Notes under the pieces: model-generated
Seen by the model: only the letters and a program-made list of their open reading frames with translations
Databases searched by the model: none
Told to the model about the DNA's origin: nothing
Shown: in pieces, positions 1 through 41,777 of the stretch
How the letters are laid out: each line of letters opens with the position of its first letter
Position numbering within the stretch: position 1 is the first letter of the stretch
Origin: an uncultured Bdellovibrionales bacterium
Lineage (GTDB): Bacteria; Bdellovibrionota_C; UBA2361; SZUA-149; JADYYL01
Assembly (NCBI GenBank): GCA_964401925.1
Contig: CAYOAK010000003.1
Coordinates: 1-41,777, forward strand
Length of the DNA stretch: 41,777 bases
Reading direction: 5' to 3'
Translations under genes and position numbers: made by a program

Positions 1-312
1 GTTCGCCCACGACTCGTGACAGGGCGATTCCACAGAAATACTCTGAATGACAGGAAGTGTTGGGCGCATAGAACCTCGTTTGTTCGATATACCCGTATCG
101 GCTCGTTCGAGTTGCAACCAAAGTTCCCGCTGAGAAACAAACCAAACACTTTAATATTCTCGAGCCTTAGTGAGTGTTCACGGGAGGCATCTGTGGCGTA
201 CCGCGGCAAATTCCCAAGGATGGGGGTTAAAAAATTACATCTAGTGACACGGAGAGCGTAATTGGCGTAACGGTTTAGCCTGTTTTTCGACGTCGTCGAA
301 ATTGGAGGTTTC

Positions 313-1167
313 GTGCCGCCGGCTAGCTCCGTCACCCAGATTCCGAATGTTTGTTGGTCCATCGCTTCGATTCCGAGCGACCTGGGAGTGCGAATGCACA
401 ATGCCGCTTATCGCGCCTTGGGAATCCCCTATACGTATGTTGCGATTGGAGTTCCCGACCCGGCTTGCGTTGTCAGAGCCGTTCGCGAGCTCGGGGTTAA
501 GGGCCTCAGCATCGGCGTGCCTCACAAACTGGCCGTTATGCCCCTGCTCGACGAGATTGACGACGTGGCGCGGCAGATCGGTGCGGTGAACGCCGTCGTG
601 AATTCCAACGGGAGACTTCATGGGTCGAATGCCGATTGGTATGGAGCAGAGCAAGCTCTCTTGGAAGCGACACCGCTTTCGGGAAAACGAGTGGCGATGC
701 TTGGAGCCGGAGGGGCAGCACGTGCAATCGCTTATGCGTGCAAACGGAATGGCGCTCACGTGACTGTATTCAACCGGACCATTCAGAAGGCTGAAGAGCT
801 GGTCACGCAATTCGGACTTGAAGAGGCGCTTCCACTTGAGCCCTCTTCGAGGTTCAACCAGTTCGATATCCTCATCAATGCGACATCGGTGGGATTTTTT
901 GATGAGTCGTCGTCGCCGATCTCCGTGGAGCAGGTCCCTGAAGAGCGCACAGTGTTTGAAGCGGTCTTCTATCCCGTCTCGACGGTATTTTACCGTGCGG
1001 CAGAGCGGCGGCGGAACCGGATGATCCCCGGGTACCGCATGCTGCTCCATCTCGCTGGGCGGCAGTTCGAGCTTTACACGGGACAAAAGCCGCCGCTGGA
1101 TGTGATGGAGTCTACTTTAGCGGACAGCCTGCGGAATCGGCGCGCTGAGCTGGGATACCTCGGATAG
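313..1167 (+). CDS. aroE: shikimate 5-dehydrogenase
   Basis: GTG start preceded by GGAGG (305-309). Product carries AroE-type motifs (MHNAAY..LG, GVPHK, GAVNAV, NADWYG) and the Rossmann loop GAGGAARA. The long antisense ORF 241-1086 is a shadow ORF. Confidence 0.9.
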   Translation: MPPASSVTQIPNVCWSIASIPSDLGVRMHNAAYRALGIPYTYVAIGVPDPACVVRAVRELGVKGLSIGVPHKLAVMPLLDEIDDVARQIGAVNAVVNSNGRLHGSNADWYGAEQALLEATPLSGKRVAMLGAGGAARAIAYACKRNGAHVTVFNRTIQKAEELVTQFGLEEALPLEPSSRFNQFDILINATSVGFFDESSSPISVEQVPEERTVFEAVFYPVSTVFYRAAERRRNRMIPGYRMLLHLAGRQFELYTGQKPPLDVMESTLADSLRNRRAELGYLG

Positions 1168-1305
1168 GCACTCCGCCAGCCGGGGAAAAGCTGACTTTGC
1201 TCCATCTTAAAAATAGGAGAGTCTCCCCGGCAAAGTCCGATGCCGGGCGGGTCACTGGTCCGGTATCCGATCTGTCGTCAGTTGTTCTTCATGAGCTAGA
1301 GGAAG

Positions 1306-2040
1306 TTGAAAGCGTACGGAGCATCCACAGGACAGTTGCAGTTCGCAGAGTTAGAATCGCCGGAGGATTCCGGCGAGGCAGCGCCCGGGGCACCGAAGGG
1401 CACGCAAACCTCCGGGTCGGATTCCCGACTTCGCAGTGACCTTCTCTTCGTTCCGCTTCTCGTAATTCTGACGTTCGGTGGCGCGCTCTACTTCGAGCAT
1501 CGGGCCCGAATCGTTTCGTTCTTTCCTCCACGCTGGATCGTGGCTGCCGGCATTGCATTCGAGGGAGACGAAGCTGCAGCACTTGATCATGATTTTCTCT
1601 CTCCTATCGGCGGCGAAATCGCCGCCCGGCCGAAGGCGGGCACAGCTCTCGCCCTAGAAAATGGTGAAACGTTCACCTGGCGCGACGCGGGAATGGATGG
1701 GCCTATCCTTCCGTTAATTCTTTACAATCAGAATCCGCTCGGCCGGCGGGAGCACCTGATCGGCTACGCCTACACGACTTTCAAACTGGAGAGCGAGAGC
1801 GAAGGCCTATTGGAACTGAGTTCGGACGATGGTGCAAAGTTCTGGCTGAACGGAGAGCTCGTTCACCGGAGCCTCGGTCCCCGTACTCTGGTCCCCGGCG
1901 AAAGTCCTATTCCCGTTCGTTTTCGTGCCGGGGAGAATTCGCTGATGGTAAAAGTCGCTCAACTGAACGGCGGATGGGGATTCTCAGTCCGGGTTCGGGC
2001 CGATCCCGGTTCTCGGGCCGGTTCCGAGGTCTGGAAGTGA
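1306..2040 (+). CDS. hypothetical membrane-anchored protein with C-terminal beta-sandwich-like domain
   Basis: TTG start with AGGAAG just upstream. One hydrophobic helix (LLFVPLLVILTFGGALYF) is followed by a domain ending ..DDGAKFWLNGELV..GENSLMVKV..GGWGFSVRV, a jelly-roll/PA14-like pattern. It lies 35 nt upstream of the MBOAT gene. Confidence 0.55.
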   Translation: MKAYGASTGQLQFAELESPEDSGEAAPGAPKGTQTSGSDSRLRSDLLFVPLLVILTFGGALYFEHRARIVSFFPPRWIVAAGIAFEGDEAAALDHDFLSPIGGEIAARPKAGTALALENGETFTWRDAGMDGPILPLILYNQNPLGRREHLIGYAYTTFKLESESEGLLELSSDDGAKFWLNGELVHRSLGPRTLVPGESPIPVRFRAGENSLMVKVAQLNGGWGFSVRVRADPGSRAGSEVWK

Positions 2041-2075
2041 AAGGCCCTCAGATCGATCGGAAGGAATCGTAGGCG

Positions 2076-3527
2076 ATGCTGTTTTCTTCAAATCTTTTTC
2101 TCTTCACATTTTTGCCGGCGGTTTTGTTGCTCTATTTCGGCCTCAAGCTCGTGCTCGCCGGAATTCCTATTCGTGCCCAAACAAAATCCGGCGCGCTCAA
2201 TTTTGTTCTCTTTCTCGCAAGCCTTTTCTTTTTCTATTGGGGAAGCGGCAAGTTTACCCTGCTTTTTGTCGTGTCGATCCTCGGGAATTACTATTTGGGG
2301 GAGTGGGTCTGGCGCCGTCAGGGGGAACGAACGATTCAACGCCGCATCCTGCTCCTCGGCAGCACGCTCAATCTCCTCGTCCTCGGTTACTTCAAATACA
2401 AGGGGTTCTTTCTCGACCAGCTCGTCGTGCTGTCGACGCTCGCAGGACATCCGATAACACCCGGCTGGGCGGAAACCTTTCTTCCATTCGGCATATCGTT
2501 CTACACATTCATGGCAATCTCCTATCTGGTGGAGTGCTCCAAGGGTGAGACGCGCGCCCCGAGTGCGTTGAGCTTCGCCACTTACCTCGCAATGTTTCCC
2601 CATCTGATTGCGGGTCCGATCGTTCGCTATTCAGAGATAGCGGAAGAGCTCAGAGTACGAACGGTCTCCCTGGAGTCTTTCAGCTATGGGATTTGGCGGT
2701 TCGCGAAGGGGATGTTCAAAAAGGTCGTTCTTGCAGGCTACCTTGGACAGGCGGCCGACCGTATCTTCGCTTTGCCCGCCGCAGAGCTTACTCCGGTTCT
2801 CGCCTGGGGCGGAGCGCTCGCATACACATTTCAGATCTATTTCGATTTCTCCGGCTATTCGGACATGGCGATCGGTCTTGCCCGATTCTTCGGATTCCAC
2901 TTTCCGGAGAATTTCAACAAGCCATACCTCGCGGCTTCGATCACCGAGTTCTGGCGCCGATGGCACATGACCCTCTCCAGATGGTTCCGGGATTTTCTCT
3001 ACATACCGCTCGGCGGGAACCGCGGCTCACCTCTGCGCACGTACTGCAATCTCGGCATTGTCTTTTTTCTCTGCGGCCTTTGGCACGGTGCGGCGTGGCA
3101 TTTCGTTGTCTGGGGGATGTTTCATGGCCTGTTGCTGATCGCCGAACGAATCATGAAGGAGCGATGGAATGTCGAACCCTCAGGCCTCCCCGGAATTGCG
3201 GGAACATTTCTGCTCACTGTCATCGGGTGGGTGTTCTTCCGCGCTCAATCGCTTTCGCAGGCTTCGACGTTTCTTCAAACGATGGTTGGATTGGGAGCTG
3301 CGGGGGGAGACGGGCCATTCGCCTTGCACTATTATTTTAACTCTCTCACGGTCGGGGCGCTCCTCATTGCGCTTGCCGCGGCCTTTTTTCCCCAGCTCGA
3401 AGAAACTCGCATTAATAAGAGAAGGCTTGGAACAGCCCGACGGATCTTCGCGCTGCCGCTCCTGATCGTCAGCATCGTCATTCTGTCCAAGAGCGCCTTC
3501 TCTCCCTTTATCTATTTCCAGTTCTGA
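2076..3527 (+). CDS. MBOAT-family membrane O-acyltransferase (AlgI/DltB/PatA-like)
   Basis: Polytopic protein with MBOAT signatures: FYTFMAISY, HLIAGPIVRY, FDFSGYSDMAIGLARFFGF..NFNKPY, EFWRRWHMTLSRWFRDFLYIPLGGNR, including the conserved His. Confidence 0.9.
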   Translation: MLFSSNLFLFTFLPAVLLLYFGLKLVLAGIPIRAQTKSGALNFVLFLASLFFFYWGSGKFTLLFVVSILGNYYLGEWVWRRQGERTIQRRILLLGSTLNLLVLGYFKYKGFFLDQLVVLSTLAGHPITPGWAETFLPFGISFYTFMAISYLVECSKGETRAPSALSFATYLAMFPHLIAGPIVRYSEIAEELRVRTVSLESFSYGIWRFAKGMFKKVVLAGYLGQAADRIFALPAAELTPVLAWGGALAYTFQIYFDFSGYSDMAIGLARFFGFHFPENFNKPYLAASITEFWRRWHMTLSRWFRDFLYIPLGGNRGSPLRTYCNLGIVFFLCGLWHGAAWHFVVWGMFHGLLLIAERIMKERWNVEPSGLPGIAGTFLLTVIGWVFFRAQSLSQASTFLQTMVGLGAAGGDGPFALHYYFNSLTVGALLIALAAAFFPQLEETRINKRRLGTARRIFALPLLIVSIVILSKSAFSPFIYFQF

Positions 3528-4714
3528 TGATGAATCGCTTTCTAGACCGGCTTATTGTCTTGCTCTTCTTTGCGGTGCTGATCCTGCCCGGAATTCAGCA
3601 GCACTATTCACCGTTCACCATTCCCGCTCTCGATGAGAATCGAAACCGTCTGACAATGCCCGATGGCGAGATCCCGGACGGAACGCTTCTAGAGCGGATC
3701 TACCGGAGGGGGCAGAGCTACTCATCTGCATACGAGAAGTATTTCAACGATCATTATGGATTCCGTGATTTCCTCATCCGCGCAAAGAATCAGCTCGATT
3801 TCACCTTGTTCGGGCATTCGGACACGATCCTGATCGGCAAGGACAACTACCTGTTCTTCCGCGAGCAGCTCGAAAGAGATCTGGTAACAGCGGACAATGT
3901 CCCGCAAGCAACGATTGACCAAGTGTACAACGGCATTCTCAAGCTTGCCGAATGGTGCCGCGATCGAAAAAAACTTTTTGTCGTCTTACTCTGCCGCGAA
4001 AAGGAATCAATCTATGCAGACAAACTTTCGAATCCGACCGTGAGGCGGCCCGCGCTGCCGGCTTCCGAGGTTTACGCATCCCGCTTCGCGCGCGAGCCCT
4101 CGCTCCTCTTTTTGGACAGTCGAGACACCCTGCTTTCCACACGAAAGAAGCTGCCGGTCTTTTACCGGACCGACTTTCATTGGACGACTGTCGGCGCCTT
4201 CGAGGTCGGCCGCGATCTCGTAGACAAGATTGCGAGCGGTCTGGGCTCGGAAATCCGCTGGCGGCACCGGCTTCAGACCGAACCGCTACGGGGCTATAGC
4301 GGGACCCAAAATCTCTATCTCGCAATTTTCTCTCCCGAGGCGGAGACCATCCCAGAGGTAAAGCATTCCTGGGAGGAGAGTTCTTTCGCCCCGGTCCCGC
4401 TGCCTCATCCGTTTGAGGAGGTTCGGCGCGCCAAAACGCCGGGCCGGAACTCCTCTCCGCTCCTTCCGCCGACGGTGATAATCGGCAACTCGTTCACACC
4501 GTATTTTTTCAAAACGCCGCTCCCTGAATATTTCGAAAGCATATCGTACGCGTTCAAGGGGTGGCTGCATTATATGCCGCTTGAGAGACTGATCTCTCCG
4601 GAGACGAAAGTTGTCGTGCTCCAGGTGAACGAATTTGACCTCGGGACATACTACGCAAACCCCGAGATCTGGGCGAAGATCGCGCTGGAGCAATCGGCTC
4701 CGCGAAATAACTGA
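3527..4714 (+). CDS. AlgJ/AlgX-N-like SGNH-type O-acetyltransferase partner protein
   Basis: Start overlaps the MBOAT stop (TGATG at 3525-3529), suggesting translational coupling. It has an N-terminal anchor helix, a D-x-H-W motif (RTDFHWT) and IGNSFT, which resemble the Asp/His/Ser residues of AlgJ/AlgX. Confidence 0.7.
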   Translation: MMNRFLDRLIVLLFFAVLILPGIQQHYSPFTIPALDENRNRLTMPDGEIPDGTLLERIYRRGQSYSSAYEKYFNDHYGFRDFLIRAKNQLDFTLFGHSDTILIGKDNYLFFREQLERDLVTADNVPQATIDQVYNGILKLAEWCRDRKKLFVVLLCREKESIYADKLSNPTVRRPALPASEVYASRFAREPSLLFLDSRDTLLSTRKKLPVFYRTDFHWTTVGAFEVGRDLVDKIASGLGSEIRWRHRLQTEPLRGYSGTQNLYLAIFSPEAETIPEVKHSWEESSFAPVPLPHPFEEVRRAKTPGRNSSPLLPPTVIIGNSFTPYFFKTPLPEYFESISYAFKGWLHYMPLERLISPETKVVVLQVNEFDLGTYYANPEIWAKIALEQSAPRNN

Positions 4715-4746
4715 AGGGCCCGTTTCGAGACGAGCCCGCAGCGGCG

Positions 4747-6297
4747 CTACTCAATCGTCGTCAGCAACGCCCGCAGCGCATCGAAATCTGCAGGCTTCAC
4801 AAGATGATGATCGAACCCTGCCTCGCGTGAGCGTTTGCGGTCCTCCTCCTGGCCCCAGCCGGTAAGAGCAATTAGTGTGATCGAATGATAATCAGAGTTC
4901 GCCCGCACGCGACGTGCAACTTCATGTCCATCCACTCCGGCCATCCCTAGGTCGACGACCATAATAGTCGGCCTAAATGTTTCGAGCATCTCAAGCGCCG
5001 CGATTCCATCGTAAACGACCTGACACTCAGTTCCCAACAGGCGAAGCAGCACACCCACCGTATCTGCGGCATCTCGGTTGTCGTCGATGACAAGGACGCG
5101 ATGACGGGCAAGTAGCGCCGGGTTAAAAGGCGGAGCACCCGAAGGCTTCGGTGGAGGGCTTAAATCGTCGAGCGCCGGGAGCATCACAACAAATTCACTC
5201 CCCATCCCTGCACCGGCGCTTTGTGCGGTGACGGTGCCGCCGTGCATCGTCACCAGACTCTTGACAAGGCTCAGACCGATACCGAGACCCGTCTGAGACT
5301 GCCGGAGATTTCGATCCACCTGGGCAAACATATCAAAAACTCGCTGGAGCATTTTTGGCGGGATGCCGACCCCGGAATCCGCCACCGTCACCAAGATCCG
5401 ATCCTTCGCACGAACAGCGGAGAGAACGATGCTTCCTCCATTCGGTGTATACTTCGCCGCATTATTAAGGAGGTTTGAGAAGATCTGCGCGAGCCGGACC
5501 TCATCCCCTTCGACGTAGAGAGGCGCGTCCGGCAGACTTATCGAGAAATGATGGTTGCCCGCATCAATAGCCGGCTGACTCGTCTCGACGGCATTTCGCA
5601 GACTCTCCCTCAGATCGAATTGCCGAAGCTGGAGCTCGATTGATCCGCGGCTGATTCGCGAGAGCTCCAGCAGATCGTCGACGAGCTTGATCAGATGGTG
5701 GACCTGCCGTTCCATCATCTCGGTCATTTCACGGACGACAGGAAACAGGTCGGGGGTATTACGCAGAATCGCTAATCCATTCCGGATCGGAGCGAGCGGG
5801 TTGCGAAGTTCATGGGCCAGGGTCGCGAGGAACTCATCCTTTCGCCGGTCGGCCTCCTGTAACGCCTCTTCCGCACGCATTCGATCGGTAATATCGATCG
5901 CCATTCCGCCGATGAACGCCGGGGCGCCGTCGGGCCCCGGAATCGGAAACTTGCTCACGATCGAATGCCGAACCTCCCCGGACTCGGCCGGAAGGCGTTC
6001 GATAACCCTGACACCCGCATCGCTCTTTGCTGCCTGCAGGTCGTTGTAACGAAAAAAGGCTGCGGTCTCGGGTGAAAACACCTCGACATCCGTCCGCCCA
6101 TAAAGCTCTTCGCGAGTGGAATGAAAAGCCTTTACGGCCGAGTCGTTCGCATAGACGTATCGGCCATCGATATCTTTAATCCACGCCAGTCCGGGAAGCC
6201 GCTCCATGAATCGCGTAAAGCGATCCTCGCTCTCGCTCAGCGGCGTATCAATGCGGCGAAGCTTGCGCTCCCTTTCGGCATCCCTGTCGTCAGTCAC
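4747..6297 (-). CDS. hybrid sensor histidine kinase / response regulator with PAS domain
   Basis: PAS-like N-terminus (WIKDIDGRYVYAN). HisKA H-box FLATLAHELRNPL, N-box LLNNAAKYT, G-boxes DSGVGI and GLGIGL. C-terminal receiver domain (VLVIDDN..DLGMAGVDG..GWG..K). Confidence 0.9.
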   Translation of the reverse strand: MTDDRDAERERKLRRIDTPLSESEDRFTRFMERLPGLAWIKDIDGRYVYANDSAVKAFHSTREELYGRTDVEVFSPETAAFFRYNDLQAAKSDAGVRVIERLPAESGEVRHSIVSKFPIPGPDGAPAFIGGMAIDITDRMRAEEALQEADRRKDEFLATLAHELRNPLAPIRNGLAILRNTPDLFPVVREMTEMMERQVHHLIKLVDDLLELSRISRGSIELQLRQFDLRESLRNAVETSQPAIDAGNHHFSISLPDAPLYVEGDEVRLAQIFSNLLNNAAKYTPNGGSIVLSAVRAKDRILVTVADSGVGIPPKMLQRVFDMFAQVDRNLRQSQTGLGIGLSLVKSLVTMHGGTVTAQSAGAGMGSEFVVMLPALDDLSPPPKPSGAPPFNPALLARHRVLVIDDNRDAADTVGVLLRLLGTECQVVYDGIAALEMLETFRPTIMVVDLGMAGVDGHEVARRVRANSDYHSITLIALTGWGQEEDRKRSREAGFDHHLVKPADFDALRALLTTIE

Positions 6298-6369
6298 TGC
6301 AGCGATATATAACGGCTGCCTGCCTGCGCTCCAGCAGGGAAATCAATAGTCAGAATCAGTTAAATTGAA

Positions 6370-6726
6370 TCAATATGGTGGGGCCGGTTGTAACGGAGCC
6401 GGTTCTGCACCAGCAAGAGCGCGGGCATTGCAGTCGTATGCCCGTCCCGTGCCAAAAGCGTTTGACCCTTGCCCGAAGACGACATGAGTCGCTCCGCGCT
6501 GGCCCGCCCGTTCTAGTATGCCGCGCTTTGCGTTCGTCCCTCCCATGCCCGATCCAAGCATGCTCCAGCCGGAACCGTCTTCGATCAATCCGAGGAAATA
6601 GCAGCCGTCGACCGCGGCCTGGTCGGCGTCAATGACCTCACGGCCTCGCGGGGAAAGAGGGATGACGCAAGCGAAGACGGCCGGAATAAGAAACAGCAGC
6701 GCAACTTTCGTCGTTGATGAACGCAT
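6370..6726 (-). CDS. small secreted/lipoprotein, DUF4156-like
   Basis: I use the internal ATG at 6726 because it gives a signal peptide (MRSSTTKVALLFLIPAVFAC). The mature part has the pattern C..LG......A...L...A...GA..VV seen in DUF4156 lipoproteins. The 69-codon extension upstream to 6933 looks non-coding. Confidence 0.6.
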   Translation of the reverse strand: MRSSTTKVALLFLIPAVFACVIPLSPRGREVIDADQAAVDGCYFLGLIEDGSGWSMLGSGMGGTNAKRGILERAGQRGATHVVFGQGSNAFGTGRAYDCNARALAGAEPAPLQPAPPY

Positions 6727-6800
6727 AGAGCCTCGTAAAAAGCGTGAAAGATTCGAGCGGTCTCGAATTGCTCTATATAGCAACTTTTTGGATTTGCGAA

Positions 6801-7124
6801 TTAGGCAGCGCGCGAAGTAACGATTCGGGCCTGTGAATCGGCATTCGCCCGATTCTCTGTGGGAACAGCCAATTGGGCAGCCCGCTTGCCGGCCCAGATT
6901 TGGTATACGAGAAATCCTGCGGCACAGACCCAAAGCAAGGTGTCCGTGACCGACAGCCGAAGCGAGATTCCGATTCCGGCGCTGCGTCCGACCAACACGA
7001 CGAGCAAATTCTTCAAGCCGATCGCCGTAAGGAGGGCACAGACAAAAACCATGAGGTGCTTTAACCCTTTATTTGCAGGGATTATGGCGATTACGCTCTT
7101 CATCTTCTCTCGAATGGTTCTCAT
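6801..7124 (-). CDS. hypothetical small membrane protein (two predicted helices)
   Basis: ORF with two hydrophobic segments (LMVFVCALLTAIGL; LLWVCAAGFLVYQIW). No family recognised. An alternative start at 7103 (MKSV) is possible. Confidence 0.4.
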   Translation of the reverse strand: MRTIREKMKSVIAIIPANKGLKHLMVFVCALLTAIGLKNLLVVLVGRSAGIGISLRLSVTDTLLWVCAAGFLVYQIWAGKRAAQLAVPTENRANADSQARIVTSRAA

Positions 7125-7316
7125 CGGTACGAATCAGCTATCTCTAGCTCTCTCTAATGAACTCGATCTCTTATCCTTCGCCGGTCCGAGGCTGCTTCAG
7201 TTTCCCCGGCCGGCGGAACGGAAAATGCTTAGCGATTTCTGTCTCCCCCACCACCGAATAGCGGTTCTCACCCCGCGGGGAATGCGAGAGAGTCCGGCTT
7301 CCAAGCCTGAATCACC

Positions 7317-9608
7317 ATGACTTCTGCCGGCCACGCACTTTCTGGATACATCGCCTTTCGTGCGTTCTTCGACACCGGCTGGATTCGCCTCCCGCGGAAA
7401 GGCGCGCTGCTCACGCTCTGCCTCGTTCTTCCGATCCTCCCGGATCTGGATTTTATCAGTTTCTATTTCGGCATCCCGTATGAGTCGCCTTTTGGTCATC
7501 GAGGAATCTCGCACTCGATCGGCGCCGGATTTTTTGTGGCGGTAGCGCTCGCCGCGCTCTTTAAGGCTCGTGGCTGGATTGCAGCTCCCGAACGGAATTT
7601 CTCGCGGTTGACCCTCTTCTTCACGCTCCTGTGGTTCAGCCACCCGATACTCGACACCATTACGGATGGCGGCAAAGGCTGCATGCTCTTCTTTCCGTTC
7701 TCCCAAAGCCGCGTCGTTGCCCCCGCACGCTTTGTTCCGGTCTCGCCGGTCGTCACCGGGCATTACCTAAAGCGGCTTCCAACACTCGGCGACGAACCAA
7801 CAGCTATCGCTTCGGCGGACAGCCGGCGCAAGCAGCTCGCCCGGGATGAGCACTCGCATCTTTTCTTGCTGCGATCACTTGTGGGCGCCGCGCCTTCCTG
7901 GAAATGGGTCGAGCCGCTTTGGATCCTAGGAATCATCGGGAGCGAAGCACTTGTATTGATCGCTGTTTGGACCGGAATCGTTGTTTTCCGGCGTGCGCGC
8001 CTCCGGTTCAGCTCAGTGGCCGAGCGTCTCCCTTCGTCTTCAAAGCGGCGTGCAGCAATAGGTGCAGCTCTCATCGCTTTCGCAGCACTGATAGCGCTCT
8101 CCCGGGTGGACCAACTCTCCGGGTCGGGCACAAAGCAAACGCTCATCACCTTGCCCGATTCCAACGGAACGCCGATCTGGAGAGTCGAGCCCGTGGGCCG
8201 AGCCGCCATCTCTGTTCGCGCCCTGCTGATCCATGGAAGCAGGTGCAGCGCAGAGATGATGCTCCCCCTTGCACGAACCCTCGCTCGAAACGGGATCATC
8301 ACTTTCGCCGTTGAGCTTCCGGGACATGCACTCTCTCCTTCAGTACTCTCCGGAGGGTCGAGCTGCCAACTTTGCTCCGCCGCACCGGATTCATGCCGGG
8401 AAGATGTGCGCAGACAATTGCAAGATGCCGTGTTTCAAAATTACACGTATCTCACCCAAGCCAAGCTGCTCTATCCCGCTCAGACAATTGTCATCGGCCA
8501 TTGTGCAGGCGGCACGATAGCCGGCGATCTTCTGAACTCACGTCCGCTCCAGTTAGCCCCGTTCACAGCGGTCAATATCGACGGCGTTCCTCGCAGCATT
8601 AATGAGCGGGGAAATATTCTTGTTCTCGCCAGCGAAGGGGGAACGCCGGTGGTTGAACGAGCACGGCCCGATAATCTCGCGCCGGGAAGCTTCCAAACCC
8701 GGACGGCGCGAAAGACGGTCCAGTTGAACGAGTCACACCTTGTGATGATCTACTCGAAACGGGTTCACCTCGAGATCCTCCGTTGGACAAAGAGTGCTTT
8801 CAGGCTGACACAGCCGATCAATCCTCCTCCGGGGAATACAGATCCGTCTCCATTCATTGCGTTGCTCACGCTCTCCGCATTTCTCTTGGTCTACTTTTCG
8901 CTTCCGGTAATAGCCCCGGCGGTCACCGACCGGGAGACACCTTCCAATTCCTGGTCCTGGCGAAAACTGGCAAACCTCGGCTTCTCCGGCGGTGCAGCAT
9001 CTGCGGTGCTCCGGTACGGAGGGGACAATGTATATCCGATTCCGCAACTCTCCCTCGTCGGACCCGGATTTGTTTTTTTTCTATTCGCCACGGGGATTTT
9101 TGCAACTCTTGGAAACCGCATTTTTTTTCGCAGCAAACCCCAAGAAAAAGGCTCCAGCAAGAACGGCTTATGGACAGCCCTCCTTATTCCAATCGCAACG
9201 TTTCTTCTGATCTATTTCACTGCGGGTGCGTACGCGAGTAGAACCTCGTTTCACCTTCAGTTTACTCCGCTGCGGCTTTCGCTCTTTGTTCTTTATGCGC
9301 TGATGCTGCTGCCCATTACCACCGCCATCCAGAGAGTGATTTCGATCGATGCCCGTGACTCTCTCAGCGTGGTAAAGCGCTTCGGATGCATCGCGATTGT
9401 CTGGTGGACACTTTTTGCGCTTTTCGGGTTGTTCTGCCGGGATTGTGCATTCTCCCGAGATCTCGGTGAGCTTAAACTGTTGATCATCACTTTCGAGCTT
9501 GGCGGTGTTCTGCTCTTTCAGCGGCTGGGCCATCGGGTCGCTCCGGCGGCTTTCACGGCGCTGATGCTGGGTTGGTTCGTTTCCACGGCCTATCCGGTGG
9601 TCATTTAA
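7317..9608 (+). CDS. fusion protein: YdjM/DUF457-like membrane metal-dependent hydrolase + alpha/beta-hydrolase-like domain + polytopic C-terminal domain
   Basis: N-terminus has the DUF457 pattern (GH..SG....PDLD...........GHRGISHS...). The middle has LLIHGS and a nucleophile elbow G-H-C-A-G at 8496-8510. The C-terminal ~250 aa contain several hydrophobic helices. Confidence 0.8.
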   Translation: MTSAGHALSGYIAFRAFFDTGWIRLPRKGALLTLCLVLPILPDLDFISFYFGIPYESPFGHRGISHSIGAGFFVAVALAALFKARGWIAAPERNFSRLTLFFTLLWFSHPILDTITDGGKGCMLFFPFSQSRVVAPARFVPVSPVVTGHYLKRLPTLGDEPTAIASADSRRKQLARDEHSHLFLLRSLVGAAPSWKWVEPLWILGIIGSEALVLIAVWTGIVVFRRARLRFSSVAERLPSSSKRRAAIGAALIAFAALIALSRVDQLSGSGTKQTLITLPDSNGTPIWRVEPVGRAAISVRALLIHGSRCSAEMMLPLARTLARNGIITFAVELPGHALSPSVLSGGSSCQLCSAAPDSCREDVRRQLQDAVFQNYTYLTQAKLLYPAQTIVIGHCAGGTIAGDLLNSRPLQLAPFTAVNIDGVPRSINERGNILVLASEGGTPVVERARPDNLAPGSFQTRTARKTVQLNESHLVMIYSKRVHLEILRWTKSAFRLTQPINPPPGNTDPSPFIALLTLSAFLLVYFSLPVIAPAVTDRETPSNSWSWRKLANLGFSGGAASAVLRYGGDNVYPIPQLSLVGPGFVFFLFATGIFATLGNRIFFRSKPQEKGSSKNGLWTALLIPIATFLLIYFTAGAYASRTSFHLQFTPLRLSLFVLYALMLLPITTAIQRVISIDARDSLSVVKRFGCIAIVWWTLFALFGLFCRDCAFSRDLGELKLLIITFELGGVLLFQRLGHRVAPAAFTALMLGWFVSTAYPVVI

Positions 9609-9726
9609 CCCGAGAATTTGCAGCGAATTTGCCGGACCGATCAAGTCCGCTCCGATAACGACTAAAGCGATCACCTTCTCGGTCAGCCGGCCGGTCACTC
9701 GTTTCCTGACGAATCGCCATAACAGA

Positions 9727-10197
9727 ATGCCAGTGGGATCTCTGGAGGTGAGCGTGTCGAGTTTTCGCATAATCGTTTTTTGTCTCGCGTTAGCGTCGGT
9801 TTCAACTGTTGCCTCGGCAGAAGAAACGCCTACTCGTAAGATGTACGGCTTCGGCGGAAACTGCGGCTGGGTATCGCAGCAGAAACAAAATATCATCGCC
9901 CAGGCACAGCGCGCTTGCGCTGGTCAGCGCAACCGCGGAAGCCTCACTTTGCTGATGGCAAGTAAGAAGCCTGGAGTTCGTGGACGGCCGTTGATCATGC
10001 CTCGTCTGCCCCTTATCGCTAAACCCACGCCGACCGGAACGCCGTTACCCACCCGCCCTGATGAGGCTCGGGCCGACTTCATCGCATCGAATACGAGAAG
10101 TGTAGCGCTCGGAAACGAGGGATCGAACCAATCAGCGTGCACGCGAGTAACGATACTGCAGAAGCAGCTTGCTGACTTTCAGAGAGCTTGCCGCTAG
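9727..10197 (+). CDS. hypothetical secreted protein
   Basis: Signal-peptide-like N-terminus (FRIIVFCLALASVSTVASA/EE), a Pro/Thr linker and several Cys. No family recognised. Confidence 0.5.
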   Translation: MPVGSLEVSVSSFRIIVFCLALASVSTVASAEETPTRKMYGFGGNCGWVSQQKQNIIAQAQRACAGQRNRGSLTLLMASKKPGVRGRPLIMPRLPLIAKPTPTGTPLPTRPDEARADFIASNTRSVALGNEGSNQSACTRVTILQKQLADFQRACR

Positions 10198-10364
10198 GGA
10201 TGCACGATACCCGCTTCCCAATACCGGCTCCTCCGGCTTGCTGCTTCCGCTAAACCTCTTGAAGCAACTGAAGTTTTTACGCCCCCGCCCGGGATGCGAC
10301 GATTGTATTCCACCCCATAACAGAGTGTTCTACTTGCGCCGCTCCTCACCACAGAGAGTTCTGA

Positions 10365-11639
10365 ATGACGACAGTCCAAACGCTTGCCGCCGGCTTTCAG
10401 GTCCGCGCCAACACCGAAAGCACGATTCTCAGCCGCAATGGGCTTCGAGTCGATCAACTTTCCAACGATGATCAGCGGGAAATGGGATTCGACGTGATTC
10501 GCTGCGCCGGCTGCGCCACCTTCGGACTCTACAAAGAGGGGATCGGCCGGCCCATCGACGCGGTCCAAATTCAAACGTCGCGGGGTCAAACGGCCGACGT
10601 GAAAGCGGCGGCAGAGAAAGAGCTGAGCGCCGCCACTTTCCGGGCGGCGCACGCCTCCGATCCGGCCGAGCAAACGAAGGCTCTCGCGAACTTTCCAAAT
10701 CAAGGAGCGGATCTTTCTGCGCCACAGAGATTTCTCTTAACAGCGGCGAGCCAACAACTGACAGGGGCACCAGGATCTGAGGACTCTCTTGCAGCGCTGA
10801 TGAGAGCAGCGGTCAATCCGCTTAAGTCGATCGTAGACCTGCCGCAAACAAAGGAGCTCGGGCAAAAGGTGCTGGAGACGGCACTTCAGCGCGGTCAGCT
10901 CGGCGCGCTCCCCGCGATCATCAACGCCTTCAACCTTGATCCAGGAATCATCCGGGAGCAGGCGACGAGCCGCTTTATGAGCGCGGTCGCAGGAGGTGAC
11001 GCCGATGCCGCTATGGATCTTCGCCGATTCGTCGCCGCCGATCTGTCCGCGCGAAAAGAGCTTCCGGCAGCTGTCCGATCCGGGATCACCAAGCTGATTG
11101 AAGGCGGTGAGTTCATGAAATTCACCGACCTGATCAAAACGGAAGGATTGACCTCCGTTTCCACGCAGTTCCTCAGCTCGCCCGAAGGCAGCGCTTTGAT
11201 GGGCTCCCGCATACGATCAGTCGTCAATGACTATGTCGAGATCTTGCAGAAGCTTCCGGCCGGCGGTCTGACAAGAGAGAATGCTGCAACCATGAGCAAC
11301 GACGATCTCGATCGGCTCGGCTCCCGCATGGATGCTGTGCAGAACCTGAACTTTGCCCTCGGCTCTGCCAATCGAGCGGGCGCTCGGCTCGACGCCGCGA
11401 CGATGAAGAGCTTGACCGAGTTTGGCAGTTCGGTGATCGCAGCCGAAATCAAACGTGGTGCGGTCGAAGGCACACCGCAGGCGTACACCCAGATTCTCAA
11501 TGTCCTCATCCAGGTCGATCCATCCATTCGCCGCAGCAGCGAAATTCGGGCCGCGTACGAGGAGCGGGTCGGAATCCTCCGGTCAACCCCGGCTTCCGAA
11601 TCCAAAGTTGAAACATTGAACCGTCTCTTCGGCCGCTAA
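10365..11639 (+). CDS. hypothetical protein (helical, no signal peptide)
   Basis: 424-aa ORF with coding-like composition. The antisense ORFs overlapping it are Arg/Pro-rich shadows. No motif recognised. Confidence 0.6.
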   Translation: MTTVQTLAAGFQVRANTESTILSRNGLRVDQLSNDDQREMGFDVIRCAGCATFGLYKEGIGRPIDAVQIQTSRGQTADVKAAAEKELSAATFRAAHASDPAEQTKALANFPNQGADLSAPQRFLLTAASQQLTGAPGSEDSLAALMRAAVNPLKSIVDLPQTKELGQKVLETALQRGQLGALPAIINAFNLDPGIIREQATSRFMSAVAGGDADAAMDLRRFVAADLSARKELPAAVRSGITKLIEGGEFMKFTDLIKTEGLTSVSTQFLSSPEGSALMGSRIRSVVNDYVEILQKLPAGGLTRENAATMSNDDLDRLGSRMDAVQNLNFALGSANRAGARLDAATMKSLTEFGSSVIAAEIKRGAVEGTPQAYTQILNVLIQVDPSIRRSSEIRAAYEERVGILRSTPASESKVETLNRLFGR

Positions 11640-11880
11640 CGGTTGCCGCAAAAAGCTACGGGATACCGCTAGCGGCGGAAGCGGCGCGGGGTCGAATTTT
11701 TTAAAAAGTGGCTTCTAGGGGCGTTTGGAGCCCTCTTTTGTCTCGGACTGAACTGCCTCTAAGCGTCTTCGCGGCAATTTATGGGCATCAATTTCTTGCC
11801 GGTGAAACCATGATCGTTCTCCCTGTCTCGTTCGCCCGAGTTTTAGGATAAACTACGGCGTCTGAATTTGGAGAACGCAG

Positions 11881-13651
11881 TTGGCTGAGGGAAAGGACGC
11901 TGGAGATCTCGCGGGCCGTGTGCTCGACGAGAAGTATCGGCTGAACGCCATTCTCGGCCGAGGCGGGATGGGCGTTGTCTACCGTGGAGAGCAGCTCGCC
12001 TTCGGCCGGTCCGTTGCGATCAAAGTTCTGCATTCGCATCTCGTTCAAGACAAAGAGTGGCAGAAGCGATTTCAGCATGAAGCGAAGATCGCTTCTATGC
12101 TCCACCACCCGAATTCGGTCGCAATCTACGACTACGGGGTCAGCGACGGGTTGGCCTACCTCGTTGAACGAGCTCCTTCGTTTTAGTCCGCGGCTTACCG
12201 TGGACACGCTCTTCCCGATTATCGAGCAGGTCTGCTCCGTGCTTGAAGAAGCTCACGGCCTCGGGATCATTCACCGGGATATCAAACCGGAGAATATCTT
12301 TCTCGCGAAAGGTCCGGGTGGAACAACTCAGGTCAAAGTTCTCGACTTCGGGATCGCAAAGCTGCTTGAAGCTCCCGGATCGTCGTCGATGATCCAAACC
12401 CAGCACGGGATGTTTCTTGGTACTCCTCGTTATGCGTCGCCCGAGCAGGCGCTCGCCAAAGAGATCGACGGACGCTCCGATCTCTATTCTCTCGGCGTCA
12501 TCATGTACGAGGCGCTCTCAGGAAAAGCTCCGTTCTCAGCGACTACTCCGATGGAGGTGCTGCTGCAGCGAGTAAACACGGACCCGGTTCGGCTCTCTCA
12601 GATCTCACCAGATATTCCAAAGCAGTTGAGTGACCTGGTCGCACAGTGCTTGTCGCGAGACGCGTCGCGAAGATTCCAAACGGCAGGACAACTCGCTGCG
12701 GCGCTCAGAACGCTTCGCCCCTCGCACCGGCCTCTCATACAAGTATTTCTCATTGCCGCCGCTGGAGCGCTCGTGGCCGCGGCAGTGCTCTATTTCGCGG
12801 CGATTCGGCGGGGAGACGAGCCTCCGGTGCCGGCGCCGACGACCACCACCACTCTTCCAACCCCGGTCGCAACTCTCGTTCCTGCATTCACCCCTCTCCC
12901 GACAAGAACAAGTGCCCCGGCACCGACGCCCGCGATGATCGTTCCCACCGCAGCACCGTCGCCGGTTTCAACTCCTGTTACCACTCCTCAGCCGACGATC
13001 CCGCCGACCGTTGCGCCAGTGTTCGAGCCGCCGACCGCCGCTCCCACACCGGTTCCAACAATCATCGAAACAGAGCCGCAACTCTTTAATCGAGCGGTGG
13101 GATTATATCAGTCACGCCAGTATGAGGCGGCGATTCCCCTGCTCCGTCAGGCGATCATCTTGAATCCGAACAGGCTCGAAAGCCGATTGGCGCTGAGCGC
13201 AAGCTTAGCCCGGACCGGAAATCGGGCCGAAGCACTCGATCAGATCCGAACAGCAGCGGGCCGCTTCCGAAAGTCAGCTCTCGTGAGCTACGAACTCGCT
13301 CGCCTAGAAGCGGTTCAACGTGAAGATGATGCCGCTCTCGATGCCCTGCAAAGATCGATCGACCTTGATCCGGGCTTCCGGCAACGCGCTTTAAAGGATC
13401 CGGATTTGGCCTCCCTCCGCGAATTAAACCGTTTCCGCGAGATCACAGGCTCCAAACCGGTCGAATCGAGACAAGGTCGCGTGCGTTACCCCTCGAGGGT
13501 TGAACCGACGCCCCGCGGAGGAACCGGGGAATCGCCGCCGGATCGGCCGGAACCGACGCCGGCCGCGAAGCGGAATCATACGGAGGTGCTCGGGGTCGGA
13601 GAGGTGTTTGATTCCCTCAACCGATCGGTTCTCGACGTCTTTGGGCGTTAA
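11881..13651 (+). pseudogene. Ser/Thr protein kinase (Hanks type) with TM segment, Pro/Thr linker and TPR tail; reading frame broken in the kinase hinge
   Basis: In frame 1 (11881-12186) are the G-loop GRGGMGVVY, VAIK and ..YDYGVSDGLAYLV, then a stop. In frame 2 (to 13651) are ..IIHRDIKPENIFL, VLDFGIAK and GTPRYASPEQ, then a TM helix, a P/T-rich linker and TPR-like repeats. One kinase domain is therefore split by a +1 frame change near 12163-12186. Confidence 0.75.
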
Positions 13652-13677
13652 TACCGGCTCAACGCAGCTCAGCGCGA

Positions 13678-13770
13678 CCTAGAGCCGTCCTGGTTTCGTC
13701 CCGGTACGATTTGACGGCCCAAAGGGCCGACAGGATTTCCTATATAGGACGGCTCTAGGCTTTTGTTTCG
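13678..13770 (+). terminator. long inverted repeat followed by T-rich run (terminator-like or small structured RNA)
   Basis: A 14-bp perfect inverted repeat, CCTAGAGCCGTCCT (13678-13691) / AGGACGGCTCTAGG (13746-13759). It encloses an inner hairpin CGGCCC-AAA-GGGCCG (13715-13729) and is followed by CTTTTGTTTC. Confidence 0.35.
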
Positions 13771-14012
13771 CTCCGAAAAGAGCGCATCCAGCGCACTTTC
13801 TACGCATTACGGAGGCGGCAAGCCCTTGCACGCCTCCGCCGGTCGCCATCCAAGGCGACCGATAGAGCAGTTTTCTCTGCCACAACGAGCTTAGTACCGC
13901 TCTAGCAAACTGAGCGGCACAAAACTTTGTTTGTGCAGAGGGGGCGTATTTGAAAGACTGCTGCGGTCTTGCGGGATGTTGGATCCCGGAGACATCCTAT
14001 TTTGGAGAACTG

Positions 14013-14501
14013 ATGAAAGGGAAAATTTTACTATCTTTAGCTGTGTCGCTCGCGCTTCCGCTCGCTGCCTATGCCGATAATGTCGGGCAGTGTGGATGGG
14101 GCTCACGTCTAATGAAGGGTGGCCACGGAATATTTCCGCAAGTGCTCGCGGTAACGACCAACGGAACTTCCGGCAACCAAACCTTCGGGATCAGCTCCGG
14201 TACTTCCGGCTGCACCCAGGATGGAACAGTCGAGTCGAACTGGAAGACGGCTGCTTACATCGAAAGCAACAAAGAGAAGCTTGCACGTGATGTTTCGCGC
14301 GGAAGCGGCGAAGCGATCGAGTCGCTTGCTGCTCTGATGGGGATCGCTCCCGAAGACAAGGAGCTCTTCTTCTCAGCTGCGAAGGCAAACTTCACGAAGC
14401 TGTTCCCCTCTGCAGATGTTTCCCAGACCGAGGTTACGGCCTCACTGCGGAATCTCGTTGCAGAGACACCGGGACTGGAAGGCTATCGCGCAAGTCTGTA
14501 G
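14013..14501 (+). CDS. DUF3015-family secreted protein
   Basis: ATG at 14013 follows GGAGAA and gives a signal peptide (MKGKILLSLAVSLALPLAAYA). The mature part has CGWG.. and TTNGTSGNQTFGISSGTSGC, characteristic of DUF3015. Confidence 0.8.
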   Translation: MKGKILLSLAVSLALPLAAYADNVGQCGWGSRLMKGGHGIFPQVLAVTTNGTSGNQTFGISSGTSGCTQDGTVESNWKTAAYIESNKEKLARDVSRGSGEAIESLAALMGIAPEDKELFFSAAKANFTKLFPSADVSQTEVTASLRNLVAETPGLEGYRASL

Positions 14502-14521
14502 TTAAGACGCGACAGCGGGGG

Positions 14522-14550
14522 AAAGGCACCTTGAGGTGCCTTTCTTTTTT
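14522..14550 (+). terminator. rho-independent terminator
   Basis: A 9-bp stem AAAGGCACC / GGTGCCTTT with loop TTGA, followed by CTTTTTT, located 20 nt after the DUF3015 stop. Confidence 0.7.
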
Positions 14551-14625
14551 GGTGAGGGTCTCTTTTCGGTGAGGGTCGTTTTTCAATCCCCGTCGTTTTT
14601 TCATTTCCGGCTTTTGGATTTCTCC

Positions 14626-16539
14626 ATGTCTCGGTCATCGGCGGCGAAGCTCATTACAGTCCTGCTGCTGTTGTCGGGTCTTCGGGCCGACTGTTTTGCC
14701 CAGAGCATCGAGCAGATTATCGACTCGGGTCAGCTACTGAAAAAAGCCGAGGAAAGGCGGCTCTCGGTTCACCCGGAATGGCGGCGCTTGCTGCATTTTG
14801 CCCCGCATAATCTTGGTCTGGCGAATAAGAGCGAAGTCGATGATGACCAATTCTTTCTCTCGCCGAATGGAAAAGAAGATGCGCAGGCCGAGCTGGACGC
14901 GACGATTCGAGCGCTTTTTTCAGCGAAGACCGGCGACGAAGCAGAGCGTTGCCGCTTCATCGGACGCAAACGGTGGCTGGAGCAGCAGCTCGACTTCAAA
15001 CTGCCCGAGGACGACTGCCTCCGTTATCGGAAATGGATTGACTCCCTGAATCCCGAGCGTGTGACGCTCATTCTGCCCGCGGCGTACCTGAATAATCCGG
15101 CCTCTATGTTTGGACACACCTTTCTCCGAGTCGATCCGAAAGGCCAAGGAAGGTCGGAACGGTTGCTCTCCTATGGAATCAACTACGCCGCCAATACAGT
15201 CGATCAACAAGGCGTACTGTATGCTTTCAAAGGAATCTTTGGCGGTTATCAGGGCTATTTCTCCATCCTGCCGTATTACGTGCAGGTGAAGGATTACAGC
15301 GACCTCGAAAACCGGGATATCTGGGAGTACGAGCTGGCCCTCACTGAGCCAGAGGTCAGAAGGTTGCTCGATCACCTCTGGGAGCTCCGCGGCATCGCTT
15401 CCGACTATTATTTCTTCGACGAGAATTGCTCCTATCACCTGCTCGATCTTCTCGAAGTCGCCCGGCCGAATCTCAACTTGAAGCAAAAGTTCATCGGCCC
15501 CGTAATACCCTCCGACACTGTTCGCGCTGTTCTTGAAAACACCGGATTACTCGTGCACACCGAGTTTCGCCCCTCCCTTCGTTCGGTCATCGCTGAGCGA
15601 AGTGCCGGCCTCTCTGCCGAGGAGCGCAGGCAGGCTGTGATGCTCGCCACTGGAGATCCGCAAAGCTTTCATGCCGCTCGATCCTCGGTGGTGAACCCAA
15701 AGACAATCGACACCGCGCAGGATTATGCGAGTTTTCTCTGGTTTTCCAAACCGGAACGTGAGGCATTTTTCAAGGAGCGCACATATCAGCTGACCGCCCT
15801 TCGAAGTACTTTACCGAACCCCGCGCCGGCACCTCCTCCAGCACTTCCACCGCGTCCCGAGCAGGGACATCGCACCGCACGGACGAGTTTGGGGGGTGGT
15901 TTCGACGAGGGAGATGCTTACGCGCAGCTCGAATTTCGAGCTTCCTATCACGACCTCTTGGACCCCGAGCCGGGCTACACGAAGGGCGCACAAATCCAAC
16001 TTCTGAACGCGGCACTCCGGCTGACAGACGATCAGCTTCAGGTAGAACGAGTGGAGGTCGTGGACATTCTGTCGCTCGGCTTCCGCAATGAGTTCTTCCG
16101 CCCGATCTCGTGGAGCGTTTCCTCCGGACTCGAGCGGCTTCGAATTCGAAATGGTCATGACGACCTCACCGGATATCTCCGGGTCGGCGGAGGACTCGCC
16201 TATGCCCCTGCCCCCTACCTGCAATTTGCACTGCTCGCGGGCCCTTCGCTTTCGATCTCGGGGGTATTTGAACAGAGCGCCGCAATCGGTCTTGGACCGC
16301 AGGCACTTGCGGTGCTTGACCTGTCAGACGCGGATCGGTTGCTATTCAGCGTTCGTGCTACTCAGCACCTGTTTCGCGATCGCTGGCTCGCCTCGGAATT
16401 TCGCGCAGCTCTTCGTCACACCGTCGACGTCAATTGGGCGGCCGAATTGTCGGCTGTCCGGCAGCTGAATGATTCCTCATCGGGAGATTTCAATCGGTCG
16501 GTGACGGAGGTACAAGTTCTCCTGAGGCGCTACTTCTAA
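14626..16539 (+). CDS. DUF4105 (Lnb N-terminal domain) protein with probable C-terminal outer-membrane beta-barrel
   Basis: ATG at 14626 gives a signal peptide (MSRSSAAKLITVLLLLSGLRADCFA). DUF4105-like core (..NPASMFGHTFLRVD..). The C-terminal third has alternating hydrophobic strands and ends ..VLLRRYF, a terminal Phe typical of OMPs. The longer ORF from 14536 overlaps the terminator. Confidence 0.8.
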   Translation: MSRSSAAKLITVLLLLSGLRADCFAQSIEQIIDSGQLLKKAEERRLSVHPEWRRLLHFAPHNLGLANKSEVDDDQFFLSPNGKEDAQAELDATIRALFSAKTGDEAERCRFIGRKRWLEQQLDFKLPEDDCLRYRKWIDSLNPERVTLILPAAYLNNPASMFGHTFLRVDPKGQGRSERLLSYGINYAANTVDQQGVLYAFKGIFGGYQGYFSILPYYVQVKDYSDLENRDIWEYELALTEPEVRRLLDHLWELRGIASDYYFFDENCSYHLLDLLEVARPNLNLKQKFIGPVIPSDTVRAVLENTGLLVHTEFRPSLRSVIAERSAGLSAEERRQAVMLATGDPQSFHAARSSVVNPKTIDTAQDYASFLWFSKPEREAFFKERTYQLTALRSTLPNPAPAPPPALPPRPEQGHRTARTSLGGGFDEGDAYAQLEFRASYHDLLDPEPGYTKGAQIQLLNAALRLTDDQLQVERVEVVDILSLGFRNEFFRPISWSVSSGLERLRIRNGHDDLTGYLRVGGGLAYAPAPYLQFALLAGPSLSISGVFEQSAAIGLGPQALAVLDLSDADRLLFSVRATQHLFRDRWLASEFRAALRHTVDVNWAAELSAVRQLNDSSSGDFNRSVTEVQVLLRRYF

Positions 16540-17387
16540 TGCCGATTTTTCGGATACTCAGAATTTTGGCTGGGGCATCGCTGATTCTCTCTCTCTCAAG
16601 CTGCAACAATCTCCTCTTCTTTCCTCAGCGTGAATACCTCCTCTCGCCAAGCGAGCTTCAACTCGAGTTTGAAGAAGTACGTTTCCCGATGGCAGACGGA
16701 GTGACGCTCGCCGCTTGGCATCTTCATCACAAGACGGAAGGTCCGAGGAAAGGGACGATTCTGTTTCTCCACGGTAACGCGGAGAACATCAGCACACACA
16801 TCTTCTCTGTCGACTGGCTGCCGGCCGCCGGATACGACGTATATTCACTCGATTATCGCGGATTCGGAGCTTCGGAGGGTGGGCTCAGCATGAACCGCTC
16901 TATCTCCGATATTCGAACGGTCATCGAATCGATCTCGTCTACGGCTCACGGGCCGCTGATCGTGTTCGGACAGAGCATTGGTGCCGCGCTCGCCATCCCG
17001 GCGATCGCACCGAAAGAGATTCAACACCAGCTCGCGGCGGTGATCCTTGAGAGCCCAGTAAGTTCTTATCGCCGGATCGCGAGGGAAAAGCTTGGGGAGC
17101 TCTGGCTGACCTGGCCACTCCAGTGGCCGCTAAGCTTCCTTCTCTCCGACCATTACGCGCCGGAGCGATGGGCGGAAAAGTTAATGCTGCCAACGCTAAT
17201 CGTGCATAGCCGTGATGATGAGATTGTTCCATTTCATCACGGCGAACGGGTCTACGGCCTGGCGAAGGGAAATGGCCGGACGGAATTCATTGCCTTCGAC
17301 GGCGAGCGCCACATCCACATCTTTCGGCGTATTGCAGCACGTGAGCAGCTCTTGGACTTCCTGCGCCGAACTACTTTGTTACCGTGA
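16539..17387 (+). CDS. alpha/beta hydrolase
   Basis: Start overlaps the upstream stop (TAATG). Lipoprotein-like N-terminus (LSLSSC), the LFLHGNAENI oxyanion region, nucleophile elbow GQSIGAA, and HSRDDEIVPFHHG carrying the acid/His region. Confidence 0.85.
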   Translation: MPIFRILRILAGASLILSLSSCNNLLFFPQREYLLSPSELQLEFEEVRFPMADGVTLAAWHLHHKTEGPRKGTILFLHGNAENISTHIFSVDWLPAAGYDVYSLDYRGFGASEGGLSMNRSISDIRTVIESISSTAHGPLIVFGQSIGAALAIPAIAPKEIQHQLAAVILESPVSSYRRIAREKLGELWLTWPLQWPLSFLLSDHYAPERWAEKLMLPTLIVHSRDDEIVPFHHGERVYGLAKGNGRTEFIAFDGERHIHIFRRIAAREQLLDFLRRTTLLP

Positions 17388-19239
17388 TCTTCACTCCCCG
17401 GGCGCTTCGGCTCTGATTTCCGGAGTCAGTGACAGTGGCGACGAGAGTGTACTTTCCCTTTTTCTTGAATTTCGCGTCCCCCCGATAAACACTACCCGAA
17501 CGGCGAAGCGTAAAGGAAAGCGATCCGGCTCGCATTCTCACGCTGCGCACTCCGCGGTCGTCTGAAACGGAAACCCGGCATTTCGTCGCCTTCTTCACTC
17601 TCACCTTGGTGGGCGAGCAGGTAAGACGGCCAATCACAGGGGGCCGATCAACGTCGACGTTGTCATCTCCGCCCGGCGGGTCGACTTCGGAGGTCGGAGA
17701 GGCATAAGCGCCTGGCGGTGTTGTTGCAGTTCGAGGCGCTTCGCTCCTATCGCGATCGACCGTGTTTACCAAATTTCCGGCTGGTGCGAGTGGAGGCGTG
17801 GCCCGATCTCCACCGGGAAAGGCCGGAATGGTTGCTGTGACAGCGGTGAGGAGGTTCCCCCCGGCAAGCGGACGGAAGTCTCCCCCGGCAGCATTGATGA
17901 ACTGCGGCGCGGTCGAAGTGATTGTATTGTCGGCGATGAGCTGAGTCTCGTTGCAGGTTGGATTTGACGGCTGACAACCACCCCCGTCGACTCCGAGGTT
18001 TGTGAACTCCGGCCCGCTCGAGATGTAGTTGCCTTGAATGCGCAAATTGTCGTCAACAACGACTGGTCCTGGAACATTGCTCCCGGCGAGAGCTGTCTGC
18101 GGCCCATAGAGCGCAAAGATCTGCCCGCCGGTTGAGAATTCCGGCGGATTGTAGATGACATTGTTGAAGATCGAGATGTTCCGATCGCCGATTGGTGCCG
18201 ACACGTCTTGACCGACCGAGGCGGTACCCCAACCGCCAAGGTTGATATTTGCTTGGCAAGCGGATGCGTTTCCGTCGCACGATCTCAGTCCAAAAACGAC
18301 TTCTATTGTATGCGAGCGGCTGCCCACCCGGTAAAGCGTATTGTGCGCGAGAAGGATATTATAGCCCCCGTTCACTCCGAGTCCGGCGCCCTCCGTGTCG
18401 TGAATCACGTTGTTGATGACCTTGATGTCGTAGGCCTCATAATGAATCCAGGGCGATGTCATGAATTCAAATCCGGTCCCCTGCCCTGCGGTAAAGCCGC
18501 CCGTGCCGCAATTGAAGATCCTGTTGCCCTCGACGCGCAGATAGGCAGAGCCCCCTTTCGCGTAGGCGCACCAGTCCTGCGCATTATGAATCAGGTTCCG
18601 CGCAATATGTCCGTATTGAACCGCGACGAAGTCGATGGCGTTGTCATCGGCGCCGTGGATGTTTGAATCCTCGATGTAGATATAGCTCGACTGGTTGATT
18701 TTGATCGTCTCGTGCGCCGCTCGGTTTCCTCCGCTCAGCTCACTATTTCGAATCAGAATATGGTCGCATCGCTCGCAATGAAATGCATCTCCTGCCGGTG
18801 ACGGATTGATGACGAGATCTTCAAGGTAAAGATAGCGCGTATCAAACACATTGAGGTCGCCGGCGAGAGTGACCGTTCCTCGTCCGCCGTTCGCACGAAA
18901 GATGATCGGCGCATTGAATGTGCCGTAGCGCGATTCGAGATAGTTCGGGATCGCGGACTCGGCCAGTGTTCCTGGAAGAATATTTATCCGAAATCCGGTG
19001 CCGAGATTCGAACCCTGGGGAATGGTGTTCCACGCCTGAGTCAGTGTTCGAAAAGCGTTCCCGCTGGAAAGTCCATCGCGTGAGTCACTCCCATTCACCG
19101 GATCTACGAAGTAATCGGTGACGAGCGGGTTTCCTTTATCGTAGCGAAGCTCCGCCATCTCTTGGGCATGCGCGGACGCCACGAGAATAGCGAATAGATG
19201 AAGGGCGAAGATGAGCGGAAAGGAGGTTTTTGCTTGCAC
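17371..19239 (-). CDS. secreted right-handed parallel beta-helix repeat protein with C-terminal Ig-like domain
   Basis: Repeated ..N.I.....D.AI.. turns (pectate-lyase-like, e.g. IHGADDNAIDF, IHNAQDWCAY, IHDTEGAGLGV). The GTG at 19239 gives the signal peptide KTSFPLIFALHLFAILVASAHA; the ORF is open up to 19341. Confidence 0.8.
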   Translation of the reverse strand: MQAKTSFPLIFALHLFAILVASAHAQEMAELRYDKGNPLVTDYFVDPVNGSDSRDGLSSGNAFRTLTQAWNTIPQGSNLGTGFRINILPGTLAESAIPNYLESRYGTFNAPIIFRANGGRGTVTLAGDLNVFDTRYLYLEDLVINPSPAGDAFHCERCDHILIRNSELSGGNRAAHETIKINQSSYIYIEDSNIHGADDNAIDFVAVQYGHIARNLIHNAQDWCAYAKGGSAYLRVEGNRIFNCGTGGFTAGQGTGFEFMTSPWIHYEAYDIKVINNVIHDTEGAGLGVNGGYNILLAHNTLYRVGSRSHTIEVVFGLRSCDGNASACQANINLGGWGTASVGQDVSAPIGDRNISIFNNVIYNPPEFSTGGQIFALYGPQTALAGSNVPGPVVVDDNLRIQGNYISSGPEFTNLGVDGGGCQPSNPTCNETQLIADNTITSTAPQFINAAGGDFRPLAGGNLLTAVTATIPAFPGGDRATPPLAPAGNLVNTVDRDRSEAPRTATTPPGAYASPTSEVDPPGGDDNVDVDRPPVIGRLTCSPTKVRVKKATKCRVSVSDDRGVRSVRMRAGSLSFTLRRSGSVYRGDAKFKKKGKYTLVATVTDSGNQSRSARGVKITVTK

Positions 19240-19507
19240 GAGTGTTACTATCGGCCCGGCACCGACCGGCCTTAAGTGCCCGATACGTAGTAACTTTGTG
19301 TGTTTTCCCTCAGGTGCCGCCGGGCCCGGACTCCAGCACAACTCGATTCGTACTGATTTGCATCGGATGCCCCCACCGGACCCGCGGACCGGGTTACGAA
19401 AGACGCAGCGGTTCTGACCAGTTGCCGAATGGTGGGAATACGACCCAGGTCATACCTCCCCGCCCCGCAGCCGGTTCACACTGCGGCAATCATCGGAAGG
19501 AGACGCA

Positions 19508-19915
19508 ATGAAAACACAGTTAGCATTTGCATGCGTGGCCATTGGGTTAATTGGGGCCGGCACCGCTTCGGCGGACAAATTCGAATTTGACGGCGTATAC
19601 GCAACGCCGAACCTTGTTCGTGTCCAAACTCATGCAGGTCAGATGGATACCGATGGAGTCCTCAGTCAGGGGGAGATTCCAAACCCTCGCATCGACTACG
19701 AGCGCGAAAAGGAAGCAGCTGCGCGTCGCGGAGATCCCCGCTTCAATAATCCGTTTAACGCAGCCGTTGCGGAGGAAGATCGGGAATACAATGATCGTTA
19801 CGATCGCTACAGCGATCAGGAAGATCGCCGTTCACGCATACGATACGATCGAGCCCGGCGCGAGGACCGGTCTGATGAAACGCCTGACGAGCGTCGCGGC
19901 TGGTGGGGCTGGTAG
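19508..19915 (+). CDS. hypothetical small secreted protein with highly charged D/E/R-rich tail
   Basis: Signal peptide MKTQLAFACVAIGLIGAGTASA with GGAG upstream. The C-terminal half is D/E/R-rich and ends RRGWWGW. Confidence 0.6.
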   Translation: MKTQLAFACVAIGLIGAGTASADKFEFDGVYATPNLVRVQTHAGQMDTDGVLSQGEIPNPRIDYEREKEAAARRGDPRFNNPFNAAVAEEDREYNDRYDRYSDQEDRRSRIRYDRARREDRSDETPDERRGWWGW

Positions 19916-19918
19916 ACT

Positions 19919-21988
19919 TCAGCCACCACGCAACGTTTCAGTGCACTTTCCACCGGCCGCGTTTGTGCACGTCAGCACAATTTCCGGAACAGCTGCGCTT
20001 GTGCATTGCACCGTGCACGTGTGACCACCCTTTCCGAGAATGACAATCTCCGTCGCCGTTCGGGTGTCGGCATCCCCTTCACTGAATGGGATCGGAGAGT
20101 TCGCAGGGAATCCGGCGAAAGTCGGAGTGCCCGTTGCGGAGCTGAGGGTAACATTCGGGACACCGCAGCTCCCCCCAGCATTCGTATAGATTCCATCGGG
20201 ACAGATAAATCCACCGACCGCCGGTGGTGTATCGCCGGGGTCAACGCCGCCACCGAAGGACGCGTCCTCTGCTTGAGAAATGAGACCCACGATCGCCTGC
20301 ACCGATCCCGCGTTTGTCAGCGCCCCGACGTGACCGGCTTTGAGAGAAACTATCCCCCCGCCAAATCCGGACCCTTGAATGAGTTGCGGATCGCTGTCGA
20401 CCACCGGATTGCTCTGGTTTTCAGGGTTCAGCACCTGGTCGCTCGGTGAAACAGCAAAGTCATCCCCCTTTTCGAGCAGCTCAACCTTCACCATATGGAT
20501 GTTCGAGCCAAGTGACCCCGGCGCTGTGATGTAAGTGGAGCCCGAGGCGACGCGCGCGTAAAAGACGCCGGGTGCGTATGTCGTTTCAGAGAGCCAGAAG
20601 AGCGGATTGAAATTAGCGAAGAAGAATCCGCCATAAGGGGTGCCGACGCTCAGAAAAGTGACCTCAATCCCTGAATTTGCGAGAGTTTTATTCCGCCCGA
20701 GTACCATGGCCCGGCGCGCAATCAAGCCGCCCATGCTGTGTGCGACGACAGTTACCTGAGTGATGCCAAACTCATCTCGCAGTTTTATCACAGCGTCGGC
20801 AAACTTATCGGCAAGCTCCTCAAGATCATCCGTATCGCTCGCGAAGCCCTCGGTGACTCCGTCGAATGCCGGCCCAACGAGCGCGCTCGCCTTTTTGTCG
20901 TAGACAAAGCGAAACACGTTGTGGCTCTTTGACTCCTCCGCTTCGAGCTTATCGAAATGGCTCGACTCACCGTTCACTCCATGAATCATCACGATCACCG
21001 GCTTGGAGGGATCGATCGCTCCCCCCGGCAAAGTCGGCGCTTGGAGCCCGGATGCTGCAAAGTCTACCGGGTCGAAGTTTACGTTCGAAGGAGCCTCTCC
21101 AGCGGTATAGGAACTTGGTCCTGCACTGCTTTCTGATCCGCTTATCAGCTTCAATGCATTCACTGCAGCCGGGGCATCGGCACATCCATTTGGAGGAAGC
21201 CCGGCTTCGTCGAGTGCGTTTCTGAGCTGAACATCGAAACCAAACGGCCAGAATCGATCCTGGATCGTCGCGCTGGCCGATAGCCGTGGATCGGAGTCCA
21301 CAGCCGCCTGATTCTGCGACGCAAAAAAGATGCCGTCAGCATCCGCGCCGCCGCTGAGCAACGATGTGCGCGCGATATCGATCACAATTTTGCGATGCGT
21401 AACATTGCCCGGAAGCGCCCCCGGATTCTGAATGTAGTCACTTTCCGAGAGGAGCTCCGCAGGATATCCCGCCGGGGCATCCGCACTTGGAACTCCCCCG
21501 AAGGGTGAAAAAAATGTCACGAGATCGATCTCAATATCCGGCAGCGGCTGTGTCGCGAGCGCTCGTCGCGCGATCACGCCTCCGGTATTATGACCGAGAA
21601 CAACGACTTCCCGAATGCCTGCCGCCGCTAGCGACTGGATCGCGTTCGTTAGAGACGCCTCAAGCACCCCCGGTGCAATCAGCTTTCCGCCGGCATCGGA
21701 AGCTTTCACTCGATAGATTGAATCGGCGAAGCTCTCGCGGCAGCCGAGTTCCGCACCGGCCTGCGCCGCGATTGAATCTTCTGCGGTCAATCCACCGATG
21801 AAGAGGGCGGGCCGCGCCGTGGTTGCATTATCGACACTCGCGATTAGATCAATCCCCTGATCGGCCAGCTGCTGACTTATCTGTGTGAACGGAATTTGCG
21901 GAAGATGCGAGTTTCTTTCGCCGTCGCTCCCGTCACACGCGGAAAAGAGGAGGAGCGCGAGAATGCTGAGATAGCCGAGTGTTTTCAT
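19919..21988 (-). CDS. lipoprotein with two tandem lipase/esterase-like alpha/beta-hydrolase domains
   Basis: Lipobox LLLFSAC. Two paralogous elbows are present: VVVLGHNTGGVIARRAL (Ser replaced by Asn) and VTVVAHSMGGLIARRAM (intact). The C-terminal domain is Cys-rich. Confidence 0.8.
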   Translation of the reverse strand: MKTLGYLSILALLLFSACDGSDGERNSHLPQIPFTQISQQLADQGIDLIASVDNATTARPALFIGGLTAEDSIAAQAGAELGCRESFADSIYRVKASDAGGKLIAPGVLEASLTNAIQSLAAAGIREVVVLGHNTGGVIARRALATQPLPDIEIDLVTFFSPFGGVPSADAPAGYPAELLSESDYIQNPGALPGNVTHRKIVIDIARTSLLSGGADADGIFFASQNQAAVDSDPRLSASATIQDRFWPFGFDVQLRNALDEAGLPPNGCADAPAAVNALKLISGSESSAGPSSYTAGEAPSNVNFDPVDFAASGLQAPTLPGGAIDPSKPVIVMIHGVNGESSHFDKLEAEESKSHNVFRFVYDKKASALVGPAFDGVTEGFASDTDDLEELADKFADAVIKLRDEFGITQVTVVAHSMGGLIARRAMVLGRNKTLANSGIEVTFLSVGTPYGGFFFANFNPLFWLSETTYAPGVFYARVASGSTYITAPGSLGSNIHMVKVELLEKGDDFAVSPSDQVLNPENQSNPVVDSDPQLIQGSGFGGGIVSLKAGHVGALTNAGSVQAIVGLISQAEDASFGGGVDPGDTPPAVGGFICPDGIYTNAGGSCGVPNVTLSSATGTPTFAGFPANSPIPFSEGDADTRTATEIVILGKGGHTCTVQCTSAAVPEIVLTCTNAAGGKCTETLRGG

Positions 21989-22070
21989 GGCTTCCTCTCC
22001 GAAGAGCGAGGGAACTGCTGCGGGGAACTGCTCGGATTTGTCGCGTGAGTCTTACAATCCGTGAAGTCTG

Positions 22071-22970
22071 TCAAATTTCTTCGACAGCGGCCCTCAGAGC
22101 GGCTTTCCTCCGGCTCTGCAAGAACGGGAGGGAGATCGCGAGGACGATCAACACGGCACCGACCCACTGGATTGAGGTGAGCCGCTCGCCAGCGAAGGTG
22201 ATTCCGATGAGTGCGCCTACCACAGGCTCGATCAAGAACATCAAGCCAATCTGCGCGGCCGTCAAAAAGAACTGCATCCGCATCATCATCCAAAAGCGGA
22301 AACCGCTGAGAATCAGCCCCGAATAAAGGATCGCCGTCCAGGTGGTCTGGGAGAGATCTGACATCTGCCTGGGAAACTCCTCCAGACACACAGCGAACGG
22401 CAATGCGACGAGCGCGCAGATAAGCTGTGACACACCGGTCAAGGCAAGCGCGGAGTGACGCGGGACGATCGATTGATTGAGCGAATAATAGAGCGCGAAG
22501 AAGAGAGCCGAGCAGAGAACGAGAGAATCATCCTGTGCAATCGAGAGATCAGATCGAATAGTTAACGCCGCTAAACCCGCGACACCGATAAGCAATGGGA
22601 TCACCGTTCCCTTCCCCACTTTCCGGCGGAACAGAACCCAATCGACGATCGGAATCAGAATGGCATCAGAATTTGCGAGAAACGCGGCGACCGAGGAGGA
22701 TGACGTCTTCAATCCAAACAACAAGAACAGCATCGCGAGGGTGAATGCCACTGCCGGAATCGCAGCATCGCGCCAGGTACTGACCGAAATCCTTGTTCGG
22801 GTGAGATAGCAAGTGACAATGAGAATGAGCGCGGAAAGGAGAAAACGCGTTGCAGTCAGCGTGAACGGGCCGACCTCGCGCATCGCGATTTTTCCGACGA
22901 GATACGAAGTCCCGCCGAGGGTGCAGCTAAAGAGCACCCCGAGTCGTGCCGCATTCGGGGTGAGGTTCAT
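22071..22970 (-). CDS. DMT-superfamily (EamA-like) transporter
   Basis: About ten hydrophobic helices in a 5+5 arrangement, typical EamA length and composition. Confidence 0.85.
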   Translation of the reverse strand: MNLTPNAARLGVLFSCTLGGTSYLVGKIAMREVGPFTLTATRFLLSALILIVTCYLTRTRISVSTWRDAAIPAVAFTLAMLFLLFGLKTSSSSVAAFLANSDAILIPIVDWVLFRRKVGKGTVIPLLIGVAGLAALTIRSDLSIAQDDSLVLCSALFFALYYSLNQSIVPRHSALALTGVSQLICALVALPFAVCLEEFPRQMSDLSQTTWTAILYSGLILSGFRFWMMMRMQFFLTAAQIGLMFLIEPVVGALIGITFAGERLTSIQWVGAVLIVLAISLPFLQSRRKAALRAAVEEI

Positions 22971-22989
22971 CGTCCGAAGATTATCGAAC

Positions 22990-24273
22990 TTAGAACAGGC
23001 CCGTTGGATCTACGAGCGTCACGAAAAGTTGCCCGCTTGCGCCGGCGAGGGAGGTAGTTGCAGCTCCGGTCGCAAGAACATCACCGCCGAGACCACCATT
23101 CCCGCCAAATCCGCCGCCGCCGCCGCCGCCGATGCGAGTCGCTGCGCTAACAGTGCCCGGTCCACCCGCGCCTGCAGCGGCCCCCGGCAAAACCGAAATG
23201 GTTCCCCCGTTACTCGGTGTTACCGTTGGGCTGAGCAGATGCACGATCCCTCCAGCTCCACCGCCGCCGGACCCGGAATTTGCACCTGCAACTCCGCCGT
23301 CTCCCCCCGCAACACTGATCGATCCCCCCTGAGTGATACTTCCGGGAGAAGCCAAAATAACTATCCCGCCGGCGCCGCCGCCAGCTCCGCTCGGTGCGAC
23401 CGAGCCACCCGCAGAAATTGCACCTGCCGCGCCGATCGAGATTCCCGATTGCGCCAAGATTGTAACCGCGCCGCCGCCGCCACCGCCGACCGAACCCGGA
23501 GCGCCGCCTGCTCCGGCTCCTCCACCGAATGGACCGGGCTTTAAGAGGGTCCGCGCTTGGTTTGGCGTAAGGCCGACTCCACCAGTTCCTCCAAAACGGG
23601 TCGCGGCATTCGATCCGAGCTCGCCATGCTCAGCATGTCCCGCGGAGTTTCCCGTTGCTGCCGGCCTCAGTGCGGGGATCATGCCCGCAGAGAAGGTTGA
23701 TGCCGCTGTTTCCAGGAGTCCGCCAGTCGCGGACGACGGAACGGACACTATCCCGTCGATTGTAACGGTACCAGTCGCGCGAAGGATGACGCCGCTCGGG
23801 ATCGTCAACACCTGCCCTGCGGCGACGGTGATATCGGTGAACTGCAAATTCCCATCCGTCGCATAATCAGTGAGGAGTGCTCCTCCCACCGTGACGTTCA
23901 GCGGACCTGCGGATCCGTCGCCGTAAATGCGGAGCGAACCATCAGCTCCAGCGGCGCCAGCCGCACCCGGCGGCCCGGCTGGTCCGGCCGCACCCGCAGC
24001 ACCAGCCGTCCCGTTAGTGCCGGCTAGACCGGTTGCGCCAGTGGGACCCTGTGCTCCTGCGGCTCCTTGAGGCCCCGCCGGTCCGACGAGAAGGGCGCGT
24101 CTGCCCAGTTTCGTCTCACCTCGCACGCATTTTGCCCGCAGCGTCAGTGCACCGTTGGAATTCTTCGAGCAGATGACTTTCGGAATGGGCGCGGCCAACG
24201 CCGCTTGACCGGTAAGCAATACCAAAGAAAATATCGCTGCCGGGATCATTCGAAGAATGTGTAGATCGATCAT
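22990..24273 (-). CDS. secreted collagen-like triple-helix repeat protein with glycine-rich beta-helix-like C-terminal region
   Basis: ATG at 24273 gives the signal peptide MIDLHILRMIPAAIFSLVLLTGQAALA. It has 16 uninterrupted G-X-Y triplets, followed by long Gly-rich repeats (..GGIVILASPGSITQGGSISVAGGDGG..). Confidence 0.8.
   Translation of the reverse strand: MIDLHILRMIPAAIFSLVLLTGQAALAAPIPKVICSKNSNGALTLRAKCVRGETKLGRRALLVGPAGPQGAAGAQGPTGATGLAGTNGTAGAAGAAGPAGPPGAAGAAGADGSLRIYGDGSAGPLNVTVGGALLTDYATDGNLQFTDITVAAGQVLTIPSGVILRATGTVTIDGIVSVPSSATGGLLETAASTFSAGMIPALRPAATGNSAGHAEHGELGSNAATRFGGTGGVGLTPNQARTLLKPGPFGGGAGAGGAPGSVGGGGGGAVTILAQSGISIGAAGAISAGGSVAPSGAGGGAGGIVILASPGSITQGGSISVAGGDGGVAGANSGSGGGGAGGIVHLLSPTVTPSNGGTISVLPGAAAGAGGPGTVSAATRIGGGGGGGFGGNGGLGGDVLATGAATTSLAGASGQLFVTLVDPTGLF
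23938..24084 (-). repeat. collagen-like G-X-Y repeat tract (coding)
   Basis: GPAGPQGAAGAQGPTGATGLAGTNGTAGAAGAAGPAGPPGAAGAAGADG = 16 consecutive Gly-X-Y triplets. Confidence 0.85.
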
Positions 24274-24467
24274 CTTTGTGCCCTTTCGCTCAAAAAAATT
24301 CACGACGATCTCTATAGCGGTAGCCCCGCCCACCCGCCATTCGAAAACTCGCCGCCTCTCGTCGATGGGAGGCCGGAGAGCAGCCGGGGGACATCCCGAA
24401 CCAGGGGAAACCGAAAACCTGCCGTTCTCCTCCAAAAACCCTCAGCAAATTCAGCAATGTACAGCTC

Positions 24468-24493
24468 TATAGATTGCCAGAAAATGCCGATAA
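24468..24493 (+). promoter_or_regulatory. sigma-28 (FliA)-type promoter candidate
   Basis: TATAGATT-N10-GCCGATAA, compared with the enterobacterial consensus TAAAGTTT-N11-GCCGATAA. The -10 element matches 8/8 and the -35 element 6/8. It ends 31 nt upstream of the flagellin ATG at 24525. Confidence 0.55.
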
Positions 24494-24524
24494 CCAATTG
24501 CTGTGTGCAGCACCATGGATGGTG

Positions 24525-26378
24525 ATGTTGAATTTGAACACAAATCGGTCTGCTCTCGGAGCGCTGCGCCAATTGGATGGGCATACCAATGCCTTGCGCG
24601 CGAGCTTTGAGCGGCTCTCGACGGGACTTCGGATCACTCGCGCAAGCGATGACGCCGCAGGTCTATCGATCGGCACAGCTTTGCGTGCGGACTCTCGGGT
24701 GTTCAATCAAGGGATTCGGAACGTCAACGACGGGATAGCACTTCTATCGATCGCAGAAGGCGCAACACAGGAACTCTCCAAGGTCGTCACACGAATCGAA
24801 GAGCTTGCGTTTCAAGCGGCAAACGGGACGCTCACTTTTACGCAACGCCGAGCGCTCGACGCGGAAGCACAAGCACTTCGTGCTGAGCATGATCGAATCA
24901 AGGCAACGACAAATTTCAACGGCCTTGCCTTAATTGACGGCTCGCTGTCGCAGCTCAGTCTTCAAGCGGGATACGGCGTGAACGGCACGCTCACTCTCGC
25001 CGTTGGACAGAATACTCTTCACGGTGAGGGGGATGGGACGTTCACGAACAACACGGCCGTGACGTTACCGGGGGCCGGATCACACGAAGATATCGAGCTC
25101 GTCGACGTGAATGGAGATTCGATCCTTGATCTTGTTTACAACGATCGCGGGGCGAACACGATTTACACGCATGTCGGGAACGGAGACGGCACCTTTCTCG
25201 CTCGGCAAGGCGTGGCAGTTGGATCGAGCCCGTGGGAGATGGAGTTCGGAGACTTCAATGAGGATGGGCTCGTTGATTTCGTTACCTCCACAGCAGCGGG
25301 AGTGAATTGGCGGTTCGGAACCGCCGGAGGAACCTTTGTGTCCGGGGCGGGTCTTGCCGGTCCGTCACAACGCTCGGTAACGGTAGGTGATTTCAACAAC
25401 GACGGAAACCTCGATTTCCTCTCCTCAGAGTTTTCAAATACGGATTCGTTTCTGCATCTCGGAAACGGAGATGGGACTTTCAAAGCGGTGCAGACCATCG
25501 CCGTGCCGGTACTCGCGGAATCTGCAGCGGCCGGGGATCTGAACGGAGACGGAATCGACGACGCCGTTTTCGGAGGAGGAGATCTCGTCGTCGCACTTTC
25601 CAACGGAAACGGCACATTTAAGGCAGGTGTCTCTTACAGTGTCTCCGGCATCATACGGAACGTAAAAATGGCGGACATGAACGGCGATGATATTCTGGAT
25701 GCCGTCGCTTCCACCGACGGGGGCCGGGTCGACGTCTTCTTGGGAAACGGAAACGGCACGTTCAAAGCCTCTGCCGTTCTGAGCGGGCAAGGAGGTGGCG
25801 GTTATGCTGGTTTAGCTCTTGCTGACGTTAACAGCGACGGAGCATTGGACGTCATTTCGACTGCGACGACTACCCCCGTGTACCAAGTATTCGTGAATAA
25901 TGGGAACGGTTCGTTCCTAGCTCGAGTGACCTATGGTGCTGCAGCAAACACGAGAGCTGTCGCAGCTGGAGATATCAACGGTGACGGCATCAACGACCTC
26001 GTCAGCGCAGCGTACGCCGGAAGCTCGCTAGCGATTCTCTTCGGGAACGGCGGCACGACCGGCGACATGCAGGACTTCGACCTGCGCACACGGAGCCAAG
26101 CGCTCGCAGCGATCGATCTGCTGAAAACTGCGCGGAATGCCATTAGCGCGGAGCTTGGCGCGATCGGAGCATTCCGGAGCAGGCTCGACACAGCGGCAAA
26201 TGCGCTCAGTATTATTCGGGAGAACAGCGAGCGCGCCGCCAGCCAAATTCTAGATGTGGACGTGGCGCAAGAAGCGGCGGTGCTTGCCGCGGTGAACATC
26301 CGGCAGCAAGCCGCCGCCGGAGTTCTCTCGCAAACACAGCTCCAACCGCAGCTGGCGTTAAGCCTGCTGCGATTCTAA
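24525..26378 (+). CDS. fliC: flagellin with FG-GAP beta-propeller in place of the variable domain
   Basis: N-terminus MLNLNTNRSAL..FERLSTGLRITRASDDAAGLSIG..IRNVNDGIALLSIAEGA..AFQAANGT..FNGLALIDG. C-terminus ..LGAIGAFRSRLD..ILDVDVAQEAAVLAAVNIRQQAAAGVLSQTQLQPQLALSLLRF. Both match the flagellin N and C domains. ATG 24519 or 24525 is the likely start; the ORF is open from 24474 but that stretch contains the promoter. Confidence 0.85.
   Translation: MLNLNTNRSALGALRQLDGHTNALRASFERLSTGLRITRASDDAAGLSIGTALRADSRVFNQGIRNVNDGIALLSIAEGATQELSKVVTRIEELAFQAANGTLTFTQRRALDAEAQALRAEHDRIKATTNFNGLALIDGSLSQLSLQAGYGVNGTLTLAVGQNTLHGEGDGTFTNNTAVTLPGAGSHEDIELVDVNGDSILDLVYNDRGANTIYTHVGNGDGTFLARQGVAVGSSPWEMEFGDFNEDGLVDFVTSTAAGVNWRFGTAGGTFVSGAGLAGPSQRSVTVGDFNNDGNLDFLSSEFSNTDSFLHLGNGDGTFKAVQTIAVPVLAESAAAGDLNGDGIDDAVFGGGDLVVALSNGNGTFKAGVSYSVSGIIRNVKMADMNGDDILDAVASTDGGRVDVFLGNGNGTFKASAVLSGQGGGGYAGLALADVNSDGALDVISTATTTPVYQVFVNNGNGSFLARVTYGAAANTRAVAAGDINGDGINDLVSAAYAGSSLAILFGNGGTTGDMQDFDLRTRSQALAAIDLLKTARNAISAELGAIGAFRSRLDTAANALSIIRENSERAASQILDVDVAQEAAVLAAVNIRQQAAAGVLSQTQLQPQLALSLLRF
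25020..26060 (+). repeat. seven FG-GAP/VCBS-type repeats (protein-level) inserted between the flagellin N and C domains
   Basis: Seven D-x-N-x-D-G-x-x-D loops: DVNGDSILD, DFNEDGLVD, DFNNDGNLD, DLNGDGIDD, DMNGDDILD, DVNSDGALD, DINGDGIND. Each is followed by G-N-G-(D/N)-G-(T/S)-F or a degenerate form of it, and one extra GEGDGTF strand precedes the first repeat. Confidence 0.8.
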
Positions 26379-26393
26379 CGGCGCAAAACCGAA

Positions 26394-26693
26394 TTATCGC
26401 GCCTTGTAGATAACCGCACTGATGCTATCGAAAAGGACGAGCGCATCATAGAAATCTTTTCCGGAGAGCCCGCTGATCAATACAGCGTTATCTCCGATCT
26501 CGGCGACGGTTCCGGTGATCTCCTCGCCCGTTCCGAGACGTAAAGTGACGGGCTTCTTCTTGAGAGCTTCAAGAGTGCTTCGAACAGGTTCATCACCTGA
26601 CGCACCCAGCTTGGCTGCTTCTTGAGCGAAGGCGGGCGCCGTTGCAAGTAAGGTTCCGGTGAAAAGAAGAGTTGAAACGATCTTTCGCAGCAT
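26394..26693 (-). CDS. hypothetical small secreted protein
   Basis: Signal peptide MLRKIVSTLLFTGTLLATAPAFA followed by a ~70-aa beta-rich domain. No family recognised. Confidence 0.6.
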   Translation of the reverse strand: MLRKIVSTLLFTGTLLATAPAFAQEAAKLGASGDEPVRSTLEALKKKPVTLRLGTGEEITGTVAEIGDNAVLISGLSGKDFYDALVLFDSISAVIYKAR

Positions 26694-26825
26694 ATGATTC
26701 TCTTTTAATGAATTGGGCGCGGCTTAGCCGGCCCGGTAGTCTGGGACGAAAGCTATTACGCTTTTGTGTTCATTGACTAGCCGAAGTTCTCGGTATGCCG
26801 CCCGAGCCGGACGGGAGCAGAGCTG

Positions 26826-27584
26826 TCAGCGGGCGAGGACTGAATCAATCTTCTGCCGGATTGTCTCGAGATCCCGTGGGATCTGGTCGAGGACGCTCTG
26901 TTTCTTGGACGTAGATCGATGAAATGGATCGTGAACGGCAGTATCGACTCGGGTGAGCGTAAAACCTGCGGGTGCTGACTCGTCCGCCATCTTCCCCTGG
27001 AGCGCGCTTATCTCATTGCCGACATGGGGATACGTCAGCCGTCCGAAGCGGCCCTGATTCGGTGTGATTCCATCCATGATGCGGATGATCGGCCGTAATA
27101 CCGGGTTCAACGGAAGCATCGGTGGGCTTACGGCCACGAGAGAATGCTTTCCCTCGGTGAGTTTGCCCTGCTCCGCAAGCCGATAGCCGATGTATGAACC
27201 CTGGGATGCACCCACAATCATCACCTCGGCATCTTTGGGCAGGTCAAGTGATCGGAGTTGTGCACCAATTTGTGCTGCTTGATCCTTAATGGGCGCGCGA
27301 TCATCATAGCCGACGCTTATGTGCCGAATGGAGTACCCGGCGTCCTGTCTCGACTTCAGGATCCCCGTGACAGACGAAGCGATGAGCTCATGCGTCACAT
27401 CCTTTTCGTTCTGTTCGCTATTTCGCCGCCCTGGAATCGTAATCAGAACTATCTTCTTCTGGTCCTGCCGAGCCGCGCCGGGAATATCATACTCCCGTGA
27501 GCTGAGCCGGGGGGCGCGTTCGGTGCCGAGCGATGGCACCGATTCGCCTTGTGAATGTTTGTCGTCTGCGACTCTGCCGCTCAT
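26826..27584 (-). CDS. hypothetical protein, possible alpha/beta-hydrolase fold
   Basis: VMIVGASQGSYIGY resembles a G-x-S-x-G nucleophile elbow. The rest of the protein is unrecognised. Confidence 0.55.
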   Translation of the reverse strand: MSGRVADDKHSQGESVPSLGTERAPRLSSREYDIPGAARQDQKKIVLITIPGRRNSEQNEKDVTHELIASSVTGILKSRQDAGYSIRHISVGYDDRAPIKDQAAQIGAQLRSLDLPKDAEVMIVGASQGSYIGYRLAEQGKLTEGKHSLVAVSPPMLPLNPVLRPIIRIMDGITPNQGRFGRLTYPHVGNEISALQGKMADESAPAGFTLTRVDTAVHDPFHRSTSKKQSVLDQIPRDLETIRQKIDSVLAR

Positions 27585-27713
27585 CGAAAGTCGATCCCCC
27601 GTCCGGATCTGTTATGGCCTCGCCGTACCTCAAGAGAGCCAAGTCTTGTCGTCAATGAGATGTCAGCAGGGGCCGTACCGAATCAGGCGGAATAACTTCA
27701 ATAAATTTGGCAA

Positions 27714-28799
27714 TTAAGAGGGGCCTTTCACCGGAACGCCTCGCACCCCTTCAATCCGCTTGAGAACCACCGGATAGGCGAAATACTGGCCGAGCTCCGG
27801 GCTCTCGCGAAAGGAATAGACACCCAGCACGCCCGATTTCTCTCGTGTCGACTGCAGAAGTCCTAACAGATGCCCGGCCGACAAGATCTGCTCAGCGCGA
27901 AAGATCTCTCCGACGAGGATCGTCATATCGTAAGCGCTGCCTGCGAAAGTCAGCTGCGCTTCATTGCCATAAGCAGTGCGGTATCTCGACCGGAATGGAA
28001 CATCGGCGTCATTGTCGGGGTAAAGGCAGCCCTCCGCCAGTCCTCTCCCTTCGGTGAGAGCTGCCGCGGTCTCGCAGAGGTCAGTTCCAAAATACTGTGC
28101 ATCAAGACCAAGCTCGCGCGCTTGACGGAAGAAGGCGATCAATTGCTCTGGCCAGAGAAAAACGCCGATGGCCCGGCGCTTCAAAACCTTCAGCTTCGCA
28201 ATCACACTGCGAAAATCAACCTCCCCCGGAGAGACACGCGCGATCTCCTGAAGCTTGATCTTGCTCCCTCCGGCTTTTCGAACGCCGTCGATCATCGCAC
28301 TGAAGAATGTGGACTCGGTCTGAATGATTGGAAGCTCGTTCTCTCCTGATTTCGCGAGGTAGTCCGCAAGCGCTGCTGTATATTCGCCGGTATGATTCAT
28401 CGAGCGAATGAGAAATTTCTTTCCCACGACCGGCGCGGCCTCAAAACTAAAATTAATGAATGTCAGCTTATCGCGCTCGACGAGCGGTCCGATCGCTTGC
28501 GCTAGATTGGTACCGAAGCCAAGGAGCAAATTCAGCTGGCCCGCCGCTTTGAGCTTCCGGTAAGCTGTGAGTGATTGCTTCGAATCGAACTGATCGTCCT
28601 CGTAAGCGAAAGTCAGATTCTCAAACAGCTCCGGATGCTCCTTCCGAGCGAGCTCAATTCCGTTTTTCACCGCCGTTCCGATCGTTGCCATTGGACCGGT
28701 CAGCGGCGTGATCACGCCGATCCGTAGCTGCCGCTCCTGCGCATCAGAATGAACAGGGCAAAGAATGAGCAGTGAGATGAGAACGAGAAAGCAGCGCAC
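27714..28799 (-). CDS. ABC transporter periplasmic substrate-binding protein (LivJ / branched-chain amino-acid-binding family)
   Basis: Signal peptide, then LRIGVITPLTGPMATIGTAVKNGIELA, typical of the type-I periplasmic-binding fold. No permease or ATPase genes are adjacent. Confidence 0.8.
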   Translation of the reverse strand: MRCFLVLISLLILCPVHSDAQERQLRIGVITPLTGPMATIGTAVKNGIELARKEHPELFENLTFAYEDDQFDSKQSLTAYRKLKAAGQLNLLLGFGTNLAQAIGPLVERDKLTFINFSFEAAPVVGKKFLIRSMNHTGEYTAALADYLAKSGENELPIIQTESTFFSAMIDGVRKAGGSKIKLQEIARVSPGEVDFRSVIAKLKVLKRRAIGVFLWPEQLIAFFRQARELGLDAQYFGTDLCETAAALTEGRGLAEGCLYPDNDADVPFRSRYRTAYGNEAQLTFAGSAYDMTILVGEIFRAEQILSAGHLLGLLQSTREKSGVLGVYSFRESPELGQYFAYPVVLKRIEGVRGVPVKGPS

Positions 28800-28865
28800 T
28801 TGATCCTCCGAACTGGAATCAAAGATGCGCGTCTACGCGCTGATCAGGGAGCACGTCAAGCGGCG

Positions 28866-31817
28866 CTACTGCAGGAACGCTTCTCCGCGTTTGACTCGAA
28901 CGGCGCTCGAGACCTCGGGCGGTGAAACGGTTGTGCCGTCGATCTTCCCTATCCAGATTTTTCTGTCTGTTGTGAGAACCGCAAACCAGGTTTGCCCATT
29001 GGCGTAGGCGCCCGCAACAGCTTGCTGAGCCCGAGGAACCGCAAGCGAGTTGGAAGAATTTCTCCATGCCGATTGCGAACGGTCATAAACAAGCAGCTTG
29101 ATCGCCTTCGTGCTTCGACTAAAGAAGGCGAGATTCACCGGCGCGCTGCCTGAAGCTGGAAGCGCGAGGTAGCTCCCTGAGGAGATGCTCCGCGGCAGAC
29201 TCGCTGTCTCAAGCACTTTTGCCCCATCCCGACTGAGAAGCTGAGCTTTGCGGTTCAACAGCACCAGGAACAAAGTATCGCCATTCGCGGTCATCACGCA
29301 GCTCGCTGACGTGACGCCTTTAGGAAGGCTGACTGTCGTCCCGGAGGACGTCCCCGGTGTGAGCAACTGAATAGATCGCCGAGTACTGTTCATCGCCGCG
29401 GGGACAAACTGCCCTCCAATCGCGCAACCAAGCAGCGGCGTATCGCGGCCGGTCCCAAACGCACCCAGAGAGACTTTATGCCCTGTAAGCGGATCGAGCG
29501 CTCCCCAACTCAACTTGTCTGTGCTTCGTGCTCCGCGTTTCACAGAGATGACCTTCGCGCGTCCAGTCCCGTCGATCTCACCAACGCCAACCTTCATCAC
29601 CCTGGAGATGCTTCCTTCGTGGGTTGGACCGCTACCGACCTCTTGTGGCTCCGAAAGGAATGCCCGGAAGGCGGTGTTATTCAGGAGGACAAGATCGCTC
29701 GAACCATCCCCATTGAGATCGCGTAGAACATGCGGAGCGGCATCGCAGAGATCTCCTACGCCATCGCCGTCAGCGTCCGCCTGATCAGCGTTCGACACAG
29801 CGGGGCAGTTGTCGCTCGTATCGGGGGCACCATCTCCGTCAACGTCGGATGGCACCACGACAGCGGGCATAAACACAGCAGTAAATGTCGTGTTGGTAAG
29901 CGGTGTGTCGATGGTGTGAACAAGCTGCCCACTGTCGGACCAGAGTGCGAAATTATAGGTAATCCCGTTTAGTGTCTGCGGCGCGAGTGTGCCGATTGCA
30001 CGCGTTGTCCCGACAACTCCTTCGACCGATTTCGGCGCGGTCTGTGGCTGGCCGTCCAGTGTAACCGTAAGACCAGCCGGTGAAGTCTGTAGAGTGAAAG
30101 TGGACTTCCGCGGCAACACATCCCGAGTCGACTGATGGATTGCCCCTTGTGAGTCAGTCACTGTGAGCTGAATTCGATACCAGACGTTCGCCGAGGTCTC
30201 TCCGAGCTTCGGAATTTGGAACGAGCCGGTTCTGGTCTGTGTCAGCGGGCCGAGGAACGGATGCGAATGAGTGTCGTGATGGAATGCGACGCTCCACGAG
30301 AAAGCACTCGCAGGAAGAGTCCCATCCTGCGAGTCCGTGGCAGTGCCGGAGAAACTGATTGTATCGCCTGCACTGTAAAGGGCTCCGTTTCCAGGACTAA
30401 CGATTGTTCCTACCGGCGCAGTATTCTGTCCCGTGACCGTAATTTGCCTCGATGCTGAATTCGTACCGCCACGCCCGTCTGACACTGTCAGGGTCGAAGT
30501 AAATACGCCCGGCGTGGAGTAGGTGTGACTCGTCGTAACACCGGATGCCGTCGGCGACCCATCGCCAAAGTTCCACGAATAGGTGAGCGTGTCTCCGTCA
30601 CTATCGCTGCTTTGTCCCCCGCTGAAATTTACATTCAGAGGCACTGTGCCCGAAGTCGCCGAAGGTGAGTTCACAGCAACCGGTGCCTGATTTGGGGCCG
30701 TGCCCGTGTAAGTGATTCTGCGAACTGCGCCGCCGCTGAACGCTAAGTAATACAGCGTTCCGTCAGGCCCAGTTTCCAGAGAAACGGGGGAATCTACCCC
30801 CGTAGCGAACGCCGACATCTGATTCGATTGATTCAATCCGCGAATAAAATTCCCGATGTAATCCGAAAAGAAGTAGACGCCGGTATACGATGCGGGGAAC
30901 TGCGATCCTCGATAGAAGACCCCTCCCGTGATCGCGAAGCCTTCCGGATGGGCGTAGGCGTAGATCGGATTCGTCATTCCAGTTGCAGAGCAGACACCTT
31001 CGCAAGTCGGCCAGCCGTAGTTCGCGCCCCTCGCAAGCTGATTCACTTCCTCCCAAGTATTCTGCCCGACATCGTTGACGTAAATCCTTGAGCTCCCCGG
31101 ATCGACAGCAAAGGTATACGGATTCCGCAGCCCAAGCGCCCAGATCTCACCGCGCGCTCCGGACGTTCCGACGAAGGGATTGTCAGACGGAATCGTTCCG
31201 TTCGAGTTAATCCGCAGGATCTTTCCCAGGAGGTTCGTGAGTGTTTGTGCATTCGCCGATACGGCATTGTCGCCGACTGCAATATAGAGCTTTCCGTCTT
31301 GCCCAAAGTGGATCGCTCCGCCGTTGTGATTACCCGCACTGACAAAGATGTCGTCGAGGATCACCGTTTCGCTTCCTGCCTCCACGAGATCGGGATTTGA
31401 GACGCTTGCACGAAAGCTGCTCACCCGATTCTTCAGCGGGGAATTGTTCGTATAGTAAAGATAGAGAGTCCGATTGGTCGCGAAATTCGGATCGAAGGCG
31501 ATGCCGAGCAACCCGCGCTCGGATGAAGTATTCACAGGAAGGTTGACAAATGGTGTCGCGAGGAGCTGGCCATTTTTAATGATTCGCAGGCGGCCCGCCT
31601 TCTCGGCAACGAACAGTCTGCCGTCCGGAGAGAAGCGCATCGTCGTCGGCTGTTGCAAGCCCGAGGCAACTACGGATTCCTGGAAATCAGGGGGAAGCGC
31701 CGCTGCAACGGTGTGGAGAATGGTGAGGATGAGGAAAGCAAGAATGCTTCCGGATAGAACGTAGAGAGCTGTCTTCAGTTGCGGGGCGATGACCCGAACA
31801 ATGCGATCATCTCGCAT
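28866..31817 (-). CDS. membrane-anchored PQQ-dependent sugar (glucose/sorbosone) dehydrogenase-like beta-propeller with PKD, thrombospondin-type-3-like and C-terminal beta-rich domains
   Basis: N-terminal TM helix. GSDH motifs (RGLLGIAFDPNF, HNGGAIHFGQDGKLYIAVGD, EIWALGLRNPYTF, ANYGWP). PKD domain (YSWNFGDGS...HTY..PG.F...LTVSD). Calcium-binding D-x-D-x-DG repeats (DVDGDGAPDTSDNCP..DADGDGVGDLCD), then an FG-GAP-like LNGDGSSDLVLL. Confidence 0.85.
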   Translation of the reverse strand: MRDDRIVRVIAPQLKTALYVLSGSILAFLILTILHTVAAALPPDFQESVVASGLQQPTTMRFSPDGRLFVAEKAGRLRIIKNGQLLATPFVNLPVNTSSERGLLGIAFDPNFATNRTLYLYYTNNSPLKNRVSSFRASVSNPDLVEAGSETVILDDIFVSAGNHNGGAIHFGQDGKLYIAVGDNAVSANAQTLTNLLGKILRINSNGTIPSDNPFVGTSGARGEIWALGLRNPYTFAVDPGSSRIYVNDVGQNTWEEVNQLARGANYGWPTCEGVCSATGMTNPIYAYAHPEGFAITGGVFYRGSQFPASYTGVYFFSDYIGNFIRGLNQSNQMSAFATGVDSPVSLETGPDGTLYYLAFSGGAVRRITYTGTAPNQAPVAVNSPSATSGTVPLNVNFSGGQSSDSDGDTLTYSWNFGDGSPTASGVTTSHTYSTPGVFTSTLTVSDGRGGTNSASRQITVTGQNTAPVGTIVSPGNGALYSAGDTISFSGTATDSQDGTLPASAFSWSVAFHHDTHSHPFLGPLTQTRTGSFQIPKLGETSANVWYRIQLTVTDSQGAIHQSTRDVLPRKSTFTLQTSPAGLTVTLDGQPQTAPKSVEGVVGTTRAIGTLAPQTLNGITYNFALWSDSGQLVHTIDTPLTNTTFTAVFMPAVVVPSDVDGDGAPDTSDNCPAVSNADQADADGDGVGDLCDAAPHVLRDLNGDGSSDLVLLNNTAFRAFLSEPQEVGSGPTHEGSISRVMKVGVGEIDGTGRAKVISVKRGARSTDKLSWGALDPLTGHKVSLGAFGTGRDTPLLGCAIGGQFVPAAMNSTRRSIQLLTPGTSSGTTVSLPKGVTSASCVMTANGDTLFLVLLNRKAQLLSRDGAKVLETASLPRSISSGSYLALPASGSAPVNLAFFSRSTKAIKLLVYDRSQSAWRNSSNSLAVPRAQQAVAGAYANGQTWFAVLTTDRKIWIGKIDGTTVSPPEVSSAVRVKRGEAFLQ

Positions 31818-31976
31818 ACTACGCCTTCTCTGATCATGGGCAGACGCCCACGATTGATGGAACCAGCCTCTCTATTATGGAGCGTACTCCTGTTGGAGTG
31901 TCGCCAAAAGGAATTTATGCCGGCGGCACCTAAGCCGTTGCATCCAAGAGCGAATATCGTGCCAACACTTCGCAGC

Positions 31977-32813
31977 CTATTCCGGTGCACTCAGCTCAGC
32001 ATTTGTTTGCCTTGTTCCGCCGACATAAGTGCACGAAGCTTCGAGCATTGTGGGATAGAACTGTAGCGAACGGAGGATGCGCGCGATCCAGGACGAGGTC
32101 ATCCGGTAGCCGTAATATGTCACCGAGCATTTATTGACACCTGGAGCTATCGGCGCGACGACGTGGTCCGGCACATAGATCGGATTGTCATACTTCCAAA
32201 GCTTCCATACGTCGTGCGAGAGCCGCGGCCGGACGCGGAAATATGCAGCGTCCGCCTCTGCACACATTCCGGCCGCCCTGCAGCCGCGCACTGAGTGGAT
32301 GTTCTCTTCGTGATCGATCTCTTCGGAGTTGTTCAAGTAGAAGGTCTCCGTCCGCATCGAAGTCGCCATGAGTATCCCGTCACTCACCGGCTCAATCGTC
32401 ACAAATCGAATTGCGTCTCCAAGTCCGGTCGGGCTCATCCCTGCAAGAACGAGAAAAGTGAAGCCCATGACGAATCCCGCTCTCCGGCGTGAGAGGACTC
32501 GTTCACCGGTTTTTCGATCGGTGCGAAAGGCGAAGCGCTGCCAGAATCTTCGATACTGGCGGAGTACCCACCGAATAGGCGGGCCAATGACATTCCAGAT
32601 CGGCTGAAGGAAGTGGAGATAGAATCCCAGCGTTCCCTCTTTAACGTTAACGACTGTACGTCGTACGTAACGAACATCGTCCGCTAATCCTTGCAGCGTT
32701 CCCGGTTCGGTAACCGGAGGGGGCTTTGGTTTTCCGGAGCGAGCGTGAAGCATCTTCGCCTCCGCCAGCAGCCGATCGGCCTGTTCGCTCGAGCTCTCTT
32801 CTTCATCGCTCAT
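31977..32813 (-). CDS. hypothetical membrane protein (last gene of the ClpB-like operon; possibly DUF1523-related)
   Basis: Starts 10 nt after the ClpB-like stop. One clear TM helix (FVMGFTFLVLAGMS) and a Cys-containing extracytoplasmic domain with ..VTYYGYR.. that weakly recalls DUF1523. The family call is low confidence. Confidence 0.65.
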   Translation of the reverse strand: MSDEEESSSEQADRLLAEAKMLHARSGKPKPPPVTEPGTLQGLADDVRYVRRTVVNVKEGTLGFYLHFLQPIWNVIGPPIRWVLRQYRRFWQRFAFRTDRKTGERVLSRRRAGFVMGFTFLVLAGMSPTGLGDAIRFVTIEPVSDGILMATSMRTETFYLNNSEEIDHEENIHSVRGCRAAGMCAEADAAYFRVRPRLSHDVWKLWKYDNPIYVPDHVVAPIAPGVNKCSVTYYGYRMTSSWIARILRSLQFYPTMLEASCTYVGGTRQTNAELSAPE

Positions 32814-32823
32814 GCGAGTCCCT

Positions 32824-35052
32824 TCACAAGGCGGCCGCGAGCTTCGCCGGAGCCGGTGCGAAGCCGATTCGATCGTGTGCCGGATCGTAAGTCACAAATA
32901 TCTCCCCCGTGACATTCCCCTCGCCCAGCACGAGGTCGGCCAACCCTGAGGTAATCTGCCGGTCGATAAAACCGAGAATGCTCCGTGCGCCTTCCCGGGG
33001 AACGTACTTCGCATCAATCATCGCTGCGAGGTCCTGATCCGCGATCGTCAATTGAATATTTCGATCGGCAACGAGCTTGTTGATCCGCGCCAGATCTTTT
33101 CGCGCGATGACTTGAAGCACAGGGATCTGCAACCGCTGGAAGCAGTAGATATTCCCGCCGAACCGTCCAAGGAACTCCGGCTTGTATTGGGTGCGCAGCT
33201 CGGTAAGCGCAAGCTCTTTCGACTCCTCGAATGGAATCGCCGGATCGAGGAAATGCGGAGTCCCGATATTCGTCGTCATGATGATGACGGAATCTTTGAA
33301 AGAGGCGGTGAGCCCGCGGCTGTCCGTCAGCCGGGCGTCATCAAGAACCTGCAGCATGAGATTGAAGACGTCGACATGTGCCTTCTCGATCTCGTCGAAG
33401 AGTACAACGCTGTAGGGATTCCTGCGGGCCGCGTTTGTCAGAATCCCGCCGTGCTCATACCCTTCGTATCCGGGAGGTGCTCCGATGAGCTTCGCCACGG
33501 CGTGCTTCTCCATGTATTCCGACATATCGAAGCGCAGCAGCGGAACCTGCAGAGCTTCGGCAAGGCCTTTTGCCAGCTCCGTCTTTCCGACACCGGACGG
33601 TCCGAGGAACATGAAAGTGCCCGACGGCTTATTCGGCATTTTCAGCCCGAGCCTTGCCCGCTTCACCGCTTTTGCGACCTCAGTTGTCGGCTCTGTCTGC
33701 CCAATCACCCGCGCACTCAGCACTGATTCAAGATTCTTCAGTCTTATCCGCTCATCCTCCGTAAGCGTATCCACCGGGATGCCGGAGAGAGAGCTGAACG
33801 ACTTGAGCACCGCTGAGTCGTCAATAGAGAGACCTGCATAGATCTCTGCGACCTTTTTCTTATACTGGTCAGTTGATTGGTTGATCAGCTCGCTCAGCTT
33901 CTGAATTCTCGTCTTGATCGCCCCGATCTCGGGCGTCTCGAAGTTTGCATTTCCCAGAATTGCAGTAAGCGACCCCTGCTTGCCGGCGCTTGGCGTCATG
34001 CCGCCCGCCTGGGATGATCGCTCCACATGCTGTGCACGCTGCGCCTGCTCCCCTTTCAATAGCTCGATCGAATCCTCGAGCTTTCGGATCTCCTCTTCGC
34101 CGTCAGTAATATCTTTGTAGAGGAGGCGCACGGCAGTCTGCCGCGCTTCCCAGCTTCCTCTTTCGGCGTCGATTTTCTTGAGAAGCTCGCTGTGCTTCAC
34201 GGAAAGGTCCTGTCGAGAAGGCTCAGCCCGCAGCGCCGCCTCAACGGCCTTCGACTCGATCTTCAGCGCTTCAATATGCTGAGGCGCAATATGCGCCTGG
34301 CGGCAATAATCGGTCAGCGCCCGATCGAGGAGAGTGATAGCGGCATCCGGCTGCGCGCGAAGCTCGGCGAGTTTGTATTTTTCGGTTAGGACCGCAGCCG
34401 TCTCCACAGCCGCAGGTTTGATCTTGATTCCGTGATGCCGTTCGAGCGGTTGCACTGCCTCTTCCAGGATAATCCGCAGATTCTCCGGATTTGGCTCCTT
34501 CACCTCGTAGAGCGTGCAACATTCGAGGATATCCCCGTCGCACTTGAGAATCTCGCCAAGATTGTCATCTTTCGTTTCGAAGATCGCCTGACACTTGCCG
34601 GCTTTAAGATCGCCCATCAGGCCGTTGATCAAATTGGTGCAGCCGTGCGCCTGCGCTGCGCGAATGAAATCGATCGTATCCTCGATGACGAGCACTGAGT
34701 TCCGTGACCTGAGCAGCGTCTGGCGGACCCGCTCGAAAAGCGAGTTGATCACGGGGGCGTTTCCCGACTCGAAAAGCTTGTCCGAGTTCAGCCAATAGAA
34801 GCGCTTGCCGACAATGTCGACCGGGGTGCGGTGGTCTCTCTTCAGGCTTTGTATCCCAAGGACAATCGCACTAATTCCGACGCCACCCCGGCCCGTGATG
34901 ATCAGATTGTTCTTCCGCATCTTCATCAGTACGGAAGAGAGCTCTTCGAGCTCCTGATCCCGGCCGACGAGACGAAAGTCCGGAATGCCGCTTAGGACAT
35001 CGCTACCGCGGGAGAGAATGTTGCTGATCGAGACAACATTTGACGGCTGCAT
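32824..35052 (-). CDS. ClpB/Hsp104-class double AAA+ ATPase lacking the Clp N-domain, with degenerate NBD1
   Basis: NBD2 is intact: Walker A GPSGVGKT, Walker B VVLFDEIEKAH, sensor-1 IIMTTN, PEFLGRF, sensor-2 REGAR. NBD1 Walker A reads GRGGVGIS (no Lys) and Walker B reads VLVIEDT. A coiled-coil middle region of ~160 aa lies between LRAQPDAAITLLDRA and the IPV..L..E motif. Confidence 0.9.
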   Translation of the reverse strand: MQPSNVVSISNILSRGSDVLSGIPDFRLVGRDQELEELSSVLMKMRKNNLIITGRGGVGISAIVLGIQSLKRDHRTPVDIVGKRFYWLNSDKLFESGNAPVINSLFERVRQTLLRSRNSVLVIEDTIDFIRAAQAHGCTNLINGLMGDLKAGKCQAIFETKDDNLGEILKCDGDILECCTLYEVKEPNPENLRIILEEAVQPLERHHGIKIKPAAVETAAVLTEKYKLAELRAQPDAAITLLDRALTDYCRQAHIAPQHIEALKIESKAVEAALRAEPSRQDLSVKHSELLKKIDAERGSWEARQTAVRLLYKDITDGEEEIRKLEDSIELLKGEQAQRAQHVERSSQAGGMTPSAGKQGSLTAILGNANFETPEIGAIKTRIQKLSELINQSTDQYKKKVAEIYAGLSIDDSAVLKSFSSLSGIPVDTLTEDERIRLKNLESVLSARVIGQTEPTTEVAKAVKRARLGLKMPNKPSGTFMFLGPSGVGKTELAKGLAEALQVPLLRFDMSEYMEKHAVAKLIGAPPGYEGYEHGGILTNAARRNPYSVVLFDEIEKAHVDVFNLMLQVLDDARLTDSRGLTASFKDSVIIMTTNIGTPHFLDPAIPFEESKELALTELRTQYKPEFLGRFGGNIYCFQRLQIPVLQVIARKDLARINKLVADRNIQLTIADQDLAAMIDAKYVPREGARSILGFIDRQITSGLADLVLGEGNVTGEIFVTYDPAHDRIGFAPAPAKLAAAL

Positions 35053-35079
35053 AGAGAACCTACTGAGCGGCGTGAAGCA

Positions 35080-36777
35080 TTACCGGCTGCTGCGGAGCTT
35101 ATCGAACGGATTCTGCGGACCGGCCGGAGCGGCAGCTTTCGGCTCGGCACGGGGCTCGTCTGCTCCGATACCGGAGTCGGCTCTGTCAGAGACGAGATCT
35201 TTGATCGCCTCCTGAACATGCCCCGAGACCATCCGAATCGCCTGAACTGTATCTCGCATGCGGCCGTAACCTTCACTTGCGATCTCGCTGGAGGCTTTCA
35301 GGACGTCCCCATAGTCCTGAAGCTCGCCGACGAGGCGGGCGATCTGATTCGCTTCGACCTCAACGTTCGTCGCATTCCGCACGACCTCTTGCGAGATGAT
35401 CGTCTGATTCTGCTCCGCCATCTTCGCGAAGTTATTCGCGGCGATCGATCGGGACTCGCTCGTCGCTGCGGCTGAGATCGCACTCATCACGGACATAAGT
35501 TGCTCACCCATCTGAGAGACGCCTTCGAGGTGCAGCCGCTTCGTGCTCGAGCTCTCGTTCCGGAGGGTGTCTTTGTAGGCTTGAATCTGTACCGCATGCT
35601 TGGTCAGACCGCCGATCGAGTTGGCAATATCGACCGACCCATCGTTGGTAAGCGTGATGTGCTCATTCAGCTCATTCAGTTTTTCCTCACGTGTCATGCG
35701 CGAGATAGGACTCTCATCTGAGGGGGTGCTCGTCAGCTCGCGCTTTACGCCGTCGTTCGCTTTCGCAACGTTTTTCAGCGACTCATCCATGATCAGATGC
35801 ATGTTCCTGAGCATGCCGTTTGCATCGCTCATCACCTCGGCGTGCTTGCCCAGGCGCCCAAGGGTTTGGAGAACGCTTTTCAGGCGGCTGTCGGAGGTAT
35901 CTACATACTTCACGGCGGAATCGATCAAGGCTCGCTGACGGTCGCGATTCGCATCTTTGGTGAGGTCGAGAAACTCTCGGAGCACCTCTTTTTGACGCTT
36001 CAGCTCCGGATTGCTGGAGTGCGGGCCTTGGGCGAGCTCCAGGCGTTTTTTCTCGATCTGGCGCACAATATCGCCGATCGCATCGGAGAGCAGCGGCCGA
36101 TCCACGAATTCAATCTCGTGTCCCCGTTCCTTCGCAGCCTTGCTCACTGGTCCGAGTCCGAAGAGTGTCTTCTCCTCTGCCAGCCTCGCCTTTTCACGGG
36201 CGAGATTTTCGAGCTTGAGCTTTGAATTCTTCAGATCGTTTTCGAGCTTCGCGAGCCCTTTCGTCTGTGCCTCTTGCCAGGCTTTGTCATTCTCGATCTC
36301 GCGGTAGACGTCAGTGATCTTATCCTGTTTTCGGATCTCAAAGACGGCCGTCAGCACTTCGAGCAACGGCTTGACCCGGTCCTGAAACTCGATCGATGAC
36401 TTTGTCATCTCGTCAATCACGGACTGCAGCTCGGCGAATGCTTCTGTGTCCTGCAATTGGATTCCTTCACGGTTGAGCAATTTGCGTTGCTCTTGCAGGT
36501 ATTCCTTGAACTCGTTGAACGCTTCGAGCTTCGCGCGGTTCTCCTCCTTGGTACTCTCTTTGGAAAACTGGAGAATTTTGGCGAGCTCATCCCGCTTCTG
36601 TTCCGGCGAGAGTGTTGGGTTCAGCATGATTTGTGCGTAGACATTTGTCTGCGCAAGGGAAGAGAAGTCGACCTGTTCGGTTGTCCCCTGTTTGGCTTTG
36701 TTCGCCCGCTGCTCTGAGATCTGTTGTGCGTCTGCGACAACACTCTTGACCGATCTTTTGACCGCTGACTCTGACAT
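35080..36777 (-). CDS. hypothetical 565-aa coiled-coil protein (first gene of the ClpB-like operon)
   Basis: GGAAG is 6 nt upstream of the ATG. The composition is almost entirely helical and charged with heptad-like stretches, and there is no signal peptide or TM helix. It ends 27 nt before the ClpB-like start. Confidence 0.75.
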   Translation of the reverse strand: MSESAVKRSVKSVVADAQQISEQRANKAKQGTTEQVDFSSLAQTNVYAQIMLNPTLSPEQKRDELAKILQFSKESTKEENRAKLEAFNEFKEYLQEQRKLLNREGIQLQDTEAFAELQSVIDEMTKSSIEFQDRVKPLLEVLTAVFEIRKQDKITDVYREIENDKAWQEAQTKGLAKLENDLKNSKLKLENLAREKARLAEEKTLFGLGPVSKAAKERGHEIEFVDRPLLSDAIGDIVRQIEKKRLELAQGPHSSNPELKRQKEVLREFLDLTKDANRDRQRALIDSAVKYVDTSDSRLKSVLQTLGRLGKHAEVMSDANGMLRNMHLIMDESLKNVAKANDGVKRELTSTPSDESPISRMTREEKLNELNEHITLTNDGSVDIANSIGGLTKHAVQIQAYKDTLRNESSSTKRLHLEGVSQMGEQLMSVMSAISAAATSESRSIAANNFAKMAEQNQTIISQEVVRNATNVEVEANQIARLVGELQDYGDVLKASSEIASEGYGRMRDTVQAIRMVSGHVQEAIKDLVSDRADSGIGADEPRAEPKAAAPAGPQNPFDKLRSSR

Positions 36778-36976
36778 AGGGATCTTCCAAATTTAAGAAA
36801 TCTCGGGCCCACCAGTTAAGAAGAGTGTGATGCTCTCCTTGCGGCATGGAATCGGCAACCGTTTCCACCCGCTTAAACGGAATGCATCGGAGACACGTCG
36901 TTCAGGAGAGGATAAGTTCCTCAGTAATCTTGGCAGGAATCGCAGACTGTGAGGTCCTGCTCAGGTAAGAGCGCGA

Positions 36977-37714
36977 CTATTCGTCTCCGTGCACATCGCC
37001 CCAATCCATCGGATCCATGCGTTGCATAGCTCCGTCAGGAGTGACCTGGTTGTAGACCCCCATCGAGGGACTGTTCCAAGTATTGTCGTTGTTCTGATAG
37101 ACGCCCGGCGAATTCGCGTAAGGCAGCTCAGCAACTTCGCCCGTTTCAGAGTTTCGATAGTACTGATTGCCTTGAATCGCACCCTGTACATACAGGCCGT
37201 GGTTAACGTCGCCGCGCTGCTGATTATTCATCCACGCTTGGTTTCCGCTATCGATAGCCTGTTGCCCCGCTCTCCAAGCTTCGTTCTGACCGTCGATTCG
37301 CTGCTGACTCGCTTTGTAGCGCTCCTGTCCCCGGCGGAACATCTCCTCCTGCGCTCTGAATCCGGCGCTGGGACCGGGGTTCGCGTTCATTCGTGCAGCG
37401 GCCTGCTCCTTCACCCAATTGTCGACAAACTCTGGGAAGGAGATCTGATGACCGCTGCGCTGAACATACTGTTGGTGCGCTGCAACAAGCTGGGGCGAAG
37501 GGTTGCGGATGAGCTCCTGCAGCTGCGCTTGGGCCTGCATCTGGGTCTGCCTCATTATCTGCTGCATCTGCATGTCCGATTGCTGCATCTGCTGGTTCAG
37601 CATGTCCATCTGCTGCTGGTAATCCTGAGCGCGGACCTGAGCTGGGGCGAGCACTAAAGCAACGAGGAGCGCTCCGAAGGCACTAACGTATACGTGACGA
37701 AAACAACGGATCAT
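36977..37714 (-). CDS. secreted Gln/Met/Asn-rich protein
   Basis: Signal peptide (VSAFGALLVALVLAPAQVRA), then QQQMDMLNQQMQQSDMQMQQIMRQTQMQAQAQLQ and further Q/N-rich repeats (GQNEAWRAGQQAIDSGNQAWMNNQQ). Confidence 0.7.
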   Translation of the reverse strand: MIRCFRHVYVSAFGALLVALVLAPAQVRAQDYQQQMDMLNQQMQQSDMQMQQIMRQTQMQAQAQLQELIRNPSPQLVAAHQQYVQRSGHQISFPEFVDNWVKEQAAARMNANPGPSAGFRAQEEMFRRGQERYKASQQRIDGQNEAWRAGQQAIDSGNQAWMNNQQRGDVNHGLYVQGAIQGNQYYRNSETGEVAELPYANSPGVYQNNDNTWNSPSMGVYNQVTPDGAMQRMDPMDWGDVHGDE

Positions 37715-37825
37715 TTTGGTAGCTCCTCTTTGCCAGATTGGCGCGTAATCACGCCGCCGAGTGGATATAGCACAACCAGCTGCAGGAACATCCGCAGTAT
37801 TTAACCAAGAAGCGGCGGCTGATTG

Positions 37826-38830
37826 TTAGCGAGTTCCCGAACCAGATTGGTGGTGCGAAGGCACGGCTGGCCGGTGCTTCAGATACTCCTCGGTATGGGG
37901 CCCGAGCTTTCCTCGCCAGTCAATCGACCCGCCAAGTGGCATGCCCATTACTTGCGCGAAAGGGTATCCGTCGAGCAGCATTGCATAGGCAAACGGAACA
38001 ACGTCCTTACGCAGATGGGAGAGCGGATCTCGAAGCGTCATGCCCGGATGCCCACGATCAGCAGTACCGGCCCCCTGCTGCGGATCTGTGATAAATCTGC
38101 CGGCCGAGTCGTACATCGCCTGATGACCAACCCGCTCACCGTTTTCCAGCACTACCGGTTTGCTTCTCGCTTCGAACGCCGAACCGACATGGTAATAATC
38201 CGCAGCCATCGCTCCGGAGACTGCGGGCGCTTCCCACTGCGACGGTTCACATCCTGCCTTCTGGTTGAAGCGGGGTTTTCCGCCAACGACCTCAACGCTG
38301 TCGCATGGCTTGGGCAAACGTAGCGTCCAGGCAGTGCCTCTCTGTTGCTCGGCCGCTGCCCAAGCATTGAACGCTTCGCGCGTCTCAGGCGACACAAAAG
38401 TCAGAAACATCTCCTTCGGCTTTTCACTTCGATCCGCCGGTGTAATCCGCAGCTTATAGCTGACGAAGTTCCCCTCGCCTCGCGGTGGATTGATTGTCAG
38501 CTCTCCCTTCTCGGGATCGATGATCCCGGCACGCACACGCAGGCTCTCGAAGTTTTCGTGAGGACGTTTTGGCGTTTGAAAGTCGAACGCGCCGCCAAAT
38601 TTCTGTTCGACAAAGCGCTGAACGAGCGCGTCGACGGTGGGGAACGCGCGGGGGAGCAGATGCGGCTCTGTCGGAGAGTCGGGCAGGACCTCAATTTTGT
38701 CGGAGGCCTTGGCACCGAGAGCAGCGCGCAAATTAATAGTCTGAGGAACCTGATGATCCAGCACGATGGCACGCGCCCCATCCGGCGTGTGCATCTTCGG
38801 ATGTAAAAGCGTCGCTGCGCCGGTGGCCAT
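37826..38830 (-). CDS. hypothetical protein (no signal peptide)
   Basis: 334-aa ORF with coding-like composition. The overlapping plus-strand ORFs are Arg/Ser-rich shadows. No motif recognised. Confidence 0.65.
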   Translation of the reverse strand: MATGAATLLHPKMHTPDGARAIVLDHQVPQTINLRAALGAKASDKIEVLPDSPTEPHLLPRAFPTVDALVQRFVEQKFGGAFDFQTPKRPHENFESLRVRAGIIDPEKGELTINPPRGEGNFVSYKLRITPADRSEKPKEMFLTFVSPETREAFNAWAAAEQQRGTAWTLRLPKPCDSVEVVGGKPRFNQKAGCEPSQWEAPAVSGAMAADYYHVGSAFEARSKPVVLENGERVGHQAMYDSAGRFITDPQQGAGTADRGHPGMTLRDPLSHLRKDVVPFAYAMLLDGYPFAQVMGMPLGGSIDWRGKLGPHTEEYLKHRPAVPSHHQSGSGTR

Positions 38831-39073
38831 GGCACCTCTCAGTTCGGATCGAATTTGTGCCCATCGTTATTACCCGTCCGCATCGAGGGATGCGCTTCGC
38901 GGTTAATTTTTCGGCGGCGGGAGATTATCAGGCTGGACAACCTTGAATGTTATCAGCGGACTACTAAATCTGGATAGAACCTGCTCTGTAACAAAGGGGG
39001 GCCGTATTTCTGGAAACGACTGTGATACGACTCGGAATAATCTTCGAACGAGACTCAATTCACGCCGGCTTCA

Positions 39074-39961
39074 ATGACTCAGACTACCAATCGGATCGGC
39101 CCTAAGATCGGCCTCGTTCAACCACTGGATCATCCCACGTACGACCGCGTCTACAACGGTGCTCTTTTTCACAATAGCACTGAGTACCGGCGCGCAGACG
39201 GATCGGAAGGTCCGATGTTCTATTACGTCAAGCCGATCGTGCAGTCGCTTAAACCGAAAACCATGCTCAGCATCGGCGCGGGGACGGCCGCATATGACGC
39301 TGCCCTTCTGCGAAGCGCCGGCCACTTTGTTGATCGCTATATAATCGTCGAGCCGAATCCCCATCATGCCAAGCACATCTCTGACAACTTAACGCGCGAG
39401 TCTGCTGGCGAGGTCACCGTAATTCAGCAGATGTTCGGCCCGGAATTCGAGCTCGCCGAACTATCGGGCTACCGCCCCGACCTGATCATGTTCGCGCATT
39501 CCCTTTATTTCATTCCGAATCCTGAAATGGCGGTGAAACACGCGCTCTCGCTTCTCGCCCCCGGTGGTAAGCTCCTCATTCAGCATGGAGCCGACGACAC
39601 GAGGATTCGCGAAGGATACGCCGAGTTCAATGTCACCTTCGGATTGGAATGGCCCGCCGGTGTCCCACGCCAAGATCACTTGATCACCATTGCGACTATC
39701 TCACGGGGGCTCACCGGGCTGGGAATTGAACACACTGTCAGCCAAGAGCCTGCGACCTTCTTCGTCGACTCCTTCTACAATGGAGACGATGAAACGGCGC
39801 TTCTACTTCTCTGCTTCATGATGAACACCGACGTCAGGAAATTTCCTCAGGAGGCCATCAACTCCTTACGCCAGTGGGTGAAAGACAACAGCAGCCTCAA
39901 TGCCGAAAGTAATCGTTACGAGCTACCTCATCCCCAAGGATTTATTCTGATCGAAGGCTAG
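39074..39961 (+). CDS. class I SAM-dependent methyltransferase, histamine-N-methyltransferase (HNMT)-like
   Basis: SAM motif I MLSIGAGTAAYDAALL, IVEPNP, post-I/II region PDLIMFAHSLYFIPNP, and LLAPGGKLLIQH. Length, motif order and the C-terminal ..GFILIEG resemble, from memory, eukaryotic HNMT (ILSIGGGAGEID.., VVEPS.., MLYYV.., ..SFIVIEA). Confidence 0.75.
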   Translation: MTQTTNRIGPKIGLVQPLDHPTYDRVYNGALFHNSTEYRRADGSEGPMFYYVKPIVQSLKPKTMLSIGAGTAAYDAALLRSAGHFVDRYIIVEPNPHHAKHISDNLTRESAGEVTVIQQMFGPEFELAELSGYRPDLIMFAHSLYFIPNPEMAVKHALSLLAPGGKLLIQHGADDTRIREGYAEFNVTFGLEWPAGVPRQDHLITIATISRGLTGLGIEHTVSQEPATFFVDSFYNGDDETALLLLCFMMNTDVRKFPQEAINSLRQWVKDNSSLNAESNRYELPHPQGFILIEG

Positions 39962-40143
39962 TTTTGCTCCTGATTGGCATTCGGGTCCCGCGTTATTTCC
40001 GTAACGAGATCGCAGCTCTTCACCCCGGCGCCCAACTCTCCGAAGGTAATGCCTGCCGCTTTCAAACTTCATGATCCAGATCTTCGCCCGGAGGCATGAC
40101 GTTTCTAGCGGCTCTCGCGCTTGAAGCCTGCTCGTCCGGTCAA

Positions 40144-40677
40144 CTAGCGCTCGACTGGTGCCACCAGCCCAACCTCCATTTGCGGGGGGGACTCGGCCGA
40201 CTCCGGTATTGGAGTAGCCTCCGCCTCAGATTGAGATTCCTGGCATTCCGATTTTTCTTCGGCTGCTGGGGTTGGATCCGCCTCCACTTCACCGCGGAGC
40301 TGGGTGATCCCCGGAGTCGGTTCGGGCAGGGCAACATCACCGCGTTCGCTTTCCGCGACCGCGCTGGAGCTAATGAGCGCCGTCGAGGCGAGCAGGATGC
40401 CTTTAGAGAGTAGAGTTGCCGAGGCACTCATCGGATCGTTCGTAATTATCGAGCCATCGGCGCGCCGCGAGATGGCTGCACAGAAATGTCCGTCGGTGCG
40501 ATTAATCAACGCATCGATCTCACGGCGGCTCAGCTTCGCCAGATCGTAGACGGGCTTCACACATTCCTTACAGAACCAGCCTTCCTTTGACTGATCGGCG
40601 TTCTGTTCAAAGTTCGATACCGGGCAGGGGCTCCCCACTCGAAGCTGATCAACGATTTTCAACTTGCTTTTGAACAT
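40144..40677 (-). CDS. hypothetical membrane protein with N-terminal Cys-rich zinc-ribbon-like domain
   Basis: PCPV...(13)...FCKECVKPVYDLAKLSRREIDALI, then a TM helix (ILLASTALISSSAVA) and an acidic Pro/Glu-rich tail. Confidence 0.6.
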   Translation of the reverse strand: MFKSKLKIVDQLRVGSPCPVSNFEQNADQSKEGWFCKECVKPVYDLAKLSRREIDALINRTDGHFCAAISRRADGSIITNDPMSASATLLSKGILLASTALISSSAVAESERGDVALPEPTPGITQLRGEVEADPTPAAEEKSECQESQSEAEATPIPESAESPPQMEVGLVAPVER

Positions 40678-40881
40678 AGGAGGCCTCGGGAAATTGACGC
40701 TTCGATTATGCTCGACTGATTAACCGCCGAGCTTGAGAATCTTCCCGGTATACACGGCTGGCATGGAGGGAGTTTCAAGCTCCTGCGGCAGCTGAAGCCT
40801 TGAACACAAACGCTAATTTCACGCTTTTGCTACGAAATTCGGAGTGCCGGGCGGCGTTGCTCGTGATAGTTCGCGGGCGAG

Positions 40882-41334
40882 ATGAACAGCAACGAGCCGA
40901 CGCCCGACTTCCATCAATTGAAAGCTCTGGAGACGATATTCCAGAAGCGAAAGCGCAGGGCAAAACAGTGGGCACTCGTTGTGAGCGCAGGATTCGTCGG
41001 TGAGGTTCTCATCAAGCTCGCTATGCGGCACGGGACTACAGGCATCTCTCGCCCAAATTTGGAGCAGTTAGCATTTGCTTCAAAAGCGATCGGTGTCGCC
41101 TCTCTGTTTTATCTGTGGCTTCGAGTATGGAGATGTCCGGCCTGTGACAGCAGACTCGGTGTAACCAAGCTTCCTTGGCGCAAGGTGCATCGGACACGTT
41201 TCTGTCCGTACTGCGAAGTGCCGCTTGAATTTTCGGATGACCCGGAAGTGACAAAGTTGGCGTTGCAACGACTGAGCTCGCCCGGGGTCCGGGAAGCGCT
41301 CGACCGATCGAAGGGCACTCGGCAATCTTCCTGA
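40882..41334 (+). CDS. hypothetical protein with two TM-like helices and a CPxC...CPYC zinc ribbon
   Basis: WALVVSAGFVGEVLIKL and AIGVASLFYLWL are hydrophobic segments. CPACDSRLG...(17)...FCPYCEV forms a four-Cys ribbon. Confidence 0.5.
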   Translation: MNSNEPTPDFHQLKALETIFQKRKRRAKQWALVVSAGFVGEVLIKLAMRHGTTGISRPNLEQLAFASKAIGVASLFYLWLRVWRCPACDSRLGVTKLPWRKVHRTRFCPYCEVPLEFSDDPEVTKLALQRLSSPGVREALDRSKGTRQSS

Positions 41335-41392
41335 ACGCAACTATACACGCGAGCAATGTCATCCCCACTTTGCCTTTGCGCGAAATAAAATC

Positions 41393-41438
41393 GGGAGAAG
41401 AGCCGTTCGTTAAACGGCTCCTCCCGATCACATACATC
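41393..41438 (-). terminator. rho-independent terminator between convergent genes
   Basis: ATCGGGAG-AA-GAGCCGTT / loop CGTTA / AACGGCTC-CTCCCGAT, two 8-bp stem segments with a 2-nt bulge. On the minus strand it is followed by TTTTATTT. Confidence 0.6.
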
Positions 41439-41460
41439 CTTTGCGGATTCGTGATTCAGC

Positions 41461-41777
41461 TCAGCTCACATAGCTCGCCAAATTACTGAGGCATTCGTTC
41501 CATCCGCCGGTATGAGAGGCACGTTCCTCAGCGGTCGAAAGCAACTCATGGGTCAGCGTAATTTCAGTCGCCTCACCCACTTCTCGTAACTCCACCGTGA
41601 CCCGCGTGTTCTGCACTGAAGGTGAGTTCCAGGTGAAGACAAGTTTCTCCGGCGGTTTCAGCTCAAGGTACTCTCCTGAATGCCTGTAGACCTTGGTCCC
41701 GGCGGCGGTGGGCTCAACCACGACGGTGGGTTTGCAGTCAACATTCTGGTCTGCCGGTAGAATCATGTCGTGGGTAT
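41461..41777 (-). CDS. SRPBCC / AHSA1 (activator of Hsp90 ATPase homolog 1-like) domain protein, probably 5'-truncated by the window edge
   Basis: ..KLVFTWNSP....RVTVELREVGEATEITLTHE.......RASHTGGWNECLSNLASYV is the typical C-terminal two-thirds of AHSA1/SRPBCC proteins. The frame stays open to the window end. Confidence 0.75.
   Translation of the reverse strand, partial: THDMILPADQNVDCKPTVVVEPTAAGTKVYRHSGEYLELKPPEKLVFTWNSPSVQNTRVTVELREVGEATEITLTHELLSTAEERASHTGGWNECLSNLASYVS

Follow-up and report, generated by a model that had tools for sequence, protein, structure and literature searches.

A Flagellin with a Predicted Seven-Bladed FG-GAP Beta-Propeller as Outer Domain from an Uncultured Bdellovibrionales Bacterium

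Introduction

It is through the outer domains of their flagellins that flagella come to do more than propel the cell: they can adhere, act enzymatically, or evade phages and immune responses. In canonical flagellins, such as Salmonella FliC, the H7 flagellin of E. coli O157:H7 (7sn4) and that of Geovibrio thiophilus (9au6), a D0/D1 helical hairpin forms the core, and the outer domain, which emerges from the tip of D1, is Ig-like, a beta-folium, or of the helical D2/D3 type. The variable region of giant flagellins hosts a large insertion that brings these proteins to more than 1000 aa. In the structural survey of Fields et al. (2024; PMC11532411) the flagellar filament is given as about 20,000 subunits, flagellinolysins are described as proteolytic flagellins (Eckhard et al., 2017), and a single sentence mentions a flagellin outer domain of "WD40-repeats" (cluster #55).

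Here we describe a gene encoding a flagellin with an FG-GAP propeller domain between its two ends. It is found in a stretch of 41,777 nt from an uncultured Bdellovibrionales bacterium, in the following called the window, and it belongs to a large family that is already present in the databases.

Results

Gene, Start Codon and Promoter

The coding sequence (24525–26378, + strand) specifies 617 aa plus stop when read from ATG 24525, and this product is identical to an NCBI protein (P0001). An alternative ATG at 24519, which is the start chosen by JGI, gives 619 aa (P0121). The mechanically called open reading frame is longer (24474–26378, + strand) and begins with TTG at 24474, but this is not the real start, because a sigma-28-type promoter falls inside it. 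This sigma-28 (FliA)-type promoter, TATAGATT-N10-GCCGATAA, is located at 24468–24493 (+ strand), with the -10 element at 24486–24493, and ends 31 nt before ATG 24525. It matches the consensus TAAAGTTT-N11-GCCGATAA at 14 of 16 positions, i.e., the -10 element is perfect and the -35 element is matched at 6 of 8 positions. No other site of at least 13/16 was found on either strand of the window, and the background rate of sites of at least 14/16 is 0.19% per 200 nt. Sites of at least 13/16 precede 4/13 family genes, as compared with 13/115 genes for ordinary flagellins and a rate of 0.56% in random 200-nt windows, and the motif is enriched in front of family genes (binomial p 7e-7). About two thirds of the family genes are without a recognisable sigma-28 motif, as judged by a consensus of the E. 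coli type. A scan around the gene for sigma-70 promoters and terminators gave nothing above shuffled sequences. The motif match suggests that the propeller flagellin is expressed as a late flagellar gene from a sigma-28 promoter.

The Flagellin Core

Both ends of the protein are those of a flagellin. The N-terminal D0 and D1 helices (aa 1–140; 24525–24944, + strand) match Flagellin_N (PF00669) over aa 5–140 with an E-value of 1e-31 (110 bits, cut-off 26.6) and are modelled as helices 8–32, 40–99, and 105–128. They are followed by the D1 beta-hairpin and linker to the outer domain (aa 141–166; 24945–25022, + strand; model strands 144–147 and 155–158), which is 34% identical within the family. 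The C-terminal D1 and D0 helices (aa 523–617; 26091–26375, + strand; model helices 523–578, 582–604, and 606–616) match Flagellin_C (PF00700) over aa 531–615 with an E-value of 7e-13 (49 bits, cut-off 23), and the protein terminates in LALSLLRF. The core is strongly constrained in 56 relatives, with an identity of 57% in the N-terminal D1 and of 57% in the C-terminal D0. Among solved flagellins, the family profile gave its best match to FlaA (9n8g, E 2e-77), and the top Foldseek matches of an AlphaFold2 model of the protein were flagellar filaments (9n59, E 1.7e-15). The hook-junction paralog FlgL was considered and rejected, as NCBIfam flagellin models scored 164 bits relative to 61 bits for the FlgL model TIGR02550; because of the foreign middle domain all these scores are below the full-length cut-offs. 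Identity as a flagellinolysin or giant flagellin was likewise rejected, since the translation contains no HExxH motif, the Pfam search returned no peptidase family, and the length is only 617 aa.

The FG-GAP Propeller

The middle of the protein (aa 167–515; 25023–26069, + strand) is a domain of 349 residues that is acidic (pI about 4.05) and without cysteine. In Pfam it is matched by FG-GAP_3 (PF13517; E 2.4e-48) in 8 overlapping stretches between the flagellin ends, as well as by FG-GAP (PF01839; E 3e-13). Loops of the calcium-binding type, D-x-N-x-D-[GSD]-x-x-D, were counted exactly seven times in this domain, all on the + strand: DVNGDSILD (aa 194–202; 25104–25130), DFNEDGLVD (aa 243–251; 25251–25277), DFNNDGNLD (aa 289–297; 25389–25415), DLNGDGIDD (aa 338–346; 25536–25562), DMNGDDILD (aa 384–392; 25674–25700), DVNSDGALD (aa 434–442; 25824–25850), and DINGDGIND (aa 483–491; 25971–25997). 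The seven loops have 21 aspartates, of which an alignment of 56 family sequences shows 18 to be invariant and the other 3 to be nearly so; in the first loop D194 and D202 belong to the former group and D198 to the latter. Because of the Pfam E-values and the conservation of the loop aspartates a chance origin of the repeats is excluded. The motif is present in each of the seven blades, all of which may bind Ca2+.

Strands of the type GxGxG[TS]F are also seven in number (aa 167–173, 218–224, 265–271, 313–319, 359–365, 407–413, and 458–464). The first of these, GEGDGTF (25023–25043, + strand; model strand 166–173), precedes the first Ca-type loop, and repeat 7 (GNGGTTGD) is without a GTF strand. 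It is conceivable that the leading strand closes the last blade in a "velcro" manner.

The AlphaFold2 model (pLDDT 87.2, pTM 0.75) has a D0/D1 helical core and an all-beta domain of about 28–30 strands, in which the pLDDT is mostly above 90. Foldseek matched this beta domain to the fungal PVL lectin (4up4, E 3e-12), ITFG2 (9v9n_B), and integrin alpha-V (9ind_A). About 350 columns could be aligned to ITFG2, BBS7, and LGI1-EPTP with an rmsd of about 4.2 Å and a target TM of 0.65–0.77 (for 9v9n_B, a target TM of 0.68 and an rmsd of 4.2 over 351 columns), and these targets, like those named above, are seven-bladed propellers. The middle domain is predicted to consist of seven blades in a closed toroid.

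The original prediction, made from the DNA sequence, had described conserved flagellin helices at both ends of the protein and, between 25020 and 26060, seven tandem FG-GAP units with a Ca-type loop in each and an extra GEGDGTF strand ahead of the first. This description holds throughout, with domain bounds only slightly different from those given. Two of the checks that it proposed also agree with it: profile HMMs for Flagellin_N, FG-GAP, and Flagellin_C matched in the expected order, and structure prediction placed a domain resembling seven-bladed propellers on a D0/D1 helical core.

Family, Clade and Assembly

The same architecture and length recur at 35–45% identity in more than 110 protein clusters, drawn from JGI, ENA, Logan, and NCBI. 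Labelled relatives are assigned to Bdellovibrionota, Bdellovibrionales, Oligoflexia, or Deltaproteobacteria, and entries of the family bear generic names, e.g., "flagellin-like hook-associated protein FlgL" or "VCBS repeat-containing protein". A search of the literature returned no paper describing a flagellin of the FG-GAP type. The novelty claimed in the original prediction is therefore retained only in part: the FG-GAP type was found in no paper, but the architecture is widespread and had already been deposited under these names, and a propeller outer domain is mentioned in PMC11532411.

The breadth of the family also bears on whether the gene could be an artefact, in which assembly or gene calling fused a flagellin with an FG-GAP gene. 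In favour of this is that the window derives from a contig of the metagenome type. Nevertheless, the gene is a single unbroken reading frame, composition shows no step across it, and a JGI contig (L087) matches window positions 14519–31676 (17,158 nt) with 100% identity. The clusters with the same architecture are independent of each other, and the D0/D1 part of the family forms a clade of its own. A chimeric assembly is very unlikely and was rejected on the basis of the identical JGI contig and the >110 clusters, and fusion by assembly or gene calling has next to no probability.

Contigs were scanned with the universal flagellin motif [AP][SA]DD[AP]AGL[AS][IV]; among the matches listed most were ordinary flagellins, which served as outgroup and as promoter control, and at least five were propeller-flagellin loci. 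When D0/D1 cores were compared by hmmalign with separate N and C profiles, the FG-GAP flagellins fell into one clade with a sister family (L009, P0245–P0363) that carries PD40 (PF07676) repeats between its flagellin ends. The protein encoded at 24525–26378 had no PD40 match in Pfam. Genomes of the FG-GAP family carry two to four or more propeller-flagellin paralogs beside ordinary short flagellins, e.g., the MAG Co_bin.265 (GCA_030431715.1), in which two ordinary flagellins of about 290 aa accompany at least four of the FG-GAP type.

Over 56 relatives the identity is 70% at the motif positions of the propeller and 22% at its non-motif positions, and no conserved ligand-binding site is visible in the propeller across the family, which argues against one ligand shared by all. 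This pattern, in which conservation is confined to the framework, would be expected if the protein were a true filament flagellin with a propeller that has no ligand at all. Such a propeller could be a Ca-stiffened rigid spacer that thickens and stabilises the filament, e.g., for swimming in viscous or particle-rich habitats, or a variable decoy surface directed against flagellotropic phages and grazers. The multiple paralogs per genome fit this explanation, as does the influence of flagellin outer domains on motility in viscous media reported in PMC8931119 and PMC10256154. In the clade mate an unrelated PD40 propeller takes the place of FG-GAP, which suggests that selection acts on shape and not on any one binding chemistry. 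On the other hand, the closest solved propellers (PVL lectin, integrin alpha, and ITFG2) are binding modules, and a constant scaffold with a hypervariable surface fits diversified binding specificities equally well. A propeller without ligand is a possibility worth keeping in mind, albeit on balance an unlikely one.

Genomic Setting

No flagellar structural genes are present in the 41.8-kb window, and none were found within 10 kb at 9 of 10 annotated family loci. The exception is a locus (L084) where the gene adjoins a cluster of SctV-like, SctJ-like, and FliA/WhiG-like genes that scores slightly better as a non-flagellar type III secretion system (T3SS; 515 bits for SctV-like compared to 500 for FlhA). 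The dispersed location of the family genes, never in flagellar operons, and the cluster next to the exceptional locus raise the question whether the protein is type III secreted without being a major filament subunit. It could be freed into the medium by virtue of its flagellin export signal, form a separate adhesive fibre, or occupy a short specialised segment, and the route might be an unusual non-flagellar or hybrid T3SS; the ordinary short flagellins in the same MAG could then form the real filament. However, D0/D1 is complete and matches ordinary flagellins in its degree of conservation, which would be needless for mere secretion. Of 10 loci, only one had a T3SS neighbourhood. A scattered arrangement of flagellin genes is also seen in bacteria with multiple flagellins, such as Bdellovibrio. 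Secretion without a major role in the filament appears quite improbable.

Discussion

It is fairly probable that the gene at 24525–26378 is a genuine late-class flagellin paralog that is transcribed from its sigma-28 promoter and acts as a filament subunit. Like other flagellins, the protein would pass the flagellar type III channel in an unfolded state; this is proposed because the N-terminus of the protein is disordered and it lacks a signal peptide as well as cysteine, a residue that makes up 0.06% of residues across the family. Polymerisation would proceed via the intact D0/D1 helices. The solved filaments of other large flagellins (9au6 with 793 aa and 7sn4 with 585 aa) support such a role. 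Outside the cell the 349-residue propeller, which replaces the usual D2/D3 domains, would fold and take up one Ca2+ in each of its seven D-x-N-x-D-G-x-x-D hairpin loops. Blade 7 lacks an outer strand, which the leading GEGDGTF strand may provide, and as the two ends of the propeller would then meet, the domain could plug into the D1 hairpin by two adjacent linkers. The result would be a filament coated by one acidic disc per subunit.

As for function, the framework is conserved, the surface is hypervariable, and multiple paralogs occur beside ordinary flagellins, and for these reasons the propeller most likely forms a surface or binding layer, lectin-like or adhesive, that is exchangeable and specific to each paralog. 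Mechanical thickening only is the main alternative to such a layer. An adhesin or binding scaffold is what the original prediction had envisaged for the flagellum, as a putative role. The flagella of cultured Bdellovibrio are sheathed. If the same applies to the hosts of the propeller flagellins, the propeller may be hidden rather than exposed.

It is tempting to speculate that in uncultured and probably predatory Bdellovibrionota a whole clade of flagellins turns the filament into a modular display, in which a constant D0/D1 core carries interchangeable propellers of FG-GAP or PD40 repeats, two families unrelated to each other, and each genome holds several hypervariable paralogs. This would be a flagellum with switchable, Ca-dependent, lectin- or adhesin-like specificities, e.g., for the recognition of prey or particles. 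In a more radical form, a non-flagellar secretion system of the SctV/SctJ type might build some of these proteins into an adhesive fibre that does not serve motility. Taken as a whole the proposal of a modular display must be regarded as doubtful.

With ~20,000 copies of a complete integrin-type propeller that may bind Ca, a filament would present an extremely multivalent surface for binding or structure, and a clade in which one core bears two unrelated propellers is a natural experiment on the purpose of outer domains. The propeller flagellin is also a ready-made, cysteine-free scaffold, predicted to be exportable by T3SS, for the engineering of filament display. Many such flagellins are hidden in metagenomes behind generic names.

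Comparison with Known Systems

The integrin alpha head, ITFG2, and PVL resemble the domain described here in having seven FG-GAP blades and Ca hairpins of the type D-x-[DN]-x-D-G-x-x-D (Foldseek E 3e-12 to 3e-10). Integrins have only three or four Ca-motif loops and PVL has two Ca sites, whereas the propeller flagellin has the motif in all seven blades. Unlike these proteins, the propeller flagellin carries its propeller as an insert in what is predicted to be a self-assembling helical polymer, and a conserved ligand pocket was not found in it.

With canonical flagellins the protein shares the D0/D1 helical hairpin core with an outer domain at the D1 tip, a sigma-28-type promoter, the lack of cysteine, and a size that lies within the span covered by solved filaments. 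The difference lies in the outer domain, which here is a single predicted seven-bladed FG-GAP propeller, and no propeller was present in the solved flagellins among the PDB matches. Cluster #55 of PMC11532411 is similarly a flagellin with a beta-propeller outer domain, and the propeller type there may be PD40, FG-GAP, or both. The PD40-propeller flagellins share the propeller outer domain and the D0/D1 clade, and they too are encoded by MAGs labelled Bdellovibrionales or Oligoflexia, with several paralogs per contig. They differ in having PD40/TolB-like repeats instead of FG-GAP, in their length of about 680–700 aa, and, in the case of L009, in having 0 D-x-N-x-D-G-x-x-D loops. Flagellinolysins and giant flagellins are the precedent for a complete functional foreign domain that is displayed thousands of times on a filament. 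Giant flagellins are considerably longer than the propeller flagellin, and where flagellinolysins carry an enzyme, the propeller flagellin carries a binding or scaffold fold.

Results

The longest mechanical call of the open reading frame is 24474..26378 (+), starting at a TTG, and translation from ATG 24525 gives a protein of 617 aa with the same sequence as the NCBI-derived P0001. The start differs between public records, being ATG 24525 in the NCBI-derived one and ATG 24519 in that of JGI. A sigma-28-type promoter, TATAGATT-N10-GCCGATAA (24468-24493, +; -10 element 24486-24493), ends 31 nt before ATG 24525. As it lies inside the frame opened at TTG 24474, with this TTG upstream of the -10 element, an ATG start (24519 or 24525) is the real one. 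Pfam finds Flagellin_N at aa 5-140 (E 1e-31) and Flagellin_C at aa 531-615 (E 7e-13), with FG-GAP_3 (E 2.4e-48) and FG-GAP (E 3e-13) between them. NCBIfam groups the two ends with flagellins (164 bits) and not with FlgL (61 bits), and all full-length NCBIfam models stay under their cut-off because of the foreign middle domain. By motif count there are exactly seven D-x-N-x-D-[GSD]-x-x-D loops. The GxGxG[TS]F strands also number seven; one of them (GEGDGTF, aa 167-173) lies ahead of loop 1, and the last FG-GAP repeat has none. With flagellin ends, an FG-GAP middle, seven loops and the additional leading strand, the location and description of the gene in the original prediction are correct.

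An AlphaFold2 model built with a 56-sequence family alignment (mean pLDDT 87.2, pTM 0.75) has N-terminal helices at aa 8-32, 40-99 and 105-128, a D1 hairpin, a beta domain of about 30 strands at aa 166-512 (pLDDT mostly >90) and C-terminal helices at aa 523-578 and 582-616. In Foldseek searches against the PDB the core resembles the flagellar filaments 9n59, 7sn4 and 9au6, and the middle resembles seven-bladed propellers of the FG-GAP type, i.e., the Psathyrella velutina lectin 4up4 (E 3e-12) and ITFG2 in KICSTOR (target TM 0.65-0.68, rmsd ~4.2 A over ~350 columns), as well as integrin alpha-V (9ind_A), BBS7 and TcdB. The family profile matched solved flagellins in the D0/D1 regions (the conserved helical core) only, and none of these matches bears a propeller. 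The repeat logic and the strand at 166-173 suggest velcro closure of the propeller, which would join its two ends as an inserted domain requires. The feature is real and the structural interpretation originally proposed is right, with the closure as its putative part.

The possibility that the fusion of flagellin and FG-GAP repeats arose by misassembly is countered by three observations. A JGI contig (L087, sample 3300015615) is 100% identical to the window over a stretch of 17,158 nt that takes in the gene and its two junctions. A protein search gave >110 clusters (570-680 aa, 35-45% identity) in which Flagellin_N, FG-GAP and Flagellin_C are combined in the same way; their members stem from assemblies of JGI, ENA, Logan and NCBI. 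Of the 21 aspartates in the loops, 18 do not vary across the 56 aligned sequences and three hardly vary, and the D0/D1 signature residues are retained.

When both strands of the 41.8-kb window were scanned, the promoter upstream of the flagellin gene was the sole site with at least 13/16 matches to the sigma-28 consensus. At this threshold 4/13 genes in a first set of the family had a match (binomial p ~7e-7), relative to 0.56% of random 200-nt windows and 13/115 ordinary flagellin genes from many phyla; five further family regions added one match at 13/16 and two at 12/16. This motif evidence suggests that the FG-GAP flagellins belong to the flagellar late regulon.

No other flagellar gene was found among the ~30 large ORFs of the window, where the neighbours include an EamA transporter, a periplasmic binding protein and kinases. 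Divergent to the flagellin gene, 22990-24435 (-) encodes a secreted collagen-like protein rich in Gly and Ala. It has a signal peptide, ~16 collagen-like G-x-y triplets (GPAGPQGAAGAQGPTGATG...) and, after these, long glycine-rich repeats; it matches no Pfam family and accounts for the local maximum of G+C (65.7% in 23001-24000). Convergent with the flagellin gene, 26394-26693 (-) encodes a small secreted protein (99 aa) that carries a signal peptide and matches no family; its stop is just 15 nt from the flagellin stop, leaving no space for a separate terminator. A second secreted Ca-type propeller protein nearby, 28866-31817 (-), has 983 aa with a glucose/sorbosone dehydrogenase (GSDH) beta-propeller, PKD and Ca-binding thrombospondin type 3 (TSP3) repeats. 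The region 31977-36777 (-) holds a ClpB-like AAA+ ATPase (32824-35052; strong match to the second AAA module only) flanked by ORFs of 278 and 565 aa without family match; the ATPase is conserved at 60-75% identity in MAG proteins only, and Gamma- and Alphaproteobacteria have 'AAA family ATPase' proteins ~45% identical to it. Also encoded in the window are a protein with a right-handed beta-helix (17371-19341, -) and an alpha/beta hydrolase of 689 aa (19919-21988, -), the latter weakly similar to T6SS Tle3-type lipases.

In ten annotated family loci the FG-GAP flagellin genes are scattered among housekeeping genes, and two or three diverged paralogs often lie together in an array (L004:1-7530, three in tandem; L085:6474-15650; L088:10001-13979; L089:3924-11890; L001:10001-21905). 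One MAG, Co_bin.265, carries at least four of them together with two ordinary flagellins of ~290 aa (L031:3820-6311). Secretion genes are neighbours in one locus only, L084, where a cluster at 12187-18111 (-) adjoins the FG-GAP flagellin at 10001-11875. Its export gate scores 515 bits as SctV-like vs. 500 bits as FlhA. Besides the gate, the cluster comprises several small ORFs and genes for a TPR protein, an SctJ-like lipoprotein and a sigma factor of the FliA/WhiG type, and it possibly represents a type III system that is non-flagellar or hybrid. The relatives' MAGs are labelled Bdellovibrionota, Deltaproteobacteria or plain 'bacterium' and have a G+C of 39-57%.

When every ORF of the retrieved loci was scored against the family profile, FG-GAP flagellins (622-791 bits, seven loops in each) separated cleanly from ordinary ones (at most 346 bits). 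The top-scoring 'ordinary' flagellin, from an uncultured Bdellovibrionales (L009:380-2404, +), has PD40 (TolB/WD40-like) propeller repeats in place of FG-GAP and belongs to a second large family of ~680-700 aa (with P0245-P0363), found in MAGs labelled Bdellovibrionales or Oligoflexia, commonly in multiple copies per contig; the database name of one of its proteins is 'flagellin [Oligoflexia bacterium]'. In a neighbour-joining tree without bootstrap (230 D0/D1 columns) a single bipartition puts every propeller flagellin (69 FG-GAP, 25 PD40) on one side and the 116 other flagellins on the other, and 24 of the 25 PD40 proteins are nested among the FG-GAP ones. This provisionally suggests one ancestral propeller flagellin whose propeller type was later swapped.

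Discussion

Pairwise identity within the family is 47% in ND0, 57% in ND1, 57% in CD0 and 70% at propeller motif positions vs. 22% at all non-motif propeller positions; the polymerisation core and propeller framework are thus conserved and the surface is free to vary. Such a surface would fit paralog-specific binding, and would fit a ligand-free spacer or decoy surface equally well. The propeller has a pI of 4.05, and cysteine makes up 0.06% of residues in the family and is absent from the window protein. Size is no obstacle, as solved filament structures exist for flagellins of 585 and 793 aa. In the filament lattice, with a subunit spacing of ~52 A within a protofilament and ~48 A to the next protofilament at ~85 A radius, one ~48 A disc per subunit is geometrically plausible. 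We consider it fairly likely that the propeller flagellin is a filament subunit. It would be expressed from the sigma-28 promoter, exported via the flagellar T3SS and polymerised through D0/D1, so that a Ca-stabilised propeller would be displayed on the filament, where a binding, a mechanical and a decoy role are all possible.

In the literature searched, no paper links flagellin to FG-GAP or VCBS in the sense of a propeller outer domain. Fields et al. (2024; PMC11532411) grouped AlphaFold models of 'flagellins' in UniProt by outer domain, obtaining 682 clusters, and devote a single sentence to 'WD40-repeats in cluster #55'; they also note cellular homologues. Given the PD40 family described here, this cluster is probably of the PD40 type. 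Propeller outer domains as such have therefore already been heard of. The FG-GAP/integrin-type version with its Ca loops, and the clade structure described here, appear undescribed in the literature searched. The window protein belongs to a large family, so far uncharacterised, and it joins flagellins with non-canonical outer domains that are already known.

Follow-up and report, generated by a model that had tools for sequence, protein, structure and literature searches.

A conserved gene trio of bacteria and huge phages encoding a helical protein, a specialised ClpB paralogue and a bitopic membrane protein

Introduction

The locus described here raises the question of why a ClpB-like ATPase should be encoded between a long helical protein and a membrane protein, and whether the three products act together. 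It lies in a window of 41,777 nucleotides (the whole stretch of DNA analysed) from an uncultured Bdellovibrionales bacterium, in which three minus-strand open reading frames (ORFs) of 565, 742 and 278 residues are separated by gaps of 27 and 10 nt, in agreement with the three-gene operon described in an initial annotation. We refer to the products as CC (helical protein), the ATPase and the TM protein (Table 1). No earlier start codon is available to any of the three ORFs after its upstream stop; the absence of a Clp N-domain from the ATPase is therefore not an artefact of start-site choice. A search for a promoter or regulon clue found none.

As a working definition, a trio consists of a CC gene directly upstream of a gene for a ClpB-like protein that has a dead D1 ring and no N-domain, followed by a gene for a bitopic membrane protein whose C-terminal domain contains cysteine. 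The window locus shows all three features, and the same layout was found in about 45 loci.

Table 1. Genes and features of the trio (positions in the window; residues numbered within each protein)
Feature	Position	Strand	Remarks
Gene 1, helical protein (CC)	35080..36777	-	ORF, 565 aa
CC hairpin-tip loop LFGLGP, residues 205-210	36148..36165	-	family consensus [FL]FG[FL]G[GP]
CC flexible low-complexity linker, residues 528-552	35122..35196	-	pLDDT <50; length and sequence variable in alignment
CC C-terminal motif NPFDKL, residues 556-561	35095..35112	-	consensus [NS]PF, 5-8 residues before end
Gene 2, ClpB-derived double-AAA+ protein	32824..35052	-	ORF, 742 aa
ATPase D1 pseudo-ATPase ring, ~residues 28-250	34303..34971	-	
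D1 Walker A GRGGVGIS	34870-34893	-	Lys replaced by Ile
D1 pore-loop region LFESGNAPV	34750-34776	-	without Tyr
D1 Walker B VLVIEDT	34675-34695	-	
ATPase middle coiled-coil (M) domain, ~residues 255-415	33808..34290	-	aligns to 1qvr M-domain region
ATPase D2 ring (predicted active) and D2-small, ~residues 430-725	32878..33765	-	motifs intact
D2 Walker A GPSGVGKT	33580-33603	-	
D2 pore loop GAPPGYEGY	33457-33483	-	
D2 Walker B VVLFDEIEK	33382-33408	-	
Gene 3, bitopic inner-membrane protein (TM)	31977..32813	-	ORF, 278 aa
TM protein long cytoplasmic helix, residues 37-95 (59 residues)	32529..32705	-	pLDDT 96-98 over most; includes YRRFWQRFAF
TM protein membrane-spanning segment, residues 113-131	32421..32477	-	hydropathy peak 1.49
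TM protein extracytoplasmic beta-rich domain, residues 154-263	32025..32354	-	strands in model

Conservation and distribution of the trio

The loci were collected in two surveys, one seeded with CC and the other with the ATPase, and extend to identities of about 25%. Every CC-seeded locus has the ATPase gene directly downstream. Amongst the 29 loci of the survey seeded with the dead-D1 ATPase, the CC gene lies directly upstream in 26/26 that have upstream sequence, and a TM-family gene comes next in 20 of the 22 that reach past the ATPase gene; intergenic gaps are typically 3–130 nt. The two seeds retrieve the same trio, which supports, in the genetic sense, the earlier proposal that this ATPase is dedicated to its neighbours. 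Recurrence of the same gene order in about 45 independent loci is more than chance, and since the flanking genes vary between loci the trio itself is the unit; this unit is real and tightly linked, and has not been described before. Two distant loci have a third gene from outside the TM family, encoding a 70-aa hydrophobic peptide (L017) and a DUF3137 membrane protein (L033), whilst that of L022 is a divergent look-alike missed by the TM family model; the membrane protein may therefore be exchangeable, or dispensable to the core pair.

The module is spread well beyond one genome, across huge phages and several bacterial lineages. Bacterial hosts include Bdellovibrionota, a Rhizobiales-type clade with the cultured Nordella sp. 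HKS 07, a Thiodiazotropha metagenome-assembled genome and others. It looks vertically inherited within the Bdellovibrionota and Rhizobiales-type clades, and synteny is conserved in L044, L046 and L038. Phage carriers are the isolated 490-kb Agrobacterium phage Atu_ph07 and many uncultured huge phages, with contigs of up to 656 kb. This occurrence in huge phages, Atu_ph07 included, and in several bacterial lineages had been overlooked by the initial annotation. The neighbours of the phage trios are genes of nucleotide, tRNA and NAD metabolism rather than structural genes. The trio proteins of Atu_ph07 (gp488, gp492 and gp493) are missing from the virion mass-spectrometry table of >100 proteins (PMC6102473, supplement), which argues against a packaged product, although not against a role in assembly.

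The ATPase

Pfam matches AAA_2 (4.8e-54), AAA_lid_9 (4.1e-10) and ClpB_D2-small (4.2e-9) in the 742-aa protein, with no match to Clp_N; the best PDB match, Thermus thermophilus ClpB (1qvr; 3.7e-99), aligns from ClpB residue 172 onwards. Full-length family members are all of about 670–750 residues and none carries an N-domain. In D1 the Walker A lysine is lost in 63/63 of the relatives found (the substitutes being I, M, V, G, C, A or L), and across the family the canonical hhhhDE of Walker B has become hhhhED or hhhhDD. The Pfam matches, the 1qvr alignment and the D1 and D2 motifs thus agree with the initial description of a ClpB-class protein with a long M-domain, no N-domain and a single apparently active ring. 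The length of the M-domain differs between relatives, that of Atu_ph07 being much shorter, and coupling to DnaK is therefore doubtful. On inspection of the sequence, the ClpP-docking tripeptide [LIV]G[FL] is absent between TTNIG and PEFLGRF (region TTNIGTPHFLDPAIPFEESKELALTELRTQYKPEFLGRF); an IGF that the window protein carries close to its C-terminus lacks conservation across the family.

Against the NCBIfam equivalog model for ClpB (TIGR03346) the ATPase scores 391.1 bits, with a cut-off of 1232.1. Scores against TssH (TIGR03345; 334.2 bits, cut-off 884.95) and the ClpG/ClpK models (NF033607 and NF033606; 307.6 and 287 bits, cut-off 1900) likewise fall short. In a neighbour-joining tree whose comparison sequences were ClpB and ClpA of E. 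coli and one canonical ClpB-like protein, the dead-D1 family forms a clade of its own, apart from these, in 100/100 bootstraps. Identity to E. coli ClpB is about 30%, and in the search for relatives the E-values fall off from 1.7e-46 to 4.8e-8 ahead of the first canonical ClpB-like proteins. Judged from its sequence, the ATPase is a specialised ClpB paralogue distinct from housekeeping ClpB, as had been suspected from the window. In databases and papers, members of the family go under the names ClpB or ClpA.

The helical protein

CC is predicted to be a soluble, all-helical bundle, and is the founder of an unannotated family. Its AlphaFold2 model (mean pLDDT 75) is entirely helical, with helices of up to 111 residues, and resembles a monomeric bundle. 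The protein has no cysteine, and no hydrophobic or membrane-spanning segment was found, the highest 19-residue Kyte–Doolittle mean being 0.82; the model and this value bear out the long-helical, TM-free character given to it initially. Searches of Pfam, NCBIfam and PADLOC gave no match, and PHROGs a single marginal one (14 residues, E 0.0057). Neither CC (Pfam, E <= 0.1) nor ten diverse homologues (E <= 1) matched PspA/Vipp1/ESCRT-III, TelA, HBL, ClyA or XaxA, and no similarity to a polymer-forming or membrane-remodelling family was detectable by PDB-sequence profile search, Foldseek against PDB and BFVD, or Pfam. We found 78 homologues at 25–100% identity; an exhaustive HMMER search places at least 361 clusters (50% identity) in the family, with members typically of 550–600 residues.

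Two short elements of CC stand out in the alignments. The loop at a hairpin tip, between model helices 154–201 and 213–250, contains F206, G207 and G209, which are near-invariant in 44 aligned sequences, and may serve in membrane or partner contact. At the other end, the [NS]PF motif is kept across clades beyond the variable linker, with P557 near-invariant; it may be the tag by which the ATPase docks on or engages CC.

As to the three findings which the initial annotation had named as counting against its proposal, the genes do co-occur outside this genome, the ATPase does not group with housekeeping ClpB, and CC matches no well-characterised family.

The membrane protein

Searches of Pfam, NCBIfam, PADLOC and PHROGs gave no match for the TM protein, which has 71 homologues; loci of phages and bacteria yielded distant orthologues (E 4e-28 and 7e-31). 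All orthologues carry one TM segment, in which hydropathy peaks at 1.7–2.5. In the window protein an Arg-rich stretch (RRR) precedes the segment, which by the positive-inside rule suggests an N-in, C-out topology. In the AlphaFold2 model (pLDDT 87) the long cytoplasmic helix includes the conserved juxtamembrane YRRFWQRFAF, in which W91 is invariant and Y87 near-invariant; the helix may be a docking site for CC or the ATPase.

The four cysteines (178, 184, 229 and 261) all lie past the membrane segment, as expected from the earlier description of a membrane protein with a Cys-containing outer domain. Amongst the orthologues aligned, C229 and C261 are invariant and C178 and C184 near-invariant; most orthologues keep the cysteines, whilst Atu_ph07 retains just two. 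Foldseek returned weak OB-fold-like PDB matches for the beta-rich domain, namely SubB (4bwg_C; probability 0.96, TM-score 0.49, rmsd 6.1), SSB, PriB and Stn1, all at E >= 0.01. One homologue gives a sub-threshold match to XhlA (E 0.025).

Comparison with known systems

The ATPase is homologous to ClpB/Hsp104 (Hsp100 class I) over D1, the M-domain, D2 and D2-small, and shares with them a coiled-coil M-domain, the absence of a ClpP-docking loop and a conserved D2 motor and pore loop. It differs in lacking the N-domain, in the family-wide loss of the D1 Walker A lysine, Walker B glutamate and pore-loop tyrosine, and in always being encoded beside two dedicated partners, whereas ClpB stands alone. 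In principle it recalls ClpV (TssH), a ClpB-derived ATPase devoted to a co-encoded structural client, TssB/TssC, rather than to aggregates. ClpV of type VI secretion systems (T6SS), however, binds TssC via its N-domain, and the trio ATPase has none with which to do so; no T6SS genes occur in the window, nor amongst the genes with Pfam annotation in the related loci that were examined, and CC is not sheath-like by Foldseek.

No support was found for homology behind the likenesses to PspA/Vipp1/ESCRT-III, SNAREs and TssBC drawn in the initial annotation: these families are absent from the 50 Foldseek PDB matches of CC listed, none of which reaches E <= 0.001, and Pfam matches none of them. As an analogy, the Vps4/ESCRT-III and Psp (PspA, PspF, PspB/C) systems may still be instructive, in that a helical protein would act at a membrane and an AAA+ protein would engage a short C-terminal motif past a flexible linker, as with the MIM motifs of ESCRT-III; small bitopic membrane partners would recall PspB/C. 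The trio ATPase is, in contrast to Vps4 and PspF, a type II Hsp100, CC is two to three times longer than PspA, Vipp1 or ESCRT-III proteins, and a PspA_IM30/Snf7 or ESCRT-III hairpin fold was found for it neither in Pfam, nor in the PDB-sequence profile search, nor amongst the 50 Foldseek matches listed. The ring polarity of NSF is the reverse (D1 active and D2 inactive, against D1 dead and D2 predicted active here), and the only SNARE-related entry amongst the 50 Foldseek matches of CC listed is the LegC3 N-domain (E 0.14).

A further analogy is with Pex1/Pex6 of peroxisome biogenesis, a double-ring AAA+ complex tethered by Pex15/Pex26, which likewise combines an inactive D1, a working D2, a single-pass anchor with a long cytosolic helical domain and a helical client; it is eukaryotic, heterohexameric and of the NSF/Cdc48-type clade, and its partners are not homologous. 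TelA proteins (PF05816), of about 330–400 residues, are elongated and helical like CC and are linked to envelope stress; to our knowledge they are not paired with a ClpB-like ATPase. The comparison of CC with TelA recommended by the initial annotation gave a weak structural lead, the top BFVD match being a phage ‘Tellurite resistance protein’ (E 8.8e-4, probability 1.0) and a ‘TelA-like protein’ ranking 23rd, with TM-scores of 0.19–0.27 and no Pfam match. CC does not fit the ClyA-family toxins (AhlC, XaxA, Hbl, Nhe), which join a helical tail bundle to a membrane-inserting hydrophobic head or beta-tongue: there are only partial matches (AhlC, E 0.09; XaxAB, E 0.4), no hydrophobic stretch and no Pfam match.

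Proposed mechanism and alternatives

Our preferred reading, to which we tentatively assign a probability of about 40%, is that the trio encodes a self-contained membrane-tethered unfoldase dedicated to CC, with the TM protein as anchor. Gene linkage, motif states, topology and fold classes are as observed above; from here on we infer the physical contacts, the identity of the client, assembly at the membrane and the physiological role. The motor would be a hexameric ClpB-type unfoldase in which D1 has presumably been a nucleotide-dead structural ring since the origin of the family, and D2, whose Walker motifs are both intact and whose pore loop keeps its tyrosine, would do the pulling. Lacking the N-domain, it could not choose substrates as ClpB, ClpV or ClpA do; CC, encoded immediately upstream, would be its client or a client-presenting partner, and the flexible CC tail of 25–40 residues, ending in [N/S]PF, is the likely site of engagement. 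The anchor would turn its long cytoplasmic helix toward CC and the ATPase and place a disulfide-stabilised beta-barrel in the periplasm. CC would gather at the inner membrane through this helix and/or its own Gly/aromatic tip loop, and the ATPase would remove, unfold or recycle it by D2-driven threading, with the periplasmic domain perhaps coupling the cycle to the state of the envelope. An assembly–disassembly machine for a scaffold at the membrane, as first proposed, may reasonably be supposed.

That the window contains an ordinary housekeeping clpB beside two unrelated hypothetical genes might be read from its best named matches, which are ClpB, and from the labels in databases and papers; the score of 391 against 1232 bits, the dead D1 and missing N-domain of all members, the separate clade, the low identity to E. 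coli ClpB and the conserved neighbours refute it. It is unlikely, though a serious contender, that CC is instead an adaptor or regulator standing in for the N-domain and delivering other proteins (phage, host or aggregates) to the ATPase, in this case a general unfoldase, or a translocase for unfolded proteins, working at the membrane. Such a general role was proposed, generically, for the Atu_ph07 protein by Iyer et al. The ATPase has no substrate-recognition domain of any kind, strict co-inheritance suits an obligate adaptor equally well as a client, and the conserved surfaces of CC run its full length, beyond the tail; CC could be an adaptor or regulator rather than a client. On the other hand, Hsp100 adaptors such as MecA, ClpS and McsB are small and a 565-aa elongated bundle would be an unusual one, no candidate third-party client is conserved beside the module in the loci surveyed, and the absence of all three proteins from the virion table speaks against a packaged product, leaving an assembly role unaffected.

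We think it improbable that the trio is a conflict system acting through a membrane effector, be it in anti-phage defence, superinfection exclusion or abortive infection, and used by bacteria against phages and by huge phages against their competitors. Defence systems commonly combine an ATPase, a coiled-coil protein and a membrane protein, the patchy spread over distant bacteria and phages implies horizontal transfer, L024 has genes for a Type ISP restriction enzyme and for a resolvase next to it, and in PADLOC the candidates PDC-M37B (1e-29) and DolB (1.1e-17) match over the D2 region. The PADLOC-DB 2.0 matches are, however, limited to generic AAA_2 (residues 430–603), with none for CC or the TM protein; the bacterial neighbourhoods are housekeeping ones in which no defence islands were seen, inheritance in the Bdellovibrionota and Rhizobiales-type clades appears vertical, with the synteny noted above, and no effector domain (nuclease, protease, pore or other) was recognised in the trio. 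We consider very improbable a function in lysis or egress, with the TM protein as a holin-, antiholin- or spanin-type envelope factor timed by the ATPase and CC. Its type-II topology and periplasmic Cys-containing domain would fit, as would the XhlA match and a Phage_lysozyme2 gene two genes upstream in the marine huge-phage clade; but that neighbour is limited to one clade, no endolysin was found near the chromosomal copies of free-living bacteria, and the XhlA match lies well under the Pfam threshold. Scarcely credible, finally, is a PTEX-like translocon in which CC would be an alpha-pore-former of the ClyA/AhlC/XaxA type and the ClpB-like ring would thread unfolded proteins through it. PTEX, in which HSP101 works with the pore protein EXP2, shows that a ClpB-type motor can sit on a pore, Plasmodium HSP101 is amongst the PDB relatives of the ATPase, and CC partially matches the XaxAB pore (E 0.4) as well as AhlC (E 0.09; probability 0.99, target TM-score 0.42). 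Long helical bundles nevertheless often cross-match at such E-values and query TM-scores (<= 0.22), CC has neither a hydrophobic head nor a beta-tongue, and HBL, ClyA and XaxA Pfam matches are absent from 11 diverse CC members.

Since the trio is found together in several Gram-negative groups and many huge phages, it is probably one membrane-associated protein-remodelling machine, with the dedicated, membrane-tethered unfoldase as our preferred form of it. As diderm bacteria and huge phages share the trio, its role is probably to maintain or remodel the envelope or the cytoplasmic membrane, rather than to build virions. Two culturable systems, Nordella sp. HKS 07 and phage Atu_ph07, make these readings testable.

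Organisation and conservation of the locus

The trio consists of three minus-strand genes encoding a helical protein, a ClpB-derived ATPase and a membrane protein, separated by gaps of 27 and 10 nt (see table); the initial annotation, which read them as one operon of a coiled-coil protein, a specialised ClpB paralogue and a membrane protein, described the three real ORFs, their sizes and their spacing accurately. Each ORF starts at the first possible start codon past the upstream stop, which leaves no room for a hidden N-domain in the ATPase. GC content over the intervals filled by the three genes (0.555–0.574) resembles that of the remainder of the window, which by gene content is ordinary bacterial chromosome and also encodes shikimate dehydrogenase, MBOAT/AlgX, a hybrid histidine kinase, a Ser/Thr kinase, flagellin and a periplasmic binding protein. 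The closest named relatives of the trio are in Bdellovibrionota MAGs (64–65% identity for the helical protein). A promoter and terminator scan, together with aligned upstream regions of five loci from the Bdellovibrionota clade, revealed no common regulatory motif.

Coordinates of the trio genes, of other features in the window and of genes at related loci (L numbers)
Feature	Sequence	Coordinates	Strand	Remarks
Helical protein gene	window	35080..36777	minus	ORF, 565 aa
RnfG match in helical protein	window	35332-35502		residues 426–482
ATPase gene	window	32824..35052	minus	ORF, 742 aa
ATPase C-terminus	window	32824-32880
Membrane protein gene	window	31977..32813	minus	ORF, 278 aa
Gln/Met-rich protein	window	36977-37714	minus	245 aa
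Protein without family match	window	37826-38830	minus	334 aa
Multidomain protein	window	28866-31817	minus	983 aa
Flagellin	window	24474-26378	plus	634 aa
GC spike and ORF	window	22990-24435	minus	481 aa
Split ATPase	L004	1677-2600 and 2591-3826		307 and 411 aa
DUF3137 protein gene	L033	4174-5211
TerC-family gene	L013	12896-13621
Thiol-redox gene	L001	13510-13833
Thiol-redox gene	L010	15227-15550
Thiol-redox gene	L013	7062-7808
Thiol-redox gene	L022	3251-3805
Thiol-redox gene	L019	2417-2884
Polymerase-family/NUDIX neighbours	L044	292-2198
Polymerase-family/NUDIX neighbours	L005	4696-5703 and 12659-13867

The trio is a unit, with the helical protein and the ATPase as its invariant core. Among loci seeded with the helical protein, the ATPase gene is directly next in every locus examined, and a gene of the membrane protein (TM) family follows after 0–3 small ORFs in almost all. 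An independent metagenome scan seeded with the dead-D1 ATPase recovered 29 family loci and one canonical ClpB; in each of the 26 loci where upstream sequence is available the helical gene comes immediately before the ATPase gene, and of the 22 that continue past the ATPase, 20 have a TM-family gene downstream. At the low-GC locus L033 the third gene encodes a DUF3137 two-TM membrane protein, which replaces the usual Cys-containing anchor, and the membrane partner therefore seems exchangeable; the other exceptions are a 70-aa hydrophobic peptide (L017) and a divergent look-alike of the membrane protein that escapes the family model (L022). Comparative genomics supports the general idea of the initial annotation, namely that a ClpB paralogue has been specialised to serve, at the membrane, partners encoded next to it.

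Neighbouring window genes were rejected as parts of the system, since none is conserved in any related locus; those tested were the Q-rich secreted protein, the 334-aa hypothetical, the GSDH-PKD protein and the binding protein. A 245-aa Gln/Met-rich protein, which has a signal peptide, and the 334-aa protein are encoded on the upstream side of the trio; the gene directly downstream specifies a 983-aa protein in which glucose/sorbosone dehydrogenase, PKD, thrombospondin type-3 and FG-GAP elements are joined. None of the three is found conserved beside the trio elsewhere. Further away, a flagellin carries its N- and C-terminal helical domains around six FG-GAP/VCBS-type repeats, which look like a beta-propeller replacing the usual variable domain. 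A local GC spike (0.657 vs ~0.57 elsewhere) coincides with an ORF that has a signal-anchor-like N-terminus, a collagen-like GxxGxx run (GPAGPQGAAGAQGPTGATG...), long Gly/Ala-rich stretches and no match in Pfam.

A ClpB-derived ATPase with an inactive first ring

Pfam identifies AAA_2 (4.8e-54), AAA_lid_9 and ClpB_D2-small in the ATPase, with neither Clp_N nor any AAA match across D1. The top NCBIfam model is ClpB, but the score is 391 bits where the cut-off is 1232, and the protein is also far under the cut-offs for ClpA, ClpV, ClpG and ClpK; its best solved relative is Thermus thermophilus ClpB (3.7e-99), in an alignment that starts only at ClpB residue 172. The Walker A of D1 reads GRGGVGIS (GEPGVGKT in ClpB), the Walker B reads VLVIEDT (hhhhDE in ClpB) and the D1 pore loop is without tyrosine. 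D2 has GPSGVGKT, VVLFDEIEK and GAPPGYEGY, and the ClpP-docking tripeptide is absent at its canonical D2 position. The C-terminus of the window protein (...DRIGFAPAPAKLAAAL) has an IGF tripeptide and an Ala-rich end that are not conserved across other family members.

Searching with the D1 and M region alone yielded 63 proteins with E-values from 0 to 1.7e-46, after which the next value, 4.8e-8, marks the onset of canonical ClpB-like proteins. Full-length members are ~670–750 aa and none has Clp_N. The D1 Walker A lysine is lost in all 63 (I, M, V, G, C, A or L instead), and the Walker B of D1 reads hhhhED or hhhhDD in 63/63, so that the initial reading of an ATPase lacking the N-domain and with only D2 apparently active was correct. 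In a neighbour-joining tree over 684 columns, the family is apart from the references (E. coli ClpB, ClpA and one canonical ClpB-like protein) in 100/100 bootstraps and does not group within housekeeping ClpB; identity to ClpB is ~30%, and that of family members to the window protein is 35–71%. Ordinary ClpB is excluded as the identity of this ATPase by the missing N-domain, the inactive D1, the score under the cut-off and the phylogeny. The protein is a type-II Hsp100 ring in which D2, by its motifs, is the one working motor, and it has no substrate-recognition domain. At L004, from a Rhizobiales MAG, the ATPase is split at the M-domain into two overlapping ORFs, the result of a frameshift error or else of decay of this copy.

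The helical protein

The helical protein has no match in Pfam, NCBIfam or PADLOC and only one marginal 14-residue match in PHROGs; ten of its diverse relatives likewise gave no Pfam match at E ≤ 1. A word-indexed search returned 78 relatives (25–100% identity, nearly all 545–587 aa), and an exhaustive profile search returned 361 clusters at 50% identity with E ≤ 1e-3, 213 of them with E ≤ 1e-30. These group into ~65 clades at ~38% identity, one being the window clade.

The AlphaFold2 model is all-helical (pLDDT 75, pTM 0.54): its N-terminal half has four helices of ~30–50 residues, and its C-terminal half has longer ones of 75, 111 and 58. The protein has no hydrophobic segment and no cysteine, and hhalign comparison of five segments gave no internal repeats. 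Features common to the clades are a hairpin-tip loop, [FL]FG[FL]G[GP] (residues 205–210), a disordered, variable linker (residues 528–552) and, only a few positions from the C-terminus, an [NS]PF motif.

Foldseek comparison of the model with the PDB gave nothing at E ≤ 0.001. Partial matches to AhlC, LegC3, XaxAB, chemoreceptor (MCP) models and the coiled coils of MukB/Rad50 (SMC) have low TM-scores, and we treat them as probable generic long-helix matches. The homology candidates named in the initial annotation found no support, as no PspA, Vipp1, ESCRT-III, SNARE or sheath structure is among the 50 listed matches. Among viral models (BFVD) the top match is labelled ‘tellurite resistance protein’ (E 8.8e-4, TM 0.19–0.27), a TelA-like resemblance that offers only a weak lead. 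An hhalign comparison, uninformative on this point, of the helical family with the sole 326-aa ORF of Vibrio phage Kuja, presumed to be the ‘TelA-like’ protein (not TelA according to Pfam), gave a probability of 0.3%. A TerC-family membrane protein gene lies directly 3′ of the trio in L013, a Bdellovibrionota contig, and is notable only because of the tellurite label. With the alignment used as a profile against PDB sequences, the sole match was the N-terminal membrane helix region of RnfG (9eri_G; E 7.5e-5, 57 residues); it was set aside as probably a match of Ala/Ser-rich helix composition.

The membrane protein

No family match was found for the membrane protein in Pfam, NCBIfam, PADLOC or PHROGs, and a scan of longer homologues for fused domains gave nothing usable. 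It has 71 relatives; distant orthologues adjoining distant helical protein and ATPase genes were recovered at E 4e-28 and 7e-31, and the most divergent, from Thiodiazotropha, with an hhalign probability of 88%. Each orthologue has one hydrophobic segment, followed by four cysteines in most and two in Agrobacterium phage Atu_ph07. The model (pLDDT 87) has a cytoplasmic helix of 59 residues, the membrane segment and, towards the C-terminus, a domain rich in beta structure, for which Foldseek gave only weak OB-fold-like matches (SubB, SSB, PriB, Stn1). An Arg-rich stretch precedes the membrane segment and conserved cysteines follow it, which suggests an N-in, C-out topology with periplasmic disulfides. 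At unrelated loci, thiol-redox genes (thioredoxin, DsbA-like, ResA/AhpC-like) are found repeatedly, no more than a few genes from the module; they might be related to the conserved periplasmic cysteines, or be there by chance.

Distribution and phage–host exchange

The module is widely spread, above all in huge phages, which the initial annotation missed. On chromosomes, the trio occurs in the window and on the Bdellovibrionota-type contigs L008, L009, L013 and L027. A high-GC clade comprises the Rhizobiales MAG and a 1.79-Mb contig with housekeeping neighbours, with synteny kept among L044, L046 and L038; the 90% cluster of its helical protein contains WP_165165836.1 (G5V57_01290), encoded on the 7.18-Mb chromosome of the cultured Nordella sp. 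HKS 07. The trio is also present in a Candidatus Thiodiazotropha MAG, and the module on the further bacterial contigs L017 and L022.

Among phages, the 490-kb isolated Agrobacterium phage Atu_ph07 encodes the helical protein (AUZ95252), the ‘ClpB protein’ gp492 (AUZ95251) and, three small ORFs past the ATPase, the membrane protein (AUZ95247). IMG/VR contigs with the module are 283–519 kb, and phage-like contigs of up to 656 kb carry it with genes for thymidine kinase, RNA ligase, NAMPT, GmrSD and phage lysozyme. The window-type helical protein was not found in IMG/VR, nor the trio on plasmids in PLSDB. A phage-only origin, considered after the first loci, was rejected because several clearly chromosomal bacterial clades exist.

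The ATPase tree places the Bdellovibrionota clade with L022 and L017, and the phage versions in another group that includes Thiodiazotropha; the alpha-proteobacterial clade is closest to a phage version, L012 (55–58%). Exchange of the module between phage and host has clearly occurred. Genes of the CCA-adding/poly(A) polymerase family and NUDIX genes adjoin the trio both in the alpha-proteobacterial chromosome clade and at one phage locus, a hint that transfer between host and phage may have involved a larger block; the phage PolyA_pol and the bacterial one gave no match at E 1e-10.

The Atu_ph07 genome paper describes gp492 as a ClpB chaperone that may aid host survival of infection (PMC6102473), and Iyer et al. 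name it ‘ClpA’ and place it with AAA+ chaperones possibly involved in translocating unfolded proteins or in assembly (PMC7824862); neither mentions its partners. Our literature search found only such generic mentions of gp492, no description of the trio, and no paper joining ClpB with huge phages, or ClpB with jumbo phages and coiled coils. The module is probably not packaged, because gp488, gp492 and gp493 (the partners being numbered by their position relative to gp492) are all missing from the virion proteome table, which extends to gp707.

Possible mechanism

The ATPase is obligately co-encoded with a soluble helical protein that has a flexible tail and a terminal motif, and is accompanied by a single-pass membrane protein whose long helix is cytoplasmic and whose Cys-containing domain is extracytoplasmic. 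In the mechanism that we favour, to which we assign a probability of roughly 0.4, the helical protein would be the client, or a client-presenting partner, of the motor and would be engaged by its tail; the anchor would confine the reaction to the inner membrane, with which association may occur via the tip loop and/or the anchor's helix, and the physiological role would lie at the envelope. That the helical protein is instead an adaptor for the ATPase is a less probable arrangement. A role of the trio in defence or exclusion seems unlikely, one in the timing of lysis more unlikely still, and a PTEX-like translocon is the most improbable of these.

In working principle, the closest systems are ClpV with TssBC, Vps4 with ESCRT-III, PspA with PspF and PspB/C, and Pex1/6 with Pex15/26; Hsp100/ClpB is the sole relative by descent among the systems compared. 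A wider proposal, which we regard as tentative and rather doubtful, is that the trio might be an unrecognised membrane-remodelling or -maintenance system of diderm bacteria. It would be functionally comparable to Psp or ESCRT-III/Vps4, but its parts would be unrelated to theirs: a helical bundle of a new family, an Hsp100 motor with a dead D1 and an anchor that senses the periplasm. Its widespread adoption by huge phages would then serve to control the inner membrane of the host in the course of their long infections.

Significance

Few protein machines have been studied as thoroughly as the Hsp100/ClpB motors, and the ATPase family is a large, coherent and overlooked branch of them, with the first ring dead throughout its history. 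Its two partner families are without annotation anywhere, the helical protein alone comprising at least 361 clusters at 50% identity. The labels ‘ClpB’ or ‘ClpA’ chaperone in databases and papers hide the system, and this annotation needs correcting. The system is testable now: Atu_ph07 has been isolated and its host, Agrobacterium tumefaciens C58, is tractable, and the helical protein gene is on record for Nordella sp. HKS 07, which is in culture with its genome complete and whose clade carries the full trio. The module is shared between the chromosomes of several Gram-negative lineages and many of the largest known phages, which points to an envelope function outside Psp, Tol-Pal and ESCRT-like systems, and it may help to explain how huge phages handle their hosts.
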